Shown: in pieces, positions 1 to 64,000 of the stretch | Layout: each line of letters opens with the position of its first letter | How positions within the stretch are numbered: position 1 is the stretch's first letter | Assembly (NCBI GenBank): GCA_964356795.1 | Contig: CAYHIK010000003.1 | Span: 19,004 to 83,003, forward strand | DNA: 64,000 nucleotides | Source of the DNA: an uncultured Candidatus Saccharibacteria bacterium | GTDB taxonomy: Bacteria > Patescibacteriota > Minisyncoccia > 2-02-FULL-40-12 > GWA2-44-9 | Direction: 5' to 3' | Position numbers and translations under genes: made by a program | Notes under the pieces: generated by a model | Databases searched by the model: none | What the model was told of the DNA's origin: nothing | Seen by the model: only the letters and a program-made list of their open reading frames with translations

Positions 1-1
1 T

Positions 2-643
2 CAATCCATTTGCGCAGAACACGGCGTCATTCCACAGGGCATTCTCTTCGATTTGGGTCTTTCATCAGCTCACTATGAAATGAGTGGACGGGGATTCTCG
101 TTTATGAGGAATGAGCCGCTTGATATGCGATTCAATCCAGAGACGAACCCGTTGACCGCGGGACGTATCCTCAATGAATGGCCAGTTGAAGATTTGGAGC
201 GAATATTAACCGAGTACGGCGAGGAGCAGTTCGCCGGACAGATCGCCGCGGCGGTCGTTCTGATCCGACGAGCTGCCCCCCTCCGTACTACCGAAGACCT
301 TGTTTCACTGATTGCCGATGCGGTGCCTGCCTGGTACCGCCACCGCAAAATTCACCACGCAACGAAGACATTCCAAGCGTTGCGGGTCACAGTGAATGAT
401 GAGCTGAATAATGTGACCACGGGGGTTGGTGCAGCAATCGATGTATTGCCACCAGGAGGGCGATTGCTCGTCATCTCGTTTCAGGGAATGGAAGATAAGA
501 TTGTGCGTGAATTATTTAAATCAAAAGTGAAAGAGGGAGTTCTCAAGTGGGTCACTCGAACAACGATTCGACCAGCATGGGAGGAAATGAAGAAAAACCC
601 GCGATCACGAAGTGCAAAACTAAAAATTGTTGAACATTTATGA
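2..643 (+). CDS. rsmH: 16S rRNA (cytosine1402-N4)-methyltransferase RsmH/MraW, C-terminal part; the 5' end lies outside the window
   Basis: Motifs GFSF...EPLDMRF, TFQALRVTVNDEL and GGRLLVISFQGMEDKIV match RsmH. The reading frame is open from the window edge. The gene sits in the dcw-cluster position. Confidence 0.85.
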   Translation, partial: QSICAEHGVIPQGILFDLGLSSAHYEMSGRGFSFMRNEPLDMRFNPETNPLTAGRILNEWPVEDLERILTEYGEEQFAGQIAAAVVLIRRAAPLRTTEDLVSLIADAVPAWYRHRKIHHATKTFQALRVTVNDELNNVTTGVGAAIDVLPPGGRLLVISFQGMEDKIVRELFKSKVKEGVLKWVTRTTIRPAWEEMKKNPRSRSAKLKIVEHL

Positions 644-981
644 GTCACACCACACAGACAACCTTGGGAGCAATCCACGCCATGCACCATGGTGTGCGCA
701 GTAATGTGCTTGGCCTGGTGAACGCCACGCTTATGATTGGCACGCTTATACTGGTGGGCGCGTATGTGGTCTTAGCAAACTCGGCATCAGTGAATACATG
801 GAAGGTCGCCGATGCGAATACGCGTATTAGCCAACTCTCCGACGAGCGAAATACCATCATTGCCCAACAAGCGAGCATCGAGGATCGCGCGCAACTGTTA
901 GTGCTCGCAGAGCGTGAAGGTATGGTGCCAGCGAACTCACTTGTCTACATACTCGAAGAGCGTTCCGTTGCTGCTCGATAG
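640..981 (+). CDS. FtsL-like cell-division protein (single TM plus coiled coil)
   Basis: 113 aa with one hydrophobic helix followed by a Q/E-rich coiled coil. It lies between rsmH and ftsI and overlaps the rsmH stop as ATGA. Confidence 0.6.
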   Translation: MSHTTQTTLGAIHAMHHGVRSNVLGLVNATLMIGTLILVGAYVVLANSASVNTWKVADANTRISQLSDERNTIIAQQASIEDRAQLLVLAEREGMVPANSLVYILEERSVAAR

Positions 982-1022
982 CGCAATTCGCGTACGAGGC
1001 GAGCATTTGATATTGTGAAGAT

Positions 1023-2744
1023 GTGAAACATCGTATTGGAGCTCCACGAATCTACGTTGCGCTGTGTGTGATCTATGGAATCTTCGTCATCATTGGGTGG
1101 CGAATTTATGATATTAGCTGGCGCAGGCACTCGCTTTACTCACAAACTGCCCTCGCACAGGCCGAGGGTGTACGCAACGTGTTCATGCGTGGCAGTATTT
1201 ATATTACCGACCAAGAGCGCGCGCAGCATCTCGTCGCTACCAATCGAAAATTTTCCATCGTCACGGTGTTTCCATCAAAGGTTGATCGCGCAGCGGCAAG
1301 TCAAACAGCGGATACACTCCAGCGTATAGCCGGTATTGATCGCGAGGTCTCGCTCAAGGCTTTGAATTCTGATCGCTCCGCGGTTCGCGTGATACTACGA
1401 CGTCCGACTGATGAGCAGGTGCGTGCTGTTCAGGAATTGAATATTCCCGGCGTGTCTATAGGGTATGAAACTGACAGAGCGTATCCCGCGGGCATACTCG
1501 CGGCCGATGTGGTCGGTTTTCTAGGGTACGGAGCCAATGGTCGGCAGGGTCAATATGGCATCGAGTCGATGTATGAATCGGAGCTCACAGGAACGCGTGA
1601 TACGCCCGAGATGGTGCGATGGGATATCAAGGGGCAGCTCAAGAAATTATTTAGAATATCTCCGTCAACTCCGGAGTATGACGCTACCACTGCGCCTCAA
1701 GATATCGAGCTGACGATTGATAAAAATATTCAAGCGTATGGAGAAGAGGTGCTCACGTCGGTTGTTGAGCGATACAAGGCCGCATCGGGCGTGTTGATTG
1801 TGCAGGATCCTACGACAGGGCGCATTCTTGCGATGGCTGACACCCCGACGTTTAATCCGGGAATGTACAGCGAAGCTTCACAGGCATCATTCTTGAATGG
1901 AGGAATCTTACCGTTTGAGCCCGGTTCTTCGTTTAAACCATTCACGATGGCGATGGGATTGGATTTGCGCTTAATATCGCCTGATACGATGTTCAATGAC
2001 ATTGGTGATGTTGTCATTGATGGCTATACCATCAAGAATTACAATGAGGGTCATTTTGGGCGAGTCTCCATGACGCGCGTGCTCGAAAAAAGTATCAACA
2101 CAGGCGTTATGTACGTGCAAAATCTCGTGGGTAATCAATTATTCCTTGACTACACGGTAAACCTAGGATTCGGTCAGCGTTCGGGCGTGGAGCTTCCGGG
2201 CGAGTCGAGCGGTGATATCAGTAATCTCTATAGTGGGCGAAGGATAAACTTTCAAACTGCATCATTCGGGCAGGCGATTACCGTCACACCACTTCAGCTT
2301 ATTACCGCGTACTCCGCTATTGCGAATGGTGGAAAGCTCATGAAGCCCTCGATCGTTGCCGCGACCATTGACTCGCATGGTGCTCGAACGGAGACAGTAT
2401 CCGAGATGATCGGCACTCCCTTTTCTGCGAAGACCGCGCAGATGCTCCGAGGGATGCTCACATCAGTGGTCGATAATGGCTTCGACAAAGCACGTATACC
2501 GCGGTACGATGTTGCTGGAAAGACAGGCACCGCACAAATAGCTAGTCCTGAGGGCGGATACCTGGAGGGGCAGTACAATCATAGTTTTGTGGGATTCGCT
2601 CCGGCAAGCAATCCAAAGTTTGTTATTTTGATTAAAATGGAAAAACCGCAAGGCATTACGTTCGCAGCGGATAGCTTGAGCCCTGCGTTCAAAGATATGG
2701 CAACGTTTCTTTTGCATTATTTTAACGTACCCCCCACCCGATGA
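1023..2744 (+). CDS. ftsI: Penicillin-binding protein 2 / FtsI-type transpeptidase
   Basis: N-terminal TM helix. The transpeptidase motifs SSFKP (SxxK), SIN (SxN) and AGKTGTAQ (KTG) are present. The gene is in the dcw position. Confidence 0.85.
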   Translation: MKHRIGAPRIYVALCVIYGIFVIIGWRIYDISWRRHSLYSQTALAQAEGVRNVFMRGSIYITDQERAQHLVATNRKFSIVTVFPSKVDRAAASQTADTLQRIAGIDREVSLKALNSDRSAVRVILRRPTDEQVRAVQELNIPGVSIGYETDRAYPAGILAADVVGFLGYGANGRQGQYGIESMYESELTGTRDTPEMVRWDIKGQLKKLFRISPSTPEYDATTAPQDIELTIDKNIQAYGEEVLTSVVERYKAASGVLIVQDPTTGRILAMADTPTFNPGMYSEASQASFLNGGILPFEPGSSFKPFTMAMGLDLRLISPDTMFNDIGDVVIDGYTIKNYNEGHFGRVSMTRVLEKSINTGVMYVQNLVGNQLFLDYTVNLGFGQRSGVELPGESSGDISNLYSGRRINFQTASFGQAITVTPLQLITAYSAIANGGKLMKPSIVAATIDSHGARTETVSEMIGTPFSAKTAQMLRGMLTSVVDNGFDKARIPRYDVAGKTGTAQIASPEGGYLEGQYNHSFVGFAPASNPKFVILIKMEKPQGITFAADSLSPAFKDMATFLLHYFNVPPTR

Positions 2745-4030
2745 TGCTCCGAATCCTGACAGGGATACTTGATGGTCTGGCGCGTCTTTTAATTCGTCGA
2801 TACGCCCCCATTATTGTTGCGGTGACGGGTAACGCCGGAAAGACAACCACAAAGGAAGCGATTGCGCGTGTGCTCGCAACGCGCTATACGATTCGGGCGA
2901 GTGCTGGAAATTTAAATAATGAGCTCGGTATTCCGACAACGATTATCGGAGATGTCGGCGATGAATACTACCGCACGGGCGGGTCTGTTCGTTTTTGGCT
3001 TGGCGTCATATTGATGGGAGTTCGCGCCCTTGTTGTCCGCGCAGCGTATCCCGAGGTGCTTGTTCTTGAGTTTGGGGCAGACCACCCCGGAGATATTGGA
3101 CGACTTGCATCCCGATATCGCCCGCGCGTTGGAGTTATCACGCAAGTTGGAGATATTCCCGTTCATGTGGAGTTTTTTGCATCTCCGCGAGAGCTTGCGG
3201 CAGAAAAAGCAAAACTCATATCTGTATTAGGAGCCGATGACACTGCTATTCTTGGGTATGACGACGAAGCGGTTCGGGACATGCGGACAACGACGCGAGC
3301 GCATGTGCGCACCTACGGAATGGGGGAGGGTGCTGATGTGCGCGTTTCTGATGTCGAGCTACGAATACACGGAGATGCGCCAACCGGAATATCGTGCAAC
3401 ATTCAACTCGGATCAAATCAGATGCCCGTTGTTATACGTCACACCATTGGGGTTGGTATTGCTCGAGCTGCTGCGGCCGCGATAGCAGTGGGGGATGCAC
3501 TCGGTATTTCTCTGAGCGATGCAGTTATTGCGCTTTCAGATATGAAGCCACCCGCAGGCCGTATGCGCATCATAGAGGGTATTCGCGGTACAACTATTAT
3601 TGATGATACCTACAATGCATCACCCGCAGCCATGCATATTGCACTCGACGCGGTGCGCCAGATACACGCAAAGCGTCGCGTACTCGTGCTCGGCGATATG
3701 CTGGAATTGGGCACATTCAGCAGTACTGCGCATCGAACTCTAGGTACGATGGCCGGGGCAATCGCTACCGTTCTTATCTGTGTAGGGGATCGTGCGAAAT
3801 TCATAGCAGAGGCCGCCACCCCCCTCATGTCAGCAGATTATGTCCACACATGTGCCAACTCACGAGAAGCCGCCGACATTGTACAGCAGCTTCTCCAATC
3901 AGGTGACCTCGTGCTGGTGAAGGGTTCACAGGGGATGCGCATGGAGCGCGTGGTGCTCGAGATTATGGCGCGACCCGAGCTTGCATCAGAATTACTCGTC
4001 CGCCAGAGTGAGCGATGGCTTGCGAAGTAG
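2741..4030 (+). CDS. murF: UDP-N-acetylmuramoyl-tripeptide--D-alanyl-D-alanine ligase (MurF-type Mur ligase)
   Basis: P-loop VTGNAGKTTTKE. The C-terminal IIDDTYNASP is MurF-like (DDSYNANP), not the MurE type. No murE lies between ftsI and this gene. Confidence 0.75.
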   Translation: MMLRILTGILDGLARLLIRRYAPIIVAVTGNAGKTTTKEAIARVLATRYTIRASAGNLNNELGIPTTIIGDVGDEYYRTGGSVRFWLGVILMGVRALVVRAAYPEVLVLEFGADHPGDIGRLASRYRPRVGVITQVGDIPVHVEFFASPRELAAEKAKLISVLGADDTAILGYDDEAVRDMRTTTRAHVRTYGMGEGADVRVSDVELRIHGDAPTGISCNIQLGSNQMPVVIRHTIGVGIARAAAAAIAVGDALGISLSDAVIALSDMKPPAGRMRIIEGIRGTTIIDDTYNASPAAMHIALDAVRQIHAKRRVLVLGDMLELGTFSSTAHRTLGTMAGAIATVLICVGDRAKFIAEAATPLMSADYVHTCANSREAADIVQQLLQSGDLVLVKGSQGMRMERVVLEIMARPELASELLVRQSERWLAK

Positions 4031-4048
4031 CTTTGTTTGGGTTATAAT
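4020..4048 (+). promoter_or_regulatory. sigma70-like promoter for tRNA-Glu (TTGCGA-17-TATAAT)
   Basis: -35 TTGCGA at 4020-4025, a 17-nt spacer, -10 TATAAT at 4043-4048. The tRNA 5' end follows about 15 nt downstream. Confidence 0.5.
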
Positions 4049-4062
4049 ACGCTGTCCACGAT

Positions 4063-4137
4063 GGCCTCGTCGTCTAGCCCGGTCTAGGACACTAGATTCT
4101 CATTCTAGTAACACGGGTTCAAATCCCGTCGAGGCTA
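4063..4137 (+). tRNA. tRNA-Glu (anticodon CUC)
   Basis: Cloverleaf: acceptor GGCCTCG/CGAGGCT, D-arm GTCT...GGAC, anticodon stem CTAGA/TCTAG with loop TTCTCAT, T-arm ACGGG-TTCAAAT-CCCGT. Overall very similar to canonical bacterial tRNA-Glu. CCA is not encoded. Confidence 0.85.
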
Positions 4138-4150
4138 CACTAAAAACAGG

Positions 4151-4176
4151 CACCCATTAGGGTGTTTTGTTTTTAG
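4151..4176 (+). terminator. Rho-independent terminator after tRNA-Glu
   Basis: Hairpin CACCC-ATTA-GGGTG followed by TTTTGTTTTT. Confidence 0.45.
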
Positions 4177-4202
4177 TGTACCTCCGTTGGATTTGAAGGG
4201 TA

Positions 4203-4229
4203 ATAAAAAACCCGCATAACAATGCGGGT
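4203..4229 (-). terminator. Rho-independent terminator of the minus-strand pilT operon
   Basis: Hairpin ACCCGCAT-AACA-ATGCGGGT. On the minus strand it is followed by TTTTTTATT. Confidence 0.7.
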
Positions 4230-4246
4230 ACGAACCATGAGACGCG

Positions 4247-4660
4247 CTACGGTTCGATTTCTTCTGTCTCCGGCTCTCGCTTTGCGACGATGGCGCGGGC
4301 GAGTTCGGGCAGGTGGGGGGTCGCATTCCGGAGGGCATGAGCGATTTCATCCTCGATGAATTCTCGATCCGGAGAGGTGACTCGCTGGAGTATCTCTGCA
4401 TCTCGGATGAATTCCCAGAACTGAATAGGCGTGCGCTCGAGTGCGATGGGAGCCATTAGAAACTCAAGCGTGATACGGAGTCGCGTGACGTCTCGAGCCT
4501 GACGCTCTCTTGAGTTCTGTGCGATTTCGAGGTCCCGAGCTTGCTGCTGAAGCTTGTTGCGCAACTCTTCGGTCGTATTTCGAAAGAACTCAACGCTCCT
4601 TTTCGCATCCTCAAGCTGAGCTCTCAAGGGTGCTGCAGGAGTCTTTCCGCGTTTTGACAT
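4247..4660 (-). CDS. Hypothetical protein (about 137 aa, charged, predicted coiled coil)
   Basis: The ORF start was moved to the ATG at 4660, which is preceded by GGAGGCG (SD). No recognisable domain. Last gene of the pilT operon. Confidence 0.5.
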   Translation of the reverse strand: MSKRGKTPAAPLRAQLEDAKRSVEFFRNTTEELRNKLQQQARDLEIAQNSRERQARDVTRLRITLEFLMAPIALERTPIQFWEFIRDAEILQRVTSPDREFIEDEIAHALRNATPHLPELARAIVAKREPETEEIEP

Positions 4661-4724
4661 ATCGCCTCCGCTCAATAGCGTATGAAATATATCACATAAA
4701 TTAAATTTGTAAAGAAAGCCCCCG

Positions 4725-5354
4725 TCATGACGGGGGCTCATTCGTGGATTCGATCACTGGCACATCGAAGAACGGACGTGAATCTCGAAGTGTCGCGATG
4801 CCTCGGTTATAGAGTTCAATGAACTCCTGCGACTGCTCGAGTGTAAGCAGAAGGCGTCTGCAAAAGTCGAGGAGATCGTTCATTTCGACAAATCGCGCAG
4901 GAGAGACGCGAGCCTCCGTATTCGCGCCGCGAGAGGCAAACCCGTTGGCCTCTTCGGTCATACGCTCTTCTTCGAGTGTGAGCACGAGCTCCCCCAGGTC
5001 ATAGGGAATTTCTGCATCTTGAGCCCACCAGAGCCACCGCGCTTCGAGGGTGTTTTTGATGATAGTAAGCACCTCTGCATGAACAGTGATGAGATAGTCC
5101 ATGCCTGCGTCTCGGAAGACGAACGTCATCTCCTTGGTCGTACAGAAGCGCGACAAGGTAAGATGTGCATCGAAGATGTGGTACAAAAGATCGATGGGCG
5201 TATTCGGGTTTTCCTGCGGCCGCAGGACTAGGTCGATGAGGAGCTTGCTTATGCGCAGTCGCGCGTAAGGTGTTCTCCAGAGATTCGTCTCTCGAGACTG
5301 CTTCGCTTCTTCATTGATAATCGCCATGACCTCAGCTTCGGGGAAGTCAACCAT
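4725..5354 (-). CDS. Hypothetical protein (209 aa)
   Basis: Long ORF co-directional with pilT. No recognisable motif. Confidence 0.5.
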   Translation of the reverse strand: MVDFPEAEVMAIINEEAKQSRETNLWRTPYARLRISKLLIDLVLRPQENPNTPIDLLYHIFDAHLTLSRFCTTKEMTFVFRDAGMDYLITVHAEVLTIIKNTLEARWLWWAQDAEIPYDLGELVLTLEEERMTEEANGFASRGANTEARVSPARFVEMNDLLDFCRRLLLTLEQSQEFIELYNRGIATLRDSRPFFDVPVIESTNEPPS

Positions 5355-5407
5355 AGTACCTCCAAAGAACGTGCGGAAATCATACCGCTCGTCAACGGAG
5401 GATGCAA

Positions 5408-6469
5408 CTACAGCATCTTCTTGAGTTCGGATGGGTTGTTGGAGAACAGCTCTCCGTTCTCGGGGGTAATCTGACCACTTTTTACGAGTTGTGCGAGTGA
5501 ATAGTTGAGCGACATCATTCCCTCATTGAGTCCTGTTTGAATGACCGAGTCGATTGAGTATACCTTTTTTTCGCGAATGAGATTGCGAATCGCAGCATTG
5601 GTAATCATAATCTCGAGCGCGGGGACTCGACCGCCCCCAATTTTGGGAACAAGGCGTTCCGAGACGACCGCAACGACCGTTGTGGCGGTTTGGGCAATGA
5701 TTTGATCTTGTTGAGATGGCGGAAATGAGTCAATGATGCGATCGATTGTTTGAGCGGCTGAGTTTGTGTGAAGCGTTGAGAAGACGAGGTGTCCCGTTTC
5801 AGCCGCGGTCATAGCTGCGGCGATAGAATCGGCGTCGCGCATCTCTCCAACCATGATGACGTCGGGATCTTGTCGTAATACGGTTTTGAGGCCATCGGCA
5901 AATGAAAGCACGTCGGTGCCGACCTCTCGCTGGGATACGATGCCATTCGCTTGCTCGTAGAGGTACTCTATCGGATCCTCAATTGTAACGATGTGCGCTG
6001 TGCGGGTTCGATTCACCTCATCAAGAATTGCGGCTGTGGTTGTGGACTTTCCGTGACCAGCGGGCCCCACCATAAGAATGAATCCCTGCGTGAGCTTTGC
6101 GAATGTATGAAGAATTGGGGGAAGGTTGAGCTCCTCGATAGTTTGTATTTTTGCGGGGACAAGTCGGAGTGAGGCGGACCACGTGTTCTCTTCGAAGTAG
6201 GCATTTACGCGAAAGCGAACGCCCCCCGATCCTTCATATGCGAAATCAATTTGACGCTCTTTCAAGAAGCGTTCTCGTTGCTGAGGCGTCATAAGCTCTG
6301 AGATGATGCCCTCAGCGGATTGTGTGGTGATGACCTCCTCGGATTCAATTGGTTGCAAATCGCCATAGATACGAAGGGTGGGTCGCTTATCTACGGCAAT
6401 ATGAACATCGGATGCATTCTGGGCGATTGCGCGGTCGAGAATTGTTTTGAGAGCAGAGTCGTAGCTCAT
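5408..6469 (-). CDS. pilT: Type IV pilus retraction ATPase PilT (twitching motility protein)
   Basis: Walker A GPAGHGKSTT, the PilT/GspE family N-terminus and the AIRNLIRE motif. The start was refined to the ATG at 6469 (MSYDSALK...), giving a typical 354-aa PilT. Confidence 0.85.
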   Translation of the reverse strand: MSYDSALKTILDRAIAQNASDVHIAVDKRPTLRIYGDLQPIESEEVITTQSAEGIISELMTPQQRERFLKERQIDFAYEGSGGVRFRVNAYFEENTWSASLRLVPAKIQTIEELNLPPILHTFAKLTQGFILMVGPAGHGKSTTTAAILDEVNRTRTAHIVTIEDPIEYLYEQANGIVSQREVGTDVLSFADGLKTVLRQDPDVIMVGEMRDADSIAAAMTAAETGHLVFSTLHTNSAAQTIDRIIDSFPPSQQDQIIAQTATTVVAVVSERLVPKIGGGRVPALEIMITNAAIRNLIREKKVYSIDSVIQTGLNEGMMSLNYSLAQLVKSGQITPENGELFSNNPSELKKML

Positions 6470-6565
6470 GGATACGTATACAATACCACACGAGGAGTCG
6501 GTATGTATCCACACATCAGTGCACGCTCGCTTGTCCTCAGTGCGCACAAGGAGTATACCCTTCAC

Positions 6566-7063
6566 ATGACATTCATCGAAGCACATGAACTGACCACGCT
6601 TGGGCACCTCGTCGTCGCTACGTTGCTGGGGGCGGTTATTGGCTTTGAGCGCGAACGATCGGGTAAGATTGCTGGATTGCGAACGCATACGCTCGTTGCG
6701 CTTGGATCTTGTTTGTTTACGGTTATTTCAGTTCTTTTGTATAATCGCTTGCCGTCGATTAATGGTGTGCAGGGATACGACTATCATCTTGTTGCAAATA
6801 TCATTGTGGGTATTGGGTTCATCGGTGCGGGCGCGATTATGCGGAGGGATGACAAGGTGATCGGCACGACGACTGCAGCCTCTCTTTGGATTACTTCGGC
6901 GGTTGGAATGGCAACAGGATTTGGGTTTTATCGGGAGGCGCTCGCGAGCACGGTGTTGGTATACGGCGTGCTCACGGGCTTGTGGGAAGTTCAGAAAAGA
7001 ATGACGAAGAGTTCGAGCTTCCACAAGAATCCCCAAGACCTCAACGGGTCGTCGATGCTGTAG
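6566..7063 (+). CDS. mgtC: MgtC/SapB family membrane protein
   Basis: The GFERE...AGLRTHTLVALGS motif is typical of MgtC. The start was refined to the ATG at 6566, preceded by AAGGAG. Confidence 0.75.
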   Translation: MTFIEAHELTTLGHLVVATLLGAVIGFERERSGKIAGLRTHTLVALGSCLFTVISVLLYNRLPSINGVQGYDYHLVANIIVGIGFIGAGAIMRRDDKVIGTTTAASLWITSAVGMATGFGFYREALASTVLVYGVLTGLWEVQKRMTKSSSFHKNPQDLNGSSML

Positions 7064-7095
7064 AATGTGGTGTGGATTGGGTATATACTAGGCAT

Positions 7096-7419
7096 ATGTC
7101 GTTGGTCGAACTTCTCCGACAGTATAAGATTGGGCCATTTAGTATTTTTGACTTTGTTCTCGCGCTCGGTGGTGTGTACCTCTTGGCGCCCCTTATGATT
7201 CGGGCGTTTCGACGGGCGCGGATTAGTATTACACGTGCCGAGCTTCTGTGGCTCGTCGTTCCATTGAGTGTTGTATCCCATCTACTCGTTGGGAGTATGA
7301 CTCCACTCACGCGGATGGTGGTGAATCCTACCGGTGACGTTGTGGCGAAGATTATTCTTCTCGGGATGCTCTATATGGGGCTTCGGGGCGTCGTGTATCG
7401 CTTGCGTTTCCATAATTGA
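7096..7419 (+). CDS. Hypothetical small membrane protein (about 107 aa)
   Basis: Start refined to the ATG at 7096. Two or three hydrophobic helices. No known motif. Confidence 0.45.
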   Translation: MSLVELLRQYKIGPFSIFDFVLALGGVYLLAPLMIRAFRRARISITRAELLWLVVPLSVVSHLLVGSMTPLTRMVVNPTGDVVAKIILLGMLYMGLRGVVYRLRFHN

Positions 7420-7437
7420 TTTTGATATAATTCACAC

Positions 7438-7842
7438 ATGAACCACTACCTCAATGTACTAAAAAAATACGCGGATTTTAGCGGACGTGCCAGTCGCGCA
7501 GAGTATTGGGTGTTCCTGTTAGTAAATATAGTCGCGGTGTTCGTGTTGGGAATGATTCACTCGGTGCTCATGATGTTGTATATGTTAGCGGTTACTATCC
7601 CGATGCTCGCCGTAGCGGTGCGTCGTTTGCATGATATCGGTAAGAGCGGTTGGATGTTTTTGCTATCGTTCATCCCGTTCGTGAACTTTGTCGTAATCTT
7701 TTGGCTCTTCAGTGAGGGGCAAGCAGGAAGTAATGAATTCGGTGCAAATCCAAATGAAGCTGGTGTCATGCAGGCACAGCCCCAGGCACCCGTAGTCCCG
7801 CCAACGCCTCCTTCGATGACATCCACACCGTCCCAGATGTAA
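7438..7842 (+). CDS. DUF805 family inner-membrane protein with a Pro-rich tail
   Basis: The motif RRLHDIGKSGWMFLLSFIPFVNFVVIFWLF matches the DUF805 (YhaH-like) signature. Confidence 0.7.
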   Translation: MNHYLNVLKKYADFSGRASRAEYWVFLLVNIVAVFVLGMIHSVLMMLYMLAVTIPMLAVAVRRLHDIGKSGWMFLLSFIPFVNFVVIFWLFSEGQAGSNEFGANPNEAGVMQAQPQAPVVPPTPPSMTSTPSQM

Positions 7843-7904
7843 GCTTCTGTAGATTCTTTGTATTATATAATCAAATGGCCCCACGGGGGCCATTTGCCTG
7901 ACTG

Positions 7905-7933
7905 TTGACAGTATCTCCCCGGTTTGCTAGTAT
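7905..7933 (+). promoter_or_regulatory. sigma70 promoter for rplU (TTGACA-17-TAGTAT)
   Basis: -35 TTGACA at 7905-7910, a 17-nt spacer, -10 TAGTAT at 7928-7933. The ATG at 7952 gives a short leader. Confidence 0.6.
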
Positions 7934-7951
7934 ATATGAGCATTTTTGACT

Positions 7952-8266
7952 ATGGAATTCGCAGTTATCAAAACAGGGGGCAAGCAATATATCGTCCGAA
8001 AGGGCGACATTATGACCATCGAAAAGCTCGAGCACGATGGGAAAAAGATTGTATTTGAGCAGGTATTGCTTGTTGCTAACGAGAAAAAGGCCATTATTGG
8101 TCAGCCTTTTATTGAGAAAGCAACTGTCACCGCAGAGGTGCTTGGTGATGGTCGCGATGAAAAGAAGCTCGTATTCCGATACAAGGCAAAGACTCGTTCC
8201 AAGAAGAAAAAGGGTCACCGCCAGCCTCACACGAAGGTCAAAATCCTCTCCATCTCCGCAAAATAA
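7952..8266 (+). CDS. rplU: 50S ribosomal protein L21 (bL21)
   Basis: MEFAVIKTGGKQYIVRKGD... is the canonical L21 N-terminus. Confidence 0.9.
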   Translation: MEFAVIKTGGKQYIVRKGDIMTIEKLEHDGKKIVFEQVLLVANEKKAIIGQPFIEKATVTAEVLGDGRDEKKLVFRYKAKTRSKKKKGHRQPHTKVKILSISAK

Positions 8267-8291
8267 CCAAGAGCCCTACAGGGGGCTCTTG
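8267..8291 (+). terminator. Hairpin terminator after rplU
   Basis: Hairpin CAAGAGCCC-TACAG-GGGCTCTTG. It overlaps the -35 element of the next promoter. Confidence 0.5.
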
Positions 8292-8316
8292 ACTGTTTGG
8301 TGGACAATTGTAGTAT
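8289..8316 (+). promoter_or_regulatory. sigma70-like promoter (TTGACT-16-TAGTAT) for the 8336 ORF
   Basis: -35 TTGACT at 8289-8294, a 16-nt spacer, -10 TAGTAT at 8311-8316. It has the same architecture as the rplU promoter. Confidence 0.5.
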
Positions 8317-8335
8317 CGAGTCTCTGGAGGGGCTT

Positions 8336-8596
8336 ATGCACGACTATTTCGTGGCATACGAGCTGGTTGATGATGCGAATGTTGTTCTTTGGCGTGGCGA
8401 TGGTACGTTTCAAACCTCTGGTCCCATAACTGCGGCGGCCGGCATTCAGGAAGTTCGGCGAGCCGTCCTGATGCACGTGCAAAGTAGGGACGGCCAGGGT
8501 AGACTTCCCGGCCATCTCTTACAAGAGGAGAGCGTCTGCATCACTGCTCTGACGCTGCTGTGCTGTCCGTGCCGCGCGTCCCGTAAGTGTAAGTAG
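8336..8596 (+). CDS. Candidate small protein (86 aa) with a Cys-rich C-terminus (LLCCPCRASRKCK)
   Basis: ATG at 8336 preceded by GGAGG at 8326-8330. Own promoter upstream and own terminator at 8607-8637. No homolog recognised. An ncRNA is the alternative reading. Confidence 0.35.
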   Translation: MHDYFVAYELVDDANVVLWRGDGTFQTSGPITAAAGIQEVRRAVLMHVQSRDGQGRLPGHLLQEESVCITALTLLCCPCRASRKCK

Positions 8597-8606
8597 GCTA
8601 CTACCG

Positions 8607-8637
8607 CCCGCAGGTTTCAACATCTGCGGGTTTTTTT
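8607..8637 (+). terminator. Rho-independent terminator
   Basis: Hairpin CCCGCAG-N10-CTGCGGG followed by TTTTTTT on the plus strand only. Confidence 0.7.
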
Positions 8638-9236
8638 ATTTACGACTCTCGATGGCGTAGCGGAGTGTGGTTTCGTCTGCGTATTCAAGATGGGTGCCCG
8701 TGGCTAATCCTCGGGCAAGACGGGTGACGCGAACTCCTGGAACGCTCTGAAACATATCGCGGATATAATGTGCTGTCATTTCCCCGGCAGAAGTGGGGTT
8801 TGTAGCGATGACCAATTCGATGCCGCCTGCTTGTTGGCAAATGCGGTCAACGCGCTCGCTTAGCTCTCGCATGCGAATGTGTTCGGGGCTAATTTTATCG
8901 ACGGGGGAGAGCGCACCGCCGAGCACGTGGTAGTATCCGCGCCAGATGCCCGCACGTTCGATTGAGAGTAGGTCTGAAACGTGCTCCAAGACAAGTAATG
9001 ATTTTGCATCGCGCTTGCCATCACGGCAAATACTGCAGATGGACTGATCGGATACATTAAAGCACTCAGAGCACTGAAATACAGTTGATTTCAGTTCTGC
9101 GATTGCGCCACCGAGTGCGCTGAGCTCTTCCTGTGAGCGATTGAGGAGCGACAACACGATACGTGACGCTGCGCGCGGGCCGATGCCCGGGAGCGTGCGC
9201 AGAAGCTCGGTGAGTTCATGAAACATCCCATCCATG
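8636..9236 (-). CDS. recR: Recombination protein RecR
   Basis: HhH motif LPGIGPRAASRIV, a C4 zinc finger CSEC...CSIC and a Toprim region. The start ATG at 9236 abuts the dnaB stop. Confidence 0.9.
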
Positions 9237-10601
9237 CTAGAGGAAGTCTGAATCAGTGTGTACGGTGTCGATCTCGGAGAACTCGAGGTTTTCTGGATTG
9301 ATATGGAAATCGATGTCTCCCGTGGGTCCATTGCGGTGCTTTGCAATCATGAGCTGGGCAAGATTCGAGCGACCCTCTTCTTGTGCACGTTGGAAGTTTA
9401 TTTTGTCTTCGCGATGGATAAACATAACAACGTCAGCATCTTGCTCGATGGATCCAGAGTCTCGAAGGTCGGAAAGTCGTGGTCTATTGCCTTCACGGTT
9501 CTCCACGGCACGGGAGAGCTGGGATAGTGCAATGACGGGGATTTGAAGTTCCTTTGCGAGCGCCTTTAGTCCGCGAGAGATTTCGGTAACCTGCTGGACG
9601 GGAGAGTCATAGTTGCGTCGCGCGCTCATTAATTGGAGGTAGTCCACGATGAGCAGGCCAAGTCCGTGCTCTGCTTTAAGGCGTCGTGCCATAGCGCGCA
9701 TCTGCATGACATTTAATCCAGGGGTGTCATCAATGAAGACAGGCATGTCGCGCAAAGAATCGATGGCATTTGTAATTTTGAGGAAATCATTATGCTCGCC
9801 CTCATGACTAAGTTTGCCCGTGCGAAGGCGCCAGAGTGAGGCTCGCGCTTTCGATGCAATAAGACGGTCGACGACTTGGTCGATACTCATCTCGAGACTG
9901 AAGATGCCCACCGGTACCTGGCGACTTGCAACGCGACTTGCGATATCGATAGCAAATGCTGTTTTACCAACCGAAGGTCGTGCTGCAAGAATGATGAGGT
10001 CTGATTTCTGGAATCCACCGAGCGTTGAGTCGAGCTTTGCGTGACCCGTTGCTGTCCCACGAAGCTGACCATCGTCTTGCGTTTGAATACGCTCCATAGC
10101 GCGATCAAGCTCTCCGGTGAGCGCGTCGAACTTATTGGTGAGTGTTTTCTGGGTGACGGCGAAGAGCTGTTGCTCGGCTTCACCGAGAATGGCATCTACA
10201 TCTTCATCTTCGCGATGGGCGAGTGATTGGAGCTGGTGTGATACATTGAGGAGGTCTCGAAGACTCTTTTTACGCTGAATGATGCGGGCATACGTTTGGA
10301 TGTGTGCGGCGGTGGGAACATCGCTTGCAAGCGATGTGAGGTAGACAACTCCTCCTGCGGCATCGAGGTTAGATGTATCGGACAGTCGTGTTCGAACTGA
10401 GAGGAGGTCAATATTTTCATGCTTCTCCCAGAGTTCGGTGATGGCATTCCAGATGAGCTGATTGCTTCGCTGGTAAAAATGATCGCCTTGTATCATATCA
10501 ACGACGCGGTTGATTGCTTCTCGATCAGTAAGGAGTGCGCCTAAAAGCGACTTTTCGGCATCGATATTCTGAGGGGGAAGTTTGTCTGATAATGAATTCA
10601 T
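9237..10601 (-). CDS. dnaB: Replicative DNA helicase DnaB
   Basis: DnaB N-terminal domain and the RecA-like Walker A ARPSVGKTAFAI. 454 aa. Confidence 0.9.
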   Translation of the reverse strand: MNSLSDKLPPQNIDAEKSLLGALLTDREAINRVVDMIQGDHFYQRSNQLIWNAITELWEKHENIDLLSVRTRLSDTSNLDAAGGVVYLTSLASDVPTAAHIQTYARIIQRKKSLRDLLNVSHQLQSLAHREDEDVDAILGEAEQQLFAVTQKTLTNKFDALTGELDRAMERIQTQDDGQLRGTATGHAKLDSTLGGFQKSDLIILAARPSVGKTAFAIDIASRVASRQVPVGIFSLEMSIDQVVDRLIASKARASLWRLRTGKLSHEGEHNDFLKITNAIDSLRDMPVFIDDTPGLNVMQMRAMARRLKAEHGLGLLIVDYLQLMSARRNYDSPVQQVTEISRGLKALAKELQIPVIALSQLSRAVENREGNRPRLSDLRDSGSIEQDADVVMFIHREDKINFQRAQEEGRSNLAQLMIAKHRNGPTGDIDFHINPENLEFSEIDTVHTDSDFL

Positions 10602-10824
10602 CGCGCAGATTGATTTGCTGTTCCAGTATCCGCGAATCTACGCGAGCAGGCAAATTATAAAGTGGATTGCATGTGGAGATAGAGCGCCGGTGCAATACCA
10701 GCGATGTCTTGCAATAATAGAATTTTATGGTATGGTTTGCTCTCTCCGTATCCATGTTGTTCGTTGAAAACTTCCACTCATCGCTCTACGGGGTGCTAGG
10801 TGGAGCGCCTAGTTACGACTGGGC

Positions 10825-12018
10825 GTGCAGAAATGCGGCGAGATGCCGCGCGAGGTCATTATGGCGTTGAAGATCGAATCTTGGGACACTCCTGAAGAGG
10901 TGCTTGGTCGGGTGCCCAGTGTTGCAGCATCGCTTGCCACGACACTACTGAATCGCTACAGCTTTGAAGAGCAGTACGAACTTCTGCGAAAGAAGGTTGG
11001 GCAAGCGATTTGTGCGAGTAGTGATGAAGGCGTTCAGGTGTTGCTTCACATCATACGGGAAGCGATGCGGGAATTTGTGACCAAGGTAAACGCTGCGCGA
11101 GCTGGCACGAAGGACTTCCTAAGTCCGGCGCAGATCCAGGCCGGCGTCGACTTCATGTATCGGTCCTACCTTTCCGAGTTGTTCTGGGAGCTCCCGAGCA
11201 GGCCGGGATACTCAGATGCTGGCAGGGTTTCTCTCATGGTGGACACAAAGGTTCGAATCTTCCGTGAATTGATTAGGGAGTGGACGTCAGCTTCGACACC
11301 GTCGAGTCGACATGCGTTTCGCCGTGCCATTGCGATGGGTTGGCCAGAGCAATCCATGAGCGAGCATCAGCGCCTCATCGAGGAAAGGGATCCGATCGAG
11401 TGCAAGGCCGTTGGGCGATTTGTGGGTGCCGAAGAACAAAAGCGGTACGTCGCCGTGGTTCGAGAGTGCCTAGGGTGCTTCGGTGTCTATCCATACAAAG
11501 GTGTGACTGCGGATAGCGTATTCGGTCCGTGGCTTGCGGAAAAGCATGTGCCAGGCGAGATTGAGGACCTCCTCGTGGTTGCGCGTGCGAAGGCGGGTGG
11601 AGTGGCTACTGCTCGTCGTGATATCGATTACGCGACACTCATGGATGGAATCTCTTCGAGCGGTGTCGCGATGTTGCGTTCGGTTGCTGGGTCGTTCCGG
11701 CGCTGGCAGACCGATGTGGACGCAGTGTTTGAGCGGATCACTAAGTTGTCGGCAGGCAATGACGATGAACTGAAATACCGGAAAAATCTGCAGCGCGAAT
11801 TCGACGTACTCGCTCCCGACTCAATTCGTATTCAGGTGTGTGCCGGATGGGAGCATCACGCAAGACTCTCGGCAATGCATCGTGATGCTCAAGCGGCCAT
11901 TGAGCACGTGAAGAGCGTCGGCATGCTCCGTGGATGTTCGGTCGAGCTGTGTGTGTACCTCAGGAATGATGAGTCCGCCTCAATCCGCGTGTTTTGGGAG
12001 AAAGAGACGGTCGAATGA
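10825..12018 (+). CDS. Hypothetical protein (397 aa, predicted mostly alpha-helical)
   Basis: Long ORF in a segment that looks GC-richer than its surroundings. No motif recognised. The start is ambiguous among ATGs at 10825, 10843 and 10861. Confidence 0.55.
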   Translation: MQKCGEMPREVIMALKIESWDTPEEVLGRVPSVAASLATTLLNRYSFEEQYELLRKKVGQAICASSDEGVQVLLHIIREAMREFVTKVNAARAGTKDFLSPAQIQAGVDFMYRSYLSELFWELPSRPGYSDAGRVSLMVDTKVRIFRELIREWTSASTPSSRHAFRRAIAMGWPEQSMSEHQRLIEERDPIECKAVGRFVGAEEQKRYVAVVRECLGCFGVYPYKGVTADSVFGPWLAEKHVPGEIEDLLVVARAKAGGVATARRDIDYATLMDGISSSGVAMLRSVAGSFRRWQTDVDAVFERITKLSAGNDDELKYRKNLQREFDVLAPDSIRIQVCAGWEHHARLSAMHRDAQAAIEHVKSVGMLRGCSVELCVYLRNDESASIRVFWEKETVE

Positions 12019-12021
12019 CGC

Positions 12022-12056
12022 AAGACCCCCGGGGATATCCGGGGGTCTTTTTTATA
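12022..12056 (+). terminator. Strong rho-independent terminator
   Basis: Near-perfect palindrome AAGACCCCCGG-GGATAT-CCGGGGGTCTT followed by TTTTTAT. Confidence 0.8.
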
Positions 12057-12113
12057 TTGAAAACGGGAAGTGGGGATGCTAGGATTGCAGAGCTCACTTA
12101 CGGGAGGTTGTCC

Positions 12114-12347
12114 ATGAGGTACATGGTAGAGTTTGAAAACGTGCATGATGGGTCTGCATTGGCACTCATCGGTCACCTGCGTGGTGTGGGCATCGAGTGC
12201 GAGGCAGAGAGCATTATTGGCATGGGTGCTGGGCGCGCTATCGTGCTCGCTCGATTTCCGAGAGAACGCGAGTCAGAAGTCCGATTGATTCCAGGTGTCG
12301 TGGAGATCTATGTGGACGCCGAACTTGAGCACTTCGAGCGTTTGTAG
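12114..12347 (+). CDS. Hypothetical small protein (77 aa)
   Basis: ATG at 12114 preceded by GGGAGG with a 6-nt spacer. Terminator immediately downstream. Confidence 0.5.
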   Translation: MRYMVEFENVHDGSALALIGHLRGVGIECEAESIIGMGAGRAIVLARFPRERESEVRLIPGVVEIYVDAELEHFERL

Positions 12348-12364
12348 GCATCCCAGCGTGAAGT

Positions 12365-12387
12365 CCCGATTACTCGGGGCTTTTTTA
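12365..12387 (+). terminator. Rho-independent terminator
   Basis: Hairpin CCCGA-TTAC-TCGGG followed by GCTTTTTT. It is flanked by a longer inverted repeat (CGTGAAG ... CTTCACG). Confidence 0.6.
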
Positions 12388-13776
12388 TACACGCTTCACG
12401 AGGGGGCCGTAGGGGGTGTCGTCTATGGAGTATCCGAGTTCAGAGAGTTGATCGCGGAGACTGTCGGATGTTGACCAATCTTTTTGATCTCGGGCGAGCT
12501 GACGCTCATCGATAATTGTTTGAATTTCGGGCGGGTGGCTGGTTGCGCCAGAGGGGATGATCCCAAATTGTTCTGATATCCACGAGAAGAACGAGCGGGC
12601 ATTTAGGATATCTGGTTCGTTCAGTGATGACGAGGTGATTGCACGGTTGAGTGAGTGAATGCAGTCAAAGATAGCGGCAAAGGCGGCGGCGGTATTGAAG
12701 TCTTCGTCCATTGCCCGCTCAACGGCGACACGCGCTTCGGTGATGAAGGAGGAGTTCTCTGGGGTCTCTGCGGGGGTAATCAGGGAGAGCTTGGAGAGCG
12801 TCTCGGAGATTCGTTGGATGGCTGCAGAAGCGGCCGAGAGGCCGGTGTCGGAAAAATCTAATGGCGCTCGGTAGTGATTCGAGAGTAGGTAGAACCGCAA
12901 CACGGCCGAATCGTATGTGGAGAGCAATGCATGCAGCGTCGCGAAGTTGCCGAGTGATTTCGACATCTTCTCTTGTTTCATCTCAAGGAATCCTGCGTGC
13001 ATCCAGTATTGTACAAAGGGCACCTTGCCTGATGCGGCTTCTTGTTGGGCGATTTCTGCCTCGTGGTGGGGGAATTTCAAATCCATGCCACCGCCATGGA
13101 TGTCGTATTGTGGTCCGAAATAATGTTCCGTAATCGCGGTGTCTTCGATGTGCCACCCTGGTCGGCCTGCACCGAGCTCGGCATCTTCCCAGACCGGCTC
13201 GCTTGGCTTTGAGAGTTTCCAGACGCAAAAATCTCCCCGATTGCGTTTGTGTTCATTTTCATCGATGCGCGAGACTGCATCATTTGCCTGAAGGCCGGTT
13301 CTGCCGGAGAGTTTTCCATAATCGGGGAATGTGGTGAGATCAAAGTACCACCCGTCTCCTTCTATGAGGTAGACATTACTATTCTTGATGAGTGCCTTGA
13401 TCTGAGTGAGCACCTGCGGGATGTGATCAGATGCTCGCGCGTATTGGGATACCGATGTGTTGCCGAGTGCCTGCATGTCTTCGCGGAAAGCGACGTCGTA
13501 TTGCTGGGCGTATGCAAGCGGAGGGACGCCTTGCTCGGCGGCGCGTGCGATAATTCGATCATCGACGTCGGTGATATTTTGGATATAGGTTACATCAAAT
13601 TCGCGATACCTGAGCCAGCGAGCGACGACATCAAAAAAGGTAAAGGTGCGCGCATTTCCGATGTGAACGCGGTCGTACACTGTGGGTCCACAGACGAACA
13701 TGTCGATATGCTTGGGCGCGCGTGGCACGAGCTCTTCGGTTCTGCGTGTGAGTGAGTTGTAGAGTCGAATTGCCAT
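12385..13776 (-). CDS. cysS: Cysteinyl-tRNA synthetase
   Basis: CGPTVYDRVHIGNAR (HIGH) and KMSKSLGN (KMSKS). Confidence 0.9.
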   Translation of the reverse strand: MAIRLYNSLTRRTEELVPRAPKHIDMFVCGPTVYDRVHIGNARTFTFFDVVARWLRYREFDVTYIQNITDVDDRIIARAAEQGVPPLAYAQQYDVAFREDMQALGNTSVSQYARASDHIPQVLTQIKALIKNSNVYLIEGDGWYFDLTTFPDYGKLSGRTGLQANDAVSRIDENEHKRNRGDFCVWKLSKPSEPVWEDAELGAGRPGWHIEDTAITEHYFGPQYDIHGGGMDLKFPHHEAEIAQQEAASGKVPFVQYWMHAGFLEMKQEKMSKSLGNFATLHALLSTYDSAVLRFYLLSNHYRAPLDFSDTGLSAASAAIQRISETLSKLSLITPAETPENSSFITEARVAVERAMDEDFNTAAAFAAIFDCIHSLNRAITSSSLNEPDILNARSFFSWISEQFGIIPSGATSHPPEIQTIIDERQLARDQKDWSTSDSLRDQLSELGYSIDDTPYGPLVKRV

Positions 13777-13779
13777 AGG

Positions 13780-15072
13780 CTAGGAAAATATCACGAACAC
13801 AGTTCCGGTCAACAAGAAGAACATGGCGACGACACCGAGGGTGTGCACGGGAAGCGTGGATTGATGGGGCCCGACAATGTTTGGGTTGCGCGCCATGTGG
13901 GCAACGAGTCCGATGAGAAATGGCGAACTAATACCCATCACCAGCGCCGACCAAAAGAGTGCCTGAATAGGGGTAATTCCGAGGAATGATACGACGAGGC
14001 TTACTGCAACGGACCCAATCATGACGAGGTAGAATGGGCGTGCGCGATGAAATGGCTGATCGATGCTTGCGGTCCATCCCATCATTTCAGAAAGTGCGTA
14101 GGCGGCGGAGCCAGCGAGCACGGGGATTGCAAGAAGTCCCGAGCTGATGAGGCCGAGCGCAAAGAGGTAGTAGGAGTATCTCCCAGCAAGTGGCTCAAGG
14201 GCGACTGCGACGTCGTGGAGTGATGTGATGTCAGCGCCACTCCCTGCGGCCCAAATCATAGACGCAGTCAGTGAGACTATAAAGAAAGAGACGAGGTTGG
14301 ACGCAATCATTCCAATGCGTGTGTCGAGGTCGAGGTTCGCAAGTACGCCACGGCCGAGGGGGCGGAACTTACATACACGGATTCTGGGTCGATCTAATTT
14401 TATTTCCTCAGCTTCTTGTGAGGCCTGCCAAAAGTAGAGATAGGGAGACAGTGTTGTGCCTAGCATGGCGAACGCAGTCAAGATGAAATCCCGAGAGAAG
14501 GAAAATGACGGAACAAGCGTCCCCCAGAGGATGGAGAGCCAGTGGGGCCGCGCGAGGATGAGCGCGAAGGCGTATACAAAAAGCGACAACGCAAACCATT
14601 TGAAGACGCGCTCGATGGTGCGGTAGGGGAGGTAGATAACAAGGCCAATGACTACAATAGAAACGCACACCGCGACAAGCTGAATTGAAGCTGAGGGGAT
14701 GATGAGTTGTATCGCGCCCGCCATGCCGTAAATATCCGCGCCGACGTTGAGTGTATTGGCGATAACAATTGAGCCGACGGCAAGTGCGAGAATCCATCCT
14801 GGGTAATGTTTGCGAATGTTGCCAGCGAGGCCGCACCCCGAGAGTGCACCAATGCGCGCACACATGTTTTGGATTGCAATCATAAACGGAAGAATCCAAA
14901 GGAGAACCCACGAAAGTCCAAAACCAAAACGTGCGCCTGCGATGGCGTAGGTTGCAATGGCGGAGGGGTCGTTGTCAGCGGCTCCTGTCACGAGGCCGGG
15001 GCCTAGTGAGCGCCAAAAGCTGGCAATGCGTGCGCTTAATTTCATGCAGAATAAGTATATCATGCATTGCAT
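13780..15072 (-). CDS. mntH: Nramp/MntH family divalent metal transporter
   Basis: GPGLVTGAADNDPSAIATYAIAGARFGFGLSW matches the Nramp N-terminal signature. About 11 TM helices. The start could be the ATG at 15045. Confidence 0.75.
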   Translation of the reverse strand: MQCMIYLFCMKLSARIASFWRSLGPGLVTGAADNDPSAIATYAIAGARFGFGLSWVLLWILPFMIAIQNMCARIGALSGCGLAGNIRKHYPGWILALAVGSIVIANTLNVGADIYGMAGAIQLIIPSASIQLVAVCVSIVVIGLVIYLPYRTIERVFKWFALSLFVYAFALILARPHWLSILWGTLVPSFSFSRDFILTAFAMLGTTLSPYLYFWQASQEAEEIKLDRPRIRVCKFRPLGRGVLANLDLDTRIGMIASNLVSFFIVSLTASMIWAAGSGADITSLHDVAVALEPLAGRYSYYLFALGLISSGLLAIPVLAGSAAYALSEMMGWTASIDQPFHRARPFYLVMIGSVAVSLVVSFLGITPIQALFWSALVMGISSPFLIGLVAHMARNPNIVGPHQSTLPVHTLGVVAMFFLLTGTVFVIFS

Positions 15073-15112
15073 GTGTGGGGAGTTTCTCGAGGGAGCTAGG
15101 GCGTGTGGATAA

Positions 15113-15139
15113 TTGGCACTCTTGACGTAGGAGTGCCAA
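15113..15139. promoter_or_regulatory. CIRCE operator (HrcA binding site), TTGGCACTC-N9-GAGTGCCAA
   Basis: The inverted repeat closely matches the CIRCE consensus TTAGCACTC-N9-GAGTGCTAA. It lies 18 nt upstream of hrcA. A consensus DnaA box TGTGGATAA sits at 15103-15111. Confidence 0.8.
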
Positions 15140-15156
15140 TTATATAGACTGGCACT

Positions 15157-15921
15157 ATGGTCATCAGATTGCTAACACCGCGCCAGCATCAATTATTGTG
15201 GCGGGTCATAGACCAACACATTGAGACGGGAGAGCCCGTGTCGAGCAAAGCCATTGAATCAAGTGGCCATTTTGATGTGCGGTCAGCTACTATCCGAAAT
15301 GAAATGTCGGATTTAGAAGATATGGGATTTTTGGAGCAACTCCATACGTCTGGCGGACGCGTGCCGACGGCACTCGCGTTCCGATTGTATGTGAATGATC
15401 TGATAGCAGTTGAGGGGGTTACCCTCGGACAGTCTGTTCGGTCTCGCGTTGACGAGGCGCTCAACGATACCGATTTGCGGGATGCAGACGCACTTAATCG
15501 CACGCTCGCAAGACAAATTGGACAGATATCGGGCAATCTGGTCATCGCGAATACGTCAGAACGGCAAGATGCGTATAAGTTCGGACTTTCAAATCTAATA
15601 TCGATTCCTGAATTTCGTGAAATGGACCGCCTCATGGGACTCACAGATTTTTTTGATCATTTTGAATCCATGTATGCCCGGATGCATCGCCAGATGTGGC
15701 AACAGGAAGAAGGGGATGTGAAGGTGATGATTGGATCAGAAAATCCACTTCGTCAGATACAGGATGAGGCAGTCATTGTCGCACGATATCGGTTGCCACG
15801 AGGTCGCGAGGGGACGCTTACTCTGGTGGGCCCGATGTGCATGGATTACCGAAAGAATCTTGGTCTCATGACGTACGCAGCGCAGATTGCAAACAGAATA
15901 ACCGATAGCATTCGAAATTAA
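15157..15921 (+). CDS. hrcA: Heat-inducible transcription repressor HrcA
   Basis: The N-terminal winged helix (RQHQLLWRVIDQHIETGEPVSSKAI) resembles HrcA. It is the first gene of the hrcA-grpE-dnaK operon. Confidence 0.85.
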   Translation: MVIRLLTPRQHQLLWRVIDQHIETGEPVSSKAIESSGHFDVRSATIRNEMSDLEDMGFLEQLHTSGGRVPTALAFRLYVNDLIAVEGVTLGQSVRSRVDEALNDTDLRDADALNRTLARQIGQISGNLVIANTSERQDAYKFGLSNLISIPEFREMDRLMGLTDFFDHFESMYARMHRQMWQQEEGDVKVMIGSENPLRQIQDEAVIVARYRLPRGREGTLTLVGPMCMDYRKNLGLMTYAAQIANRITDSIRN

Positions 15922-15922
15922 T

Positions 15923-16372
15923 ATGAAAAACGAACCACATCACGAAGAGTCCGAGGTCCCGATGGTTGAAAAAGAGAAGTATATGCGTCTTGCCGCCGAT
16001 GTAGAGAATCTTCGTAAGGCACAGGCCGCCGCCGCCACGGAGCTGTCGAAGTGGGCCGCACAATCGGTCATTACCGATATGCTCGAGCTTGCTGACGCAG
16101 TCGACATCACATTAGCGCACGCACCACCGGAGGTGATAGGGAGTGCGTGGTGCCTCGGACTGGAGCAAGTATCGAAGCAGTTCTTAGAAAAAATGAAACG
16201 ATATGGAGTAAGTAAAATTGAAACGGTTGGGCATGTATTCAACCCTGTGACGATGGAGGCAGTACAGATGGTGCCCGGAGGCGAAAGTCATCATGTGAAG
16301 GAAGAGGTGCTCTCAGGATATCTGATGCATGAGCGAGTTCTTCGGCCAGCTCGGGTCATTTTGTACGAATAG
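15923..16372 (+). CDS. grpE: Nucleotide exchange factor GrpE
   Basis: Coiled-coil N-terminus and the C-terminal motif FNPVTMEAV. 149 aa. Confidence 0.85.
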
Positions 16373-16391
16373 TATAACGAATAATAACACT

Positions 16392-18272
16392 ATGAATCAC
16401 ATACTCGGTATCGATTTAGGAACAACGAATTCGGCGATGGCAGTTGTTGAGGGTGGTCAGCCACGAATACTAGAGAATGCAGAGGGTGTTCGCACGACGC
16501 CGTCCATTGTGGCGCTCGGCAAGAATGGCGAGCGATATACGGGCGTTACGGCGAAGCGCCAAGCGGTTACGAATCACGCGAATACACTCTTTTCTGTGAA
16601 GCGTCTTATCGGGCGCCGCTGGCAAGATGAAGAGGTCCAGCGCGACTTGAAGTTGCTACCCTACGAAATTCGCAAAGGAAATGGCGATTCTGTTGAGGTG
16701 AAGATGGGTGACAAGTGGTACAAGCCCGCTGAGATTTCAGCTATGGTGCTCGCGAAGCTTAAAGCTGATGCAGAGGCGAAGTTGGGCACAAAAATAACCG
16801 AAGCGATTATCACGGTGCCCGCATACTTTGACGACTCTCAACGTCAGGCAACGAAAGACGCAGGCGAAATCGCGGGTCTCACAGTGAAGCGCGTGATTAA
16901 CGAACCAACAGCTGCGGCGCTCGCCTATGGATTCAACAAAAAGAAAGACGAGAAAATTGTCGTGTACGATTTCGGAGGCGGGACGTTCGACATTTCGGTG
17001 CTCGAAGTATCAGCAGATACAATTGAAGTGAAGGCAACGGGCGGAGATACGCATCTTGGCGGTGATGATGTCGATCAAAAGATTATCGACTACTTCGCAT
17101 CCGAGTTCAAAAAGGACCAAGGCGTCGATATCTCGAAGGACCAGCTTGCGCTCCAGCGTTTGAAAGATGCGGCTGAGAAGGCGAAGCATGAGCTTTCAAG
17201 TACCACGCAGACTGATGTTAATATTCCATTCCTTACGGCTGACACGTCTGGCCCAAAGCATTTCAGTTTGAGCTTCGGTCGCGCAAAGCTTGAGGAGCTC
17301 ACGAAGGATCTCATCGATCGCTCGATTTCACTCACGAAGAAGGCGGTGGCTGATGCTGGTCTCTCGTTCTCCGATATCAACGAAGTCGTGATGGTTGGTG
17401 GGCAGACCCGCATGCCTGCAATTGTGGAGGCAGTGAAGGCGCTGTTCGGAAAGGAGCCGCACCGCGACATTAATCCTGATGAAGTTGTTGCGATGGGCGC
17501 GGCGCTTCAGGGTGCGATTATGCGGGGAGATGTGCACGACGTGCTCTTGCTCGACGTGACGCCATTGACGCTTAGTATCGAGACGCTCGGTAGTGTCTCG
17601 ACTCCGATGATTGAAAAGAACACAACGGTGCCAACAAGTAAGTCGCAAACGTTTAGCACCGCAGCGGATAATCAGCCGTCAGTAACAATTCGAGTATCAC
17701 AGGGCGAGCGCCCGATGTTCGGTGATAATAAATTCTTGGGCGAGTTTAATCTCGATGGTATCCCACCGGCTCCACGCGGTATTCCGCAGATCGAAGTGAC
17801 ATTCGACATCGATGCAAATGGAATTCTCCATGTGAAGGCGCGCGACAAGGGCACTGGCAAGGAGCACTCAATTCGTATCGAGGGTTCCTCGGGTCTTTCG
17901 AAAGAAGAAAAGGAGCGCATGGTACGCGAAGCCGCTGAGCATGCAGCAGAAGATGCAACAAAGAAAGAAGCGGCTGATACTAAGAATGCTGCCGAAACGC
18001 TTGTGTGGACGACGGAAAAGATGCTGCACGAGAACAAGGATAAGGTAAAGGAGGATGATGTGAAAAATCTCGAGGCGAATATTCAAGAGGTGAAGACTGC
18101 ACTTCAGGGCTCGGACTTGGCGGCCATTAATGCAAAATCTGAGCAGTTGAGTGCCGCTGCGCAAAAGGTGGGCGCGGCACTTTATCAGGCATCTCAGGAG
18201 GCGAAGCCAAAAGAAGGCGAGCAGGCTGCGACGGAGGCGCCAGCAGAAGAGGTGAAGCCGGAAGAGAGGTAG
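16392..18272 (+). CDS. dnaK: Chaperone DnaK (Hsp70)
   Basis: [26 protein letters not shown], and an acidic C-terminus. The start was refined to the ATG at 16392. Confidence 0.95.
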
Positions 18273-18314
18273 CGTGGCCTCTCCGAAAAGGGTGAAACGT
18301 GATACATTACGTGC

Positions 18315-19115
18315 ATGAATACCATTGCGTATAAGAAGATTGGCATCATCGGATTTACTGTTTTTGTGGTAAGTCTCGTTTGGGCTACTTCACGGCCTTG
18401 GCTTGCGAGCCCGTTGCAATGGGATGGCATCACAACGATTCTTTGGCCGTCGTTGGCGCTTATCGTTGCTTCCGCAACCGTTGCCATCTCGTGGATGCTC
18501 CTTGAGCGTACCGTTGAGCGTGTGGCCGTCATTTTGGCCTCCTGGGCGACGTTTATCCTCTTTTGGAGCCCTGATATCTGGTACCTCACCGCCCTGCCTG
18601 TATTCGGCCTTTTATGGCTCGAATCGTCTCGGAGGGTTACGAATGACGTCGGAGACCGTCGAAGGCTTCGAATCTCGACCTCACTCGGCGCGGGGCTCTC
18701 GCCACTCCTTCTCGGAATGTTCCTTATGGTTTCATTTGGATTTTACCTTCTCCCATCGAATAAAAACGTTGGCGCGAACGATGTGAGCATTGGAATACAG
18801 AAGCAGTTGGAATCAGTGTACGATCAGCCGATGGTTGAGCGTCAGCTATCGCAGTTTCCGGCCGCAATGCAGTCGCAGGTAAAGCGAGATATCGCAAAGG
18901 TCGTCGACGAGAATGTACAGCGCTTTGTTGGTCCGCTGGGGCCGTTTATTCCCCCTATGCTCGCCTTTGGATTATTCCTCATTCTCTGGTCGGTGATGTT
19001 TATCTTCCGTGAATTGAGTATCTGGATGGGCGTGGCCATCTTCTCCATCCTCAAGACCGTCGGATTCGTACGTGTAGGAACGAAAGATGTTCAGGCTCAG
19101 ATTATTGAACTATAG
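18315..19115 (+). CDS. Hypothetical polytopic membrane protein (266 aa) between dnaK and dnaJ
   Basis: About six hydrophobic helices. No motif recognised. Its stop is 2 nt before the dnaJ ATG. Confidence 0.55.
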   Translation: MNTIAYKKIGIIGFTVFVVSLVWATSRPWLASPLQWDGITTILWPSLALIVASATVAISWMLLERTVERVAVILASWATFILFWSPDIWYLTALPVFGLLWLESSRRVTNDVGDRRRLRISTSLGAGLSPLLLGMFLMVSFGFYLLPSNKNVGANDVSIGIQKQLESVYDQPMVERQLSQFPAAMQSQVKRDIAKVVDENVQRFVGPLGPFIPPMLAFGLFLILWSVMFIFRELSIWMGVAIFSILKTVGFVRVGTKDVQAQIIEL

Positions 19116-19117
19116 CA

Positions 19118-19897
19118 ATGCCGACAGATCCCTACGCCACACTTGGCGTGTCGCGTGATGCGAACGCTGATGAAATAAAAAAGGCATACCGCAAACTTGC
19201 GCATCAATATCACCCCGACAAGAAGGGTGGTAATGAGGCGAAATTCAAAGAGGTTAACGAGGCCTATCAGATTTTAGGCGACTCGGGAAAGAAGGCGCAG
19301 TACGATAGGTTTGGCCACGCGTCATCCCAGGGCGGATTTGGCGGTGCGGGTGGAGGGCAGTATCAAGATTTCGGTTTTGATTTCGGGGGAGGTGGAGGTG
19401 GGGCTGGATTTGAACACATTTTTGATATGTTTTCTGGGGGATTCGGAGGCGGGGCCCGTCAGAAGCCCGAAAAGGGCGAGGATCTTCAGCTTGCCGTTCA
19501 GGTGGCATCGAAAGATTTAGGTAAAAAGAAAGTATACGAATTCGAGGCGTTCATAGCGTGTGAGGGGTGCGATGGCACTGGTGCGCTTGATGGGAAGCTC
19601 AAGGTGTGTGTAGACTGCAAGGGGCAGGGGCGCGTTCAGCAGGCCGTCCGCACTCCGCTTGGCACATTTGCACAGGTTGTGCTGTGTCGTACCTGTGGCG
19701 GTGACGGCGAGATTGCCGAACACTCCTGCCGTACATGTAGTGGTACTGGGAGGGTTAAATCAAAGCGTACGCTCGAGGTTCATATCCCTACGAGCATCCA
19801 AGATCGATACCTCATCGTGTTTCCACAGCAAGGGAATGCCGGGGCTCAGGGCACACCGCCTGGCGACCTCATGATTACATTACGGGTAACGACATAG
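19118..19897 (+). CDS. dnaJ: DnaJ co-chaperone, short form (J domain, G/F region and zinc-finger CTD-I only)
   Basis: HPD tripeptide in YHPDKK, a Gly/Phe-rich linker and four CxxCxGxG repeats. It ends at 259 aa and lacks CTD-II and the dimerisation region. Confidence 0.85.
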   Translation: MPTDPYATLGVSRDANADEIKKAYRKLAHQYHPDKKGGNEAKFKEVNEAYQILGDSGKKAQYDRFGHASSQGGFGGAGGGQYQDFGFDFGGGGGGAGFEHIFDMFSGGFGGGARQKPEKGEDLQLAVQVASKDLGKKKVYEFEAFIACEGCDGTGALDGKLKVCVDCKGQGRVQQAVRTPLGTFAQVVLCRTCGGDGEIAEHSCRTCSGTGRVKSKRTLEVHIPTSIQDRYLIVFPQQGNAGAQGTPPGDLMITLRVTT

Positions 19898-19924
19898 CTC
19901 ACTTACAATACGAGGAGAAGTGGC

Positions 19925-20653
19925 ATGAAGTGCATTGCGCTTGGTGTATTCGTAAGTGTGTTTGCGGTGAGCGTGGGTGCTCAGGATGAGGTTAAACCAG
20001 CATGGACTGGCAAGCTTGGCGCATCCTACATTGCGAGCTCTGGTAACACCAATAACTCAACGATTGGAGCCTCGGGCGAAGCATCGTGGCTTGTGGGTCA
20101 TTTTGCGTTCTCAACAAAAAGTGAATTCCTGCGGACGACAACAGAGCGTGAGCCGGGCGCTCATCGAGTCAACGTCGTGCTGACAGCTGAGCGTGTTATT
20201 GAGGAGAAGATTGGATTCTTTGCGGAGGGTTCGTATTTCGAAGACCCTCCAGCAGGCACAGAGAGCCAATTTTCTATGAGCGCTGGAGCGGTGAAGCATA
20301 TTATACGCGATAAACGGCGCATACTCGATGCTTCACTCTCGCTCACACACGTCAGAGAGCAAAGGACGGTTGCTCCGCACAGAAACTTCGTAGGCGTGCA
20401 AGCTGGCATCGAATTACAGCGTGAGCAGAACGAGTTTTTGTCGACGGAGCATGCTGCGAGCTATGTGCACGACTTCGTGGATACTCGCAACTGGCGTCTT
20501 CGTGTGTCATCTTCGCTCATCGTAGCGCTGAACCAGCGGCTCGCATTAAAATTCTCAAGCGATATCTATCGGAACAAGCCCGATGTTGGTGGGAGTTCGA
20601 TTGATCGGACGATGATGGCATCGCTGGTGATGCGATGGCCTCCGAAGGAGTGA
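19925..20653 (+). CDS. DUF481 (YdiY-like) predicted beta-barrel protein with a signal peptide
   Basis: N-terminal signal peptide ending ...VGAQDE. WTGKLGASYIASSGNTNNS matches the DUF481 W-x-G...GNT signature. 242 aa. Confidence 0.6.
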   Translation: MKCIALGVFVSVFAVSVGAQDEVKPAWTGKLGASYIASSGNTNNSTIGASGEASWLVGHFAFSTKSEFLRTTTEREPGAHRVNVVLTAERVIEEKIGFFAEGSYFEDPPAGTESQFSMSAGAVKHIIRDKRRILDASLSLTHVREQRTVAPHRNFVGVQAGIELQREQNEFLSTEHAASYVHDFVDTRNWRLRVSSSLIVALNQRLALKFSSDIYRNKPDVGGSSIDRTMMASLVMRWPPKE

Positions 20654-20658
20654 TTTCA

Positions 20659-20685
20659 ACGGCCCTTTCTAGGGCCGTTTTTTTG
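20659..20685 (+). terminator. Rho-independent terminator
   Basis: Hairpin ACGGCCCT-TTCT-AGGGCCGT followed by TTTTTTT. Confidence 0.75.
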
Positions 20686-20721
20686 TTGGGATATATAAAA
20701 AGAATAGAGTATACTAGGCGC

Positions 20722-21267
20722 ATGAATGCATTTGTTGCGCGGATTGTTGAGGCGATGCCCTCGTTGAGCGCTATCGCGGATCCGCTCCGTAGCCCGCAAT
20801 ATCTACTCGGCATGTGCGTTGTCGTGCTTCTGGTGTTGTATGGATTATCTGTAGGGCGCACGCGGGCGCTCATCTCCCTCCTGGCAATCTATGTTGCGTA
20901 TGTGCTCACTATACTATTTCCGTTTATGAGCGTGCTGGAGAGTCGTCTTCCTTCCGAGATGCGACTCTACGCGTTGCCCGCGCTGTTTCTGGGTCTCTAT
21001 ATCATTTGTTTTTCAATATTGAGCAGTTCATTACTGCGCGCGCGATTACCGGCTGGAGAAATCTCGCTTGTGAAGGTTAGTGTCATTTCGGTTATTCAGC
21101 TCGGACTACTCGCAGCGATGTGCGTCTCCTTGGTGAGTCCCGAGGTTGCATCACGTATGCTGGGGCCGCTCTATCGGTGGCTTGGGGGGCAACAATCAAT
21201 GTGGATATGGACCGTTGTTTCCATACTTATCATGCCATTTATGCGAGCGCACTCGCGAAGAGAATAG
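20722..21267 (+). CDS. Hypothetical membrane protein (181 aa)
   Basis: Start refined to the ATG at 20722. Multiple hydrophobic helices. Confidence 0.5.
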   Translation: MNAFVARIVEAMPSLSAIADPLRSPQYLLGMCVVVLLVLYGLSVGRTRALISLLAIYVAYVLTILFPFMSVLESRLPSEMRLYALPALFLGLYIICFSILSSSLLRARLPAGEISLVKVSVISVIQLGLLAAMCVSLVSPEVASRMLGPLYRWLGGQQSMWIWTVVSILIMPFMRAHSRRE

Positions 21268-21321
21268 GAATGCTTGTGGTTTTGCGCGCAGTGCGTACAA
21301 TGACGCAGGGAGGTTGGCGCC

Positions 21322-21441
21322 ATGGAGCATGAAGAGGAGGACATCATCGAGATTGTCGTTGAAGAGACTCCTTCGATTGAGGAGATGCAGCGAGAGATTG
21401 ATCGTGAATACGGTGAAGACTGCGAGCAAAGCCCCCGATGA
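21322..21441 (+). CDS. Candidate small acidic protein (39 aa, MEHEEEDIIEIVVEETPSIEEMQREIDREYGEDCEQSPR)
   Basis: ATG at 21322 preceded by GGGAGG with a 9-nt spacer. The stop lies inside the downstream terminator hairpin. It was not in the ORF track because it is under 60 aa. Confidence 0.35.
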   Translation: MEHEEEDIIEIVVEETPSIEEMQREIDREYGEDCEQSPR

Positions 21442-21458
21442 TTCGGGGGCTTTTTTAT
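21430..21458 (+). terminator. Rho-independent terminator
   Basis: Hairpin AGCCCCCGA-TGAT-TCGGGGGCT followed by TTTTTTATTT. Confidence 0.75.
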
Positions 21459-22021
21459 TTCGCTCGTTCGACGTACTGTCCGGTTTCTGTGTTGATGACG
21501 ATATCCTCCCCCTCATCGATGAAGAGGGGAACATTGATGAATGCACCGCAATCGATTTTTACCTGCTTTGAGCCACCCGTTGCGGTGTCGCCACGAATGC
21601 CTGGAGGAGCTTCGACGACTTTGAACGTCATCTTGATGGGCAACGTGATAGTGATGACTTTGTCATTCCACGAGAGCGCTTCGATGTCGGCATTGGGCTT
21701 GAGGAATTGCGCCTGTTCACCGATAAGTTCTTCGGTGAGTAAGAATCGGTCAGCAGGATTCTTCGGGTCGGCAAACCAAAATTCATCACGGTGCTTATAC
21801 AGGAACTTCACGGTGCGACGTGAGACGTCAGCTTCTTCGAAGAAGTCTGATTGCGCAAGATTGCGCTCGAGCACTTTGCCGTTCAGAAGATTGCGCATAC
21901 GCGTTTGCACGACGGGTCGGCGCTGTTGCATCTTCAGGTGATGCGTTTCCAAGACCATGTACGGCTGGTCTTCGTAGATAAAATAGGTTTTCGGTCGCAA
22001 ATCGTTGACGCCAAGTGACAT
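21455..22021 (-). CDS. efp: Elongation factor P
   Basis: 188 aa. The EF-P KOW/OB architecture is conserved throughout (for example the loop TRMRNLLNGK). Confidence 0.9.
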   Translation of the reverse strand: MSLGVNDLRPKTYFIYEDQPYMVLETHHLKMQQRRPVVQTRMRNLLNGKVLERNLAQSDFFEEADVSRRTVKFLYKHRDEFWFADPKNPADRFLLTEELIGEQAQFLKPNADIEALSWNDKVITITLPIKMTFKVVEAPPGIRGDTATGGSKQVKIDCGAFINVPLFIDEGEDIVINTETGQYVERAK

Positions 22022-22099
22022 AGGTGTACGAGGTTATATAAAATACAGCCCGCATATCATAGCAGAAAAGATGGTGAGTGTAAACTCGCCCCTGGGGTA

Positions 22100-23089
22100 C
22101 TATGCGAATTGCTGGCCGATAATGGCCGGATGGCCGTTGAGGAATGTTCGGGCATCTTGGGAGGTCGAGCCCTCGAGTTGGAGCTGTTCGATTTCGATGC
22201 ATCCATCCCCGCACTGAACGAGGAGTTTCTCATTGATGAGTTGCGCGGAGCCGGGTGGCGTAGTCCCTGAATGCTCAGATATGCGGGCACGTGAGATGTT
22301 CAGTGTTTTTCCATTCCATGTGGTCCAGGTGCCTGGATTTGGGCCAAGCGCGCGGATGGTGTTAACGATTGCCTGCGCTGATTTCGTCCAATCAATACGT
22401 CCATCTTCGCGAGTGAATTTGTGGGTTGTAGTGGCGAGTTCGTGGTTTTGTTCTGCGGGAGTTATGCGACCGGCTACATATTCTTTGAGCGTATCGTAGA
22501 GAAGCTCGGCGCCAATGCGAGATAGCTCATCTTCGCAGAGGGTAGCGTCAAACCCCGAGGGTATTTGCCAGGAAGTCGTTGCAAGAATTGGCCCATGATC
22601 CATGAGGGCGTCGAGCTTCATGATGCTCACGCCTGTTGACGCACAGCCGTCGAGGATTGCCGTTTGAATCGGCGACGGTCCACGATATGCTGGCAAGAGT
22701 GATGGATGGACGTTGATGAATCCAAGGTGCGGAATCTTAAGCGCCTCATCGGGGATGATTTTGCCATATGCTACAACGATGCATGCAGTTGGGTTGTATG
22801 CGGCAAGGGCTGATCGGAATGATTCGTCACGAAGTTTCTGCGGTGTGAGCACGGGAATGTTGAGCTCAAGTGCAACGGTGTGCATTGGAGAATGGGTGAG
22901 AATTTTCTTGCGCCCCACCGGTTTATCGGGAGCGGTTATTACGGCTGCAATATCCCAGCCGCTCGCGTGGAGCTTACGAAGTGATGGCACCGCAAATGCG
23001 GGCGTTCCGAAGAATACGAGACGCCGATGCTGTTCGGCTACTTGTATGATTTGCGGTGCAGTAACGGGTGCTGGGATGACGATAGACAT
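22100..23089 (-). CDS. fmt: Methionyl-tRNA formyltransferase
   Basis: LVFFGTPAFAVPSL and INVHPSLLPAYRGPSPIQ motifs. Confidence 0.9.
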   Translation of the reverse strand: MSIVIPAPVTAPQIIQVAEQHRRLVFFGTPAFAVPSLRKLHASGWDIAAVITAPDKPVGRKKILTHSPMHTVALELNIPVLTPQKLRDESFRSALAAYNPTACIVVAYGKIIPDEALKIPHLGFINVHPSLLPAYRGPSPIQTAILDGCASTGVSIMKLDALMDHGPILATTSWQIPSGFDATLCEDELSRIGAELLYDTLKEYVAGRITPAEQNHELATTTHKFTREDGRIDWTKSAQAIVNTIRALGPNPGTWTTWNGKTLNISRARISEHSGTTPPGSAQLINEKLLVQCGDGCIEIEQLQLEGSTSQDARTFLNGHPAIIGQQFA

Positions 23090-23092
23090 GTC

Positions 23093-23560
23093 TTAGCGTG
23101 ATTGCTCCGATGCGCGATTCTGAATCGTCATGCCCTGGAGGTGATCAGTTTCGTGCTGGAGGACGCGCGCGAGCATCCCGCGGGCACGAAATTTTATTTT
23201 GGTGCCATGTTCATCGAGGGCCTTGAACATAATCTTCTTTGAGCGATGAATGGGAACCCAGAGCCCTGGAATGGAGAGGCATCCCTCTTCCATCGGTTCA
23301 GTTTCTTTTCCGTACTCTGTAATTTCAGGATTTGCGAATACACTGGGAACTTCGTATTCAGCGGCAAGGCTTTCATCGATAACGAAGAGCGAGATGTGGT
23401 GTCCAAATTGGTTCGCTGCAAGACCGATGCCGTTGTTCTTCTTCATTGCGTCTCTCATGTCGACAATCAACGAAGCAAACTCTCCCTTTTTGAGGGAGTT
23501 CGCAGAAAGTAGGGTGCACGGACTCGAGAGGATTTTGTTGGGGACCTTCGTGAGTGCCAT
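23093..23560 (-). CDS. def: Peptide deformylase
   Basis: GIGLAANQ, EGCLSIPG and QHETDHLQG motifs. Tandem def-fmt arrangement. Confidence 0.9.
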   Translation of the reverse strand: MALTKVPNKILSSPCTLLSANSLKKGEFASLIVDMRDAMKKNNGIGLAANQFGHHISLFVIDESLAAEYEVPSVFANPEITEYGKETEPMEEGCLSIPGLWVPIHRSKKIMFKALDEHGTKIKFRARGMLARVLQHETDHLQGMTIQNRASEQSR

Positions 23561-23572
23561 ATTGATATTATC

Positions 23573-25480
23573 TCATGCAATAGAGCGTGGGTCAACATCT
23601 ATACTCCATGGAGGTGGAATGTAGTGAAGTATCTCGCGCAGGCGAGCGGATGAAAGCGTCGTACGGAGAATGATGTGCTGTCGCCAGATGCCATTTGCGT
23701 GCTCGACGAGCGCGGGATTGGGCCCCAAGAGCGTTGTTGTTTTCTGAGCACCGAGCGTCGCTATCACGCGTGAAAGTTTATCCGCTAGGAGCGCGCCCTC
23801 GCGTTGTACGTGGATGCGCTGGGGTGATTTATACGTGAGCTTGATGAGGCGCGCAAATGGTGGCCATTGGAATTGCTTGCGCTGTATGAGTTCGGTTTCA
23901 TAGAATGAGCTCCAATCTCGATTCGCGAGATTACCAATAGGGGATTGCTCTTCTATACTCTGAACGATCATCTCCTTCGGTGTAAAGTCAGCAAGTTTCT
24001 CCAGGTACGCAATAAGTCGCTCTTGAGACCGAAAGTCGGGATGCAATGAGAGCGCATCAAAGGATGGGACAATAATTGTGATGAATGCTCGGGCGTATCG
24101 ATGAGGGAAAATCATTGAAGTGGCGACGAGCATTGGTTGCTCCATATGTTCATACGACTGGAGGATCTCCTGCTCACCGCTTCGTGAACGAACGAGATCT
24201 GAATCAAGTATGGGAATGTTCTGAATCGAAAAGCCGAATCTATCCAAGAGCGACTTGATTCCCGTTGCCAGTTTTTGACTTCCCGGAATGCCTGACGGCG
24301 CATATGCCCCCGCGCGACAGAGTGGGCACTGCCGTGGCACGCGAATAAATGCTGTGCAGTGATAGCACACGAGCATGTCTTCACTTGTGCGGTGCCATCG
24401 CATTGGAATATCGCAGGTAGCGCAAAGGTGCGGGCGCTTGCAGGCGCCGCAGCGCGCGATGGTTGCAAATCCTTTTCGGGGAGACAGGACAAGGAGTGGG
24501 GTGTGTGCCTCGTATGCATCGAGGATTGCTGTTTGTGCGCGTCTTGAGAATAGCGATGTGTTGCCCGCGGCCCGCTCCTCCGGCATGGATACGAATTGCA
24601 CTGTTGGCCAATAGGGCTTTTGGTCAGAGAGCTCAATAGATTTGCGCCCTACTAAATGATGATGCACGGTGCTTTGCGATGGTGTGCACCAGGTGAGTTC
24701 CGCTCCGTATTGTGAGGCAACGAATCGTGCAACATCTGGTGCATTTGTGCGCGGCGACATTTCAGATTTATATGATTCGTTGAGCGGGTCCTCGACGATG
24801 AGGTGCGCGAGTGAATGCCATGGGAACGATAATGCGGTGCGGGTTCCTATGAACACCTCGGGCTTTTCAGAGCGCGTTGATACGTACGCATTAAAATAAT
24901 TCTTTGCTGAAAGTTCGCTATGAATCGTAATTGGGTTTAGGTCGTGCAGGCGATGTGCAATGTGTGAAGCGGTTGTAATGTCGGGAGTAAGAATCAAGAT
25001 GTGTCCCGATGATTTTGACGCTGCCTTCCTGGCTAATAACTCAAACGTATCAGGCTGGGTTAACACGAGCGTACCAACCACACGCTGATTCTCGGATGCA
25101 GGCGCACCAGTATTGAGGGGAAGTTGCAGCTGCTTGCCCCGGCGACCAATAAACGGCGGCGCAACAGTCTTCATCGCTGTCGCGAACGAGCACGCATAAT
25201 ACTCTGAGATCCACTGCGCAAGACGCAGTTGTGCCGATGTGATTTGCGGTGATGCACTTATAATCGAGGAAATCTTTTTGAGTTCAAATGAGGAGCTCTT
25301 CACGGCGAGCTTCACGCGACGGATGTCGTCAGACGAAAGCACTACCGCGGGCACAGTGCGCCGTCCGAGCGAGATGCCAATAATCGCACCAACGGCAATA
25401 TCTTCGGTCCAAAAATAATCGAATACCGATGGGGTGTGAGCAGGAAGGGGGGTCAGCGGTACGGTACGAATGAGGTGCAT
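23573..25480 (-). CDS. priA: Primosomal protein N' (PriA) homolog with degenerate helicase motifs I and II
   Basis: PriA-like N-terminus and four CxxC pairs (CGACK...CATC...CYHC...CPLC). However, the Walker A position reads LVLTQPDTFEL and the DExH position reads LIVEDPLNE. Confidence 0.7.
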   Translation of the reverse strand: MHLIRTVPLTPLPAHTPSVFDYFWTEDIAVGAIIGISLGRRTVPAVVLSSDDIRRVKLAVKSSSFELKKISSIISASPQITSAQLRLAQWISEYYACSFATAMKTVAPPFIGRRGKQLQLPLNTGAPASENQRVVGTLVLTQPDTFELLARKAASKSSGHILILTPDITTASHIAHRLHDLNPITIHSELSAKNYFNAYVSTRSEKPEVFIGTRTALSFPWHSLAHLIVEDPLNESYKSEMSPRTNAPDVARFVASQYGAELTWCTPSQSTVHHHLVGRKSIELSDQKPYWPTVQFVSMPEERAAGNTSLFSRRAQTAILDAYEAHTPLLVLSPRKGFATIARCGACKRPHLCATCDIPMRWHRTSEDMLVCYHCTAFIRVPRQCPLCRAGAYAPSGIPGSQKLATGIKSLLDRFGFSIQNIPILDSDLVRSRSGEQEILQSYEHMEQPMLVATSMIFPHRYARAFITIIVPSFDALSLHPDFRSQERLIAYLEKLADFTPKEMIVQSIEEQSPIGNLANRDWSSFYETELIQRKQFQWPPFARLIKLTYKSPQRIHVQREGALLADKLSRVIATLGAQKTTTLLGPNPALVEHANGIWRQHIILRTTLSSARLREILHYIPPPWSIDVDPRSIA

Positions 25481-25596
25481 ACACCTATTCAATCATATGA
25501 GTGCAAATACGCACGCATTGACGAGCGGTGTCTCGGGTTGTGTTATGTGTAGTTCGTGCAATTGCCGGGGCCGGCATTTTTCGATACCATAGACAC

Positions 25597-26901
25597 ATGA
25601 ATGTAAAAGTTCGCATTGCACCATCCCCAACGGGTAATTTACACATCGGGACCGCTCGAACAGCGCTGTTCAATTGGCTTTTTGCGCGCCACCATGGTGG
25701 TGAATTTATCGTACGCATCGAAGATACGGATATCGAGCGCTCGAAGCCTGAGTTCGAGCAAAATATTGTCGACGGGCTGAAGTGGCTCGGACTAGATTGG
25801 GACAACGAGTCTCTTATTCGTCAGAGTGAGCGACTTCCCGTGTATCGTAAGTATCTCGAGCAGATGCTCGCAGATGGAAGTGCATACTGGCGGGTGTACA
25901 CCGAAGCTGAGCAGGTGGAAATGACCCGAGAGGGCCGCACCGCACGAGACAGGGTTATCTGCCTCACGGAAGACGAGAACCCACTTCGCGCAATCTCATT
26001 CCATGATGAAATTCGCGGTGATGTTTCCGTGGAGGTTCGCCACATCGGTCAGGTGGTACTCGCGAAGGATCTCGACACTCCGCTCTATAATTTCGCAGTT
26101 GTTGTCGATGATGTTGATATGGAAATCACCGACGTTATTCGAGGCGAGGATCATATTAGCAACACACCCAAGCAGCTCCTCATCTACGAGGCGCTCCACG
26201 CTACGCCTCCACGTTTTGCGCACCTCCCATTAATCCTTGGATCAGACAAGAGCAAGATGTCAAAACGTCACGGCGCAACAAACATCGCAGACTATCAGAG
26301 GGATTATCTTCCTGATGCGCTCATTAATTTTATGGGCTTACTTGGATACACCTATGAACCCGAACTGCTGTCTCGCGAGGAAATGATCGCTCAGTTTGAT
26401 TTGAAGAAGGTGCATAAATCTGGGGCAATTTTTGATGAGCGTAAGTTGAATTGGATGAATGCGCAGTATATCCGCCAACTTTCAACTGAGGACTTCAAGC
26501 GGCGCACGGGATTACATGCGGTATCTGACCAAGCGGTTCCATTGATTGTCGAGCGACTTGAGAAGCTCACCGATACTCAGCAATTCCGGTATCTCTGGGA
26601 GGCCACAGAATATGATTCTAGCTTATTGCGCTGGAAGCAAGACAGTGACGAATCCACAATTCGCGCCCTTACCGCGTGTCGCGACTTGGCGCTTCAGGGC
26701 TCCCTCAATAGCAGTGCGCTTGATCAGCTCGCCGTTAATTCGTTCGTAGGGAGCAAGGGCTCGGTGTACTGGCCACTTCGCGTTGCTCTTTCGGGGTCTG
26801 CGCAAAGTGCGGGTCCGCTTGATATCGCCGTTGCGATTGGATCAGAACAGACTATGAGTCGAATCCAAGCAGCATTACGCGCGCTGGGAGTCGAAGTATA
26901 A
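25597..26901 (+). CDS. gltX: Glutamyl-tRNA synthetase
   Basis: RIAPSPTGNLHIGTAR (HIGH) and KMSKRHG (KMSKS). The start was refined to the ATG at 25597. Confidence 0.9.
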   Translation: MNVKVRIAPSPTGNLHIGTARTALFNWLFARHHGGEFIVRIEDTDIERSKPEFEQNIVDGLKWLGLDWDNESLIRQSERLPVYRKYLEQMLADGSAYWRVYTEAEQVEMTREGRTARDRVICLTEDENPLRAISFHDEIRGDVSVEVRHIGQVVLAKDLDTPLYNFAVVVDDVDMEITDVIRGEDHISNTPKQLLIYEALHATPPRFAHLPLILGSDKSKMSKRHGATNIADYQRDYLPDALINFMGLLGYTYEPELLSREEMIAQFDLKKVHKSGAIFDERKLNWMNAQYIRQLSTEDFKRRTGLHAVSDQAVPLIVERLEKLTDTQQFRYLWEATEYDSSLLRWKQDSDESTIRALTACRDLALQGSLNSSALDQLAVNSFVGSKGSVYWPLRVALSGSAQSAGPLDIAVAIGSEQTMSRIQAALRALGVEV

Positions 26902-28145
26902 TGAAGAATTCTGTACGTACGATAATTATTATAGCTGGAGTCATCGGATTTCTCTCCGGTTCGATGGTGCACGCAGAAACGGCTGACGAAACGCGCATAA
27001 AACAGCTTCAACTGCAGTACGACGCGCTTGAGCGCGAGGCGGCCCAGAAGCGCGCCGTTATTGCCACAACGCGTGAGCAGGCTGATTCGTTGAAAAAGGA
27101 GATTACCATTATTCAAAATCAGATCGGTGCAGTTCAAGCACAAATTGGATCAACAGCGGCGAGCATAGAGAAGACGCGCCTCACTATTGATGGTGTTCAA
27201 AATCAAATAAGCCTCAAGCGCGCCGAGATGAGTCGAAAGCGCGATACCGTCGGGCGAATGATTGCGTTCCTTGATCAACGAGATCGAGAGCAACTTATCG
27301 CAAGCCTTTTCAAGTATGCTGACCTCTCCTCGTTTGTACAGCAATTTCACGACCTCGCTATAGTGCAGAAGAAGCTCTTCTCTATTATTAACGAAATTAA
27401 AGTCGCAAAAGCCTCTCTTGAAGACGATAAGCAGGTTCTCGAGGATCAAGAGGCAGAGCTTGAGCATCTCAACGATATAGCGCTCCAGCGTAAACAACAA
27501 CTTGCTGGCGTGAAGGGTGAGCGTGATCGCGTGTTGAGTATAACCAAGGGCCAAGAGGTGCAATATCAAAAACAACTCGCTACTATCGAAAAGCAAAAAT
27601 CGCAGCTTTTCAAAGAGCTTCGTGAGTTGGAGTTAAAAGTGGTATCGGGCGGACTCTATATTGTACACATCAAGGCGGATAACGTTCCACCGCGTGGCAC
27701 AAAAATTTTTCAGAAACCCGAAGACGATGCCTATGTGACGCAGGGATACGGCATGACGGCGTACGCAAGGAGGGGAGCGTATGGCGGCGCACCTCATAAT
27801 GGGGTTGATGCTTCTGCGGGATACGGGTCCCCCATTAAAGCGATCGGGGACGGAAAGATTGTTGCGAATGGGACAAATAGCGGCTGGGGCAATTGGATTG
27901 CAATACAGCACCCCAATAATATGGTCTCCGTATATGGCCACATGAGCTCTCTGGCGCCCCTCAAGGTTGGCACCGCAGTAGCTGTTGGGCAAACAATTGG
28001 CTACGAGGGCTCAACTGGCAATTCGACAGGTTCCCACCTCCACCTATCACTCTACAAGGAGTTTTTCACGTATTTGCGCGAAAAGGATAACCAACTCTAC
28101 TTCAACTACTTTGAAGGCACGGTAAATCCCGCGGACTATTTATAG
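26901..28145 (+). CDS. M23 family peptidoglycan metalloendopeptidase with an N-terminal coiled coil (EnvC/PcsB-like architecture)
   Basis: Signal/TM helix, then a long coiled coil. The C-terminal LytM domain carries HNGVD and GSHLHLS motifs. The start overlaps the gltX stop (TAATG). Confidence 0.8.
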   Translation: MKNSVRTIIIIAGVIGFLSGSMVHAETADETRIKQLQLQYDALEREAAQKRAVIATTREQADSLKKEITIIQNQIGAVQAQIGSTAASIEKTRLTIDGVQNQISLKRAEMSRKRDTVGRMIAFLDQRDREQLIASLFKYADLSSFVQQFHDLAIVQKKLFSIINEIKVAKASLEDDKQVLEDQEAELEHLNDIALQRKQQLAGVKGERDRVLSITKGQEVQYQKQLATIEKQKSQLFKELRELELKVVSGGLYIVHIKADNVPPRGTKIFQKPEDDAYVTQGYGMTAYARRGAYGGAPHNGVDASAGYGSPIKAIGDGKIVANGTNSGWGNWIAIQHPNNMVSVYGHMSSLAPLKVGTAVAVGQTIGYEGSTGNSTGSHLHLSLYKEFFTYLREKDNQLYFNYFEGTVNPADYL

Positions 28146-28180
28146 AAAACAGCCTCCCGTGGGAGGCTGTTGGGTATTTA
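28146..28180. terminator. Bidirectional rho-independent terminator
   Basis: Hairpin CAGCCTCCC-GTG-GGAGGCTG with A-rich and T-rich flanks on both sides. It lies between convergent genes. Confidence 0.7.
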
Positions 28181-28194
28181 AGTGAGAGGTTAGC

Positions 28195-28476
28195 TCACTC
28201 CGTTCCGTCATCTCTGGACGGATTACGATTCTGGAAGATCACATACGGGTCCCAGACCGTGATCTCGCCAACAGGATCCGCCTGCTCTGGATCCATGATC
28301 CTTGCCGTTAGCGTGATTTCGAATTCAGCATACAGTCCACTCTCCGCAAGCTCGCGTGAGAGCCTATCCGCCAAAATCTCGCCCGCGTCAGTCATTAGCT
28401 TGCGGGAGTCGCCCGCCAACCGAAAGAGTGTGCTCGATGGGTGCTCTTTTGGCTGTGGCCCGGTCTGTTTGGCCAT
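28195..28476 (-). CDS. Hypothetical small protein (93 aa)
   Basis: The ATG is preceded by GAGGTG. Terminator downstream. No recognised motif. Confidence 0.45.
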   Translation of the reverse strand: MAKQTGPQPKEHPSSTLFRLAGDSRKLMTDAGEILADRLSRELAESGLYAEFEITLTARIMDPEQADPVGEITVWDPYVIFQNRNPSRDDGTE

Positions 28477-28910
28477 GGTTCACCTCATACCTATAATACA
28501 ACAAATTAATGATATAGACAAGCGCTCGAACAGGGGAGTGGGGTAAGTAACGAAATACGCGTAACGTGAAAAATTGGCATACGAAGTCTGTGGGACAGTT
28601 TCGAGTGATGCTACAAACGTTTCGCTGTGTCGCATATCTGTGTGGCGATTCATACCAGATGCGTGCTCATTGATGGAACTTTTTAAATCAAAAAAATCGA
28701 ATCAAGAGCTACGCATGAATGAAGAGAGAATTGTGAGTCATCCCTCCATGGATGGAAGGAGGGGGTTAGGTCTGACGGTGATAAGAATGGGATTATTCCA
28801 ATTTTGGCCTAACTCCAAAAGCCCATTTTTTAAGGTATTAATAGGGGATTTACTTAGTTATCATGTCTCATAATCTACATTGTACGACGTAATGTAGATG
28901 AGCGATAAGG

Positions 28911-28943
28911 CCTCCCCCGTAAAGAAAAAGACACACGGCCTTC
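28911..28943 (-). terminator. Rho-independent terminator for the 28960-29367 gene
   Basis: Hairpin AAGACACACGG-CCTT-CCGTGTGTCTT with TTTCTTT following on the minus strand. Confidence 0.7.
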
Positions 28944-28959
28944 CGTGTGTCTTTGCGTG

Positions 28960-29367
28960 CTAGTGAATGCGCGCCACTGCGCTCTTCTTCTTAATCATCC
29001 GCCCCCTGTCGTAGAACCGGACGGTTACCCAAACTTCGCCAGCGCCACTAAACATCATTGACCTGGACACCGAGTATCGATCGCGTTGCTCGGGGGCTGG
29101 TGTCGCCGCCGCTTCGTTCACGCAATTCCCCTGCTCACGCTCAATGAGTTCAAACGCTGTCGCGTGCTTCCACTCCCACTCGACATCCGCGCACCAGAGT
29201 TCGTCGCTCATATTCTTGATGAGGAGCATTGCGGTGAGCCTTCTGCCATACGCAGAGGCTGGGGAATTTCTTGGGGTGACAATGAGCTTGATGCTGGAGT
29301 TCGGATCTTCTTGCTGATTCGGAACCCCACCGAATGCAAGCAGTGCTACAAGTGCGAATGCGAGCAT
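28960..29367 (-). CDS. Hypothetical secreted/lipo-protein-like small protein (135 aa)
   Basis: Start refined to the ATG at 29367 (MLAFALVALLAFGG...), a signal-peptide-like N-terminus. Contains Cys. Confidence 0.45.
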   Translation of the reverse strand: MLAFALVALLAFGGVPNQQEDPNSSIKLIVTPRNSPASAYGRRLTAMLLIKNMSDELWCADVEWEWKHATAFELIEREQGNCVNEAAATPAPEQRDRYSVSRSMMFSGAGEVWVTVRFYDRGRMIKKKSAVARIH

Positions 29368-29449
29368 GGCATCCCTCCTTCGGTTGCGGATTACGGTACC
29401 CCCGCTACGCCCAAGTGTCAATATATACCCTCTCAATGTGCGTGCTACA

Positions 29450-30157
29450 ATGCCGAGCATTATGTCGCGTATTGTTTTTGATATCGAAACAGTTGGCGTG
29501 GAGTTTGCCTCGCTCGATGAGCAGGCACAGGAATATCTCCTGAAAGCTGCGCGGACTCCTGAAGAGCGGGAGCTCGTACCCGAACAGTTAAGCTTCTCCC
29601 CACTTACAGGAAGTATCGTTGCTATCGCAATGGCAAATCCAGACACCGGAAACGGCGCGGTGTATTATCAGTCTCCGGATACACGTCAGAAGGATTTCAC
29701 CGAAGATGGCGTTACCTATGTTGCGGGCACCGAAGCTGAGATATTGAAACAGTTCTGGAGTACGATTTCATTCTATGATCAATTCGTGACGTTCAACGGC
29801 CGAGCATTCGACTGTCCGTATCTCATGGTGCGCTCGGCTATTCATAAGATAAAACCGTCAAAGAATCTTGTTCCCTATCGATATGGCGACGAGCACATCG
29901 ATCTCTATGACCGGCTCGGATTTTTCGGCGCTGTGCGGAGGACGATGAGCTTGCATATGTGGTGTCAGGCGTTTGGGATACGCTCAAGTAAATCCGGCGG
30001 CATCACGGGTCACGAAGTTCCTGAGTATTTCCGCGCACAGCGATACCAAGAAATTGCGCGGTATTGCTATGATGACATACGAGCAACCGCTGAGCTATTT
30101 GAGTATTGGAATACGTATATTAATATCCCCGACCATGGAGTACGATTCCGTCGATGA
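29450..30157 (+). CDS. Predicted 3'-5' exonuclease of the PolB-exonuclease-like family (COG3298/YprB-MrfB-like, DEDDy)
   Basis: Exo I IVFDIETVG (DxE), Exo II FNGRAFDCPYL (NGxxFD) and Exo III YCYDDIRAT (YxxxD). The start was refined to the ATG at 29450. Confidence 0.7.
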   Translation: MPSIMSRIVFDIETVGVEFASLDEQAQEYLLKAARTPEERELVPEQLSFSPLTGSIVAIAMANPDTGNGAVYYQSPDTRQKDFTEDGVTYVAGTEAEILKQFWSTISFYDQFVTFNGRAFDCPYLMVRSAIHKIKPSKNLVPYRYGDEHIDLYDRLGFFGAVRRTMSLHMWCQAFGIRSSKSGGITGHEVPEYFRAQRYQEIARYCYDDIRATAELFEYWNTYINIPDHGVRFRR

Positions 30158-30878
30158 ATTTCGCCAGCGCGCCGGGTATGACATAGATGGGACTTGGTAT
30201 CCACGCGTGACCTCGATTGTGTCTATCAAGACAAAGCCGGCCCTCCTACGCTACTACGGTGGGATGCGGAGCTTTAAGGCGGCAGATGACGCAAAGGAAG
30301 CGAGCGCACGTGAAGGAACGATGGTCCACGAGGCGGTTGAAGCTATTATGCGTGGGAATCACGAATACAAGCCTGATCCCCTCATACAGCCGTCTGTAGA
30401 CGCCTTTTCTGAATTCTTGAGGAATACCGATGTTGAACCACTCCTCGTTGAAGATCGTGTCGTGAGTCGCGAGCACGGATTTGCGGGGACCGTTGATATG
30501 GTTGCACGCGTTGATGGGCGGGTGGGCATATTAGATATCAAGACAGGTAAGCGTATCTATCGCGATTACGGCATGCAGACGTCGGCGTACGTTCACGCTG
30601 TGTCAGAGATGGGAGTTGTGCCTACCCCGACTACGAGTTGGGTGCTTCGGCTCGATCAGGCACGAACCTGTGAGTTGTGTGGGGTTACGCTTCGCACAAA
30701 GGGCGGTACGTTCCGAGTGAGTGCGGGTGGGAAGGGCTGTACGCATCGTTGGGGCCTCATGACGGGGCAGTTCGAGCTCCAAGAGCTATTCGAGACTCAA
30801 AAAAACTTTACCGCCTTCCTCGCGTCAAAAACTCTTTGGGAGTGGGAGTATGAGGAGTATCTCAAGATATTGAAATAA
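30135..30878 (+). CDS. PD-(D/E)XK superfamily nuclease (Cas4/RecB-nuclease-like fold, QxxxY motif)
   Basis: GTVDMVARVDGRVGILDIKTGK (D...D-x-K core) and QTSAY (QxxxY), plus a C-terminal CxxC...CxH cluster. The start ATG at 30135 overlaps the exonuclease gene by 23 nt in another frame. Confidence 0.6.
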   Translation: MEYDSVDEFRQRAGYDIDGTWYPRVTSIVSIKTKPALLRYYGGMRSFKAADDAKEASAREGTMVHEAVEAIMRGNHEYKPDPLIQPSVDAFSEFLRNTDVEPLLVEDRVVSREHGFAGTVDMVARVDGRVGILDIKTGKRIYRDYGMQTSAYVHAVSEMGVVPTPTTSWVLRLDQARTCELCGVTLRTKGGTFRVSAGGKGCTHRWGLMTGQFELQELFETQKNFTAFLASKTLWEWEYEEYLKILK

Positions 30879-30909
30879 AAAGCAACGACACTTTGTCGTT
30901 GCTGGGAAG

Positions 30910-31359
30910 CTACTCATCATTGGATGGGAGCTCGCCTTCAGAAAGGACCTTGACTCTAAGGGTTTGAATGATGTCAGCTGCAAGATGCAGCACGCGTCGC
31001 TCGACGTCGCTGACAACATGGTGCGTAGTCTCGCGAATGAGCTTTGCCAGGGGGACGCTCTTGTTCGCAAAATATTCACACACCGCAGCGTCTTTGGAAT
31101 CTTCAATCTCTTTGTCGGCTTCTCGTCGAGTCAGAAGATTCGCGCCTAATCGCTCGAAGTGCAAACACCGATTATCGCAAAATCCTTCGGGACGCAATCG
31201 GTACTGACCCTCGGGAGATCCGTAGGGACAGCGTACTTTTGCATCAATCCAGCACGCATCTTTCTGCTGTCGATGTTCGTCTTCGTTAAGAACCACGAGC
31301 CCCGCCGCATCGGCAAGGTGGATGATTTGGTCTCGAAGAGCTTGCGCGTCCATTGTCAA
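30910..31359 (-). CDS. Hypothetical Cys-rich protein (149 aa; CW-x-D...RCPYG...GFCDNRC)
   Basis: ORF with a spaced Cys/His cluster suggesting metal binding. No family recognised. Confidence 0.45.
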   Translation of the reverse strand: MTMDAQALRDQIIHLADAAGLVVLNEDEHRQQKDACWIDAKVRCPYGSPEGQYRLRPEGFCDNRCLHFERLGANLLTRREADKEIEDSKDAAVCEYFANKSVPLAKLIRETTHHVVSDVERRVLHLAADIIQTLRVKVLSEGELPSNDE

Positions 31360-31376
31360 CCTCCGAAGCTACAGTA

Positions 31377-31775
31377 TCATTCGGTGCAATTGCCGGCAAG
31401 CGAGTAACCGGCTGACTGGGCATCTTCAGGCGAGGGAAACCAAACGCGGTTCGATTCTTTGATGGTGGAGGCCCCCGAGCACCATGTGAAGTGGTATTTC
31501 TTTGATGATGATAGCTTTGAGGCAACAACGCGTCGGTCTGAGTGGTCCACATTTGACTGGCGACTCCCCTGCTTTACACTGGGCTCTGGAGTTTTGGACT
31601 GTTCCACGGGTATGCGAAACAGTGCCTGTTCTTGGGCTGGAATGGCGCCGTACCGTGTCGCAATGACGCCTAGATTAAAGGCTGACCAGGAGCACCCGAG
31701 AAGAATGAGGAGTCTCCAGATGTCCTCTCTGTGGGATTTGACGATGTCTCGTATCTTTGCTATTATGGTGCTCAC
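31377..31775 (-). CDS. Membrane-anchored protein with a C-terminal Ada-type Zn-binding-like domain
   Basis: N-terminal TM helix. The C-terminal YHFTWCSGASTIKESNRVWFPSPEDAQSAGYSLAGNC resembles the Ada N-terminal metal-binding domain (YH-x-C...ENRV-FF...A-AGY-PC). Confidence 0.5.
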   Translation of the reverse strand: MSTIIAKIRDIVKSHREDIWRLLILLGCSWSAFNLGVIATRYGAIPAQEQALFRIPVEQSKTPEPSVKQGSRQSNVDHSDRRVVASKLSSSKKYHFTWCSGASTIKESNRVWFPSPEDAQSAGYSLAGNCTE

Positions 31776-31784
31776 GTGTTGAGT

Positions 31785-31813
31785 TTGACATCCCGAACCT
31801 CCACGTTTTATCA
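31785..31813 (+). promoter_or_regulatory. Putative promoter for rpmA (TTGACA-17-TTATCA)
   Basis: Perfect -35 TTGACA at 31785-31790. The -10 is weaker. Confidence 0.35.
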
Positions 31814-31836
31814 GATATCACTAATTTAAGCCACCC

Positions 31837-32109
31837 ATGGCACATACAAAAGCGATAGGATCTACGCAGCTGGGTCGCGATAGTCAGCCGCAATATCGTG
31901 GCATAAAGCTTCATGATGGAGAAAAAGCAAAAATCGGTAGCATTATTGTCCGACAAATGGGCAGCTCTGTTTTCGCGGGCGCGGGTGTAAAGACCGGTTC
32001 TGACTACACGCTCTACTCGATGAAGGTGGGTACGGTGCGATTTAGCACAAAACGTCGCAAGTCCTATGACGGCTCATACCGAGTTGCAAAAGTAGTCTCC
32101 GTTGAGTAG
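31837..32109 (+). CDS. rpmA: 50S ribosomal protein L27 (bL27), with no N-terminal propeptide
   Basis: MAHTKAIGSTQLGRDS... and IIVRQMGSSVFAG match L27. It starts directly at MAH. Confidence 0.85.
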   Translation: MAHTKAIGSTQLGRDSQPQYRGIKLHDGEKAKIGSIIVRQMGSSVFAGAGVKTGSDYTLYSMKVGTVRFSTKRRKSYDGSYRVAKVVSVE

Positions 32110-32117
32110 CTCTTACT

Positions 32118-32152
32118 CACCACAATAAACCCCCCGTCGCGGGGGTTCATTG
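32118..32152. terminator. Bidirectional terminator between rpmA and rplI
   Basis: Long palindrome CCACAATAAACCCCCG-TCG-CGGGGGTTCATTGTGG. Confidence 0.7.
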
Positions 32153-32155
32153 TGG

Positions 32156-32602
32156 TTATTCGGCGGTGATGTGGAGCGTGAATGATGGCTTGATTGACTC
32201 AGAAAGATGGACGACGATTCTGAAGTCGCCAATGCTTTTTATCGGAGATGGGATATGAATCATGCTTGCATCAATCTGGCTGCCGACGGCCTTGTGTAAA
32301 GCGTCTGCGATATGATGCTCGGAGAAGCCAGAGAATAGAGTTCCCTTCTCATTTGCACGTCCTCGTAATGTAAGAGCCACCCCCTCCACACGACCCGCAA
32401 GCTCTCGTATTCGGGATTCCTCAGCTTGCGCCTGAGATGCTCTCTGTTCGCCTCGGAGAGCAGCTTCACGAATTATTCCACCATCGGCGGGCTTCCCCTT
32501 TCGACGCGGAAAGAGAAAATTGCGAGCATAGCCATCGCTCACCTCTTTGATATCTCCCACCCTTCCAATACCTTTTACATTGTCGAGTAAGAGGACCTTC
32601 AT
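32156..32602 (-). CDS. rplI: 50S ribosomal protein L9
   Basis: [32 protein letters not shown] is the canonical L9 N-terminus. The start was refined to the ATG at 32602. Confidence 0.85.
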
Positions 32603-32609
32603 GGGATCA

Positions 32610-33845
32610 TTAGCGATTTTGCATAACCTCAACGGCGCGATCAAGCTGCGGGTCTTTTCCGGGCACCCCAAGCTCCCATCCATTCTTCTCATAATCCTCT
32701 ACTGTCATAAGAACCTCAATCGTTGGCGCAATGCCAGTCTCGGAGATGCTGACGCCATTTGGTGTGAGCCATTTTGCAACGGTGACTTTGAGTGACGAGC
32801 CGTTATAGAAGGACTCTAGTTGTTGAACCGAGCCCTTCCCAAATGATTTTTCGCCAATGAGCTCTATACCCCGGATATCATGAAGTGCTCCTGCAAGAAT
32901 TTCTGCAGCAGATGCGGATCCGCCGTTCATGAGAACGGTTATGGGCGTTGAGGCGAGGCGAGCGTTGCCCGTTGTGCGTAATTGATCGATATGGCCATCG
33001 CTGAACTGTTCTTGCACGACGAGGCTGTCGGATGGGAGCATCCAGCCGGCGAGGTAGATGGCGGAGTCGAGGAGGCCTCCTGGGTTATTGCGGACATCCA
33101 AAATGATACCTCGCGCTCCAGCGGTTTGTATTTCTTTTACTGCGAGCGCGAACTCAGCGTCGAGGTTCCCATTGAACGAGTATACCTGAAGGTGTGCAAT
33201 TGCATTGGGAAGCATAACCCAGTCGACAGCAGGAACGCGAATCGTGTCTCGTACAATTGAAAAATTGACAAGCTGCTCCGCACCTTTTCGAGCAATTGAG
33301 AGCCGCACAGTCGTCCCCTTCTTTCCGCGAATCAGAGAAACCGCCTCATCGACGTCCATGCCTTCGGTTGACGTGTCATCAATCGTAATGATAATGTCAC
33401 CCGCTCGGATGCCCGCAGCGATTGCGGGTGAGTTTTTGATGGGAGAAATAACGGTGATGGCCGAGCCTCGCATACCGATTTCCATCCCAACTCCTGAAAA
33501 CGCGCCACTCACCTCTTCCTGAAACTTCTTGCTCGTAGTTGGTTCAAAGAATGTTGTGTATGGGTCCCCTGCAGCTTGTACCATCCCTGAGATTGCACCA
33601 TAGACGAGTTTTTGTGAGTCGAGTTTTTGCTGATCAACGAATGACTCGTGAAGCTTGTCCCAGACCTGCCAAAATAAACCAAAATCAATTGCAGAATCTT
33701 TGCCCAAGTCTTTATTAATAATCTCCCGAATGATCGAGTCTGCGGCTACTGCGTTCTGGTGTTTGATGTATTGCGTTCCGCCGAAAAAACCAGCGAGAAG
33801 TGCGACAGCTATTGCGGAGATAAGAATAATTCGTTGACGTTGCAT
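32610..33845 (-). CDS. ctpA: Carboxyl-terminal processing protease (S41 family, PDZ-containing)
   Basis: N-terminal TM helix, PDZ motif [13 protein letters not shown], and the S41 catalytic region [15 protein letters not shown]. Confidence 0.85.
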
Positions 33846-33853
33846 GAAGTGAA

Positions 33854-34702
33854 TTAATTGGTTAGTGCTGGTTGGTGATAGCGCGAGAGTGTTTCGGGGC
33901 GTATTCCAGAAATTCCATTCTTCTTAAAATAGTTCCATGCGTCCTTGATATGCCAGCGGGTTTCCTTTCGGAAGAATATATCCAACAGTCCAAATCTGCC
34001 CTTTGATTGCCGTTGATGATAGTGGTACATCCGCGCAGTCGGCACGTAGTGAACTGCTTGTCCATTTTCCCAAAAGCGGCGCGCCCAGTCAACTTCACTG
34101 AGATAGAGAAAAAGCGTCTCGTCTAGGTGTCCGACATGTTCAAGCGCTGCGCGAGATACCATGAGCGACGAACCCATCATCCAGTCCACGGGAAGTGGCG
34201 CGGTGAGGTCGGAGTCGTGCATCACAAAATGATTGCGGATAGATTGAGTGAACGGTATGGAGATGCGCCGGAGCGCCATAACAAGTGGAGTATAAAAGCG
34301 AAAACAGGAGTCCTGTCGAGTTGTATCAAAATTCAAGAGCATGGGCCCCACAAGGCCAACGTCTGGATGCTCTCGCAGGTATTTTATGAGTGTTTCAATC
34401 GACCCTGGGAGGGCAACAATGTCGGGATTGAGAATTAAGACATGTTCCCCTATTGCCCGCCTGAGCCCCTCGTTGACCCCGCGCGTATACCCAGTGTTTT
34501 CTCGAAAAGGAATGAGATGGCAATGGTCAAATAAGTCCCCGCAGTCGTGGGTAACGACATTTCGCGTTTCGATAGAGCTCGCAGAATCTACAACAATGAC
34601 TTCGTAGTCGAGGCGTGCTCCCAACGCGCGATGAAGCGAGGTGAGCGAGAGTCGCAGAAGCGCGGCATTTTTAAAATTAACAATGATAACGGAAAGGGTC
34701 AT
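33854..34702 (-). CDS. Family 2 glycosyltransferase
   Basis: N-terminal SVIIVNFKN...YEVIVVDSAS (GT-A fold, D-x-D region). Confidence 0.75.
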   Translation of the reverse strand: MTLSVIIVNFKNAALLRLSLTSLHRALGARLDYEVIVVDSASSIETRNVVTHDCGDLFDHCHLIPFRENTGYTRGVNEGLRRAIGEHVLILNPDIVALPGSIETLIKYLREHPDVGLVGPMLLNFDTTRQDSCFRFYTPLVMALRRISIPFTQSIRNHFVMHDSDLTAPLPVDWMMGSSLMVSRAALEHVGHLDETLFLYLSEVDWARRFWENGQAVHYVPTARMYHYHQRQSKGRFGLLDIFFRKETRWHIKDAWNYFKKNGISGIRPETLSRYHQPALTN

Positions 34703-35766
34703 GGAGTATTCGAGAGCGTCGGAGATGGTGTGGGCGTCCAGATTCGTGGCCTCGTATTCAAAATTGAAGCGATATAGTCCTTGATGTGTGCGAGGGTGTC
34801 ACCAAGGGGAAGAAGCTCATAGATGCCATTAATCTTTGCTTCATAGAGTAGATTTTCCGTTGTAAGGTGGTAGCGTTTGAGTTGTGATAATTTATCTTGC
34901 TGAAGTAAGAGGTCGCGCATGTTGCCGAGGTCGAATACGTTGAGATCGGTTTCCATATGCTTACGAATAGCGCTGACGAGATTAATTGCTTGTATTGGGT
35001 CCTCGGATAGATTGAGGTCCGCAACTTTATTTTTGATGCCAAGAATAACCTGCATTTGGCGTCGTGAGCGGTCGAAATCGCTACTCCCATAACGACTGCG
35101 CACATAGTAAAGCGCCTGATCGCCATTGAGCGTGTTGGCGCCGGCGGGAAGCGAGAAGGAGTATCCCCACTGCTCCTCTTCAGTAAATGGTTGGTCGAGC
35201 GTGATGGTGACGCCACCAAGTGTGTCGACGACGCTCTTAAATGCTTCAAAATCGATTACAACGATGTTATCAATGGAAACCCCAAGAATTCTACTGAAGA
35301 GCTTCTTGGTTCCAGAGATGCCGTAGTGTGCGTACACGGAGTTTATCTTTCCCGTTTGTTCATCAGTAACCCGTATGGTGAGATCACGCGGAATAGATGT
35401 GAGCGCAGCGGCTCCGGTGCTTGGATAAGATGTGAACAGCATGATGGTGTCGGTGAGGAGGCCCCCGTTGGCGACGTCGTCCTTTCCTCGCATGCCGAGC
35501 ACAAGAATATCGAGTCGTGAATTATCTTTTTGTGGGAGCGTGTACTCGGGATCTTTATCAATCGGAATGATAGTCGGAGGCAATTCGCGCTCAATCGGTG
35601 TTCCTGGGGCGACAAAGTTTACAACGGAAATTGTGGCACTCTTGAACATATGGAAAAAGCGCGCAAAAAAGATCGCAGCCACGATTGCTATAATCGCAAT
35701 ACCTGCTCGGAGTGCATAGAGCTTATAGGGGCGACGTATGGGTTGCTGGGTGTAGTCAGTGTTCAT
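34699..35766 (-). CDS. LytR-CpsA-Psr (LCP) family cell-wall glycopolymer transferase
   Basis: N-terminal TM helix. The LCP core is DTIMLFTS...SIPRDL and YHLTTEN... Confidence 0.75.
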   Translation of the reverse strand: MNTDYTQQPIRRPYKLYALRAGIAIIAIVAAIFFARFFHMFKSATISVVNFVAPGTPIERELPPTIIPIDKDPEYTLPQKDNSRLDILVLGMRGKDDVANGGLLTDTIMLFTSYPSTGAAALTSIPRDLTIRVTDEQTGKINSVYAHYGISGTKKLFSRILGVSIDNIVVIDFEAFKSVVDTLGGVTITLDQPFTEEEQWGYSFSLPAGANTLNGDQALYYVRSRYGSSDFDRSRRQMQVILGIKNKVADLNLSEDPIQAINLVSAIRKHMETDLNVFDLGNMRDLLLQQDKLSQLKRYHLTTENLLYEAKINGIYELLPLGDTLAHIKDYIASILNTRPRIWTPTPSPTLSNTP

Positions 35767-35768
35767 AG

Positions 35769-36797
35769 CTATCGATACCAGGCGTGAATTGTGCGGGGTG
35801 TTGCTACGGCCTTTTTCTGCACTCCCCTTCTGCGTGCCAGCATTCGTGGGAGAAGTCGCGCAAAGCGGAATAACTCAAGCAAGACTGCTGGCTCAAAAAG
35901 AAGTGTGTATATGAGCGTGCTTATCTCTCTTGCGGCTATCCATGGCAAGTCCCTCAGAATGTTTACTATATAATCATTTTTGATAATTGTAAATCGCACA
36001 TTTGACCAATCAAGTCTTCGTTTTTTGATGGGAATAGTTCTTCGAAGTGCAATGCGTTTGAAGTGTTCGGAGAATGATTTCGCGACGCCCTTGGTTGTTG
36101 AGCGGTCGTGCCATGCGATAATCTCGGGACGAAATACTTGGCGCAATCCAAAAACAGAGAGGCGCCATGCGAGGTCGAGGTCGTCCCCATACCAAAAATA
36201 ATCTGGGTCGATAAGCATTCCACCCACGCGAGCCCGCTCAAGTGCGGTTCGACGGAATAGAGGGACCGCGCCTTCAACGCCAAATATATCCTGCGGATGA
36301 CTATATGTATCGTTATCGATTTCGCCATGGCCGATATTGATGACCTGTCGGGCGCGAGAAAGTGTAAATCCGCAGGTGTCCAAGACGCGCGTCTGGAGTG
36401 CGCTATTCCTTTCGCGCTCGTAGTTCGAATATGCGTATTGGTATACTTTCGGCTGAATTGCCGAGATGCTCTCATCGGAAAAGGCGCGCACTGCACGCTC
36501 GATGAAGTGGCAATCCAAAATAACATCAACGGATAGCACCACAATGAAGGGTGCATCTGATTCTCGGAGGAGGAGTTCTTGTGCTGGCCACATGCCGATA
36601 TTTTGTGTCCCTTGGATGATGCGGAATGGCGCATATTCACTCTGAATAATCTTCGCCGTGTCATCGGTCGATGCGTTGTCGTACACCAGCACCTCGACGT
36701 CATTCGTTAATTGCGCCATGACGGCATCAAGGCACGCCCGTATGTAGCGGGAACCATTATGCACTACGAGTTGAACGACAACGTTAGGATTTCGCAT
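35769..36797 (-). CDS. Family 2 glycosyltransferase
   Basis: VVQLVVHNGSRYI...VEVLVYDNASTDDT is a GT2 signature. Confidence 0.75.
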   Translation of the reverse strand: MRNPNVVVQLVVHNGSRYIRACLDAVMAQLTNDVEVLVYDNASTDDTAKIIQSEYAPFRIIQGTQNIGMWPAQELLLRESDAPFIVVLSVDVILDCHFIERAVRAFSDESISAIQPKVYQYAYSNYERERNSALQTRVLDTCGFTLSRARQVINIGHGEIDNDTYSHPQDIFGVEGAVPLFRRTALERARVGGMLIDPDYFWYGDDLDLAWRLSVFGLRQVFRPEIIAWHDRSTTKGVAKSFSEHFKRIALRRTIPIKKRRLDWSNVRFTIIKNDYIVNILRDLPWIAAREISTLIYTLLFEPAVLLELFRFARLLPRMLARRRGVQKKAVATPRTIHAWYR

Positions 36798-38379
36798 GGC
36801 TTGATGGGCGCGGAGTTGCTGACCAAACGAGGGCGCATATTACCGAAAAAAGAAGGAGCACGCGCTCATCAAATACGATGGGATCAGTCATCATATATGC
36901 GAGGAACCATGGCAAGCTGAGGAGCGTACCCGCTGAATAGAGGGTGGCGACACCATCAGATTCACGAAACCATACCCATACATCATGCCAAAGACGTAGA
37001 CAAAGCAGGACCACAACAACGAGAGATGCGACGCCCATTTCGGCGGCAACATGGAGGTAGAGATTGTGAGCCGTAGAGCCTGCTCGTCCGAGCTCGATGT
37101 CCTGCTCGAGAACGACGGGGAAATTTCCTAACCCGACACCAAGGAATGGGTGGCGAGCGATTGATCCTAATGATTGTTTCCAGATTTCGATGCGAAGGGA
37201 GTTCGATGTTTCTCCGAAATCAAGGACGCTCCGGATTCTATTGCCAAACATGGAGATATCTTGTTTTCCAAGGAGGAATTGAGGCGAGATAAAGATGGGC
37301 CATGCAACGCCAAACAATAAGAAGAATGCTATGAGGTATGCGGACGCATACGAAAATAGTTTTTTTCGGAGCTCGGTTATCTGAGATCGCCAGAGTAGCA
37401 TTCGATACAGCAACACCAAGAAGCATGCGACAACCGCGCCGACCCACATCCCGCGAGTGCCAGATAGAATAATGGCCAGATAGGCCGCAGGAACCCAGAG
37501 AATAGACCATGCGGCATAGGTCCGTGCCATCTGCATGAATGACGCATCCTGCGCCTTCCGGATGATGGGTGTGGCGCCAAGCGCGAGAAGTGCAGGGAGG
37601 CCGATGAGCACAAACGATGGAAATGAGTGCGAATCTGGAAAGAGCGAAAATACGCGAAGCGATAATTGATTGCCATAGTACGCAAGCCACGTGTTTCCGA
37701 CGTGCGTGGCGATGTATGACCATTCTGTACCGAACTGATTTCGCTGAATCCCCTCACCCCATATGCGCATGAATTGATACACATCGATGAGGTAGGTTGA
37801 GAGAAGCTGGAGGAATCCAACCACCACTACAATGCGAATGGGCGTGGCAATACTTTCTATGACCCGCTCAACGGAGAGTCGATTCATTCGGATGAGTGCC
37901 CAGAGCGTCATTGGCACAAGCGCTGCGTTCATAATGAGAACGTATCTTTTTATGCCCACCAGTACGTGTGCAGCGTTGAGAAGTGAGAGTGCTGCACCGA
38001 GGGTGAGGATGATGAATATTGTCCCGATGGGATACGCGCGAGCCCATCGGAGGGGTGATGTGTAGAGTAACCGCAATGAACGTGCGAGTGAGGCGCGTAC
38101 TGTGGGTTCCGCAATAAGGCGCGCAAAAATAATGAGTGCGATTGGTCGCCATAGGTTGAAGTTATCAAATGTTGCGCTCAGCGGGAGTGCCGTAAATAAC
38201 GGTATACATTGGACAAACATGAGCACAGCAGACTCGAGCGGGGCGAGTAGCGACCAATATGCAAGCAGAAGCGCTCCAAGGAATATGATTCGTCGATCTA
38301 CGAGGCCCGTGATGACAAGCGCAAAGATGATTGCGTATATGACGTACCATAGTGTGAGGTGTTTGCTTTGGAGCTTCAT
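36784..38379 (-). CDS. O-antigen ligase/polymerase family (Wzy_C domain) polytopic membrane protein
   Basis: About 12 TM helices and a periplasmic loop FLGVGLGNF...AHNLYLHVAAEMG, matching the WaaL/Wzy_C signature. Confidence 0.7.
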   Translation of the reverse strand: MKLQSKHLTLWYVIYAIIFALVITGLVDRRIIFLGALLLAYWSLLAPLESAVLMFVQCIPLFTALPLSATFDNFNLWRPIALIIFARLIAEPTVRASLARSLRLLYTSPLRWARAYPIGTIFIILTLGAALSLLNAAHVLVGIKRYVLIMNAALVPMTLWALIRMNRLSVERVIESIATPIRIVVVVGFLQLLSTYLIDVYQFMRIWGEGIQRNQFGTEWSYIATHVGNTWLAYYGNQLSLRVFSLFPDSHSFPSFVLIGLPALLALGATPIIRKAQDASFMQMARTYAAWSILWVPAAYLAIILSGTRGMWVGAVVACFLVLLYRMLLWRSQITELRKKLFSYASAYLIAFFLLFGVAWPIFISPQFLLGKQDISMFGNRIRSVLDFGETSNSLRIEIWKQSLGSIARHPFLGVGLGNFPVVLEQDIELGRAGSTAHNLYLHVAAEMGVASLVVVVLLCLRLWHDVWVWFRESDGVATLYSAGTLLSLPWFLAYMMTDPIVFDERVLLLFSVICALVWSATPRPSSHAKS

Positions 38380-40349
38380 GTCAGTAATGAGTTAAAAAGA
38401 TCGTGAAGTCGCTGGGCGTGCATGCGCCATGTATATCGGGATGTAATTGAGTGTGCACGAGCTTTGATGCGGGCTCGGAATGCTTCATCTGAAATGCTTT
38501 TCTGTAGAGCCTCTGCAATGAGTGGGACTGTCGGGCGCTCTACAAAACAAGCGCAATCTTCATAGAGCTCTCGGTTCAAATCGGTATTGGCGATAATGGG
38601 AACCACTTCGTATGAGAGGCCTTCCATTGGCGGAAGGCCAAACGCTTCGACTTCTGATACGTATACGATAGCCTTTGCTCCGCGATAGTATCGCTTCAGT
38701 ATATCATCAGATACAAACGACTCGTGGATAATCGCTTCCCGACCGATAGATGTATTTGAATTCGCAATGAGCGAATCAATAATAGGTGGTTCGTATTTAT
38801 CTGGACCAATTACGCAGAGCTTGAGCTCGGGGTAGTTGCGTGCGATAGACGTGAACGCAAGAATTGTCTCGCGGAGATGGCGACGCTCGAGCGCTTGCCC
38901 GACATAGAGGACATACGGACCGTCATGAGCCGCTCCCTCCGCTGGCGTGTCGATTCCAAGGTAGTTCACTGAAATGCGCTCTCGCGGGATAGAAAATAGC
39001 TTTGAGATTGCCCGAGCCGAAGCTGTTGAGATTGCCATGATACGCGTTGCATGTCGCGCAGCCCAACGGCAAAAAATCGAGTATCCAATTCGATAGCGCC
39101 ATGCCCTCCGAGGATTGCGCATCTCGTGCCATACATCCTCGGTAAGCATGACCACGGATGGTGATGGCGCTATCAGTGGCAGCATGTAATTAGGCCAGTA
39201 CATGATGCTTGGACGGTCAAGCCACAGCCGTAGCGGGAGTAGTAGGTAGTAATAGAGGCTAAACGAAATTGGCAATGGAACCCACTCAGGAGCGCGAACG
39301 ATGTGGCATGTGACCGAAGGGTGGCGAGCCCACGGTTCATTGGGTATACGATGCTTGAAGTAGAGGTCGAGATGGAAAGGATGGATCTCGCCGTCACGGG
39401 TTACCTCTTGGAGGTAACCACGAATCATCCGTGCGACACCCCACGAGGTGTCTTCGAGGGACTCGCACTCGATGCCAATGCGGGGCTCTGTGGGGATTCT
39501 CCCCCACCGACCACGTATGAAATCGAGGATACCACTGAGGGTAGCTGAACTTTCTTCTGGATGCTGAGCAAGGAGTATTTTTAATGTTTGGAGTGCGATG
39601 CCGTAGCACATCGCGAACGGTACGAGTAGTCGAATCCACCAAGGACCTCGAAGCCAATTAAATCGCAGTGCATTTCGAGCGTGGTAGCGAATAAGCGTGG
39701 GGTGGCCAAGTTTTTTTGTGCTCTCAGATTCTCGATGAGAAATAATGGGTGACGCAATGTAGCGCACGGGAATCCCCTGCTCCATCGCGCGTAATGAAAA
39801 ATCTGCATCTTCGAAGTAGAGGAAGTACTGCTCATCTATAAGACCAATACGCTTAAATACGTCTCTATGAATACACGCGCCAGCACCAATAACATACGCG
39901 TTGACATGAGAATGCCCGGCGTAGATGTGTGTGAGTGTTGGGCGGAGCCACTTGATAATACCCCCTCGTGCAGTCCTTGATCCCTCGTTGAGTGGTATAC
40001 CGAGCACTGCTGGTTCTGTGGGGAGTTGTTCCCTAAGCTGCTGAATAAAATGCTCGTCAACCTCTGTGTCGTTATTGATGAGGAGTATCCATCGAGCATC
40101 TTGTGAGAGTGCTTTTCGAAGCGCAAGATTGTTGCCCCCGCCAAACCCCCTATTTGATGAGCTCTGAATAAAATCGATTGCGAGCGGAGATGTTGCGATA
40201 TGCGCGCCAAGCAATTCTCGATCTTCGGGCGAGCTGTCATTATCGACGACCATCAGTGTAAATGATGGGTCAGTTTGCTGCTCAAGGCATCGAATGAGCC
40301 GTAGTGTCGCGGGGGCATTATTAAAATTGACCGTAATAAGCGTCAGCAT
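38376..40349 (-). CDS. Bifunctional glycosyltransferase: N-terminal GT2 domain fused to a C-terminal GT4 (GT-B) domain
   Basis: N-terminal LITVNFNN...LMVVDNDSS (GT2). The C-terminal EAFGLPPMEG motif resembles GT4 (E-x7-E region). Confidence 0.7.
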   Translation of the reverse strand: MLTLITVNFNNAPATLRLIRCLEQQTDPSFTLMVVDNDSSPEDRELLGAHIATSPLAIDFIQSSSNRGFGGGNNLALRKALSQDARWILLINNDTEVDEHFIQQLREQLPTEPAVLGIPLNEGSRTARGGIIKWLRPTLTHIYAGHSHVNAYVIGAGACIHRDVFKRIGLIDEQYFLYFEDADFSLRAMEQGIPVRYIASPIISHRESESTKKLGHPTLIRYHARNALRFNWLRGPWWIRLLVPFAMCYGIALQTLKILLAQHPEESSATLSGILDFIRGRWGRIPTEPRIGIECESLEDTSWGVARMIRGYLQEVTRDGEIHPFHLDLYFKHRIPNEPWARHPSVTCHIVRAPEWVPLPISFSLYYYLLLPLRLWLDRPSIMYWPNYMLPLIAPSPSVVMLTEDVWHEMRNPRRAWRYRIGYSIFCRWAARHATRIMAISTASARAISKLFSIPRERISVNYLGIDTPAEGAAHDGPYVLYVGQALERRHLRETILAFTSIARNYPELKLCVIGPDKYEPPIIDSLIANSNTSIGREAIIHESFVSDDILKRYYRGAKAIVYVSEVEAFGLPPMEGLSYEVVPIIANTDLNRELYEDCACFVERPTVPLIAEALQKSISDEAFRARIKARAHSITSRYTWRMHAQRLHDLFNSLLT

Positions 40350-41422
40350 ATGGGCGAGTGTTCAATGAGTGCGCGCATGCGGCCTTGAAATGCTTCCGTT
40401 GTGTACTGGAGTGCGTGTTGTTGAATCTCCTTTGGATGATACTTCGGGAGCGCTTCGCGAATTCTGCGGATGCCATCAACGATTGCCTCTGGAATGCTAT
40501 CGTCAAAAAACTCACCCGTAATCCCTTCAATCACGGATTCCGTTGAGCCGCCCTTGCGGAGTGCGAGCACCGGCTTGCCATGGAGCATCGCCTCGACCGC
40601 GGTGAGTCCCCAGTCCTCTTCATTGGGGACGATAACCGCGGCGCACTCATGATAGAGATTGCTCAGCGCCTCATCTGAGATATGCCCCATAAAAACGACA
40701 TTTGCTCCTGCGGAGCGCTCAAGCGTGCGACGAAGCGGACCATCACCTACCACGATGAGCTTTTCACTCAGCTTTGTGATGGCTTGAATGAGTGCGCCTA
40801 GTTGCTTATGTGGCACGAGTCGAGAAACTACCAGGAGTGGCCCCCGCGGAGCGGTGCTCTCGTGGATAGGAATAAGCGGTTTGCGTGCGGGAGGCGGAAC
40901 AACAATTGATGGGCGTCGATAGAACTTAGCAATACGTTGAGCGACTGTGGATGATATTGCCACAAACTGATCTGGTCTTGTGGATGCGGAGACATCCCAC
41001 GAGCGGAGAGCGTGGCGGAATATACGAGAAAATATACCACTCCGCTCGTACTCTACCGAGCGGTCCCAGAGCATGCGGGTCGGGCTGTAGCAGTATGAGA
41101 CATGATGAGTTCCTGGCCGTACAATGATACCTTTCGCGAATATAACTGATGAGGAGATGACCGTGTCGAATGAGCTGAAGTCGAACGATTCGATCGCGGA
41201 GGGCATAAGGGGTGCGAGTTGGCTGTGATAGCGCCACGCCGATGGAAGTCGCTGTAGACGTGATGCAATAATGGTTGCGTTGGGGATGTGCTCGCGAATC
41301 GTGGACGGATTACAGAGGAGTGTGTAGATGGGGGCATCCGGCCACAATCGATGAAGCTCAATAAGAGCACGTTCTGCGCCTCCAATATCGATAATCCAAT
41401 CATGGACAATGGCAAGTTTCAC
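40343..41422 (-). CDS. Family 4 glycosyltransferase (GT-B, group 1)
   Basis: EDWGLTAVEAMLHGKPV and the GT4 C-terminal domain. Confidence 0.75.
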   Translation of the reverse strand: MKLAIVHDWIIDIGGAERALIELHRLWPDAPIYTLLCNPSTIREHIPNATIIASRLQRLPSAWRYHSQLAPLMPSAIESFDFSSFDTVISSSVIFAKGIIVRPGTHHVSYCYSPTRMLWDRSVEYERSGIFSRIFRHALRSWDVSASTRPDQFVAISSTVAQRIAKFYRRPSIVVPPPARKPLIPIHESTAPRGPLLVVSRLVPHKQLGALIQAITKLSEKLIVVGDGPLRRTLERSAGANVVFMGHISDEALSNLYHECAAVIVPNEEDWGLTAVEAMLHGKPVLALRKGGSTESVIEGITGEFFDDSIPEAIVDGIRRIREALPKYHPKEIQQHALQYTTEAFQGRMRALIEHSPIC

Positions 41423-42423
41423 GATCGTTTTGCGATAACATTCTTCTTATAGATGTCGAGATTCTCAAGCACCTTGCCTGTGCCGCGTGCAACACAGAAG
41501 AGTGGGTCGTCCGCAATGCGTGCGGGTACTCCGGTGACTTTCGTGATGAGCTCGTCGATGTTTCTTAGGAGCGCGCCTCCACCTGACACGATGATACCGC
41601 GGTCCATGATATCCGAGCAAAGCTCAGGCGGAGTGATCTCGAGAACGCTTTTGATGATTTGAAGAATCTCTCGGAGGTGTTCACTCATTGCCTCGGTCAC
41701 TTCGTTGCTGGTGACTTGAATAGTCTTTGGGAGACCCGTGGTGAGGTCGCGTCCTTTGATGTTCAGCGAATCTTCGTGTGCACCACGGAGCGCGCTGCCA
41801 ATATTTATCTTTATAAGTTCGGCGGTGCGATCACCGATTGCGAGGCCATGCTTTTTCTTTATAAATTCAACGATTGATTGATCAAATTTATTTCCACCAA
41901 CGCGCACTGATTGTGACGACACAATGCCACCAAGTGAGATGACGGCGAGCTCGGTAGTGCCCCCTCCGATATTGAGAATCATATTTCCAATAGGATTATT
42001 GATAGGGATTTGCGCTCCTATAGCAGCAAGGACTGGCTCTTTCACGAGGTAGACCGCCTTTGCTCCTGCGGCGAGCGCGCTCTCGATAACAGCACGTTTT
42101 TCAGCGGATGTGATTCCAGCAGGAACAGAGATAAGAACTTCTGGTTTCCAAAAATTAAATACACCGCTCCCCTTCTTAATGAAGTATTTTAGCATCGCTC
42201 CGGTCACGCGATAGTCTGCAACAGCGCCATCAATAAGCGGTCGAACGATTGAGATGCTGTCTGGCGTTCGACCAATCATATCTTTCGCTGAATTTCCAAC
42301 CGCGAGAATTCTATTATCGAGCACGGACACCGCAACGACAGAGGGTTCGTTAATAACGATCCCCTTTTTAGGGAGAAAAACGACAGTATTTGTGGTTCCA
42401 AGATCAATACCTATTTTCCTCAT
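41419..42423 (-). CDS. mreB: Rod-shape-determining actin homolog MreB
   Basis: [13 protein letters not shown] and the actin/Hsp70 fold motifs. 334 aa. Confidence 0.9.
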   Translation of the reverse strand: MRKIGIDLGTTNTVVFLPKKGIVINEPSVVAVSVLDNRILAVGNSAKDMIGRTPDSISIVRPLIDGAVADYRVTGAMLKYFIKKGSGVFNFWKPEVLISVPAGITSAEKRAVIESALAAGAKAVYLVKEPVLAAIGAQIPINNPIGNMILNIGGGTTELAVISLGGIVSSQSVRVGGNKFDQSIVEFIKKKHGLAIGDRTAELIKINIGSALRGAHEDSLNIKGRDLTTGLPKTIQVTSNEVTEAMSEHLREILQIIKSVLEITPPELCSDIMDRGIIVSGGGALLRNIDELITKVTGVPARIADDPLFCVARGTGKVLENLDIYKKNVIAKRS

Positions 42424-42485
42424 AGCGCTTGAATATAGCTGATTATGGGCTTTTTTTCAATCAATTCATAGGGTATACTAGTGAT

Positions 42486-43292
42486 ATGAAAAAGCGGACT
42501 CGTCGTATTCTTTTCTGGATTGCCGTTGCGCTTTTCGCGAGCATCAGTTGGATTGCTCTGAAGTATGCTCAGGGATATGCGTATAACTGGTCAACTGGTG
42601 TATTTGTGCGTACAGGCGCAATCGCAGTTACCACAAATACGGCAGCGACATTCTTCGTAGATGGCCACGAGCTGAAAACATCCTTTATTGGAAATCGTGC
42701 TGGCCGTGATGGCCTTATTCCGGACGTATACGATATTCGTGTTATCCGGGAGGGCTACTCAGGCTGGCGCAAAGACGCCGAGGTTCAGGAGGGTATGCTT
42801 ACCGATTTTCCAAACGTCTTGCTGCTTCCCACTGATGATGAGTCGATACTTGCGCTAAAGCAAGAGGCGTCCAGTTCGCTCCGAGAGTCCGCCACGCTTC
42901 AGCGAGTAGTTTCCATCGTATCGCGTACTGGTAAGAAAACGACCGAAACCACAGATGGCACGTTTTTGCTTCGTGGAGACATGCTCTACGATACCCGAAC
43001 TGCATCGACATCTCTTATTGCAGAGCGAGTGCTTGGGTTCACGGTATCCGATGAGAGCGATGGACTGCTGTGGTGGACCCGAAATGAAGTATGGATCCTC
43101 TGGCTCAAGAATACCAATCAGCAACCATATAGAAACGAAGGAGAGCATCAAATGCTCACTCGATTTTCCGTAAGCATTCAGCGCGCGAGTTGGTTCAGGG
43201 GTTTCACGCACGTGGTAGTGGATGTGGGCAATCAAAGTTATCGTATCGTCGAAACCGATACGCGAGGAGGTGCCAATATTATCAAGCTATAA
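42486..43292 (+). CDS. Hypothetical membrane-anchored protein, possibly with a PEGA-like beta domain
   Basis: Start refined to the ATG at 42486. One TM helix. FFVDGHEL...YDIRVIREGYSGW loosely resembles a PEGA domain. Confidence 0.45.
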   Translation: MKKRTRRILFWIAVALFASISWIALKYAQGYAYNWSTGVFVRTGAIAVTTNTAATFFVDGHELKTSFIGNRAGRDGLIPDVYDIRVIREGYSGWRKDAEVQEGMLTDFPNVLLLPTDDESILALKQEASSSLRESATLQRVVSIVSRTGKKTTETTDGTFLLRGDMLYDTRTASTSLIAERVLGFTVSDESDGLLWWTRNEVWILWLKNTNQQPYRNEGEHQMLTRFSVSIQRASWFRGFTHVVVDVGNQSYRIVETDTRGGANIIKL

Positions 43293-43355
43293 GGGTTCCT
43301 GTCGAAAGATCAAAAAGACCTCCATTGGTGGAGGTCTTTTTGTAAGAGCGTTGGA

Positions 43356-43898
43356 TTAGCGCTTTGCCCAGCGAGGCCCTTTGCGCGCCTTCTTGAGTCC
43401 AGGCTTCTTGCGCTCAACACGTCGTGAGTCGCGAGTAAGGAATCCAGCTTTCTTGAGCTTCTTGCGGAAGTTTGCATCAAAGAGTTCGAGTGCGCGGCTG
43501 ATGCCATGGCGAACAGCGTCTGCTTGCCCGGAAATACCACCACCACGAACAACCGCGGTTACTTTAAAACGATTGAGTGACTTGAGGCGACGAAGGGGCT
43601 CTTCAACGCGACGAAGAAGGTTGGCATCAAGGAAGTATTCAGCGTAGTCCTTGCCATTTACGATCATGAGCGCGAGGTCCTCCTTGAGCGCGTCGCCTGA
43701 CTTACGAGTCATAAGACGAACGCGTGCGACGGCAACCTTGCGCCGACCCACTGACTCGTAGTATTTCTCAACGGCACCCTCAGGAAGTTCTTCGAGCGTT
43801 ACTGGCCCGAGGTCTACATCATCTTCATCTATAACAGTATCGACAAATGTAGTTGTCGGCACGGCTTCATTGATTGGTTCTTGTGTGTTTGCCTTCAT
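43356..43898 (-). CDS. rpsI: 30S ribosomal protein S9 with an acidic N-terminal extension of about 45 aa
   Basis: The C-terminal ...GGGISGQADAVRHGISRAL...KKPGLKKARKGPRWAKR is the canonical S9 end. Confidence 0.85.
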   Translation of the reverse strand: MKANTQEPINEAVPTTTFVDTVIDEDDVDLGPVTLEELPEGAVEKYYESVGRRKVAVARVRLMTRKSGDALKEDLALMIVNGKDYAEYFLDANLLRRVEEPLRRLKSLNRFKVTAVVRGGGISGQADAVRHGISRALELFDANFRKKLKKAGFLTRDSRRVERKKPGLKKARKGPRWAKR

Positions 43899-43900
43899 GA

Positions 43901-44242
43901 TTAAGATACGATCAAGTTACGGAGTAGCATGTCACGCTGTCGGTTCTCAGGAAGCATACCGCGCACTGCAAGGCGGAGCACCTGCTTCTTATCCTTTTCC
44001 CACATCTGCTCAAGTGTACGCTCGCGCATACCACCGGGGAATCCTGAGTGACGATAGTAAATCGTTGACTCGGCCTTTGTACCCTTGAAGACGACTTTGT
44101 CTAGATTATGGACAATCACCTGCACTGACGGCAATGCGTGAGGAGTCCAAGTCGCCGTATCTTTTGCGCGCAACATTACCGCAATTCTACTTGCGACACG
44201 TCCGAGCGCCTGATTTGCTGCATCAATTTCACGAATAATCAT
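43901..44242 (-). CDS. rplM: 50S ribosomal protein L13
   Basis: ALGRVASRIAVMLRAK...VIVHNLDKVVFKGTK...YYRHSGFPGG... Start refined to the ATG at 44242. Confidence 0.85.
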   Translation of the reverse strand: MIIREIDAANQALGRVASRIAVMLRAKDTATWTPHALPSVQVIVHNLDKVVFKGTKAESTIYYRHSGFPGGMRERTLEQMWEKDKKQVLRLAVRGMLPENRQRDMLLRNLIVS

Positions 44243-44249
44243 GGGAGTA

Positions 44250-44594
44250 TTACACAAGCTCAATAAGTGCTGTCTCGGCGGCATCATTCGTGCGACGACC
44301 AAGTCGAACGACACGCGTATATCCACCCTTACGATCTGCAAATCTTGGGGCAATTTCAACACTTAGCTTGCGGGCAACCTCGGCGCCAACCTTCCGGAGC
44401 AATAGGCGACGACTTGCGATAGACTGACGCTTTGCTTGCGTGATAGTCTTATCTGCTTCGGTTTTGAGGGTCTTTGCTCGAGCGAGGGTAGTCTTGATTC
44501 GTCCATGGCTAAACAGCGCAGTTAAGAGCGACTTGATAAAAGCCTTTCGCTGCTGTCGCTGTCTTCCGAAAATGCGCTTATTGCCTCGTTTCAT
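44250..44594 (-). CDS. rplQ: 50S ribosomal protein L17
   Basis: MKRGNKRIFGRQRQQRKAFIKSLLTALFSHGRIKTTLARAK is the canonical L17 N-terminus. Confidence 0.9.
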   Translation of the reverse strand: MKRGNKRIFGRQRQQRKAFIKSLLTALFSHGRIKTTLARAKTLKTEADKTITQAKRQSIASRRLLLRKVGAEVARKLSVEIAPRFADRKGGYTRVVRLGRRTNDAAETALIELV

Positions 44595-44633
44595 GGTGTT
44601 CTATAATATCACGCGAAATCTATTTCGTCCAGA

Positions 44634-45368
44634 CTACTCCCTCTTTGCCTTCTTAGCCTTTTTCGGTGCTTTTTCTTCAGCTACAGGAACAGAAATTTGT
44701 GCTACCGCACTGAAGTGGTCGGTGAGAATTTGCGCAGCTTCCTTCATTGCCTGCTCTGGTTGAATTGCTCCATCGGTCTCGACAGACATCGTCACTTTAT
44801 TGAAGTCAATTCGCTGACCGACACGAACATCATCGATTGTGAAGTTCACGAGTCGAACAGGAGAGAACGCGGCATCAATTGCGATAACGCCAATGGGAAG
44901 CTTTTCTTTCTGGCGCTGATCCGCAGGGACGTATCCACGGCCCTTCTGAATCGTGAGCTCCATGTCCAGCTCAGTTTTCTTATCGGTAATAGTGCAGATA
45001 TGCTGCGTCGAGTCGATGAGCTCTACATCAGATGTGAGCTGGATGTCCGCTCCGGTAACTTCGCTCTCACCTTTTACTTTTAGCGTAATAACCACCGGCT
45101 CCTCGGAAAAACAGCGGAAGCGAAGCTTCTTTAAGTTCAAGATGAGCTCAATGACATCCTCCTGCACTCCCGCGATTGCGCCGAACTCGTGGTCGACGCC
45201 TTTGATTTTAATCGAGGTAACTGCAGCGCCTTCGAGCGAGGAAAGAAGTACGCGACGAAGGGGATTCGCTATGGTAGCTCCATAGCCGGGCATGAGTGGT
45301 CCGATTTCGAACACGGCCATAGTGCCCTCTTTACGTATTACTTTGATTTCTTCTGGTAGCTGTATCAT
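44634..45368 (-). CDS. rpoA: DNA-directed RNA polymerase alpha subunit, N-terminal domain only (no alpha-CTD)
   Basis: The alpha NTD is conserved. The protein is 244 aa and ends in a Lys-rich tail, so the roughly 80-aa C-terminal domain is absent. Confidence 0.85.
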   Translation of the reverse strand: MIQLPEEIKVIRKEGTMAVFEIGPLMPGYGATIANPLRRVLLSSLEGAAVTSIKIKGVDHEFGAIAGVQEDVIELILNLKKLRFRCFSEEPVVITLKVKGESEVTGADIQLTSDVELIDSTQHICTITDKKTELDMELTIQKGRGYVPADQRQKEKLPIGVIAIDAAFSPVRLVNFTIDDVRVGQRIDFNKVTMSVETDGAIQPEQAMKEAAQILTDHFSAVAQISVPVAEEKAPKKAKKAKRE

Positions 45369-45460
45369 GTGCGTGACGCGTTCTTTTTATTCTCCACGAA
45401 TGGTAGGAGGTTCCTTGTCGGTAATTCGTGAAAAAGAATGAGATTACGTCAATTAATTAA

Positions 45461-46105
45461 CTAACGGGAATAGTATTCAATGATTGCCTGGAGGTCGGTA
45501 TTCTGAATGCCGCTCTCTTCGACACTGGGAAGCGCTTTGATGGTCCCGGTTACTGCCTGCTTATCAATCGAAAGCCAGCCCGGACCCGTATACTCGGCAA
45601 ACCAACGCGGCATGAGTGTGCTGAAGTACGGCAAGCTCTTAGACTGTTCGCGAATCGAGATTACATCTCCAACGCGAACCTTGATGGATGGAGTCTTTGC
45701 GCGTTTTCCGTTGAGTAGGATGTGCCCATGGCCAACGACTTGGTGTGCCTGATCGCGAGATTGTGCGAGCCCCATGCGGAATGCAACGTTGTCGAGGCGG
45801 GTTTCGAGAGCTCGAACCACGCCAATGTAGGGAGACTCGTTCTTTGATGCGGCGAGCGCAGTCTTTACGTACGCCTTGAACGGCTTCTCCATCAATCGGT
45901 ACATCTGGCGAACTTTCTGTTTGCTGCGAAGCTGCGTTCCAAATTCGGAAAGCTTTCGCGGGCGACGACCCGAGCCGTGTTGGCCTGGTGGGTAGGGGCG
46001 CTTAGTCAGTGCCGATTTCGGTGAATTCGAACGCTCACCCTTGAGTCCAAGATGCTCACCGAGTCGCCGTTCTATTTTCTCACGTGGTCCGAGATAGCGT
46101 GCCAT
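45461..46105 (-). CDS. rpsD: 30S ribosomal protein S4
   Basis: MARYLGPREKIERRLG... and the S4 domain. 214 aa. Confidence 0.9.
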   Translation of the reverse strand: MARYLGPREKIERRLGEHLGLKGERSNSPKSALTKRPYPPGQHGSGRRPRKLSEFGTQLRSKQKVRQMYRLMEKPFKAYVKTALAASKNESPYIGVVRALETRLDNVAFRMGLAQSRDQAHQVVGHGHILLNGKRAKTPSIKVRVGDVISIREQSKSLPYFSTLMPRWFAEYTGPGWLSIDKQAVTGTIKALPSVEESGIQNTDLQAIIEYYSR

Positions 46106-46116
46106 AGTTCAGTATA

Positions 46117-46569
46117 TTAAATTCGGCGAGGCTTCGGTGACTTCACACCATTGTGAGGCACGGGGGTCGCATCCATGATTGAGGTGATATTGAGCCCGGT
46201 TCCGGCAATTCCACGAATTGCACTCTCACGAGCTGGTCCAACGCCCTTTACAACAATCTTCACGTTCATAAGGCCAAAGCGCTTTGATTTCTCGATTGCA
46301 TCTTTTGCAACAAGGTTTGCGGCATATGGAGTCGACTTTTTGCTTCCCTTGAAACCAAGAAGGCCTGCGCTTGAGAATGCAACAACGTTGCCACCCAAAT
46401 CACTCACCGCAATAAGCGTGTTGTTGTAGGAGATGTTTACGTGCACAACACCATTGAGCACCTGCTTCTTCGAAGAAGCCTTTTTGGTTGCAACTGGCGC
46501 TACCGACTCTTCGGTAACGGGTGCTTCAATTGGTTCGGTTTTCTTGGTTACAGTAGCCATTGGTATCAT
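46117..46569 (-). CDS. rpsK: 30S ribosomal protein S11 with an N-terminal extension
   Basis: VVHVNISYNNTLIAVSDLGGNVV...AANLVAKDA is the S11 core. Confidence 0.9.
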   Translation of the reverse strand: MIPMATVTKKTEPIEAPVTEESVAPVATKKASSKKQVLNGVVHVNISYNNTLIAVSDLGGNVVAFSSAGLLGFKGSKKSTPYAANLVAKDAIEKSKRFGLMNVKIVVKGVGPARESAIRGIAGTGLNITSIMDATPVPHNGVKSPKPRRI

Positions 46570-46952
46570 GTTTTTTCACCAGTCTTTGTGCGGCCCGATC
46601 CCATCGTGTGACGCACGTTCCCGCGCGTTGTGCGGCTATTTGTCTTCGAGCGGCCCTTGAGCGGCAGTCTGCGAGCGAGGCGGGAACCCCTCCAGGAGCC
46701 GATTTCCTTGTAGTGCTTAATATTTGAACCAACCTCCTTTCGAAGGTCTCCTTCGATTTTGTATGCGCGCTCGATGATTTTTTGAATCTTACCTAACTCC
46801 TCACCTGAAAGTTCAGATGCTTTCTTGTCGGGATCAATACCGGCGCTCTTCAAAATAATTCCCGATGTCGTCAATCCGATCCCATAGAGGTACGGCAAAG
46901 AATAGAGGATTTTCTTATTGTCTGGAATTGTGACACCGAAAATACGTGGCAT
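46566..46952 (-). CDS. rpsM: 30S ribosomal protein S13
   Basis: MPRIFGVTIPDNKKILYSLPYLYGIG is the S13 N-terminus. Confidence 0.9.
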   Translation of the reverse strand: MPRIFGVTIPDNKKILYSLPYLYGIGLTTSGIILKSAGIDPDKKASELSGEELGKIQKIIERAYKIEGDLRKEVGSNIKHYKEIGSWRGSRLARRLPLKGRSKTNSRTTRGNVRHTMGSGRTKTGEKT

Positions 46953-46968
46953 GTGAGTATGTTATAGA

Positions 46969-47082
46969 TTAACCCTGGCGCTGTTTGTGCTTCGCAATCT
47001 TGCAGACGCAATACAAACGCTTCTTGCGTCGTACAAGTTTGCAGCTTTTGCACATTGGTTTTACGGATGCTTGTACTTTCAT
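46969..47082 (-). CDS. rpmJ: 50S ribosomal protein L36
   Basis: Reverse-strand translation gives [37 protein letters not shown], the canonical C-x2-C...C-x4-H L36. It was not in the ORF track because it is under 60 aa. Confidence 0.9.
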
Positions 47083-47113
47083 GACAAAAAATTGAACCGC
47101 AACTGAACTATCG

Positions 47114-47365
47114 TTAATTACGATAGACGATACGCCCACGCAATCTATCTGGGCTTAGTTCAAGGGTTACCTTGTCGCCGAGCATTACTTTTACATAATG
47201 AAGGCGCATCTTGCCCGCTAAATACGCAAGCACCACGGCTCCATCGTCCAATTGGACTCGGAACGTGGCATCAGGTAGGGCTTCAATAACCTGTCCGATA
47301 ACTTTTGGTTTTTTCTGGTCGTTCAAGGAAACCGTTTTGACTGCTCTTGGGCCACACGAATGCAT
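47114..47365 (-). CDS. infA: Translation initiation factor IF-1
   Basis: [57 protein letters not shown] is the S1-like IF-1 fold. The true start may be the internal TTG that would give about 69 aa. Confidence 0.85.
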
Positions 47366-47408
47366 GCCTTTCAGAGCCCGTGTATATTAGCAGATGGCCG
47401 ACCTCGTG

Positions 47409-49379
47409 TCAATAACTCTCGGGGACAGCCGCGTCGTATTGGATGTCTACGAGGATTTTGGATAATTCCGAGGGTACGGAGCGGACCCAAAATGGAGAAA
47501 GCGAGATGGTGGCTGATCGGAACTCCTCCTTATTTCTAAAGAATTCGCGGACACGTTCCCCCTCCTTACCGGCGATACTCTTCTTAACGAGTTCGATATC
47601 AATGGGCTTAAATGCGGTCCCTTTGATGCGCACCGTAAAGGCAAGCGTATCAAGCTCTCGTTTCAGAGTGACATCGGAATAGGAAAGTATTACAAAGTCT
47701 GGTTGAACAAAAAGCCGAGCGCTGTTTAAGAAGGATTTTGCTATGAGCGTATCGAGATCGGAGCGCCGGAATGCCACGGTTGAAAGTGTACCAGTGGCGG
47801 TTACCGTAACTGCACCAGCAGCATCATCTGGCTGTGCGGTTGCTTGGATATCTTTAAATTCTGGCGTGTCTTGGTTCACAATGGTGAGTTCTGAGCCTTG
47901 CGCACCGAGCGCAGTCTTGATTTGCTCTTTCACTCCTTCGATTGCTGCTTGCTTTGCGGCGTCAAAATCGGCTTGTGTCACGACGCTCGATGGACCACTT
48001 GCTCCTCCGGTCATTGGTTGCTCCGAGCGACCGTAGAATTTCGCCGCCTTTTCGGTGTCCCCGCTTTCGCGGAATGCCACAATCGTAAATGAGCCGGCAG
48101 GAACGTTGTAGTCTGTGCCAGGTTTATCTGCAATAACATCAACGCTCATTGAGCCAGGTGTCGGAGTTCCCGCTTTTACTGTGCTCCCTGGAACGGTCAC
48201 TGTCTGGAGCGTTCGAAATACCTTGCCATCGGAAGATTCAAATCGTGTTGTTGCGACGAGCGACTGGGGACTCGAGGAGTATTCGTTGTAGATGGTTATT
48301 TTGCCACGAGCTTTTGACGCGACGTCGCGGGTGCCCGTTGCCTGAACAGTGTGCGAGTTAGTCTTGGTGACCTCGAGGAGCTGTCCGGGAAGCTTGAGGA
48401 ATGCCTCATCAATTGATGCAAATGTATCCGACGTTTGCACGGAAAGCGTGGTATCAATGGGAGAACCTACGGGGATAATTGAAACATGTGCGCTGCCAGT
48501 TACCATATATACAACAGCAGCGAGTACTACGCAGGAGCCGAGGAGGATTGATGCGGCGACCCCTTTTGACATATGCGACGATCCAACGGAGGCAGTCCGT
48601 GTGAATAATCGAGACCATAGCGAGGGTGTGTGCGGAGCCATGCGTCCGTGGGTGTTGGGACCGAATCCAACTTTATCTCGCCACATGGCATCGATGTAAT
48701 CGAGTTCTCGGGCGTTCTCAATCGCAACCTTCTCTGAGCGTTCTGCTCGGCCAGATGGATTCATAATCCTATGAGGAAGTCCGCCACGCACGCCGTCTAC
48801 AGCGGCTGCGAGTTGTGCCTGAATGGCGTTTTCCTCGGCTGATAGCGAGCGTACGAGCTCATCATTGGTCGCGTGGAGATCGGCGGCTAGTGGACGATCA
48901 GGCGCGCCATCCGCATCCTCATCTACGTGGTTTCCTTCGGCATCTTCGATGTGCATTGTGGGCAAGAGGTCTTCATCTTCTTCTTTTGATGACCCCATCG
49001 TTTCATCGGATGTAAGCGGGGTCGCGTCACCAAGGTCGGCGGTATCATTGAAGTCCTGCATGTCGTCGTCGGCTGGGAGTGGTTGGGTTGTGAGCGTCGC
49101 CTTCACTGGCTTTTCGGCCTTGCTCTTACCGGCTGACATAACATTAAACCCGAATTTTCGGGCTAGTTGGGCTGTGAGCGGATTTGCGGTGAGGATGGAG
49201 ACCGTTTTTGCACCTTGCGTGGATTCTGCTGCAAAGGCTGCAAAATGATCTTCGTGTCGAAAGAGCTTCCCATTACGAGGAAGCACCAAGATAACCTCTC
49301 CAGCAGCCGCCTTTCGAAATAGCTCAAGGATATCGTTGAACGAGTCATCCTTAAGTACATTGATAATTTTGACGCTCAT
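47409..49379 (-). CDS. Hypothetical large membrane protein (656 aa) with three regions: a cytoplasmic N-domain, an acidic linker/TM segment, and an extracytoplasmic beta-rich domain
   Basis: Start refined to the ATG at 49379. One TM helix around VAASILLGSCVVLAAVVYMV. No family recognised. Confidence 0.55.
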   Translation of the reverse strand: MSVKIINVLKDDSFNDILELFRKAAAGEVILVLPRNGKLFRHEDHFAAFAAESTQGAKTVSILTANPLTAQLARKFGFNVMSAGKSKAEKPVKATLTTQPLPADDDMQDFNDTADLGDATPLTSDETMGSSKEEDEDLLPTMHIEDAEGNHVDEDADGAPDRPLAADLHATNDELVRSLSAEENAIQAQLAAAVDGVRGGLPHRIMNPSGRAERSEKVAIENARELDYIDAMWRDKVGFGPNTHGRMAPHTPSLWSRLFTRTASVGSSHMSKGVAASILLGSCVVLAAVVYMVTGSAHVSIIPVGSPIDTTLSVQTSDTFASIDEAFLKLPGQLLEVTKTNSHTVQATGTRDVASKARGKITIYNEYSSSPQSLVATTRFESSDGKVFRTLQTVTVPGSTVKAGTPTPGSMSVDVIADKPGTDYNVPAGSFTIVAFRESGDTEKAAKFYGRSEQPMTGGASGPSSVVTQADFDAAKQAAIEGVKEQIKTALGAQGSELTIVNQDTPEFKDIQATAQPDDAAGAVTVTATGTLSTVAFRRSDLDTLIAKSFLNSARLFVQPDFVILSYSDVTLKRELDTLAFTVRIKGTAFKPIDIELVKKSIAGKEGERVREFFRNKEEFRSATISLSPFWVRSVPSELSKILVDIQYDAAVPESY

Positions 49380-49459
49380 CGAGTGCGAATATTCAGACGA
49401 TTCAGTATACCGCACTCTGTGCCCACGTAAAACCCCTGAATGTGGAAGAATAGTGAAAA

Positions 49460-49488
49460 TTGACAAAACCTATATAAACTGCTATAAT
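49460..49488 (+). promoter_or_regulatory. Consensus sigma70 promoter TTGACA-17-TATAAT
   Basis: -35 TTGACA at 49460-49465, a 17-nt spacer, -10 TATAAT at 49483-49488, followed by AGGAGG at 49495-49500 and the ATG at 49509. Confidence 0.7.
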
Positions 49489-49508
49489 GTATATAGGAGG
49501 TCATTCAC

Positions 49509-49703
49509 ATGGACATCTACGGATATCGGCTTCCTGAAGAGGAGCCGTATCGGACGGCGGCAATCGTAGCAGTCGTCGCGATGCCGATCGTCGCACTCGT
49601 GGCAGTCGGGTTCGGTGCCCGTGCCGCCGGGCGCAAGTTGGCCGAGTTGGCCGACGAGCGTGCCATCGAAAAGCTGGCCCGCGCCGCGCGAGGGGTACGG
49701 TGA
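49509..49703 (+). CDS. Small hydrophobic protein P1 (64 aa, one TM helix plus an amphipathic basic tail)
   Basis: Consensus SD AGGAGG 8 nt upstream of the ATG. The DNA is very GC-rich (high GC3). Confidence 0.4.
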   Translation: MDIYGYRLPEEEPYRTAAIVAVVAMPIVALVAVGFGARAAGRKLAELADERAIEKLARAARGVR

Positions 49704-49855
49704 GCCCGGCCTCGGTCGACTTCGCGGTTTTCGCGGCCCTCATCATGGCCCTGATCGGCATCAGCTTCACCGTCATGGGGATGCTGGCCGGTCTGGTCGG
49801 ATACTGGATCGACGGCTACAAGGGAATCAGAATCGTCGTTCGGAGTCGGCGATAG
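49700..49855 (+). CDS. Possible small membrane peptide P2 (51 aa; GTG start overlapping the P1 stop as GTGA)
   Basis: Hydrophobic. However, GC-rich DNA produces open frames by chance. Confidence 0.2.
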   Translation: MSPASVDFAVFAALIMALIGISFTVMGMLAGLVGYWIDGYKGIRIVVRSRR

Positions 49856-49989
49856 TGTCGCCCTGGGAAGTCATCCCTGCTCTCGCGGTGATGGCGATGA
49901 TTCTACTCGCGCGGCTCATCCCCGCGCTCCGTGCCCACTTCGGGTATGGTGCCAAGCGACAGCGCATCTACCCCCGACCCCGCGTCTAA
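49855..49989 (+). CDS. Possible small membrane peptide P3 (44 aa; GTG start overlapping the P2 stop)
   Basis: Hydrophobic. Its stop lies inside the terminator hairpin. Same caveat as P2. Confidence 0.2.
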   Translation: MSPWEVIPALAVMAMILLARLIPALRAHFGYGAKRQRIYPRPRV

Positions 49990-49998
49990 CGCGGGGTC
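49969..49998 (+). terminator. Rho-independent terminator
   Basis: Hairpin ACCCCGCG-TCTAA-CGCGGGGT followed by CGTTTTTATTT. Confidence 0.7.
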
Positions 49999-52988
49999 GT
50001 TTTTATTTCTATAACGTTGCGAAGCGTGCAATACGCGCAGTCTGTATCGGAGCACCGTCGATTCCAGAATGATAGTTCTCGTATTTCATGCGCAACACTC
50101 ACGATGGATTCCTCGAGTTCTTGCACTGCGGACGATGAGAGCTCAAACACTTCTCGGTGCCATTTTCCCCTATCATCGGGTTCGACAAAATCGATGACAC
50201 CCGTGTGCGTTTTGTATGTTCCGTCCTGCCAGCGGTCGAGTAAAAGTTTATAGAATGTAAGTTGCCGGAAGTAATTCCCATCGCCGTCTTTCACTGAGCC
50301 CACGATGTGTGCCCGCGACTTCGGCTTCCCTGTTTTATAGTCGATAACAATCACGGAGCCATCAGAGTTCATATCCACCTTGTCGATTTTGCCGTTCAGG
50401 ATAATCCCATCCCCTATTTCAACAGCAGGTATTTTGAGCTGGTTGAGAATTCGCGGATGCCATGTCGTGTGGTATTTCTCGTAGTATCCCTCGAGCGCCT
50501 TTCGCCCGCGCGCGCGCCCAGCTTCCAACTCGGACGATTGCATGGGTTGGTGCTGGAGGAATCGTTCGAACAACTGCACGAGATGCTCCTTTGATTTCTT
50601 CTCGCCGGCAACGTATGCGTCAAAATACTCTTGAAGCGCACGGTCGACAGCATTTCCGTACATGAGGGCAAAGCTTGAGGCTTCGGGGATGCGAATCAAA
50701 TTTGTGTAGAAGTATCGCCACGGACAGGTGAGGTAATTATTGAGCGCCGTTACCGATAACCCGTACCGATTAAATAATTCATTGAGAAATGTCTTATCGG
50801 TAGCAAGGGGGACGCGCTGGGGTGCGGCATCGAATCGTTTTGATTGCTCCTGAAGCCATAATGCTCGAAAAGCGTTGGTATCGATATGCGATACAAGCGT
50901 TGGATTGATGTCTGAAATATACCGAGCAGGGAGCTCTTCTCCGCCGTCGAGCGTGTGCGTGCTGTGCGCTATGACGACTTCGTGTCGTGCACGCGTCAGG
51001 GCGACGTAAAATAGGTTCCGTTCGTCGTCATCATCCTCGATTGGCGCAGTTGCGCGTGATTGGACGAAGAGCGAAGGAGGTAGCTTGATGAGTTCTCGTC
51101 GCTTACGAGAGCCCCACCGACTATCAACTGTGTCTATGATGTATACATATGAAAACTCAAGCCCCTTACTCTTGTGCACAGTCATAACACGCACGCGATG
51201 TGGTGCGAGCGCGCCCTGAGGAGCGTGTACGGGGATACGATGCTCGCGGAGAAAGTCGAGATGCTCCACAAATTGTGCGAGCGTAAGCGCGCGATTGCGT
51301 TGCACGTGCGAGCGGAGCATATCGTAGAATGCGTGGAGTCGCGCAAGAGAATCAGGCGCATCGACGCTACGCAAAAGCGACGCAAGCACACCGGACTCTC
51401 GAATAATCGTCTCAAGCGCCTCTGTGGACTCGGGCTGCGCCATGAGTCGTGACCAGTGCGTCATGCGACTCGCAAGCTGTTGAAGTGCGTCGGGGTATTC
51501 AATGCCCGCTTCATGCATGGCGGGAGAAGATCGCATGATATCGTACGGATTTCTACCACCTCGACAGCATTCGATGAGTTTGTATACGTCGAGCGGATCA
51601 ATAGCGAGTACGGGAGTATGGAGCGCCTCATAGAGCGGTCGCGACTCTCCGAACGCTCGCACCGCATCAAGGATGAGTGTGAGCTGGTGAAGATACGGGT
51701 CCGAGAGCGCATCTTGTTGCGAGGAAATAGAATAGGGAACGGCTTGGCGTTGGAGAAACTCCGCGATACGCGCGACTCCTGCGTTGTCTCGCACGAGGAC
51801 TGCAATATCATCGGGACGAGCTCCTTGCTCGATGCGTTCCGAGATATGACGCGCAATCATCCAGCACTCTTCGTCGGGGTTATCGCACGTCATGAGCAGA
51901 ACGGGCGTAGTCGACTCCCGTTCTGCCTGCGCCCGAAGGCCACTTCCGGCGCTCGGACGTATCCCCTGTGCCGCATCGAGGATGTGTTGGTGTGAGCGGT
52001 AGTTATCCTCAAGCTCGATGAGCTGTGCATCGGGGTACAGTTTTTGAAAATAGAGGAAGTTTTCAAGCGATGCTCCTTGGAACCGATAAATAGCCTGCTT
52101 CGCATCGCCAACTACGAATACATTCGGTCGCTCCCAAAATGATGCAAGAAGCTCAACAACTTTATTTTGTGCGTTGTTGGTATCTTGATGCTCGTCGACC
52201 AGAAGATAGTGGTGCTTTTCTTGGAGCATGAGGCGAAGCGATTCATCGGATGCGAGCACGCGTGCCGCCTCCATTACCATGTCGTTGTAATCGTACAATC
52301 GCTCAGCGCGTAGAAGCGCCTGATATCGTGTGTAGACGTCTGATAATTCGCGCACTTTTCCAACCTGCTTTAATTGGTCCTGATATGCTCCCTTCATAAC
52401 TCCCTTATATGCGCCCTTCTCATGATAGAGATCGTCGGAGCTCATCACGATAGATTCTTCGCGAGTTGCCACGTCTATAAGGCGCTCGGGCGTAATACCC
52501 TCTCGCTTGAGCGTATTGATGGCGCCGACAATTGCTTTGAGGTAGAGGTCGGGCGCATTCACGGGTCGCAGAAGTGGCAGCGAGGGGTGCTCCTCGAGAA
52601 TCCGCTGAAGATAGAGGGCTTGATCTGCTTCGGTGATTGATGCCGCCCCCGCAATCGCTCCAAACGACTCGGGATACTCTTGAATAATAGAATTACAAAA
52701 TGAGTGAAATGTGGTAACGGTCACGCGATACGCATCGGTACCGATGAGCGCGGCGAGACGCCCCTTCATCTCGGCAGCGCCAGACTCGGTAAACGTCAGC
52801 GCGAGGATTGCTTCGGCGGGGGTATCAGTGCGAGCAAGAATATTTGCGATGCGGAGCGTGAGAATATTGGTCTTTCCCGTGCCAGGTCCGGCAATTACCA
52901 TCACCGGCCCCTCGATTGCATCAACCGCCTCGCGTTGACGAGTATTGAGGCTGCTATAGGCGCTCTCAAATGCCTCAGTTGTTTTCAT
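49986..52988 (-). CDS. UvrD/PcrA-family SF1 DNA helicase fused to a C-terminal PD-(D/E)XK nuclease domain (AddA-like single chain)
   Basis: N-terminal AGPGTGKTN Walker A and the UvrD motifs. The C-terminal GKIDKVDMNSDGSVIVIDYKTGK plus QLTFYKLLL is a RecB-type nuclease core. 1000 aa. Confidence 0.8.
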   Translation of the reverse strand: MKTTEAFESAYSSLNTRQREAVDAIEGPVMVIAGPGTGKTNILTLRIANILARTDTPAEAILALTFTESGAAEMKGRLAALIGTDAYRVTVTTFHSFCNSIIQEYPESFGAIAGAASITEADQALYLQRILEEHPSLPLLRPVNAPDLYLKAIVGAINTLKREGITPERLIDVATREESIVMSSDDLYHEKGAYKGVMKGAYQDQLKQVGKVRELSDVYTRYQALLRAERLYDYNDMVMEAARVLASDESLRLMLQEKHHYLLVDEHQDTNNAQNKVVELLASFWERPNVFVVGDAKQAIYRFQGASLENFLYFQKLYPDAQLIELEDNYRSHQHILDAAQGIRPSAGSGLRAQAERESTTPVLLMTCDNPDEECWMIARHISERIEQGARPDDIAVLVRDNAGVARIAEFLQRQAVPYSISSQQDALSDPYLHQLTLILDAVRAFGESRPLYEALHTPVLAIDPLDVYKLIECCRGGRNPYDIMRSSPAMHEAGIEYPDALQQLASRMTHWSRLMAQPESTEALETIIRESGVLASLLRSVDAPDSLARLHAFYDMLRSHVQRNRALTLAQFVEHLDFLREHRIPVHAPQGALAPHRVRVMTVHKSKGLEFSYVYIIDTVDSRWGSRKRRELIKLPPSLFVQSRATAPIEDDDDERNLFYVALTRARHEVVIAHSTHTLDGGEELPARYISDINPTLVSHIDTNAFRALWLQEQSKRFDAAPQRVPLATDKTFLNELFNRYGLSVTALNNYLTCPWRYFYTNLIRIPEASSFALMYGNAVDRALQEYFDAYVAGEKKSKEHLVQLFERFLQHQPMQSSELEAGRARGRKALEGYYEKYHTTWHPRILNQLKIPAVEIGDGIILNGKIDKVDMNSDGSVIVIDYKTGKPKSRAHIVGSVKDGDGNYFRQLTFYKLLLDRWQDGTYKTHTGVIDFVEPDDRGKWHREVFELSSSAVQELEESIVSVAHEIRELSFWNRRCSDTDCAYCTLRNVIEIKTTPR

Positions 52989-53039
52989 GACAGAATCATA
53001 GCGAATATCCCCCTTCTATGCACGAGCCAGCGTCCGCTG

Positions 53040-53999
53040 CTATTTCTCGGTATATGTACGCATTACGTCGTAGACCTGGGCGGGTGTTTTTACCCCCATA
53101 AGCTGTGCGCGAAGGTGGGCAGCGCCCGGCCACCCCGAAATATAAACTTTGTAGAATTTTTTCATGAGATCGAATGATTTTTTCTCACCCCAGTGCGCCA
53201 CCCATGCCTGCGTATGAGCTATGAGGAGCTCGATGCGCTGTTCTTTTGTGATCGACTCGGCATCAATTGAAGGATTAAATATCCAGGGGTTATGAAAAAT
53301 GCCACGTCCCACCATCACGCCATCAACTCCTGATTCTTGGGCGCACTCTACGCCCATCGCGCGACTCATGATATCGCCATTACCGACACAGAGAGCGCCA
53401 GCTTCGTGCGCCATAGTCGAAGCATCTGCGATACGGTCCCAGTGTGCGGGCACTTTACTCATTTCCTTTACCGTTCTTCCGTGAGCTACGAGGACATCTG
53501 GCTTCGCATCGAGCACAGTAGTGAGCCACGACTCCATTTCATCGATATTCGATTTTCCAATTCGTGTTTTTACCGCAACAGGCAGTCCGCCGGCACCCTC
53601 TCGGAGCGCATGAATAAGTTCTTTTGCGAGCGTGCCCTGACCAATAAGCCCTGCGCCAGCGCCTTGCTTCATAATCGAACGGTCAGGACACCCCATATTA
53701 ATATCCACGCCATCAAATCCGAGCTCTCTCGCGAGTGCGCCAGCGGAGAAGAGGTGTTCTGGATTCGTGCCAAAAAATTGCGCAACGATGGGGTGGTCGG
53801 TTTCGGTGAGTGCCAAATCAAGCATGAGTCGTTCACGACCCGCTGATACAAGGCCGTGTGCTGATACGAATTCGGTATAGAACACATCAGGGCGCCCACA
53901 GCGCGCGACAATAGACCGAAATGGTGCATCGGTTACATCCGCCATGGGCGCAAGTACGAAGAATGGCTTCGGAAGCGTATGCCAGAAAGAAGTCTTCAT
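53040..53999 (-). CDS. dus: tRNA-dihydrouridine synthase
   Basis: VLAPMADVTDAPFR N-terminus and the Dus TIM-barrel motifs. The start was refined to the ATG at 53999. Confidence 0.85.
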   Translation of the reverse strand: MKTSFWHTLPKPFFVLAPMADVTDAPFRSIVARCGRPDVFYTEFVSAHGLVSAGRERLMLDLALTETDHPIVAQFFGTNPEHLFSAGALARELGFDGVDINMGCPDRSIMKQGAGAGLIGQGTLAKELIHALREGAGGLPVAVKTRIGKSNIDEMESWLTTVLDAKPDVLVAHGRTVKEMSKVPAHWDRIADASTMAHEAGALCVGNGDIMSRAMGVECAQESGVDGVMVGRGIFHNPWIFNPSIDAESITKEQRIELLIAHTQAWVAHWGEKKSFDLMKKFYKVYISGWPGAAHLRAQLMGVKTPAQVYDVMRTYTEK

Positions 54000-54063
54000 A
54001 GATATATAGTACGGAATAGAAAGAAAGACCGCCACCCCTTATGGGATGGCGGACGCTACTAAC

Positions 54064-54432
54064 TTACTTCGTCGCCTCGATGAGCGGGACGACGGATGGA
54101 ACTTCGCACTCCGCGACACCGTTTGCGTACCACGCACACGTAATTTCCGTGGGCTTCAAGGAGATCCACGTCAGGATGATGTCGGGCTGCTTCGTGATGT
54201 ACTGCTCTCCATCGCAGGTAAGCTCGAGAACCAGATCATCCGAGTGGATTTGATTACCGATTTTCACCAACTGCCTACCCGCGATCGTCGCCTGTTTCGG
54301 AGCACACGAACCCGAGGCGATTTTGGTATTCGCCGTAACGCACCCATGGGAAACGAGCGCGAGAACTGTAAAGCTCACTGAGACGAATATCACGAAAAAG
54401 CACGACGAAAAGCTTATGAGGAAGCGTCTCAC
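54064..54432 (-). CDS. Hypothetical secreted Cys-containing small protein (122 aa)
   Basis: Signal/TM N-terminus. No family recognised. Confidence 0.4.
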   Translation of the reverse strand: MRRFLISFSSCFFVIFVSVSFTVLALVSHGCVTANTKIASGSCAPKQATIAGRQLVKIGNQIHSDDLVLELTCDGEQYITKQPDIILTWISLKPTEITCAWYANGVAECEVPSVVPLIEATK

Positions 54433-54908
54433 TGGTCGCCATCCTTTGTGCGCGTGATTGTGATGCCGGGACAGATTCCGTCATGGAGCTTACCCGCATA
54501 CACTGCGAGTGCGCCATGGAGCGTTGGGGTATCGTCTCGATCCTCGCCGAATATCTTGCGATAGTCGTCGTCAAGCTTGCGATCCATTACTCTCCACCAT
54601 GCCACCGCCACCAATACCACGAGCCACGTAAAGATGCAGCCGAGCGTGATGGCGTACGCCTTGATTCCAATCAGACTCACTGGAACGAGGAAGAATGCCG
54701 TCAGCGCCGCGAGTAGTGCGAGTCCATTCATCAGAATGGCAAGCGGAAACCACACCAGAATCGTGCGCATGTAGGGGCACAGGTTCGTGCTCACGGAGTC
54801 ATTGTGATACTCAGTGATTGAACGTTTTTCGAAGAACTCAGCGACGATGGGTTCAGCCCAGAGATAGAGCCGAACGTGCCATCGACGGTCTTGCCAGGTG
54901 AATGTCAC
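54429..54908 (-). CDS. Hypothetical membrane protein (159 aa)
   Basis: Two or three TM helices. No family recognised. Confidence 0.4.
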   Translation of the reverse strand: MTFTWQDRRWHVRLYLWAEPIVAEFFEKRSITEYHNDSVSTNLCPYMRTILVWFPLAILMNGLALLAALTAFFLVPVSLIGIKAYAITLGCIFTWLVVLVAVAWWRVMDRKLDDDYRKIFGEDRDDTPTLHGALAVYAGKLHDGICPGITITRTKDGDQ

Positions 54909-54962
54909 GTGGCCTCCTTTCGACGCAACTAGAATATACTAATAATACAAAAAGTCAAGACC

Positions 54963-55424
54963 TTATTTCGATGAGGTATCGATGTATACCGAGTGAGACT
55001 CTCTCCAGAGCGAAAGGGATTCTGCGACTCTACGCCGTGCGATTTCGGAAAATCCATTTGGAATCGTCATATCTCGAAGGGTGGTCTCTTCCATATCAAG
55101 CACATGAGCGGCGTTGAAATGCTGTCTGAGCTCTCCTGAAACCAGCAAACAATCCTCACCCTGTTGCGGGGTCGTGTCTTCGTGCGCGTCGATGGTTGCT
55201 CTTCGAATGGCACCTGTAGCGTGATTCACGAGGAGCCACATACGAATCTTTTGAGCCATGCCGTCTCCTCGCGGGCTTATCTTGAAGTTTACCGTATGGA
55301 GTGTGCCCTGCTTCATGGCGTTATCGAGCGTGCGAACATTTGCATCGAGAATCTTTCGATGCTGCTCGAGCTCCGTGCGTTTCTCTGAACCTTCTGAATC
55401 TCCTGTGTGTGATGATTCAAACAT
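54963..55424 (-). CDS. Hypothetical protein (153 aa)
   Basis: ORF co-directional with alaS. No family recognised. Confidence 0.4.
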   Translation of the reverse strand: MFESSHTGDSEGSEKRTELEQHRKILDANVRTLDNAMKQGTLHTVNFKISPRGDGMAQKIRMWLLVNHATGAIRRATIDAHEDTTPQQGEDCLLVSGELRQHFNAAHVLDMEETTLRDMTIPNGFSEIARRRVAESLSLWRESHSVYIDTSSK

Positions 55425-55441
55425 ATGATGCGAGTATCGTG

Positions 55442-57202
55442 TTACCCAATAACAGCTTTAATACGACGAATACCAGATGAAATTGCCTCTTCTTTTATAA
55501 TCTTGAACGATCCAATCTCTCCCGTACGCGTGACGTGGGGACCTCCGCAGAACTCACGACTTACCACCTCGTGCGTTGCGGGGTCTTCTATAGTGTACAC
55601 CGATACCACGTCGCCATATTTTTCGCCAAACGCACCGAGCGCACCAAGGCCGAGTGCTTCATCTTTTGGCATCATAGTGCGCGTCATGGGAAGGTCGCGA
55701 GTAATCCAGCCATTCACCAGCGCCTCCACCTGTGCGAGTTCCTCTGGGGTCGTCTTTGCAGGGTGAGAAAAATCAAATCGCGTACGCTCCGCATTAATAT
55801 TGCTTCCTTTTTGAATCACGTGATCGCCGAGCACCATTCGGAGCGCTCGATGCATGAGGTGTGTTGCCGTATGGTAGCGAACCACTACATCGGAATGATC
55901 TGCGAGCCCGCCCTTAAACGTGCCCGCAGATGCGGTGCGAGAGAGGTCTTTATGGCGTGTAAACGCTTCTTCGAACTGTTGCCGTTCTGGGCTCAACCCC
56001 TTTGCGTGGGCAAGCTCATACGTGAGCTCCCACGGAAATCCGTAGGTCTGATATAGATTAAACGCTGCCTCACCATCAACACTGGGAAGTTTCTCGAATT
56101 CCCGAAGACCCTTCTCGAGCGTCGCAGAAAATTTTGTTTCTTCGTTTTCGATAACGCGTCGAATCGTTTCCGCATGTGTTGTGAGTTCTGGATATTGCGA
56201 GCCAAGCATCACGATAATCACCTCAAGCGATGGCGCATACCATCCCGCATGCATACCCAATTGCCGTGCATACACCATGGAACGTCGAAGCAGGCGGCGA
56301 AGTACGTATCCCCTGTCTTTATTGCTCGGCTCAATACCATCAGCGATGATGAAGGTCGATGCCCGAATGTGGTCGGCAATAATGCGCACATATCGCTCAC
56401 TCTGCTCATGCGGAATGGTTTGCTGCGCTTTAAGCGCAGCAAGTATCGGAGCGAAGAGTTCGGTTTCATACACAGATTGTGCGCCGCTTAATACCGTGAG
56501 TGTGCGCTCAAGCCCCATGCCCGTATCAACGTTTGGTTTTGGAAGTAGCTCGTACAAACCAGTCTCGGTCTTTCGATACTGCATGAATACATCGTTCCAG
56601 ATCTCAACCCAACGAGCGTCGGATGCGTCAAACGCTTTTGGCGCTGGCTCGTGCGCATCAATCCAGTAAAACATCTCAGTATCTGGTCCACAGGGACCCG
56701 TCTGACCCGCAGGACCCCACCAGTTATTCTCACGCGGGAGAAACGTAATACGCTCAGCGGATACTCCAAGTGATTTCCAGATAGCCGCCGCTTCTTCATC
56801 TTTTGGAGCGTGTTCATCGCCTGCAAAACATGAGAATGCGAGCCGTTCAACGGGAATAGCAAGCCACTGCTTGGAGGTTAAGAATTCGAAACTCCAACGA
56901 ATGGCGTCGTCTTTAAAATAGTCGCCCAGCGACCAATTCCCAAGCATTTCAAAAAAGGTTAAATGCGTCGCATCCCCAACCTCATCGATGTCCCCTGTAC
57001 GAATACACTTCTGGACGCTCGCAATTCGGTTGCCAAGAGGGTGTGGCTCTCCGAGCAAATACGGAACAAGCGGGTGCATGCCTGCTGTTGTAAATAAGAC
57101 CGTGGGGTCATTGATGGGGACGAGCGGTGCCGAGGGCACAATTGCGTGTCCTTTCGATTTGAAAAATTCAAGGTAGAGCGCGCGTAATTCAGAATGGGTC
57201 AT
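55442..57202 (-). CDS. alaS: Alanyl-tRNA synthetase, short form (catalytic, tRNA-recognition and editing domains; no C-Ala domain)
   Basis: Class II motifs, the editing HxxxH (TATHLMHRAL) and CGGPHV. It ends at 586 aa. Confidence 0.85.
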   Translation of the reverse strand: MTHSELRALYLEFFKSKGHAIVPSAPLVPINDPTVLFTTAGMHPLVPYLLGEPHPLGNRIASVQKCIRTGDIDEVGDATHLTFFEMLGNWSLGDYFKDDAIRWSFEFLTSKQWLAIPVERLAFSCFAGDEHAPKDEEAAAIWKSLGVSAERITFLPRENNWWGPAGQTGPCGPDTEMFYWIDAHEPAPKAFDASDARWVEIWNDVFMQYRKTETGLYELLPKPNVDTGMGLERTLTVLSGAQSVYETELFAPILAALKAQQTIPHEQSERYVRIIADHIRASTFIIADGIEPSNKDRGYVLRRLLRRSMVYARQLGMHAGWYAPSLEVIIVMLGSQYPELTTHAETIRRVIENEETKFSATLEKGLREFEKLPSVDGEAAFNLYQTYGFPWELTYELAHAKGLSPERQQFEEAFTRHKDLSRTASAGTFKGGLADHSDVVVRYHTATHLMHRALRMVLGDHVIQKGSNINAERTRFDFSHPAKTTPEELAQVEALVNGWITRDLPMTRTMMPKDEALGLGALGAFGEKYGDVVSVYTIEDPATHEVVSREFCGGPHVTRTGEIGSFKIIKEEAISSGIRRIKAVIG

Positions 57203-57228
57203 TTGATGTAGTGTAGACGATTCGGCCT

Positions 57229-57260
57229 AAAAAATGAAGACCCCGCACGTGCGGGGTCTG
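57229..57260 (-). terminator. Rho-independent terminator
   Basis: Hairpin GACCCCGCAC-GTGCGGGGTC with TTCATTTTTT on the minus strand. Confidence 0.7.
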
Positions 57261-57266
57261 GGCTCA

Positions 57267-57575
57267 CTAGTCGCGGTACACCATCCGCGCACAAATCCAG
57301 TCCGAGATCGGAAACGCGATACCCGCACCGGCGATCCAAGCGGCGACCACCATCAGCGGGTCGTGGGACAAGACGGGCTCCCCCTGCGTGTACCATCCGA
57401 TGCCCAGGATGACCGCGACACCAAGCCCCGTCATCAGGAACATATCGATGTAGTATTGACGAGACGTCATGCGCGTCCCCCGCCGCTCACTCGTGCAGAT
57501 TGCGACGAACGGATAGAGTACGTCGAGCACGACAAACGCCATCATGACGGCGATACTCACTGAGTCGCTCGGCAT
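57267..57575 (-). CDS. Hypothetical small membrane protein (102 aa)
   Basis: Three hydrophobic helices. Confidence 0.45.
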   Translation of the reverse strand: MPSDSVSIAVMMAFVVLDVLYPFVAICTSERRGTRMTSRQYYIDMFLMTGLGVAVILGIGWYTQGEPVLSHDPLMVVAAWIAGAGIAFPISDWICARMVYRD

Positions 57576-57615
57576 AACCGTACCTCCAGTATATATTATA
57601 CCACACTAAAAAGTA

Positions 57616-57759
57616 CTATGCAACCCATGCGGGTAAGTATGCGGTTACGAGCTTCCATGCCCAATGCACAACGACCGTCCAAAAACCGAGCGCAGAGCTA
57701 AATACAAAAAGCCAGAACCACGCAAACTTCTTCTCGTCATCAGAAAGATTCTTAAACAT
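57616..57759 (-). CDS. Candidate small membrane protein (47 aa, MFKNLSDDEKKFAWFWLFVFSSALGFWTVVVHWAWKLVTAYLPAWVA)
   Basis: Its ATG lies 3 nt after the stop of the upstream gene, which fits translational coupling. No SD is present. Not in the ORF track. Confidence 0.3.
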   Translation of the reverse strand: MFKNLSDDEKKFAWFWLFVFSSALGFWTVVVHWAWKLVTAYLPAWVA

Positions 57760-57762
57760 GGA

Positions 57763-58224
57763 TTATCGAATATACCAATCATGCGGCAGCACTCCGGTGA
57801 CTGTTTCCTCGGAGCCAACCACAACTTCTAGCTTCGTGTGGTCGGTGCATCCATAGGCGAGTCCGCATACTACGGCCTGCGTATAATACGCCTTGTATCC
57901 TCCAAGATCGCTCCCAATTGACCCCGCATCACGGAGTGTTGCGTATACATAGTAAGTTCCGGCAGGTACTGGGATGCTAAAACGTAAATCTGATGCGTAC
58001 TCAAGAGTGTCAACACAATATTCCACGCCTTGCGTGGTAGTTGACTCTGCGCAAATCTGGAATGCAGGGATCACCTCGCTCGGAAACATGGTGGTCCCCT
58101 CGATGCGTCCGGGTAATTGCGCCTGCTCTGCGTCTGGAGGTGCCATGAAGTACCACGCGCCAAAAGCGAGCGAGACCAGAATGACTGCGCCAATAAGTGA
58201 TTGTTTGAAGATAGGAGCGGTCAT
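57763..58224 (-). CDS. Hypothetical secreted/membrane-anchored protein (153 aa)
   Basis: N-terminal TM/signal helix. Contains Cys. No family recognised. Confidence 0.45.
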   Translation of the reverse strand: MTAPIFKQSLIGAVILVSLAFGAWYFMAPPDAEQAQLPGRIEGTTMFPSEVIPAFQICAESTTTQGVEYCVDTLEYASDLRFSIPVPAGTYYVYATLRDAGSIGSDLGGYKAYYTQAVVCGLAYGCTDHTKLEVVVGSEETVTGVLPHDWYIR

Positions 58225-58276
58225 TGCGTGTACCTCTGAATTCTGTTATAATTTGTCCGTTGTTGCAAGTCGAGAT

Positions 58277-58348
58277 GGGGACTATGGTGAAATGGTATCA
58301 CAACACTCTGTGGCAGTGTGGTCACGGGTTCGATCCCCGTTAGTCCCC
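58277..58348 (+). tRNA. tRNA-His (anticodon GUG) with an encoded G-1
   Basis: The extra 5' G pairs with C73. Acceptor GGGACTA/TAGTCCC, D-stem GTGA/TCAC, anticodon stem ACACT/AGTGT with loop CTGTGGC, T-arm ACGGG-TTCGATC-CCCGT. Confidence 0.8.
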
Positions 58349-58357
58349 CATAACAAA

Positions 58358-58384
58358 AGACTCCCGCTTACCGGGAGTCTTTTG
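58358..58384. terminator. Bidirectional terminator shared by tRNA-His and pyrD
   Basis: Hairpin AGACTCCCG-CTTA-CCGGGAGTCT followed by TTTG. The pyrD stop codon lies in the loop. Confidence 0.7.
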
Positions 58385-59504
58385 CGTGATTGTCTACACC
58401 GACTACATCGGCGACGTTTTTGAATCCATCTCGTCGAAGCAATGCGGCAAGCTCGGCGTTTATCTGCCCGATTGTCTGTGGACCACGATAAATCATGCCG
58501 GTGATGAGCTGTATCAGCGATGCGCCAAGTCGAATTTTGCGATAGGCGTCCTTTCCTGTAAACACCCCGCCAACGCCAATGATGGCGTACGCTCCACGCG
58601 TTGCCCGATACACATACGCAACCTGCGCATCAGAAAGTGACTGGACAGGCATCCCGGATATTCCCCCTTTTTCGGGAACTGTTTGTTCGACAATCTTTGC
58701 GTTTTGGCGCCGCTTCGTTAAATTGCTGCACACAAATCCAGCAATCCGATGCGTATTGCATACCGCAATGATTGCGTCGAGCTCTGCGTGCGATAGGTCA
58801 ACGGCAAGCTTCAGAAAGACCGGCTTATCGGCAAGGGCATCAATACGGGTAAGGAGTGCGTCAAGGCGCGTGGGGTCTGTAAACGGTTCACCTCCAAACG
58901 CATTCGGACAACTGATATTGATAGTATAGTAATCTCCAATACCACGGAACGACTCTACAACGTGTGCATAGTCATCAATAGCAGCATCAGCATCAATCGT
59001 TTCTTTTGAGTTTGTTTTAGCGGCACTTATTCCAATGGGAAGTCGGAATGCTGCACGACGCATGCGACCTGCGATACTATCGGCACCATCGTTTTTCAGG
59101 CCATAGTACACGACGAGTCCCTTCGATTTTGGAAGTCGCCAGAGTCGTGTACCGGAGTTTCCCGCGCATGGCTTGCCCGTAATCGAGCCAAGCTCTGCAA
59201 ATCCAAACCCAACATCGGGCAGAATATTTGTGAGCCGGGCGTTTTTGTCAAATCCAGCCGCGAGCCCAATTGGGTTCTGAAAACGGATGCCTGCAACGTT
59301 CGTCGCAAGAATGTCGTCGTCGTAGCGGAAGATGCTCCGTATCGTTCGTTGTGCGATAGATGAGGATGCAAGAAGCACACCGACTCGCGTGAACGCATCG
59401 TGCACCGCCTCTGGGTCGCGAAGAAAGAGGAGTGGCTTGAGTGCATATCGGTAGGCAACTTCAACGCCACGAGATAAAAAACGCATCATAAAAATATCGT
59501 ACAC
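58368..59504 (-). CDS. pyrD: Dihydroorotate dehydrogenase (class 2, quinone-linked)
   Basis: NPIGLAAGFDKN, GFGFAELGSIT and GVGGV motifs, with a membrane-associated N-terminus. Confidence 0.8.
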   Translation of the reverse strand: MYDIFMMRFLSRGVEVAYRYALKPLLFLRDPEAVHDAFTRVGVLLASSSIAQRTIRSIFRYDDDILATNVAGIRFQNPIGLAAGFDKNARLTNILPDVGFGFAELGSITGKPCAGNSGTRLWRLPKSKGLVVYYGLKNDGADSIAGRMRRAAFRLPIGISAAKTNSKETIDADAAIDDYAHVVESFRGIGDYYTINISCPNAFGGEPFTDPTRLDALLTRIDALADKPVFLKLAVDLSHAELDAIIAVCNTHRIAGFVCSNLTKRRQNAKIVEQTVPEKGGISGMPVQSLSDAQVAYVYRATRGAYAIIGVGGVFTGKDAYRKIRLGASLIQLITGMIYRGPQTIGQINAELAALLRRDGFKNVADVVGVDNHAKDSR

Positions 59505-59525
59505 CGCATCAGATAAACCGCAATG

Positions 59526-60371
59526 CTAGGGATTCCACCGAGCAAAGATGCCCGTAGAAATCATCCGGCCCGTGCGCTGCTTCAAGCAAAGCTGACCCTC
59601 GGTGATGGTGCCTCCGCGCGCCTTGGTCGCATCTTCAAGAAGATTCTTGATGGCGAGTTCAGACGTATTGGTGGCGTATGCGTTGATGATAAGGAATTTG
59701 GCGTTCGGCGAGAGCAGCGCGACACAATCTCGGATAAGCGCAGGCATGTGCTCGTTGAATTTCCAAATCTTTCCACTGGGGGCGTGGCCGAACGCGGGTG
59801 GGTCCATCACGATTCCCTCATACTGCATGCCGCGTTTTACTTCGTTCTTTACGAACTTCGCAGCATCCTCGAGCATCCATCGAATTGAATCGGGCGTGAG
59901 CCCGTTGAGCTCTTGGTTGTCTTTTGCCCATCCAATCGCAGGACGCGAAGCATCAACGTGTGTCACGAACGCTCCACGTTTTGTGAGCCAGACTGATGCT
60001 GCTCCCGTGTATGCAAATAAATTCAGCACCCGCGGTTTTTCCACTCCACGAAGCGCTTCGCTCATAAACACCCAGTTCGACGCTTGCTCAGGAAATACAC
60101 CCGTATGCTTGAAGTTCATGGGTCGTACACGCATCTTCACGTCTTGGAATGACATGTCCCAATGCTCGGGGAGTTCTGCCTTAATGTCCCACGCATCGTT
60201 TCGGAAAACCGCATGTGCTGAGTCCCAGATGTCCGCCGGCTCACTTCGCTCCCAAATCACTTGTGGGTCGGGACGACCGAGAAGATAGTCACCCCAACGC
60301 TCAAGACGATACCCGTCGCCGGTATCGATAAGTTCAAACTCTTTAAATTCTTGCGCGCCATCGAGGTACAT
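59526..60371 (-). CDS. Class I SAM-dependent methyltransferase (RlmI/RlmK-like rRNA MTase family, DPPAF motif)
   Basis: Motif I VLNLFAYTGAASV and motif IV DPPAFG. Confidence 0.65.
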   Translation of the reverse strand: MYLDGAQEFKEFELIDTGDGYRLERWGDYLLGRPDPQVIWERSEPADIWDSAHAVFRNDAWDIKAELPEHWDMSFQDVKMRVRPMNFKHTGVFPEQASNWVFMSEALRGVEKPRVLNLFAYTGAASVWLTKRGAFVTHVDASRPAIGWAKDNQELNGLTPDSIRWMLEDAAKFVKNEVKRGMQYEGIVMDPPAFGHAPSGKIWKFNEHMPALIRDCVALLSPNAKFLIINAYATNTSELAIKNLLEDATKARGGTITEGQLCLKQRTGRMISTGIFARWNP

Positions 60372-60402
60372 AGATAGAGTGTATCAAAAAATACGACGCA
60401 CG

Positions 60403-61182
60403 TCAGAAACGTGCGTCACTACGAGAAAAGAACGACTTCGCTGCACCGAGGTATGCGAGCACCTTGTCGATGTCGAGATTATCATCGGTCCTGAGACCAC
60501 CCTCGGCATCGATATTGATACTCGGCATCATCCGCTTGATAGGAAGGAGCAATCGACTGAGATTATCTGCGCACAGACCGCCCGCAACTCCAAGCTGATA
60601 CGCGGCGCCGGCAAATTCTCGCTGATACATCAACTCCGTGAGGTACGCCATCGCGTGAACAGGCTCGAGAGGCTCGCCTCTTCTACCCGAGTGATCCACC
60701 AGCACGTAATCGATGAGCGAAGCGTACTGCTCGCTCATACGACTCGCAACGCGCACCGCGTCGTTGTTGCATGCCTCCATTGTTCCGCTGTTAATCTGAA
60801 GTACGATCTTCACGCGGGGTCTCGCCAGCTTCAGCGATTGAATCGCCTTGGGGTCAGGCCATACAACATTGAGCTGAATGCCATCACACAGCGGACCAGC
60901 CCATCCGAGAGCGTCTTCCAGCTGATGAGCGAGATCTCGCTGTTCCCGCGTGTTGTAGTGCACGAGATTCAAGCAATCTGGTGACTCCTGGAAGATACCG
61001 AACACATCTTCGCGAGCGGGGTACCGCTTCGGATTTGATGCGGGCATCCCACGGAGCGTCCGATACGACATGAGGACACCAACCATGAGTCGCGGTCCAC
61101 CTGCGCGAATATCGAGTGGAGTTCGTTCAAGCACCGCGCGAACCTGTTCTCGATTCGTAAACCCAGTAACACCGATGTACAT
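60403..61182 (-). CDS. Hypothetical protein, possibly a TIM-barrel of the PRAI (TrpF)-like family
   Basis: Weak resemblance to TrpF (N-terminal IGVTGF, C-terminal LVDHSG...). Low certainty. Confidence 0.35.
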   Translation of the reverse strand: MYIGVTGFTNREQVRAVLERTPLDIRAGGPRLMVGVLMSYRTLRGMPASNPKRYPAREDVFGIFQESPDCLNLVHYNTREQRDLAHQLEDALGWAGPLCDGIQLNVVWPDPKAIQSLKLARPRVKIVLQINSGTMEACNNDAVRVASRMSEQYASLIDYVLVDHSGRRGEPLEPVHAMAYLTELMYQREFAGAAYQLGVAGGLCADNLSRLLLPIKRMMPSINIDAEGGLRTDDNLDIDKVLAYLGAAKSFFSRSDARF

Positions 61183-61209
61183 GGGTCACCTCCGGATGTG
61201 ATGGTGACA

Positions 61210-63204
61210 CTATTCTTGTCGAGGGTCAATATCTCCCGAAATTCCAAGCGCTTTCAAGAATGGGGCGTCCGAAGGTGCTCGCTCAAGAAATGCGCGGATG
61301 AGATCGAGCTCCTCTCTGCTCGCCCCCGGTTCGAGGATTTCACGACGATAGCGAGCGCCCACTTCGAGATTCAATGGATTGCCTCCGAACTTCGAGTACA
61401 TGTCGAGTGCATATACCTTACTCCAGAGATATCCGTAGTACCCCGCATCATAGTCGGCCATGTGCCCCCATCCTGCGGGAAAGAGCGACTCAGGAGGGAG
61501 CGCCACCTGTTCGCACTCCATCTTTATTGTGCGATACGAGTCAGCGAGGAATTGCCCGTCTACGGGCATCTCCGTGGGCTGCGAATGAATCCGCAAGTCA
61601 TAGAGCGCTTTTGTTGCCTGCTGGAGATAGGAGCTCGCATCCATGTGATGACGCGCAGCAATAACTTTTTGCTTTAATTCGTCGGGCATCGCAGCCCCGG
61701 TTCGGTAGTGCCCCCCGATGCGATCCATGACGCGTGAATCCCATGCCCATTCCTCAAACATCTGACTCATCGCTTCTATAAAATCCATAGCAACGCCAAA
61801 TCCATTTTGCCGCTGCCACTTCCCACACGAGAGGAGCGCGTGCATCACATGTCCAAATTCATGTAGGAGTGTCTCTACCTCGTCGATCGCGAGAAGTGAA
61901 GGCTCTTCTTTTGTTTCTTTGGGGAAGTTGCACACCAGCGCAACCAATCCTGGCGCAGTAACGCCATCGGAACGTACGCTACTCAGTGTAATGGGAAATG
62001 CCGCCGCATGACCATACTTTCCTTTGCGTGGGTAGAGGTCGAGAATGAAGTGTCCATACGATGTCTCACCGCCGATAACTTCATAGAGTTGTGCATCGGC
62101 ATGCCAGAGCGCCGCATCCGTGACCCTGCGAAACGAGATGCCGAGCACCTCTTGATATATCGAGAGCATCCCCTCAATAACGCGCTGGAGCGGGAAATAC
62201 TCCTTTACAAGCTCCGAATCAATGTCGTATCGCTCCTTGAGAAGCTTATAATCCCAATATGCAAATTCATGAAACCCAACAGTTGGATGCTCTGCACTGC
62301 GAAGCGAGCGTCGCTTGATATCAACAAGTTCTTGGAGCTCACGCCGTGCGGCGGGTTGGAGTCGCGTGAGAATTCGCTCAATAAAATCAATCGCAGCACG
62401 ACCCGTGCGAGCCATACGTGGCTCTGTCACATAATCAGCATGCGTCGTGTACCCCAACAGCTTCGCATTCTCTTGGCGAAGCATAATCATGCGTGCAAGC
62501 CTCTCAAGATTCTCCCGACCCCCTTTAAGCAAGTTCTTCGTTGCGAGCTCTCGTCGAGCAGTATCATCGTCTGCTGTGCGCATGAATGGAAAAAAGTCGG
62601 GATACTCCAGAGAAACGTGAAAACGATCTCCCTCACGTGTAAGCCCGTTGATGTACCGCTCGGGAAGTCCTGCGAGTTGTTCGCGACTTACCACGATGTG
62701 GTCCTCCCAATCATTGATTGCCTTTTCAAATGCAGTTTGCAGTTTTTGAAGTTCAGTAATATTCCCCTTCAGCGCGGTAAATTGCTCTTCTGGCAATGCA
62801 AAACCCATCCGACGCATGTCTCGCACGCGTTCGTCAGCAAGCTTTTGGTCTATGGCATTCAGTTGTTCGCCTCGCTCTGTCCACGCCTGAACAGCAGTCC
62901 ACAATCGACGGTCGTACTCCATCTCGACGTTTTCAGCATCAATACGATCCGATCCTGCTTGCGCGGCAGTACGAATGGTCTCGTCGGGATGCACGCTGAG
63001 AAGGAGCGATAATTGCTGTTGCAAATCAGCAATATCGTCATCGGCGTATTCAAGCGCAGCGATAGTGTTTGCAAATGTGCGCTCATCGGGAGTAATAGCA
63101 ATCACTGCATCCAGCGCTCCACGCTTATGTTGGAGCGCCCGAACAACCGCCGCCTCAATGGCAGACTGACTGCGATGCACCCACTCAAACTGATTGCGTA
63201 TCAT
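61210..63204 (-). CDS. M3 family metallo-oligopeptidase (oligopeptidase A/Dcp-like)
   Basis: HEFGHVMHALL (HExxH) and the M3 fold. 664 aa. Confidence 0.8.
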   Translation of the reverse strand: MIRNQFEWVHRSQSAIEAAVVRALQHKRGALDAVIAITPDERTFANTIAALEYADDDIADLQQQLSLLLSVHPDETIRTAAQAGSDRIDAENVEMEYDRRLWTAVQAWTERGEQLNAIDQKLADERVRDMRRMGFALPEEQFTALKGNITELQKLQTAFEKAINDWEDHIVVSREQLAGLPERYINGLTREGDRFHVSLEYPDFFPFMRTADDDTARRELATKNLLKGGRENLERLARMIMLRQENAKLLGYTTHADYVTEPRMARTGRAAIDFIERILTRLQPAARRELQELVDIKRRSLRSAEHPTVGFHEFAYWDYKLLKERYDIDSELVKEYFPLQRVIEGMLSIYQEVLGISFRRVTDAALWHADAQLYEVIGGETSYGHFILDLYPRKGKYGHAAAFPITLSSVRSDGVTAPGLVALVCNFPKETKEEPSLLAIDEVETLLHEFGHVMHALLSCGKWQRQNGFGVAMDFIEAMSQMFEEWAWDSRVMDRIGGHYRTGAAMPDELKQKVIAARHHMDASSYLQQATKALYDLRIHSQPTEMPVDGQFLADSYRTIKMECEQVALPPESLFPAGWGHMADYDAGYYGYLWSKVYALDMYSKFGGNPLNLEVGARYRREILEPGASREELDLIRAFLERAPSDAPFLKALGISGDIDPRQE

Positions 63205-63304
63205 TATCGTATACTACCGCACCGCATGCATTCCTCGTATATTGACAATAATTATATACCGTGGCATACTGAATACGTTCGTTTTACCCGAGAGGAGAAC
63301 GCAG

Positions 63305-63739
63305 ATGCTGAACTGGATCCAGAAGTTGATCAATGCCGTACCCGCTGACTGGACGCCGAGCCTCGCGCCGATGGAGCCGGGTGAGAAGTTGCTCGGCCCC
63401 ATCCCCAACGAGATCATGCCCGAGTTGCGGGCACTCGGATACCTCGCGCACGAGATGCGGCGCCTGGCTGCAGAGCACAATACGAGCCACTCCGAAGGGA
63501 CAAGTCACGGTGAAGAGGCGTGCGCTCGCTTCGCAAGAACCATTGCGGCGTGGGAGTCCCAGGGAGCCATTCTGGGACAGGCCATCGCATTGGCGCTCCG
63601 CGAACACTTCGATACGGGCGCAGATGGCAAGGTCGACATCCGAGCAGAGGGCGTCATCCTCCATGCGCCCGATCCGCTCGAGCAGTTGCGCGCCTTGGGC
63701 TTCCAGGTCATCGAGTTCGACCCAAAGGCGGACATGTAG
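63305..63739 (+). CDS. Hypothetical protein (144 aa) in a GC-rich segment
   Basis: ATG at 63305 preceded by GAGGAG. Terminator downstream. Confidence 0.45.
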   Translation: MLNWIQKLINAVPADWTPSLAPMEPGEKLLGPIPNEIMPELRALGYLAHEMRRLAAEHNTSHSEGTSHGEEACARFARTIAAWESQGAILGQAIALALREHFDTGADGKVDIRAEGVILHAPDPLEQLRALGFQVIEFDPKADM

Positions 63740-63753
63740 CAGGTAGGTAGGCC

Positions 63754-63786
63754 AGACCGGGTGCGCGTGCATCCGGTCTTTTCATA
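63754..63786 (+). terminator. Rho-independent terminator
   Basis: Hairpin AGACCGG-N12-CCGGTCT followed by TTTCAT. Confidence 0.5.
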
Positions 63787-64000
63787 TTAGAGAAGCTTCC
63801 TCACCCACAAATAGCGAATCATACCCAACACGATAAGAATCGTAGTTCCAATAACAAAAAAGAATGCAGACGGGTGATCTCCAAGTGGGAGGCGTACATT
63901 CATTCCATAGAGTCCCGACATCACCATAGGAACCGTCAGTACCACCGTCATGAGTGTGAGGAGCTTGATGACGCGGTTTAATTCGTTGGTAGCAATAACC
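63787..64000 (-). CDS. corA: Magnesium/cobalt transporter CorA, C-terminal part; the 5' end lies outside the window
   Basis: The reverse translation ends ...LYGMNVRLPLGDHPSAFFFVIGTTILIVLGMIRYLWVRKLL, with the GMN motif and the two C-terminal TM helices. Confidence 0.8.
   Translation of the reverse strand, partial: VIATNELNRVIKLLTLMTVVLTVPMVMSGLYGMNVRLPLGDHPSAFFFVIGTTILIVLGMIRYLWVRKLL

Follow-up and report, generated by a model that had tools for sequence, protein, structure and literature searches.

What is the function of two adjoining nuclease genes that overlap by 23 nt in different frames in the genome of an uncultured Candidatus Saccharibacteria bacterium (GTDB Patescibacteriota; Minisyncoccia; 2-02-FULL-40-12; GWA2-44-9)? 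The original prediction for this locus offered a compact DNA-processing module, a defence module, or a single fusion protein split by a frameshift. Positions are given in the numbering of the window, the 64,000-nt stretch of DNA that was analysed, which spans positions 19,004–83,003 of the forward strand of contig CAYHIK010000003.1 in assembly GCA_964356795.1. The locus contains the following features:

29443–29451, forward strand: candidate extended -10 element TGcTACAAT, found by inspection of the sequence
29462–30157, forward strand: gene 1, a stand-alone DEDDy 3'-5' exonuclease of the family-B-polymerase type (231 aa)
30135–30157, forward strand: 23-nt overlap of genes 1 and 2, caused by loss of the gene 1 stop codon
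30135–30878, forward strand: gene 2, a RecB-type PD-(D/E)XK nuclease resembling MGME1, RecE, and phage exonucleases (247 aa)
30669–30746, forward strand: CxxC...CxH insert in gene 2 (C179, C182, C202, and H204)
30881–30903, no strand assigned: hairpin with a 10-bp stem between gene 2 and the convergent gene at 30910–31359, found by a scan for terminator-like structures

Both ORFs are genuine and not chance readings, because gene 1 has 1164 and gene 2 has 784 database homologues, and their lengths are conserved. The ATG at 29450, from which gene 1 was originally read, is in frame and would give a protein of 235 residues; however, the homologues start at the position equivalent to the ATG at 29462, as does P0001, a database protein of 231 aa that is identical to gene 1, and translation from this ATG yields 231 residues beginning with MSRIVFDIET. 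The candidate extended -10 element is located 11 nt upstream of the latter ATG and is missing from the list produced by the consensus scan because no -35 hexamer passes. If the element is used, the resulting mRNA might conceivably be nearly leaderless. A search of the gene-poor 1.3 kb upstream for non-coding RNAs with Rfam at gathering thresholds returned only the two tRNAs of the window. The hairpin has a T-run on the minus strand (30903–30881), whereas on the plus strand it lies 3 nt past the gene 2 stop codon and lacks a T-run; it probably forms the end of both convergent transcription units.

Gene 1 is a PolB-type DEDDy exonuclease of the family PF10108/COG3298 with an intact active site. 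Its catalytic motifs are:

29480–29488, forward strand: ExoI, FDIET (D7 and E9)
29795–29812, forward strand: ExoII, NGRAFD (N112–D117)
30062–30076, forward strand: ExoIII, YCYDD (Y201–D205)

The three motifs, which the original prediction had recognised, have the DEDDy pattern (DxE in ExoI, Nx3(F/Y)D in ExoII, and Yx3D in ExoIII), and residues D7, E9, N112, F116, D117, Y201, and D205 are invariant across 37 homologues. The Pfam profile PF10108 matches gene 1 with 72.5 bits (cut-off 24, E = 5e-20), PF13482 is a secondary match (E = 2.4e-12), and phrog_403, annotated as 'DNA polymerase exonuclease subunit', matches with an E-value of 1.8e-13. The AF2 model of gene 1 consists of a single domain with a pLDDT of 89.1. 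In the PDB, Foldseek ranks the exonuclease domains of archaeal PolB and of Pol epsilon as its best matches (E = 3e-10, TM 0.58–0.64), and the gene 1 family profile matches archaeal PolB with an E-value of 6.5e-8. Gene 1 shares with PF10108/COG3298 the profile match, all DEDDy residues, and the PolB exonuclease fold, and does not differ from it in any defining feature. The pairing with a nuclease gene is usual in the loci described here but is not a trait of the family. No characterised member of PF10108 was found in the literature searched.

The family name originally proposed for gene 1, 'COG3298/YprB (MrfB-like)', holds in its first part but not in its second. COG3298/PF10108 and COG3359/YprB are distinct clusters (PMC3985635). 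MrfB (YprB) from Bacillus subtilis is a 3'-5' DNA exonuclease of the DEDD superfamily, to which gene 1 is linked by the secondary PF13482 match. However, MrfB is a DEDDh enzyme (His258) with a C-terminal TPR domain and the helicase MrfA (DEAD/DEAH, DUF1998) as its partner, whereas gene 1 is of the DEDDy type (Y201-x3-D205), ends about 25 residues past ExoIII, contains no TPR identified by Pfam, and has no helicase neighbour. The sequence match between gene 1 and MrfB has an E-value of 0.82. Membership of gene 1 in the MrfB/YprB family was rejected on all three features, the DEDDh type, the TPR domain, and the partner helicase.

Gene 2 is a RecB-type PD-(D/E)XK nuclease with intact catalytic residues, which are located in four motifs:

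30327–30329, forward strand: motif Ia, His65
30495–30497, forward strand: motif II, D121
30534–30542, forward strand: motif III, D134-x-K136 (D134-I-K136)
30576–30590, forward strand: motif IV, Q148–Y152 (Q148-T-S-A-Y152)

Residues H65, D121, D134-I-K136, and Q148-T-S-A-Y152 are invariant across 39 gene 2 homologues, which bears out the D...DIK and QTSAY core noted originally. The match to PF12705 scores 32.2 bits (cut-off 22, E = 1.4e-7), and the Pfam check proposed with the original prediction places both proteins above curated cut-offs. The AF2 model of gene 2 has a pLDDT of 93.4. Its top fold match in the PDB is human MGME1, the mitochondrial genome maintenance exonuclease 1 (E = 1.9e-8, TM 0.59), followed by RecE, Dna2, AdnA, and Cas4. 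MGME1 is also the only PDB sequence family matched by the gene 2 family profile, with an E-value of 1.3e-6 and the motifs aligned. RecB-type motifs Ia and IV are present in MGME1 (motif definitions in PMC6237815), and its motif Ia His, motif II Asp, D-x-K, and Q-h-x-x-Y align with those of gene 2. In the gene 2 model, two long helices (residues 47–72 and 82–97) occupy the region corresponding to the helical arch of MGME1. Both proteins are stand-alone, about 250 residues long, and without a helicase; however, their sequence identity is only 16–17%, and MGME1 is a eukaryotic mitochondrial protein without the Cys3-His insert that is present in the bacterial gene 2.

In sequence, phrog_298 and bacterial PDDEXK_1 proteins are closer to gene 2 than MGME1 is. 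The strongest family match of gene 2 is phrog_298 'exonuclease' (E = 3.9e-33), a group of phage 'Cas4 family / RecE-like exonucleases' that shares with gene 2 the N-terminal 'YP(R/S)VT(S/T)I' and the nuclease core, and fold matches in BFVD reach an E-value of 1e-11. Unlike phrog_298, gene 2 belongs to the chromosome, where it is syntenic and inherited vertically, carries the Cys3-His insert, and has no RecT/Erf-type recombinase partner nearby.

The label 'RecB/Cas4-like' in the original prediction is accurate for the RecB-type core, whereas the likeness to Cas4 extends only to the superfamily level. Cas4 has the RecB-type nuclease core with QxxxY in common with gene 2, but the structural similarity is weak (E = 5e-3 to 3e-2) and the profile scores are below the cut-offs (26.6 against 65 for TIGR00372 and 12.1 against 22.7 for PF01930). 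The Fe-S cluster of Cas4 is held by one N-terminal and three C-terminal cysteines, whereas the N-terminal 178 residues of gene 2 contain no cysteine. Neither the ten genes flanking the pair nor the 19 Pfam-annotated genes of the window include a cas gene. Membership of gene 2 in Cas4 was dismissed on the sub-threshold scores and the missing N-terminal cysteine.

The CxxC...CxH cluster of gene 2, which was also noted originally, is conserved: C179, C182, and H204 are invariant in the 39 homologues, and C202 is shared by at least 90% of them. The AF2 model shows strands 167–179, 185–189, 192–195, and 206–218 in this region, and the insert is predicted to be a zinc-ribbon-like pair of beta-hairpins within the nuclease fold. 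Members of the wider gene 2 family (P0261, P0264, P0267, and others) have a short hairpin without cysteines at this position. The clade-specific Cys3-His insert probably binds zinc. The subfamily carrying the predicted zinc ribbon is narrow and comprises only about a dozen full-length clusters at 50% identity.

The pair is located in a vertically inherited, syntenic block of the core genome of this Patescibacterium, which is of the Yanofskybacteria/Paceibacteria type. PriA, GltX, and an M23 peptidase are encoded upstream of it, and L27, L9, an S41 protease, and glycosyltransferases downstream; the GC content is uniform across the neighbourhood (0.48–0.53). Both proteins are 45–79% identical across the loci found. 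In GTDB loci anchored on gene 1, gene 2 lies downstream on the same strand in 25 of 37, and immediately so in 23; in metagenome loci anchored on gene 2, gene 1 is immediately upstream in 44 of the 69 that have enough flank. Overall, about two thirds of the related loci have both genes side by side, usually with a gap of at most 30 nt, and about one third carry one gene alone. Among 68 pairs, the spacing ranges from -52 to +545 nt; it is zero or negative in 21, 1–30 nt in 23, and 31–250 nt in 22. No helicase gene is present in the flanks here or in related loci, in keeping with the original prediction. An AddA-like helicase-nuclease is encoded 19 kb from the pair, and the pair is therefore not needed as a replacement for AddAB. 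The 685-aa ORF adjoining the AddA-like gene was considered as AddB, but is not detectably so. Searches of the literature retrieved nothing specific on an exonuclease-nuclease pair in Patescibacteria.

We favour, with moderate confidence, the reading that the pair is a housekeeping two-gene operon encoding two separate DNA exonucleases that trim single-stranded DNA ends and flaps, with predicted opposite polarity. Metal-dependent DNA exonuclease activity is predicted for both nucleases. Gene 1, an orphan proofreading-type PolB domain, would remove nucleotides in the 3'-to-5' direction where 3' ends are single-stranded or frayed. Gene 2 may act on 5' ends; its nearest solved relative, MGME1, is an exonuclease of single-stranded DNA and flaps, and the families closest to it comprise 5'-end exonucleases of phages and of the RecE-like type. 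One transcript would supply both enzymes, and the abutting or overlapping stop and start codons of most relatives suggest that translation is coupled there. Together, the enzymes could trim single-stranded tails, flaps, and ends of both polarities in replication, recombination, and repair, and thus convert ragged intermediates into ligatable or extendable ends. Such a division of labour would be analogous to that of mitochondrial MGME1 and the 3'-5' exonuclease of Pol gamma, which MGME1 requires for making ligatable nicks (PMC4937333). The compact DNA-processing module suggested originally is plausible in this form.

We consider it somewhat unlikely that the two proteins are functionally independent housekeeping nucleases, which are neighbours by inherited gene order and do not cooperate. 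The synteny extends from GltX through to the LytR-family gene, and the adjacency could therefore reflect inherited order and not functional coupling; gene 2 accompanies gene 1 only slightly more often than do the M23 peptidase, the c5 ORF, L27, and L9. Independence of the enzymes is also favoured by loci that contain only one of the genes. Gene 1 is missing within 4 kb in 22 of 69 gene 2 loci, and gene 2 is missing from the flank in 12 of 37 gene 1 loci, three of which (L023, L031, and L033) have too short a downstream flank. In L022 and L032, gene 1 is in the same synteny without gene 2. Conversely, a XerC/D-like recombinase replaces gene 1 upstream of a syntenic gene 2 in some loci; where gene 1 is missing, the upstream gene is such a recombinase or unrelated, and none is a non-orthologous exonuclease. 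Gene 1 has unrelated neighbours in other lineages, such as TrpC/TrpF or ArgE-like genes on Omnitrophota-labelled contigs. In L014 and L016, an opposite-strand glutamate dehydrogenase gene lies between the two genes. The absence of fusions among the best 150 representatives also fits separate functions. Against independence, the genes share a strand and are at most 30 nt apart in 44 of 68 pairs, including overlaps of 1 and 4 nt, as are typical of translationally coupled genes, and the pair remains intact in L017, L024, L028, and L036, despite changes of the immediate neighbours both up- and downstream. In viruses, the relatives of gene 1 are not accompanied by a gene-2-like gene, an observation that speaks against the favoured reading.

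A more far-reaching reading, to which we attach a low probability, is that the pair constitutes a helicase-independent system for clearing single-stranded DNA and processing flaps with two polarities, a bacterial counterpart of MGME1 and the Pol gamma exonuclease, that stands in for single-stranded-DNA exonucleases missing from reduced Patescibacteria genomes, such as RecJ, ExoI, ExoVII, or the 5' nuclease of Pol I. In such a two-polarity system, the orphan PolB-type exonuclease might also proofread or edit 3' ends in trans for a polymerase without such an activity of its own, and the clade-specific zinc-ribbon insert of gene 2 would be a docking or DNA-clamping element.

It is quite improbable that the pair is a nucleotide-salvage module that starts at both ends of imported or damaged single-stranded DNA and breaks it down to mononucleotides in a host unable to make nucleotides. 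De novo nucleotide synthesis is missing from Patescibacteria, and the competence system has been proposed as their nucleotide supply (PMC10633639); furthermore, both proteins are predicted exonucleases of single-stranded DNA ends without a helicase, and a PilB-type T2SSE ATPase is encoded in the window (5408–6688). However, ComEC, ComF, and DprA were dispensable for growth of a Saccharibacterium in Tn-seq, which argues against competence-fed salvage, and neither com nor nucleotide-metabolism genes are linked to the pair in any locus.

An anti-phage defence or other conflict module of two nucleases, as entertained in the original prediction, is highly improbable. Pairs of nucleases are common in defence systems, and gene 2 has weak matches to the Cas4 and DruK models of PADLOC (E = 2.8e-7 to 2.4e-3). 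However, gene 1 has no PADLOC match, the two components do not fit the models of one system, and gene 2 is below the Cas4 cut-offs. Ribosomal-protein and tRNA-synthetase genes flank the conserved core block in which the pair is situated, the composition is uniform, mobile-element genes are absent, and the syntenic position of the pair is kept in loci that are only 45–79% identical, unlike that of patchy defence islands. A defence island was rejected, as PADLOC and the genomic context both gave negative results.

Equally improbable is the descent of the pair from a phage recombination or replication module domesticated by the host. The strength of the phrog_298 match to gene 2, the 25–35% identity of gene 2 to phage exonucleases, and the match of gene 1 to phrog_403 are consistent with such a remnant, whereas the lack of other phage genes nearby and the stable syntenic position across divergent loci are not. 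A phage origin of the pair was rejected, as IMG/VR contains no gene 2 orthologue and none of 15 viral relatives of gene 1 has a gene-2-like neighbour.

The remaining explanation, a single fusion protein cut in two by a frameshift, either programmed or a sequencing error, is almost certainly wrong: the overlap of the ORFs in different frames speaks for it, but all 70 related pairs analysed are separate ORFs, each with a stop and a start codon of its own, and occur in all three relative frames, the best 150 representatives are 82–285 residues long and include no fusion, and the identical proteins P0001 (gene 1) and P0121 (gene 2) are on record as distinct products. Gene 2 does begin 23 nt before the end of gene 1, as originally described, but the overlap, unusual as it looks, results trivially from the loss of a stop codon. 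The junction reads ATT CGC TAG C ATG GAG in the nearest relatives and ATC CCC GAC C ATG GAG in the window, where gene 1 continues to the TGA at 30155–30157; the overlap exists because the ancestral TAG of gene 1 was changed to GAC in this lineage only. The same overlap is absent from all the other related pairs, two of which are split by an inserted gene. The loss of the stop codon lengthens gene 1 by eight residues, and residues 226–231 of the resulting tail have a pLDDT below 50. Fusions of the same two superfamilies are known from COG2251 and DUF2779 proteins, in which a Cas4-like DUF83 nuclease is joined to an RNase H-like 3'-5' exonuclease (PMC3985635). These are single polypeptides with another exonuclease family (PF13482 or PF11074) and often AAA domains, whereas the pair described here consists of two genes, and the data examined contain no fusion of them.

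Patescibacteria account for a large part of bacterial diversity, and DNA maintenance in their reduced genomes is poorly known. Both proteins of the pair belong to known families, and the locus does not represent a new kind of system. It identifies a conserved, probably co-expressed combination in which an orphan proofreading-type exonuclease is paired with an MGME1-like nuclease, together with a narrow nuclease subfamily with a predicted zinc ribbon, and shows that MGME1-like nucleases have close relatives in bacteria and phages. The pair and the subfamily provide a concrete and cheap target for biochemistry.

The two overlapping genes in the window encode a DEDDy 3'-5' exonuclease (gene 1) and a PD-(D/E)XK nuclease (gene 2), and the products of both fall in known families. 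The pair is real and lies where the original prediction placed it, with both open reading frames and all quoted motifs confirmed. Its classification was mostly right, whereas the proposed split fusion, defence module and MrfAB analogue fail. New are the operon pairing of the two genes inside one Patescibacteria clade, a nuclease subfamily with a probable zinc ribbon, and the recognition of MGME1 as the nearest solved relative of that subfamily. Literature searches found no description of such a pair and no characterised PF10108 enzyme. In COG2251 and DUF2779 proteins, the same two superfamilies are joined in single polypeptides (PMC3985635), whereas here they are encoded by two genes. The database homologues of gene 1 (1164) and gene 2 (784) are of constant length, and both are therefore real genes:

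29462–30157, plus strand: gene 1, DEDDy 3'-5' exonuclease
30135–30878, plus strand, in a different frame: gene 2, PD-(D/E)XK nuclease

The ATG at 29450, proposed as the start of gene 1, is in frame, but all homologues, including the identical database protein P0001, begin at the ATG at 29462. The product has 231 residues and the N-terminus MSRIVFDIET. Residues D7, E9, N112, F116, D117, Y201, and D205 are invariant among 37 homologues, and the protein matches PF10108 with 72.5 bits against a cut-off of 24. In sequence searches, the nearest solved structures are archaeal PolB enzymes, matched with an E-value of 1e-4 by the protein itself and of 6.5e-8 by its family profile. The AlphaFold model (pLDDT 89.1) superposes best onto the exonuclease domains of archaeal PolB and Pol epsilon (E 3e-10). 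Judged from sequence and predicted structure, gene 1 is a stand-alone version of the proofreading domain of family B DNA polymerases. The suggested MrfB/YprB-like identity is not borne out, as MrfB is matched with an E-value of 0.82 only. MrfB has a DEDDh active site and a C-terminal TPR domain and works with the helicase MrfA (bioRxiv 10.1101/2024.02.15.580553), whereas gene 1 is DEDDy, ends shortly past ExoIII, and has no helicase neighbour. A survey of the RNase H-like superfamily also sets PF10108/COG3298 apart from COG3359/YprB (PMC3985635).

Gene 2 encodes a RecB-type PD-(D/E)XK nuclease, which matches PF12705 with 32.2 bits against a cut-off of 22. Residues H65, D121, D134, K136, Q148, Y152, C179, C182, and H204 are invariant among 39 homologues, and C202 is kept in at least 90% of them. 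The solved fold most similar to the structure model (pLDDT 93.4) is human MGME1 (E 1.9e-8, TM 0.59), followed by RecE, Dna2, AdnA, and Cas4. MGME1 is also the sole match of the family profile among all PDB sequences (E 1.3e-6), with the motif Ia His, motif II Asp, D-x-K, and Q-h-x-x-Y aligned, a motif set defined previously (PMC6237815). Among protein families, phrog_298 'exonuclease' is matched most strongly (E 3.9e-33). Searches with tblastn identified phage 'exonuclease', 'Cas4 family exonuclease', and 'RecE-like exonuclease' genes with 25–35% identity, and the matches of the BFVD fold search are phage PD-(D/E)XK proteins. Assignment to Cas4 itself can be rejected: gene 2 falls below the cut-offs of the Cas4 models, and the Fe-S cluster of Cas4 uses an N-terminal Cys that is absent from gene 2.

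The CxxC...CxH cluster of gene 2 is located in a beta-hairpin insert, which is predicted to be a probable zinc ribbon. An exhaustive profile search retrieved 14,211 related 50%-identity clusters at E ≤1e-3, 3,850 at E ≤1e-10, and only 39 at E ≤1e-30. The wider family comprises nucleases of 200–280 residues with a short hairpin devoid of Cys at the position of the insert. Of the retrieved clusters, about a dozen full-length ones share the insert; gene 2 therefore represents a narrow branch, marked by the probable zinc ribbon, within a very large family of stand-alone phage and bacterial nucleases.

The 23-nt overlap of the two genes was confirmed. Gene 1 of the nearest relatives stops at ATT CGC TAG, and a single base separates this stop codon from the gene 2 ATG. 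The window has GAC instead of TAG, and gene 1 reads through eight more codons to a TGA, adding a tail predicted to be disordered; the closest metagenomic relative (L040) retains the TAG. In 68 of 70 related pairs, the spacing lies between -52 and +545 nt, without a single 23-nt overlap. All 70 pairs have separate stop and start codons, with all three relative frames represented, and none of the 150 best gene 2 representatives exceeds 285 residues. The separate reading frames, the junction alignment, and these lengths refute a single fusion protein split by a frameshift.

With gene 1 as the anchor in GTDB genomes, gene 2 is downstream in 25 of 37 loci, directly so in 23 of the 25. With gene 2 as the anchor in metagenomes, gene 1 is directly upstream in 44 of the 69 loci that extend at least 900 nt upstream of gene 2, nearby in 3, and not within 4 kb in 22. 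The spacing (≤0 nt in 21 pairs, 1–30 nt in 23, and 31–250 nt in 22) fits co-transcription and often translational coupling, and the pair holds together while the flanking genes vary. Other loci speak against a unit: in otherwise kept synteny, gene 1 occurs without gene 2 (L022, L032), and gene 2 occurs with a XerC/D-like recombinase in the place of gene 1. In one subclade, this tyrosine recombinase (PF00589, E 2.5e-37) is directly 5' of gene 2. The loci concerned include L059, L062, L063, L074, L077, L080, and L105, all seven with the recombinase on the strand opposite to gene 2; no gene 1 lies within 4 kb at the recombinase loci. In L014 and L016, the pair is about 1.5 kb apart through an inserted opposite-strand gene (6837–8126 and 1803–3128, respectively), whose sequence reads like a Glu/Leu/Phe/Val (glutamate) dehydrogenase, so co-transcription is not obligatory. 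We read the two genes as usually forming one operon, in a facultative partnership.

By the names on database matches to both genes, the organism is a Patescibacterium of the Yanofskybacteria/Paceibacteria type. Gene 1 in Omnitrophota-labelled contigs adjoins TrpC/TrpF and ArgE-like genes, and the TrpC/TrpF-linked copies may be genuinely non-Patescibacteria. Contigs L002, L005–L007, L019, L020, and L026, in which gene 1 is 53–79% identical to that of the window (with the same gene order in L002 and L005–L007), are labelled 'Saccharibacteria', 'Planctomycetales', 'Nitrospirae', or 'Omnitrophica'; such mixed labels on such similar contigs make some MAG taxonomy look unreliable. No gene resembling gene 2 adjoins the viral relatives of gene 1, which, like the Omnitrophota-labelled copies, speaks against the two genes being a unit.

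The surroundings of the pair, in a region with many core replication and translation genes, include:

9237–10601, minus strand: DnaB, replicative helicase
23573–25492, minus strand: PriA, primosome protein
upstream neighbours of the pair: PriA, GltX, M23 peptidase
28146–29461: gene-poor 1.3 kb 5' of gene 1
28195–28476, minus strand: 93-residue ORF inside this interval
28954–28927: terminator with a 12-bp stem, past the small secreted protein ORF
~28960–29367, minus strand: probable small secreted protein, beginning MLAFALVALLAFGG
30910–31359, minus strand: 149-residue Cys-rich ORF, convergent with gene 2
31377–31775, minus strand: 132-residue ORF with an N-terminal hydrophobic segment
downstream of the pair: two small unknown genes on the opposite strand, then L27, L9, S41 protease, glycosyltransferases, LytR-family gene

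Within the gene-poor interval, the approximately 450 nt at 28480–28925 lack a conserved ORF and match no Rfam family. The content of the interval differs among relatives; in L018, L021, L022, L030, and L097, genes for free-standing LAGLIDADG homing endonucleases, each about 165 residues long, lie in it beside the nuclease genes, upstream of gene 1 or gene 2 (the L030 copy, the sole one scanned, matches PF00961 with E 1.4e-23). The 149-residue ORF has no family match and is present in the closest relatives alone (L002, L003). The 132-residue ORF carries the C-terminal Cys/His-containing motif KKYH..WC......N..WF.....A...GY.....C, adjoins L27 in 21 of 38 loci, and has no Pfam match; a relative has a weak 'ArfC' Pfam label.

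A defence module had been proposed, but PADLOC returned no match for gene 1 and weak Cas4 and DruK matches alone for gene 2, the neighbour order is kept in most related loci, and the sequence composition around the pair is uniform. The locus is core genome and not a defence island.

In the pair, gene 1 would supply 3'-5' DEDDy exonuclease activity, and gene 2, as an MGME1/RecE-like nuclease, would act on ssDNA or on 5' ends; jointly, and without needing a helicase, they may trim single-stranded DNA tails and flaps of either polarity. The closest worked example is mitochondrial, where flap cutting by MGME1 is imprecise and its products become ligatable nicks through the 3'-5' exonuclease of Pol gamma (PMC4937333). 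The window also encodes a 1000-residue AddA/AdnB-like helicase-nuclease (49986–52988, minus strand) with N- and C-terminal UvrD helicase domains and a C-terminal PDDEXK_1 nuclease domain (E 1.2e-29), and the pair is therefore no substitute for AddAB-type end resection. The adjacent 685-residue ORF (47409–49466, minus strand) matches no Pfam family significantly and could not be recognised as AddB. A role of the pair in nucleotide salvage is conceivable, but is weakened by Tn-seq of a cultivated Saccharibacterium, in which the competence machinery was dispensable for growth (PMC10633639). The two nucleases are ordinary-looking, uncharacterised DNA-maintenance genes.

Follow-up and report, generated by a model that had tools for sequence, protein, structure and literature searches.

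The 64,000-nucleotide stretch of DNA analysed here (the window) contains a short, GC-rich segment with strong expression signals lying between two minus-strand genes, and the question is what this segment encodes and whether it is native to its host. A first-pass annotation had described it as a foreign-looking cassette driving tiny hydrophobic open reading frames (ORFs), for which it proposed a horizontally acquired membrane peptide or toxin-like module, a holin-like peptide or a structured RNA. The flanking genes encode a UvrD/PD-(D/E)XK helicase-nuclease, which shares 63% identity with the one from a Ca. Yanofskybacteria metagenome-assembled genome, and a 656-residue membrane protein with a weak Baseplate_J-like match, whose gene heads an infA-rpsM-rpsK-rpsD-rpoA cluster. 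The cassette is located between the 3′ end of the helicase gene and the 5′ end of the 656-residue protein gene, convergent with the former and divergent from the latter, an orientation also met in syntenic relatives. Its elements, together with the divergent promoter beside it, are as follows:

49404–49431, minus strand: probable divergent promoter TTTACG-16-TATACT (9/12 match), belonging to the 656-residue protein gene and not to the cassette
49460–49465, plus strand: −35 hexamer TTGACA of the cassette promoter, from direct reading and a promoter scan
49480–49488, plus strand: extended −10 element TGcTATAAT, 17-nt spacer from the −35
49495–49500, plus strand: Shine–Dalgarno (SD) sequence AGGAGG, 6 nt after the −10 and followed, after 8 nt, by the P1 ATG at 49509
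49509–49703, plus strand: P1, 64 residues, ATG start; acidic N-terminus, transmembrane (TM) helix at about residues 17–35 and basic amphipathic C-terminal helix
49690–49695, plus strand: SD-like GAGGGG, 4 nt before the P2 GTG, read from the sequence
49700–49855, plus strand: P2, 51 residues, GTG start overlapping the P1 stop (GTGA); long hydrophobic segment and basic C-terminal tail
49842–49845, plus strand: SD-like GGAG, 9 nt before the P3 GTG, read from the sequence
49855–49989, plus strand: P3, 44 residues, GTG start overlapping the P2 stop (TAGTG); TM helix and strongly basic C-terminal tail
49975–50009, plus strand: intrinsic terminator with an 11-bp stem, a CTA loop and a T-run

The arrangement initially reported for the expression signals, TTGACA-17-TATAAT-6-AGGAGG-8-ATG, was confirmed by direct reading of the sequence. 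The cassette promoter is the sole 12/12 sigma70 match in a scan of 44–56 kb and the sole match of at least 11/12 on both strands of the whole 64-kb window, in which about 0.02 perfect matches would be expected by chance according to our own arithmetic; its earlier description as the strongest expression signal of the window is upheld. The SD sequence begins about 7 nt past the −10 element, and therefore the P1 leader, counted from an inferred transcription start, would be only about 14 nt long. Short leaders are likewise found in the relatives L008, L012, L010 and L019. Among the relatives the −35 equivalent reads TTGACT, TTGACA or TTGACC, and TGCTATAAT at the −10 is conserved in L008, L010, L012, L014, L017 and L019. 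At the other end of the transcript, the terminator had been placed at 49969–49998, close to the stem actually found at 49975–49999, which contains 11 pairs (nine of them G-C) around a 3-nt loop and is followed by TTTTTATTTC. Its 5′ arm is made of the codons for the P3 C-terminus (RPRV*) and its 3′ arm, read on the opposite strand, of the final helicase codons (TTPR*). The cassettes of L008 and L012 close with a similar hairpin (CCCCGCGC...GCGCGGGG plus Ts). On the minus strand, the relatives, even those devoid of the cassette, conserve both the TATACTG motif of the divergent promoter and a GTCCACA motif upstream.

The three ORFs are organized as previously noted: P1 is a 64-residue ORF for which topology prediction gives one TM helix and an amphipathic charged tail, and the two further frames start with GTG codons that overlap the preceding stops and open with the residues VSP, the P3 start being at 49855 and not 49856. 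In P1, a Gly-containing hinge (GFGARAAGRKL) connects the TM helix to the amphipathic charged helix, and the AF2 model is a single helix spanning residues 13–62, at low confidence (pLDDT 65). The net charge beside the TM helix is −1 to −2 on the N-terminal side and +4 to +6 on the C-terminal side in all three peptides, which are accordingly predicted by the positive-inside rule to adopt an N-out/C-in orientation.

Judged by sequence searches, the P1 family is tiny, lineage-specific and unannotated. Its members share a TM helix, an R[KR]L motif and an acidic, Ala-rich ...AARLExxLR tail, the charged tail carrying an EEKAARLExALR-like motif. Out of 5.8 billion proteins the family profile retrieved no more than 13, and out of 1.84 billion representatives it retrieved 8 clusters; these were family members only, and in the search of the representatives none came from outside this clade. 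A hidden Markov model (HMM) built without P1 ranked it first of the 1080 ORFs of the window (E 5.8e-4), and the pairwise z-scores of P1 were 6.7 against L013 and 4.4 against L018. The pN/pS values of the family, 0.18 and 0.32 at a synonymous divergence of 0.37–0.59, indicate purifying selection. The exact P1 sequence was found only in assemblies from Hainich H41 groundwater, and a word-index protein search with P1 returned nothing but itself. Searches of Pfam, NCBIfam, PHROGs and PADLOC with P1–P3 and their relatives gave only sub-threshold matches due to TM composition, such as the DUF883_C glycine zipper (E 0.023), CcmI and 2TM-TIR; profile and sequence searches of the PDB gave no match, and no homologue with a known function was present in any of these five databases. 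Neither blastn nor tblastn found a match among 50,697 phage records, and plasmids and phages yielded nothing other than 54 bp in a Streptomyces MFS transporter gene that matched by chance. In the literature no description of such a cassette was found, and the Hainich CPR context was confirmed.

In the comparison of orthologous loci suggested by the first-pass annotation, the cassette occupies the same site in eight of ten distinct relatives (L008, L010, L011, L012, L013, L014, L017 and L018), as a promoter of the TTGAC(T/A)-17-TATAAT type, one to three small ORFs and a terminator, and it was also found, with promoter, ORFs and terminator, in the additional contigs L019, L020 and L021. The two remaining relatives, L015 and L016, have no cassette, and their empty sites end directly past a conserved GTGGAC motif. 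The ORF count at the site is thus 3, 2, 1 or 0. The 656-residue protein of the cassette-bearing relatives is 45–58% identical, and a metagenome scan with its alignment added only one new locus, although loci homologous to its gene number 240 or more; the Paceibacterota relative L007, whose helicase is 42% identical, shows no synteny. The cassette is carried within a small clade of Paceibacteria (CPR) from groundwater and soil. In the tree of the flanking 656-residue protein the three-ORF state appears in two distant branches, recurring in the basal relative L017, and the empty sites are nested among carriers. As a population, the Hainich contigs are clonal apart from a single difference.

The best explanation of these data, to which we give a probability of about 0.6, is a genuine tricistronic operon that is old, dispensable and specific to a lineage of Paceibacteria (CPR, Yanofskybacteria-like), and that encodes abundant small membrane proteins. 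This reading retains the central claim of the initial description, namely that small hydrophobic peptides are encoded in a transcription unit with strong signals. P1 is driven by the near-perfect extended −10 sigma70 promoter and the consensus SD through a very short leader, and transcription would be strong and probably constitutive. P2 and P3 come next, with weak SD sequences of their own and starts overlapping the preceding stops, the classic layout of translational coupling. Once inserted N-out/C-in, with their basic tails in the cytoplasm, the peptides may act jointly as abundant small membrane subunits, either in a little helical bundle or in an accessory or anchoring capacity for a larger membrane protein. 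The interaction surface would then be the cytoplasmic helix conserved in P1 (R[KR]L...EEKAARLExALR). The operon would be ancestral to the clade and would have been repeatedly trimmed or lost, and would thus be accessory. Its loss in two relatives shows that its neighbours can do without the operon, and this weakens any functional link to the 656-residue protein.

According to this proposal of small membrane subunits the peptides would not be poisons, whereas a first alternative, which we regard as unlikely, holds that they damage membranes, as type I toxin-like, holin/pinholin-like or multi-peptide leaderless bacteriocin-like products directed against competitors or against the host of the episymbiotic CPR cell. 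Small hydrophobic peptides with cationic tails, encoded by consecutive genes of atypical codon usage, belonging to no housekeeping family and varying in presence among close relatives, are what such a system would offer. However, an unregulated toxin behind a consensus promoter and SD would be lethal, and the SD is not clearly sequestered: the minimum free energy fold pairs AGGAGG only weakly, with a run of C residues close to the 3′ end, and the centroid leaves it free. Within the cassette and next to it, there was no sign of an antisense promoter or of an antitoxin ORF. A consensus scan of 44–56 kb, which a weak promoter could escape, gave no promoter-like site on the minus strand from 49432 to 52940, and the nearest one (49431–49404) faces away from the cassette, toward the 656-residue protein gene. 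The neighbours, the helicase-nuclease, the 656-residue membrane protein, infA and ribosomal-protein genes, include no endolysin, prophage, ABC exporter or immunity gene. The Pfam models of type I toxins (Hok/Gef, Ldr, TisB, Fst, Ibs, ShoB and others) matched neither the P1 family at E ≤ 10 nor P2 and P3 at E ≤ 1, PADLOC found none, the PHROGs scan for phage protein families gave no significant match, and no toxin or holin model and no phage genome was matched. The toxin-like and holin-like candidates first put forward thus found no family model, partner gene or phage similarity. Retention at one site over deep divergence and purifying selection on the cytoplasmic-tail motif also argue against a poison.

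Like the type I toxins Hok/Gef, Ldr, TisB, Fst and Ibs, the cassette is an accessory, stand-alone unit for small hydrophobic single-TM peptides; unlike them, it has no antisense RNA promoter or evident translational block, encodes three peptides instead of one, matches no family HMM and is kept at one syntenic site in deeply diverged genomes. Leaderless bacteriocins such as enterocin L50, aureocin A70 and garvicin KS are encoded by 2–4 consecutive genes for cationic peptides of 30–50 residues. The cassette shares with them consecutive genes for small cationic peptides without leader sequences, but its products have full-length, classical hydrophobic TM segments in place of amphipathic bacteriocin helices, and neither an exporter or immunity gene nor a family match accompanies them.

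A second alternative concerns the coding content: P1 might be the sole gene, with P2 and P3 as chance open frames in a GC-rich 3′ untranslated region, a caveat already raised when the frames were first described. Every frame of the stretch is indeed open (a 124-residue plus-strand and a 91-residue minus-strand ORF are examples), the gene caller annotated P1 alone, and several relatives have a single ORF. In addition, the only pN/pS estimate for a downstream ORF, obtained from few sites between L008 and L012, is 0.69. Composition speaks against chance. The frame of the third-position GC (GC3) peak switches exactly at the P1/P2 and P2/P3 junctions, the GC contents of the three codon positions being 0.56/0.44/0.85 in P2 and 0.71/0.49/0.76 in P3, and both junctions show SD-like motifs as well as start/stop overlaps. 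In L017 the three called genes are 66, 52 and 57 residues long and are the best matches of P1, P2 and P3 in the same order (z 5.5 for P2 and 4.1 for P3, 0 of 500 shuffles being as good in either case), although the P2 and P3 homology consists of short, compositionally biased TM alignments with this one relative. A second ORF is called or clear in L008, L012 and L014; in the first two it is 38 residues long and a weaker match of P3 (z ~2). Because P2 and P3 match the second and third ORFs of L017 in order, they are probably real genes too, and GC periodicity, SD-like motifs, overlaps and positional homologues make it probable that all three ORFs are translated. The alternative of chance frames appears improbable.

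A third alternative, very unlikely in our estimation, is that the cassette was recently acquired from a distant GC-rich source, such as an actinobacterial host or a mobile element, and landed by chance between two housekeeping genes. The composition that suggested it was confirmed by calculation: the GC content of 49509–49989, estimated at about 65% by eye, is 64.4% versus 51.7% for the window (z ~5), and the cassette is the highest-GC 300-bp stretch of the window. The GC3 of the three ORFs combined is 0.78, whereas host genes cut into 160-codon pieces give 0.536 ± 0.051 and reach 0.67 at most (z 4.8), and Ile is encoded by ATC in 13 of 14 codons versus 40% in host genes. The edges of the GC-rich segment are sharp, at the promoter and at the terminator. 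Two other GC3-rich ORFan genes are present in the 64-kb window, which would also suit an import. Expression-linked codon bias was rejected as the cause of the high GC3 because ribosomal-protein genes reach just 0.47–0.58, and TM-segment codon usage because host TM segments have 0.55; since neither accounts for the value of 0.78, some horizontal history of the cassette remains likely, on compositional grounds.

A distant and recent source is contradicted by the presence at this site, in eight of ten relatives, of homologous cassettes that share the promoter type and the terminator, by the absence of the family outside the clade among 1.84 billion representative proteins and by the lack of phage or plasmid similarity. 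No repeats, integrase or tRNA were noticed at the boundaries on inspection, and neither a recombinase ORF nor a tRNA adjoining the cassette was seen in the ORF list or the Rfam scan. Cassette GC3 also exceeds that of the host in relatives of every GC content, which points to a property of the locus or to exchange within the clade. The foreign look first remarked on stands for synonymous-site composition, which is alien to the host, and falls for the idea of a sporadic insertion. For an old resident operon, the excess of G/C-ending codons, shared by the relatives, would reflect exchange among GC-richer relatives or a locus-specific bias and not a distant donor.

A more speculative proposal, to which we give little weight, is that the three peptides form an abundant hetero-oligomeric complex, found in this CPR clade alone, at the cell surface or membrane interface with an episymbiotic role, for example a small pore or a membrane-remodelling device in host contact. 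The strongest promoter of the region, the N-out/C-in cationic tails and signs of swapping among relatives (a GC3-rich allele pool and presence/absence polymorphism) could reflect such a role. If true, the peptides would represent a new class of small-protein effector instead of housekeeping accessory subunits.

A highly expressed structured non-coding or dual-function RNA, also among the original candidates, is highly improbable. The segment is GC-rich relative to the genome and is bounded by a strong promoter and a terminator, and the folding z-score of the whole transcript is −3.1, but it drops to just −1.4 once the terminator hairpin is removed, the reason for which the structure hypothesis was rejected; the relatives range from −1.1 to −3.5, terminator included. 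Rfam 15 identified only two tRNAs in the window and no match to the cassette at gathering or relaxed thresholds, the best relaxed hits (at most 20 bits against thresholds of at least 42) all falling on the terminator. Conservation is at the protein level, with the synonymous divergence noted above, and a consensus SD and ATG are present. Finally, one ordinary gene split by frameshifts or assembly errors, as three abutting ORFs in three different frames might suggest, is hardly credible, given that five independent assemblies of the window cassette are identical (two further contigs differ by one base), that the relatives carry separate small ORFs and never one long one (the outcome that the first-pass annotation had named as its refutation), with the three-frame layout repeated in L017, and that a TM helix and a basic tail are present in each ORF separately.

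The reading of the cassette as an old accessory operon overturns nothing in current understanding. CPR/Patescibacteria genomes are small and rich in unannotated genes, and small proteins are their least explored part; here, two of three such genes were overlooked by the gene caller despite being behind the best promoter in 64 kb. If they are as abundant as their signals suggest, these peptides may be major membrane components of ultra-small cells, and they would be tractable, synthetic peptides and heterologous expression being feasible. The locus also holds a lesson, as a GC and GC3 island with perfect signals that looked foreign turned out by synteny to be an old, clade-specific resident.

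Three other known systems were compared with the cassette. TatA/TatE proteins are similar to P1 in size and in the succession of an N-terminal TM helix and an amphipathic one, but the predicted topology and the motif differ, and hmmscan found no match to PF02416 for nine P1-family members at E ≤ 10 or for P1 at E ≤ 1. The major coat proteins of filamentous phages of the Pf3/M13 type have the architecture of the cassette peptides, in which the acidic N-terminus is outside and the basic C-terminus inside, with a single TM helix, a length of 44–64 residues and probably Sec-independent insertion; unlike them, the cassette lacks neighbouring inovirus genes and resembles neither PHROG families nor phages. 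AcrZ, KdpF, CydX, MgtS and MgrB are small single-pass membrane proteins that serve as accessory or regulatory subunits and are non-toxic when expressed. They have no sequence relationship to P1–P3, and the cassette differs from them in encoding three different coupled peptides under its own very strong promoter, outside the operon of a partner complex. The likeness lies in the type of protein: 40–65 residues, one TM helix, a short charged tail, a lineage-restricted distribution and short ORFs often missed by gene callers.

Between two minus-strand genes, one for a UvrD/PD-(D/E)XK helicase-nuclease and the other for a 656-aa membrane protein, lies a plus-strand cassette, which is a real operon, lineage-specific and dispensable, that encodes between one and three small membrane proteins, each single-pass. 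Its ORFs are as follows.

49509-49703, plus strand: P1, 64 aa, ATG start
49700-49855, plus strand: P2, 51 aa, GTG start, GTGA overlap with the P1 stop
49855-49989, plus strand: P3, 44 aa, GTG start, TAGTG overlap with the P2 stop

The expression signals were read from the sequence at 49460-49511 as TTGACA-17 nt-TATAAT-6 nt-AGGAGG-8 nt-ATG, the -10 element being extended by a TG one base ahead of TATAAT. This promoter was the sole 12/12 match in a pattern scan of 44-56 kb, and a consensus scan of the entire 64 kb, on either strand, found no second site matching at least 11/12, which bears out the perfect promoter, spacer and Shine-Dalgarno (SD) sequence of the first-pass annotation. Its clean intrinsic terminator was likewise recovered, as a hairpin at 49975-49999 with an 11-bp stem, nine G-C pairs and a 3-nt loop, followed by TTTTTATTTC. 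The cassette is probably very highly expressed. The hairpin is coding sequence in either direction: the final P3 residues (RPRV, then stop) come from its 5′ arm and, on the minus strand, the final helicase residues (TTPR, then stop) from its 3′ arm; the stops TAA (49987-49989, plus) and TAG (49986-49988, minus) overlap in the loop.

The cassette is GC-rich, as proposed earlier: at 64.4%, vs a window average of 51.7% (z about 5), its GC content is the highest in the window. GC at codon positions one, two and three is 0.75/0.51/0.72 in P1, 0.56/0.44/0.85 in P2 and 0.71/0.49/0.76 in P3, so that a coding-type periodicity changes frame exactly at the ORF junctions. SD-like motifs precede the GTG starts of P2 (GAGGGG, 4 nt) and P3 (GGAG, 9 nt). 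In Smith-Waterman comparisons with 500 shuffles, the best partner of P2 among 15 peptides was the second ORF of L017, a homologous locus from a relative (z 5.5), and that of P3 was the third ORF of the same locus (z 4.1); against the 38-aa ORFs of loci L008 and L012, P3 scored lower (z about 2). A single estimate of downstream-ORF pN/pS, from few sites, gave 0.69. From the L017 matches, frame-specific GC3, SD motifs and start/stop overlaps, we judge both P2 and P3 to be genes, and not the chance open frames initially allowed for. Five independent assemblies agree on every base of the window cassette, and two further contigs depart from it at one base; it is no assembly artefact. The search for one long conserved ORF in relatives, named beforehand as a refuting case, returned separate small ORFs, which with the identical assemblies excludes an ordinary gene broken by frameshift.

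In L008, from a Candidatus Yanofskybacteria MAG, the site is bounded by the 3′ end of the helicase gene and the 5′ end of the 656-aa gene. There, TTGACT-17-TATAAT, AGGAGG and the ATG of a 63-aa ORF (TM helix and charged tail) are followed by a second AGGAGG and ATG, a 38-aa hydrophobic ORF, and a hairpin, CCCCGCGC...GCGCGGGG plus Ts, that closely resembles the one in the window. The soil metagenome contig L010 also has this promoter, with a single ORF (55 aa) and a terminator. Eight more orthologous loci were obtained via homologues of the 656-aa protein, and three further contigs that carry the cassette, L019, L020 and L021, emerged from the pN/pS comparisons. The promoter TTGAC(T/A)...TGCTATAAT and a strong SD are present in nearly all carriers.

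Small ORFs at the orthologous sites
Window: three (64, 51 and 44 aa)
L017: three (66, 52 and 57 aa), starts overlapping as in the window
L008: two (63 and 38 aa)
L012: two (68 and 38 aa)
L014: two (51 and 49 aa), DUF2779 gene in place of the helicase
L010, L011, L013 and L018: one each
L015 and L016: none, with 40 and 76 bp of intergenic sequence

In a neighbour-joining tree built on the 656-aa protein, the window and L017, which share the three-ORF state and 48% identity in this protein, stand on distant branches and the two empty sites are nested among carriers; the simplest history would be an ancestral three-gene operon, repeatedly trimmed and lost. In L014, the DUF2779 gene (483-2003) replaces the convergent helicase-nuclease while the cassette and the 656-aa gene are kept; the cassette thus goes with the 656-aa flank and not with the helicase. 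Downstream of the 57-aa ORF of L011 (about 2061-2190, minus strand), a second hairpin and T-run lie about 120 bp past the first terminator, before the helicase stop; this extra segment may be what is left of downstream ORFs that were lost.

The first ORFs of the loci align, with a TM helix leading to R[KR]L and an acidic/Ala-rich tail ending ...AARLExxLR. Their profile matched 13 proteins out of 5.8 billion, and when 1.84 billion representatives were scanned exhaustively by HMM, only eight family clusters and one doubtful 270-aa match came up, all of these unnamed. A window-free profile ranked P1 first of 1080 six-frame window ORFs (E 5.8e-4). First-ORF pN/pS is 0.18 between L013 and L020 (synonymous divergence 0.59) and 0.32 between L008 and L019 (0.37). 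Together these results mark P1, at the level of sequence, as a real protein under purifying selection. P1-type proteins form a small-protein family that is new and unannotated, though familiar in its general kind.

The hydrophobic character described at first pass was confirmed, P1, P2 and P3 each containing a single strongly hydrophobic core of 19 aa (Kyte-Doolittle mean 2.2-2.7). Since the short N-terminal flank is acidic (net -1 to -2) and the C-terminal flank basic (net +4 to +6), an N-out/C-in topology is predicted. AF2 modelled P1, with low confidence (pLDDT 65), as a single continuous helix spanning residues 13-62. For any cassette-ORF member, Pfam, NCBIfam, PHROG and PADLOC gave no model above noise, and no PDB chain matched. 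That the peptides are a toxin, holin or bacteriocin, the first two having been early candidates, is doubtful: beside the missing family matches, neither an antisense promoter nor a lysis partner, an immunity gene or an exporter was found at the locus, phage context was absent, and a poison is hard to reconcile with an unregulated consensus promoter and SD.

The cassette is compositionally foreign to its host, with a GC3 of 0.78 vs 0.536±0.051 in host genes (z 4.8), 0.47-0.58 in ribosomal-protein genes and 0.55 in host TM segments. ATC accounts for 13/14 Ile codons vs 40% for host genes (p 7e-5), and 82% of Ala codons have G or C in third position, vs 51%. This alien usage would suit import from a distant donor, but the cassette occupies the same site across the clade, was not found outside it among 1.84 billion representatives, and showed no phage or plasmid similarity; its GC3 also exceeds that of the host in every relative, by 0.04 to 0.3, across all first ORFs and all downstream ORFs but one (the third of L017). 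The foreign look holds for composition, and a distant donor is improbable. Given the clade-wide residence and the excess in every relative, we infer as likelier that relatives of higher GC have exchanged cassette alleles, or that the locus has a bias of its own. The highly expressed structured RNA also entertained earlier is very hard to credit, as the whole-transcript folding z of -3.1 (relatives -1.1 to -3.5, terminator included) falls to -1.4 without the terminator and Rfam gave no match.

Two other GC3-rich genes lie in the window. A stand-alone unit at 63244-63790 (plus strand) has TTGACA-17-CATACT, a GAGAGGAG SD, an ATG at 63305, a stop at 63739 and a hairpin with T-run terminator, and encodes a 144-aa soluble protein (GC3 0.79, no Pfam match); at 57270-57575 (minus strand) there is a 102-aa multi-TM ORFan (GC3 0.81, no Pfam match). 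Together with the cassette, they suggest a class of GC3-rich small genes in this genome.

Exact P1 with the adjoining helicase occurs only in Hainich well H41 groundwater metagenomes (0.1-µm fraction) and a 92-kb NCBI MAG contig. The helicase-nuclease, with UvrD and PD-(D/E)XK domains, shares 63% identity with its counterpart in a Candidatus Yanofskybacteria MAG and 42% with the one in another Paceibacterota MAG; homologues of the 656-aa protein number more than 240, and all those with a source name are labelled Patescibacteria, Paceibacterota or Yanofskybacteria. These matches identify the window organism as a CPR bacterium of the Paceibacteria, consistent with the Hainich CPR literature (PMC8672522). 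Were the peptides a CPR-specific membrane or host-interaction device, their significance would rise.

The 656-aa gene (47409-49379, minus strand) encodes a widespread, Paceibacteria-specific protein (homologues P0002-P0121) in which a conserved N-terminal domain of about 85 aa is followed by an acidic linker, a single TM helix and a large C-terminal domain that gave weak Baseplate_J/GlxA-like matches only; no PDB relative was found by sequence. About 45 nt upstream of its TATACT -10 box is a conserved GTCCACA in the orientation of the gene (49441-49447 in the window, TGTGGAA on the plus strand; equivalent sites in L008 and L010-L016), present in 9/10 relatives, including both without the cassette, which may be a regulator site of the 656-aa-infA-ribosomal-protein operon. 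The gene stands directly upstream of infA, a position that secY-adk-map occupy in many bacteria.
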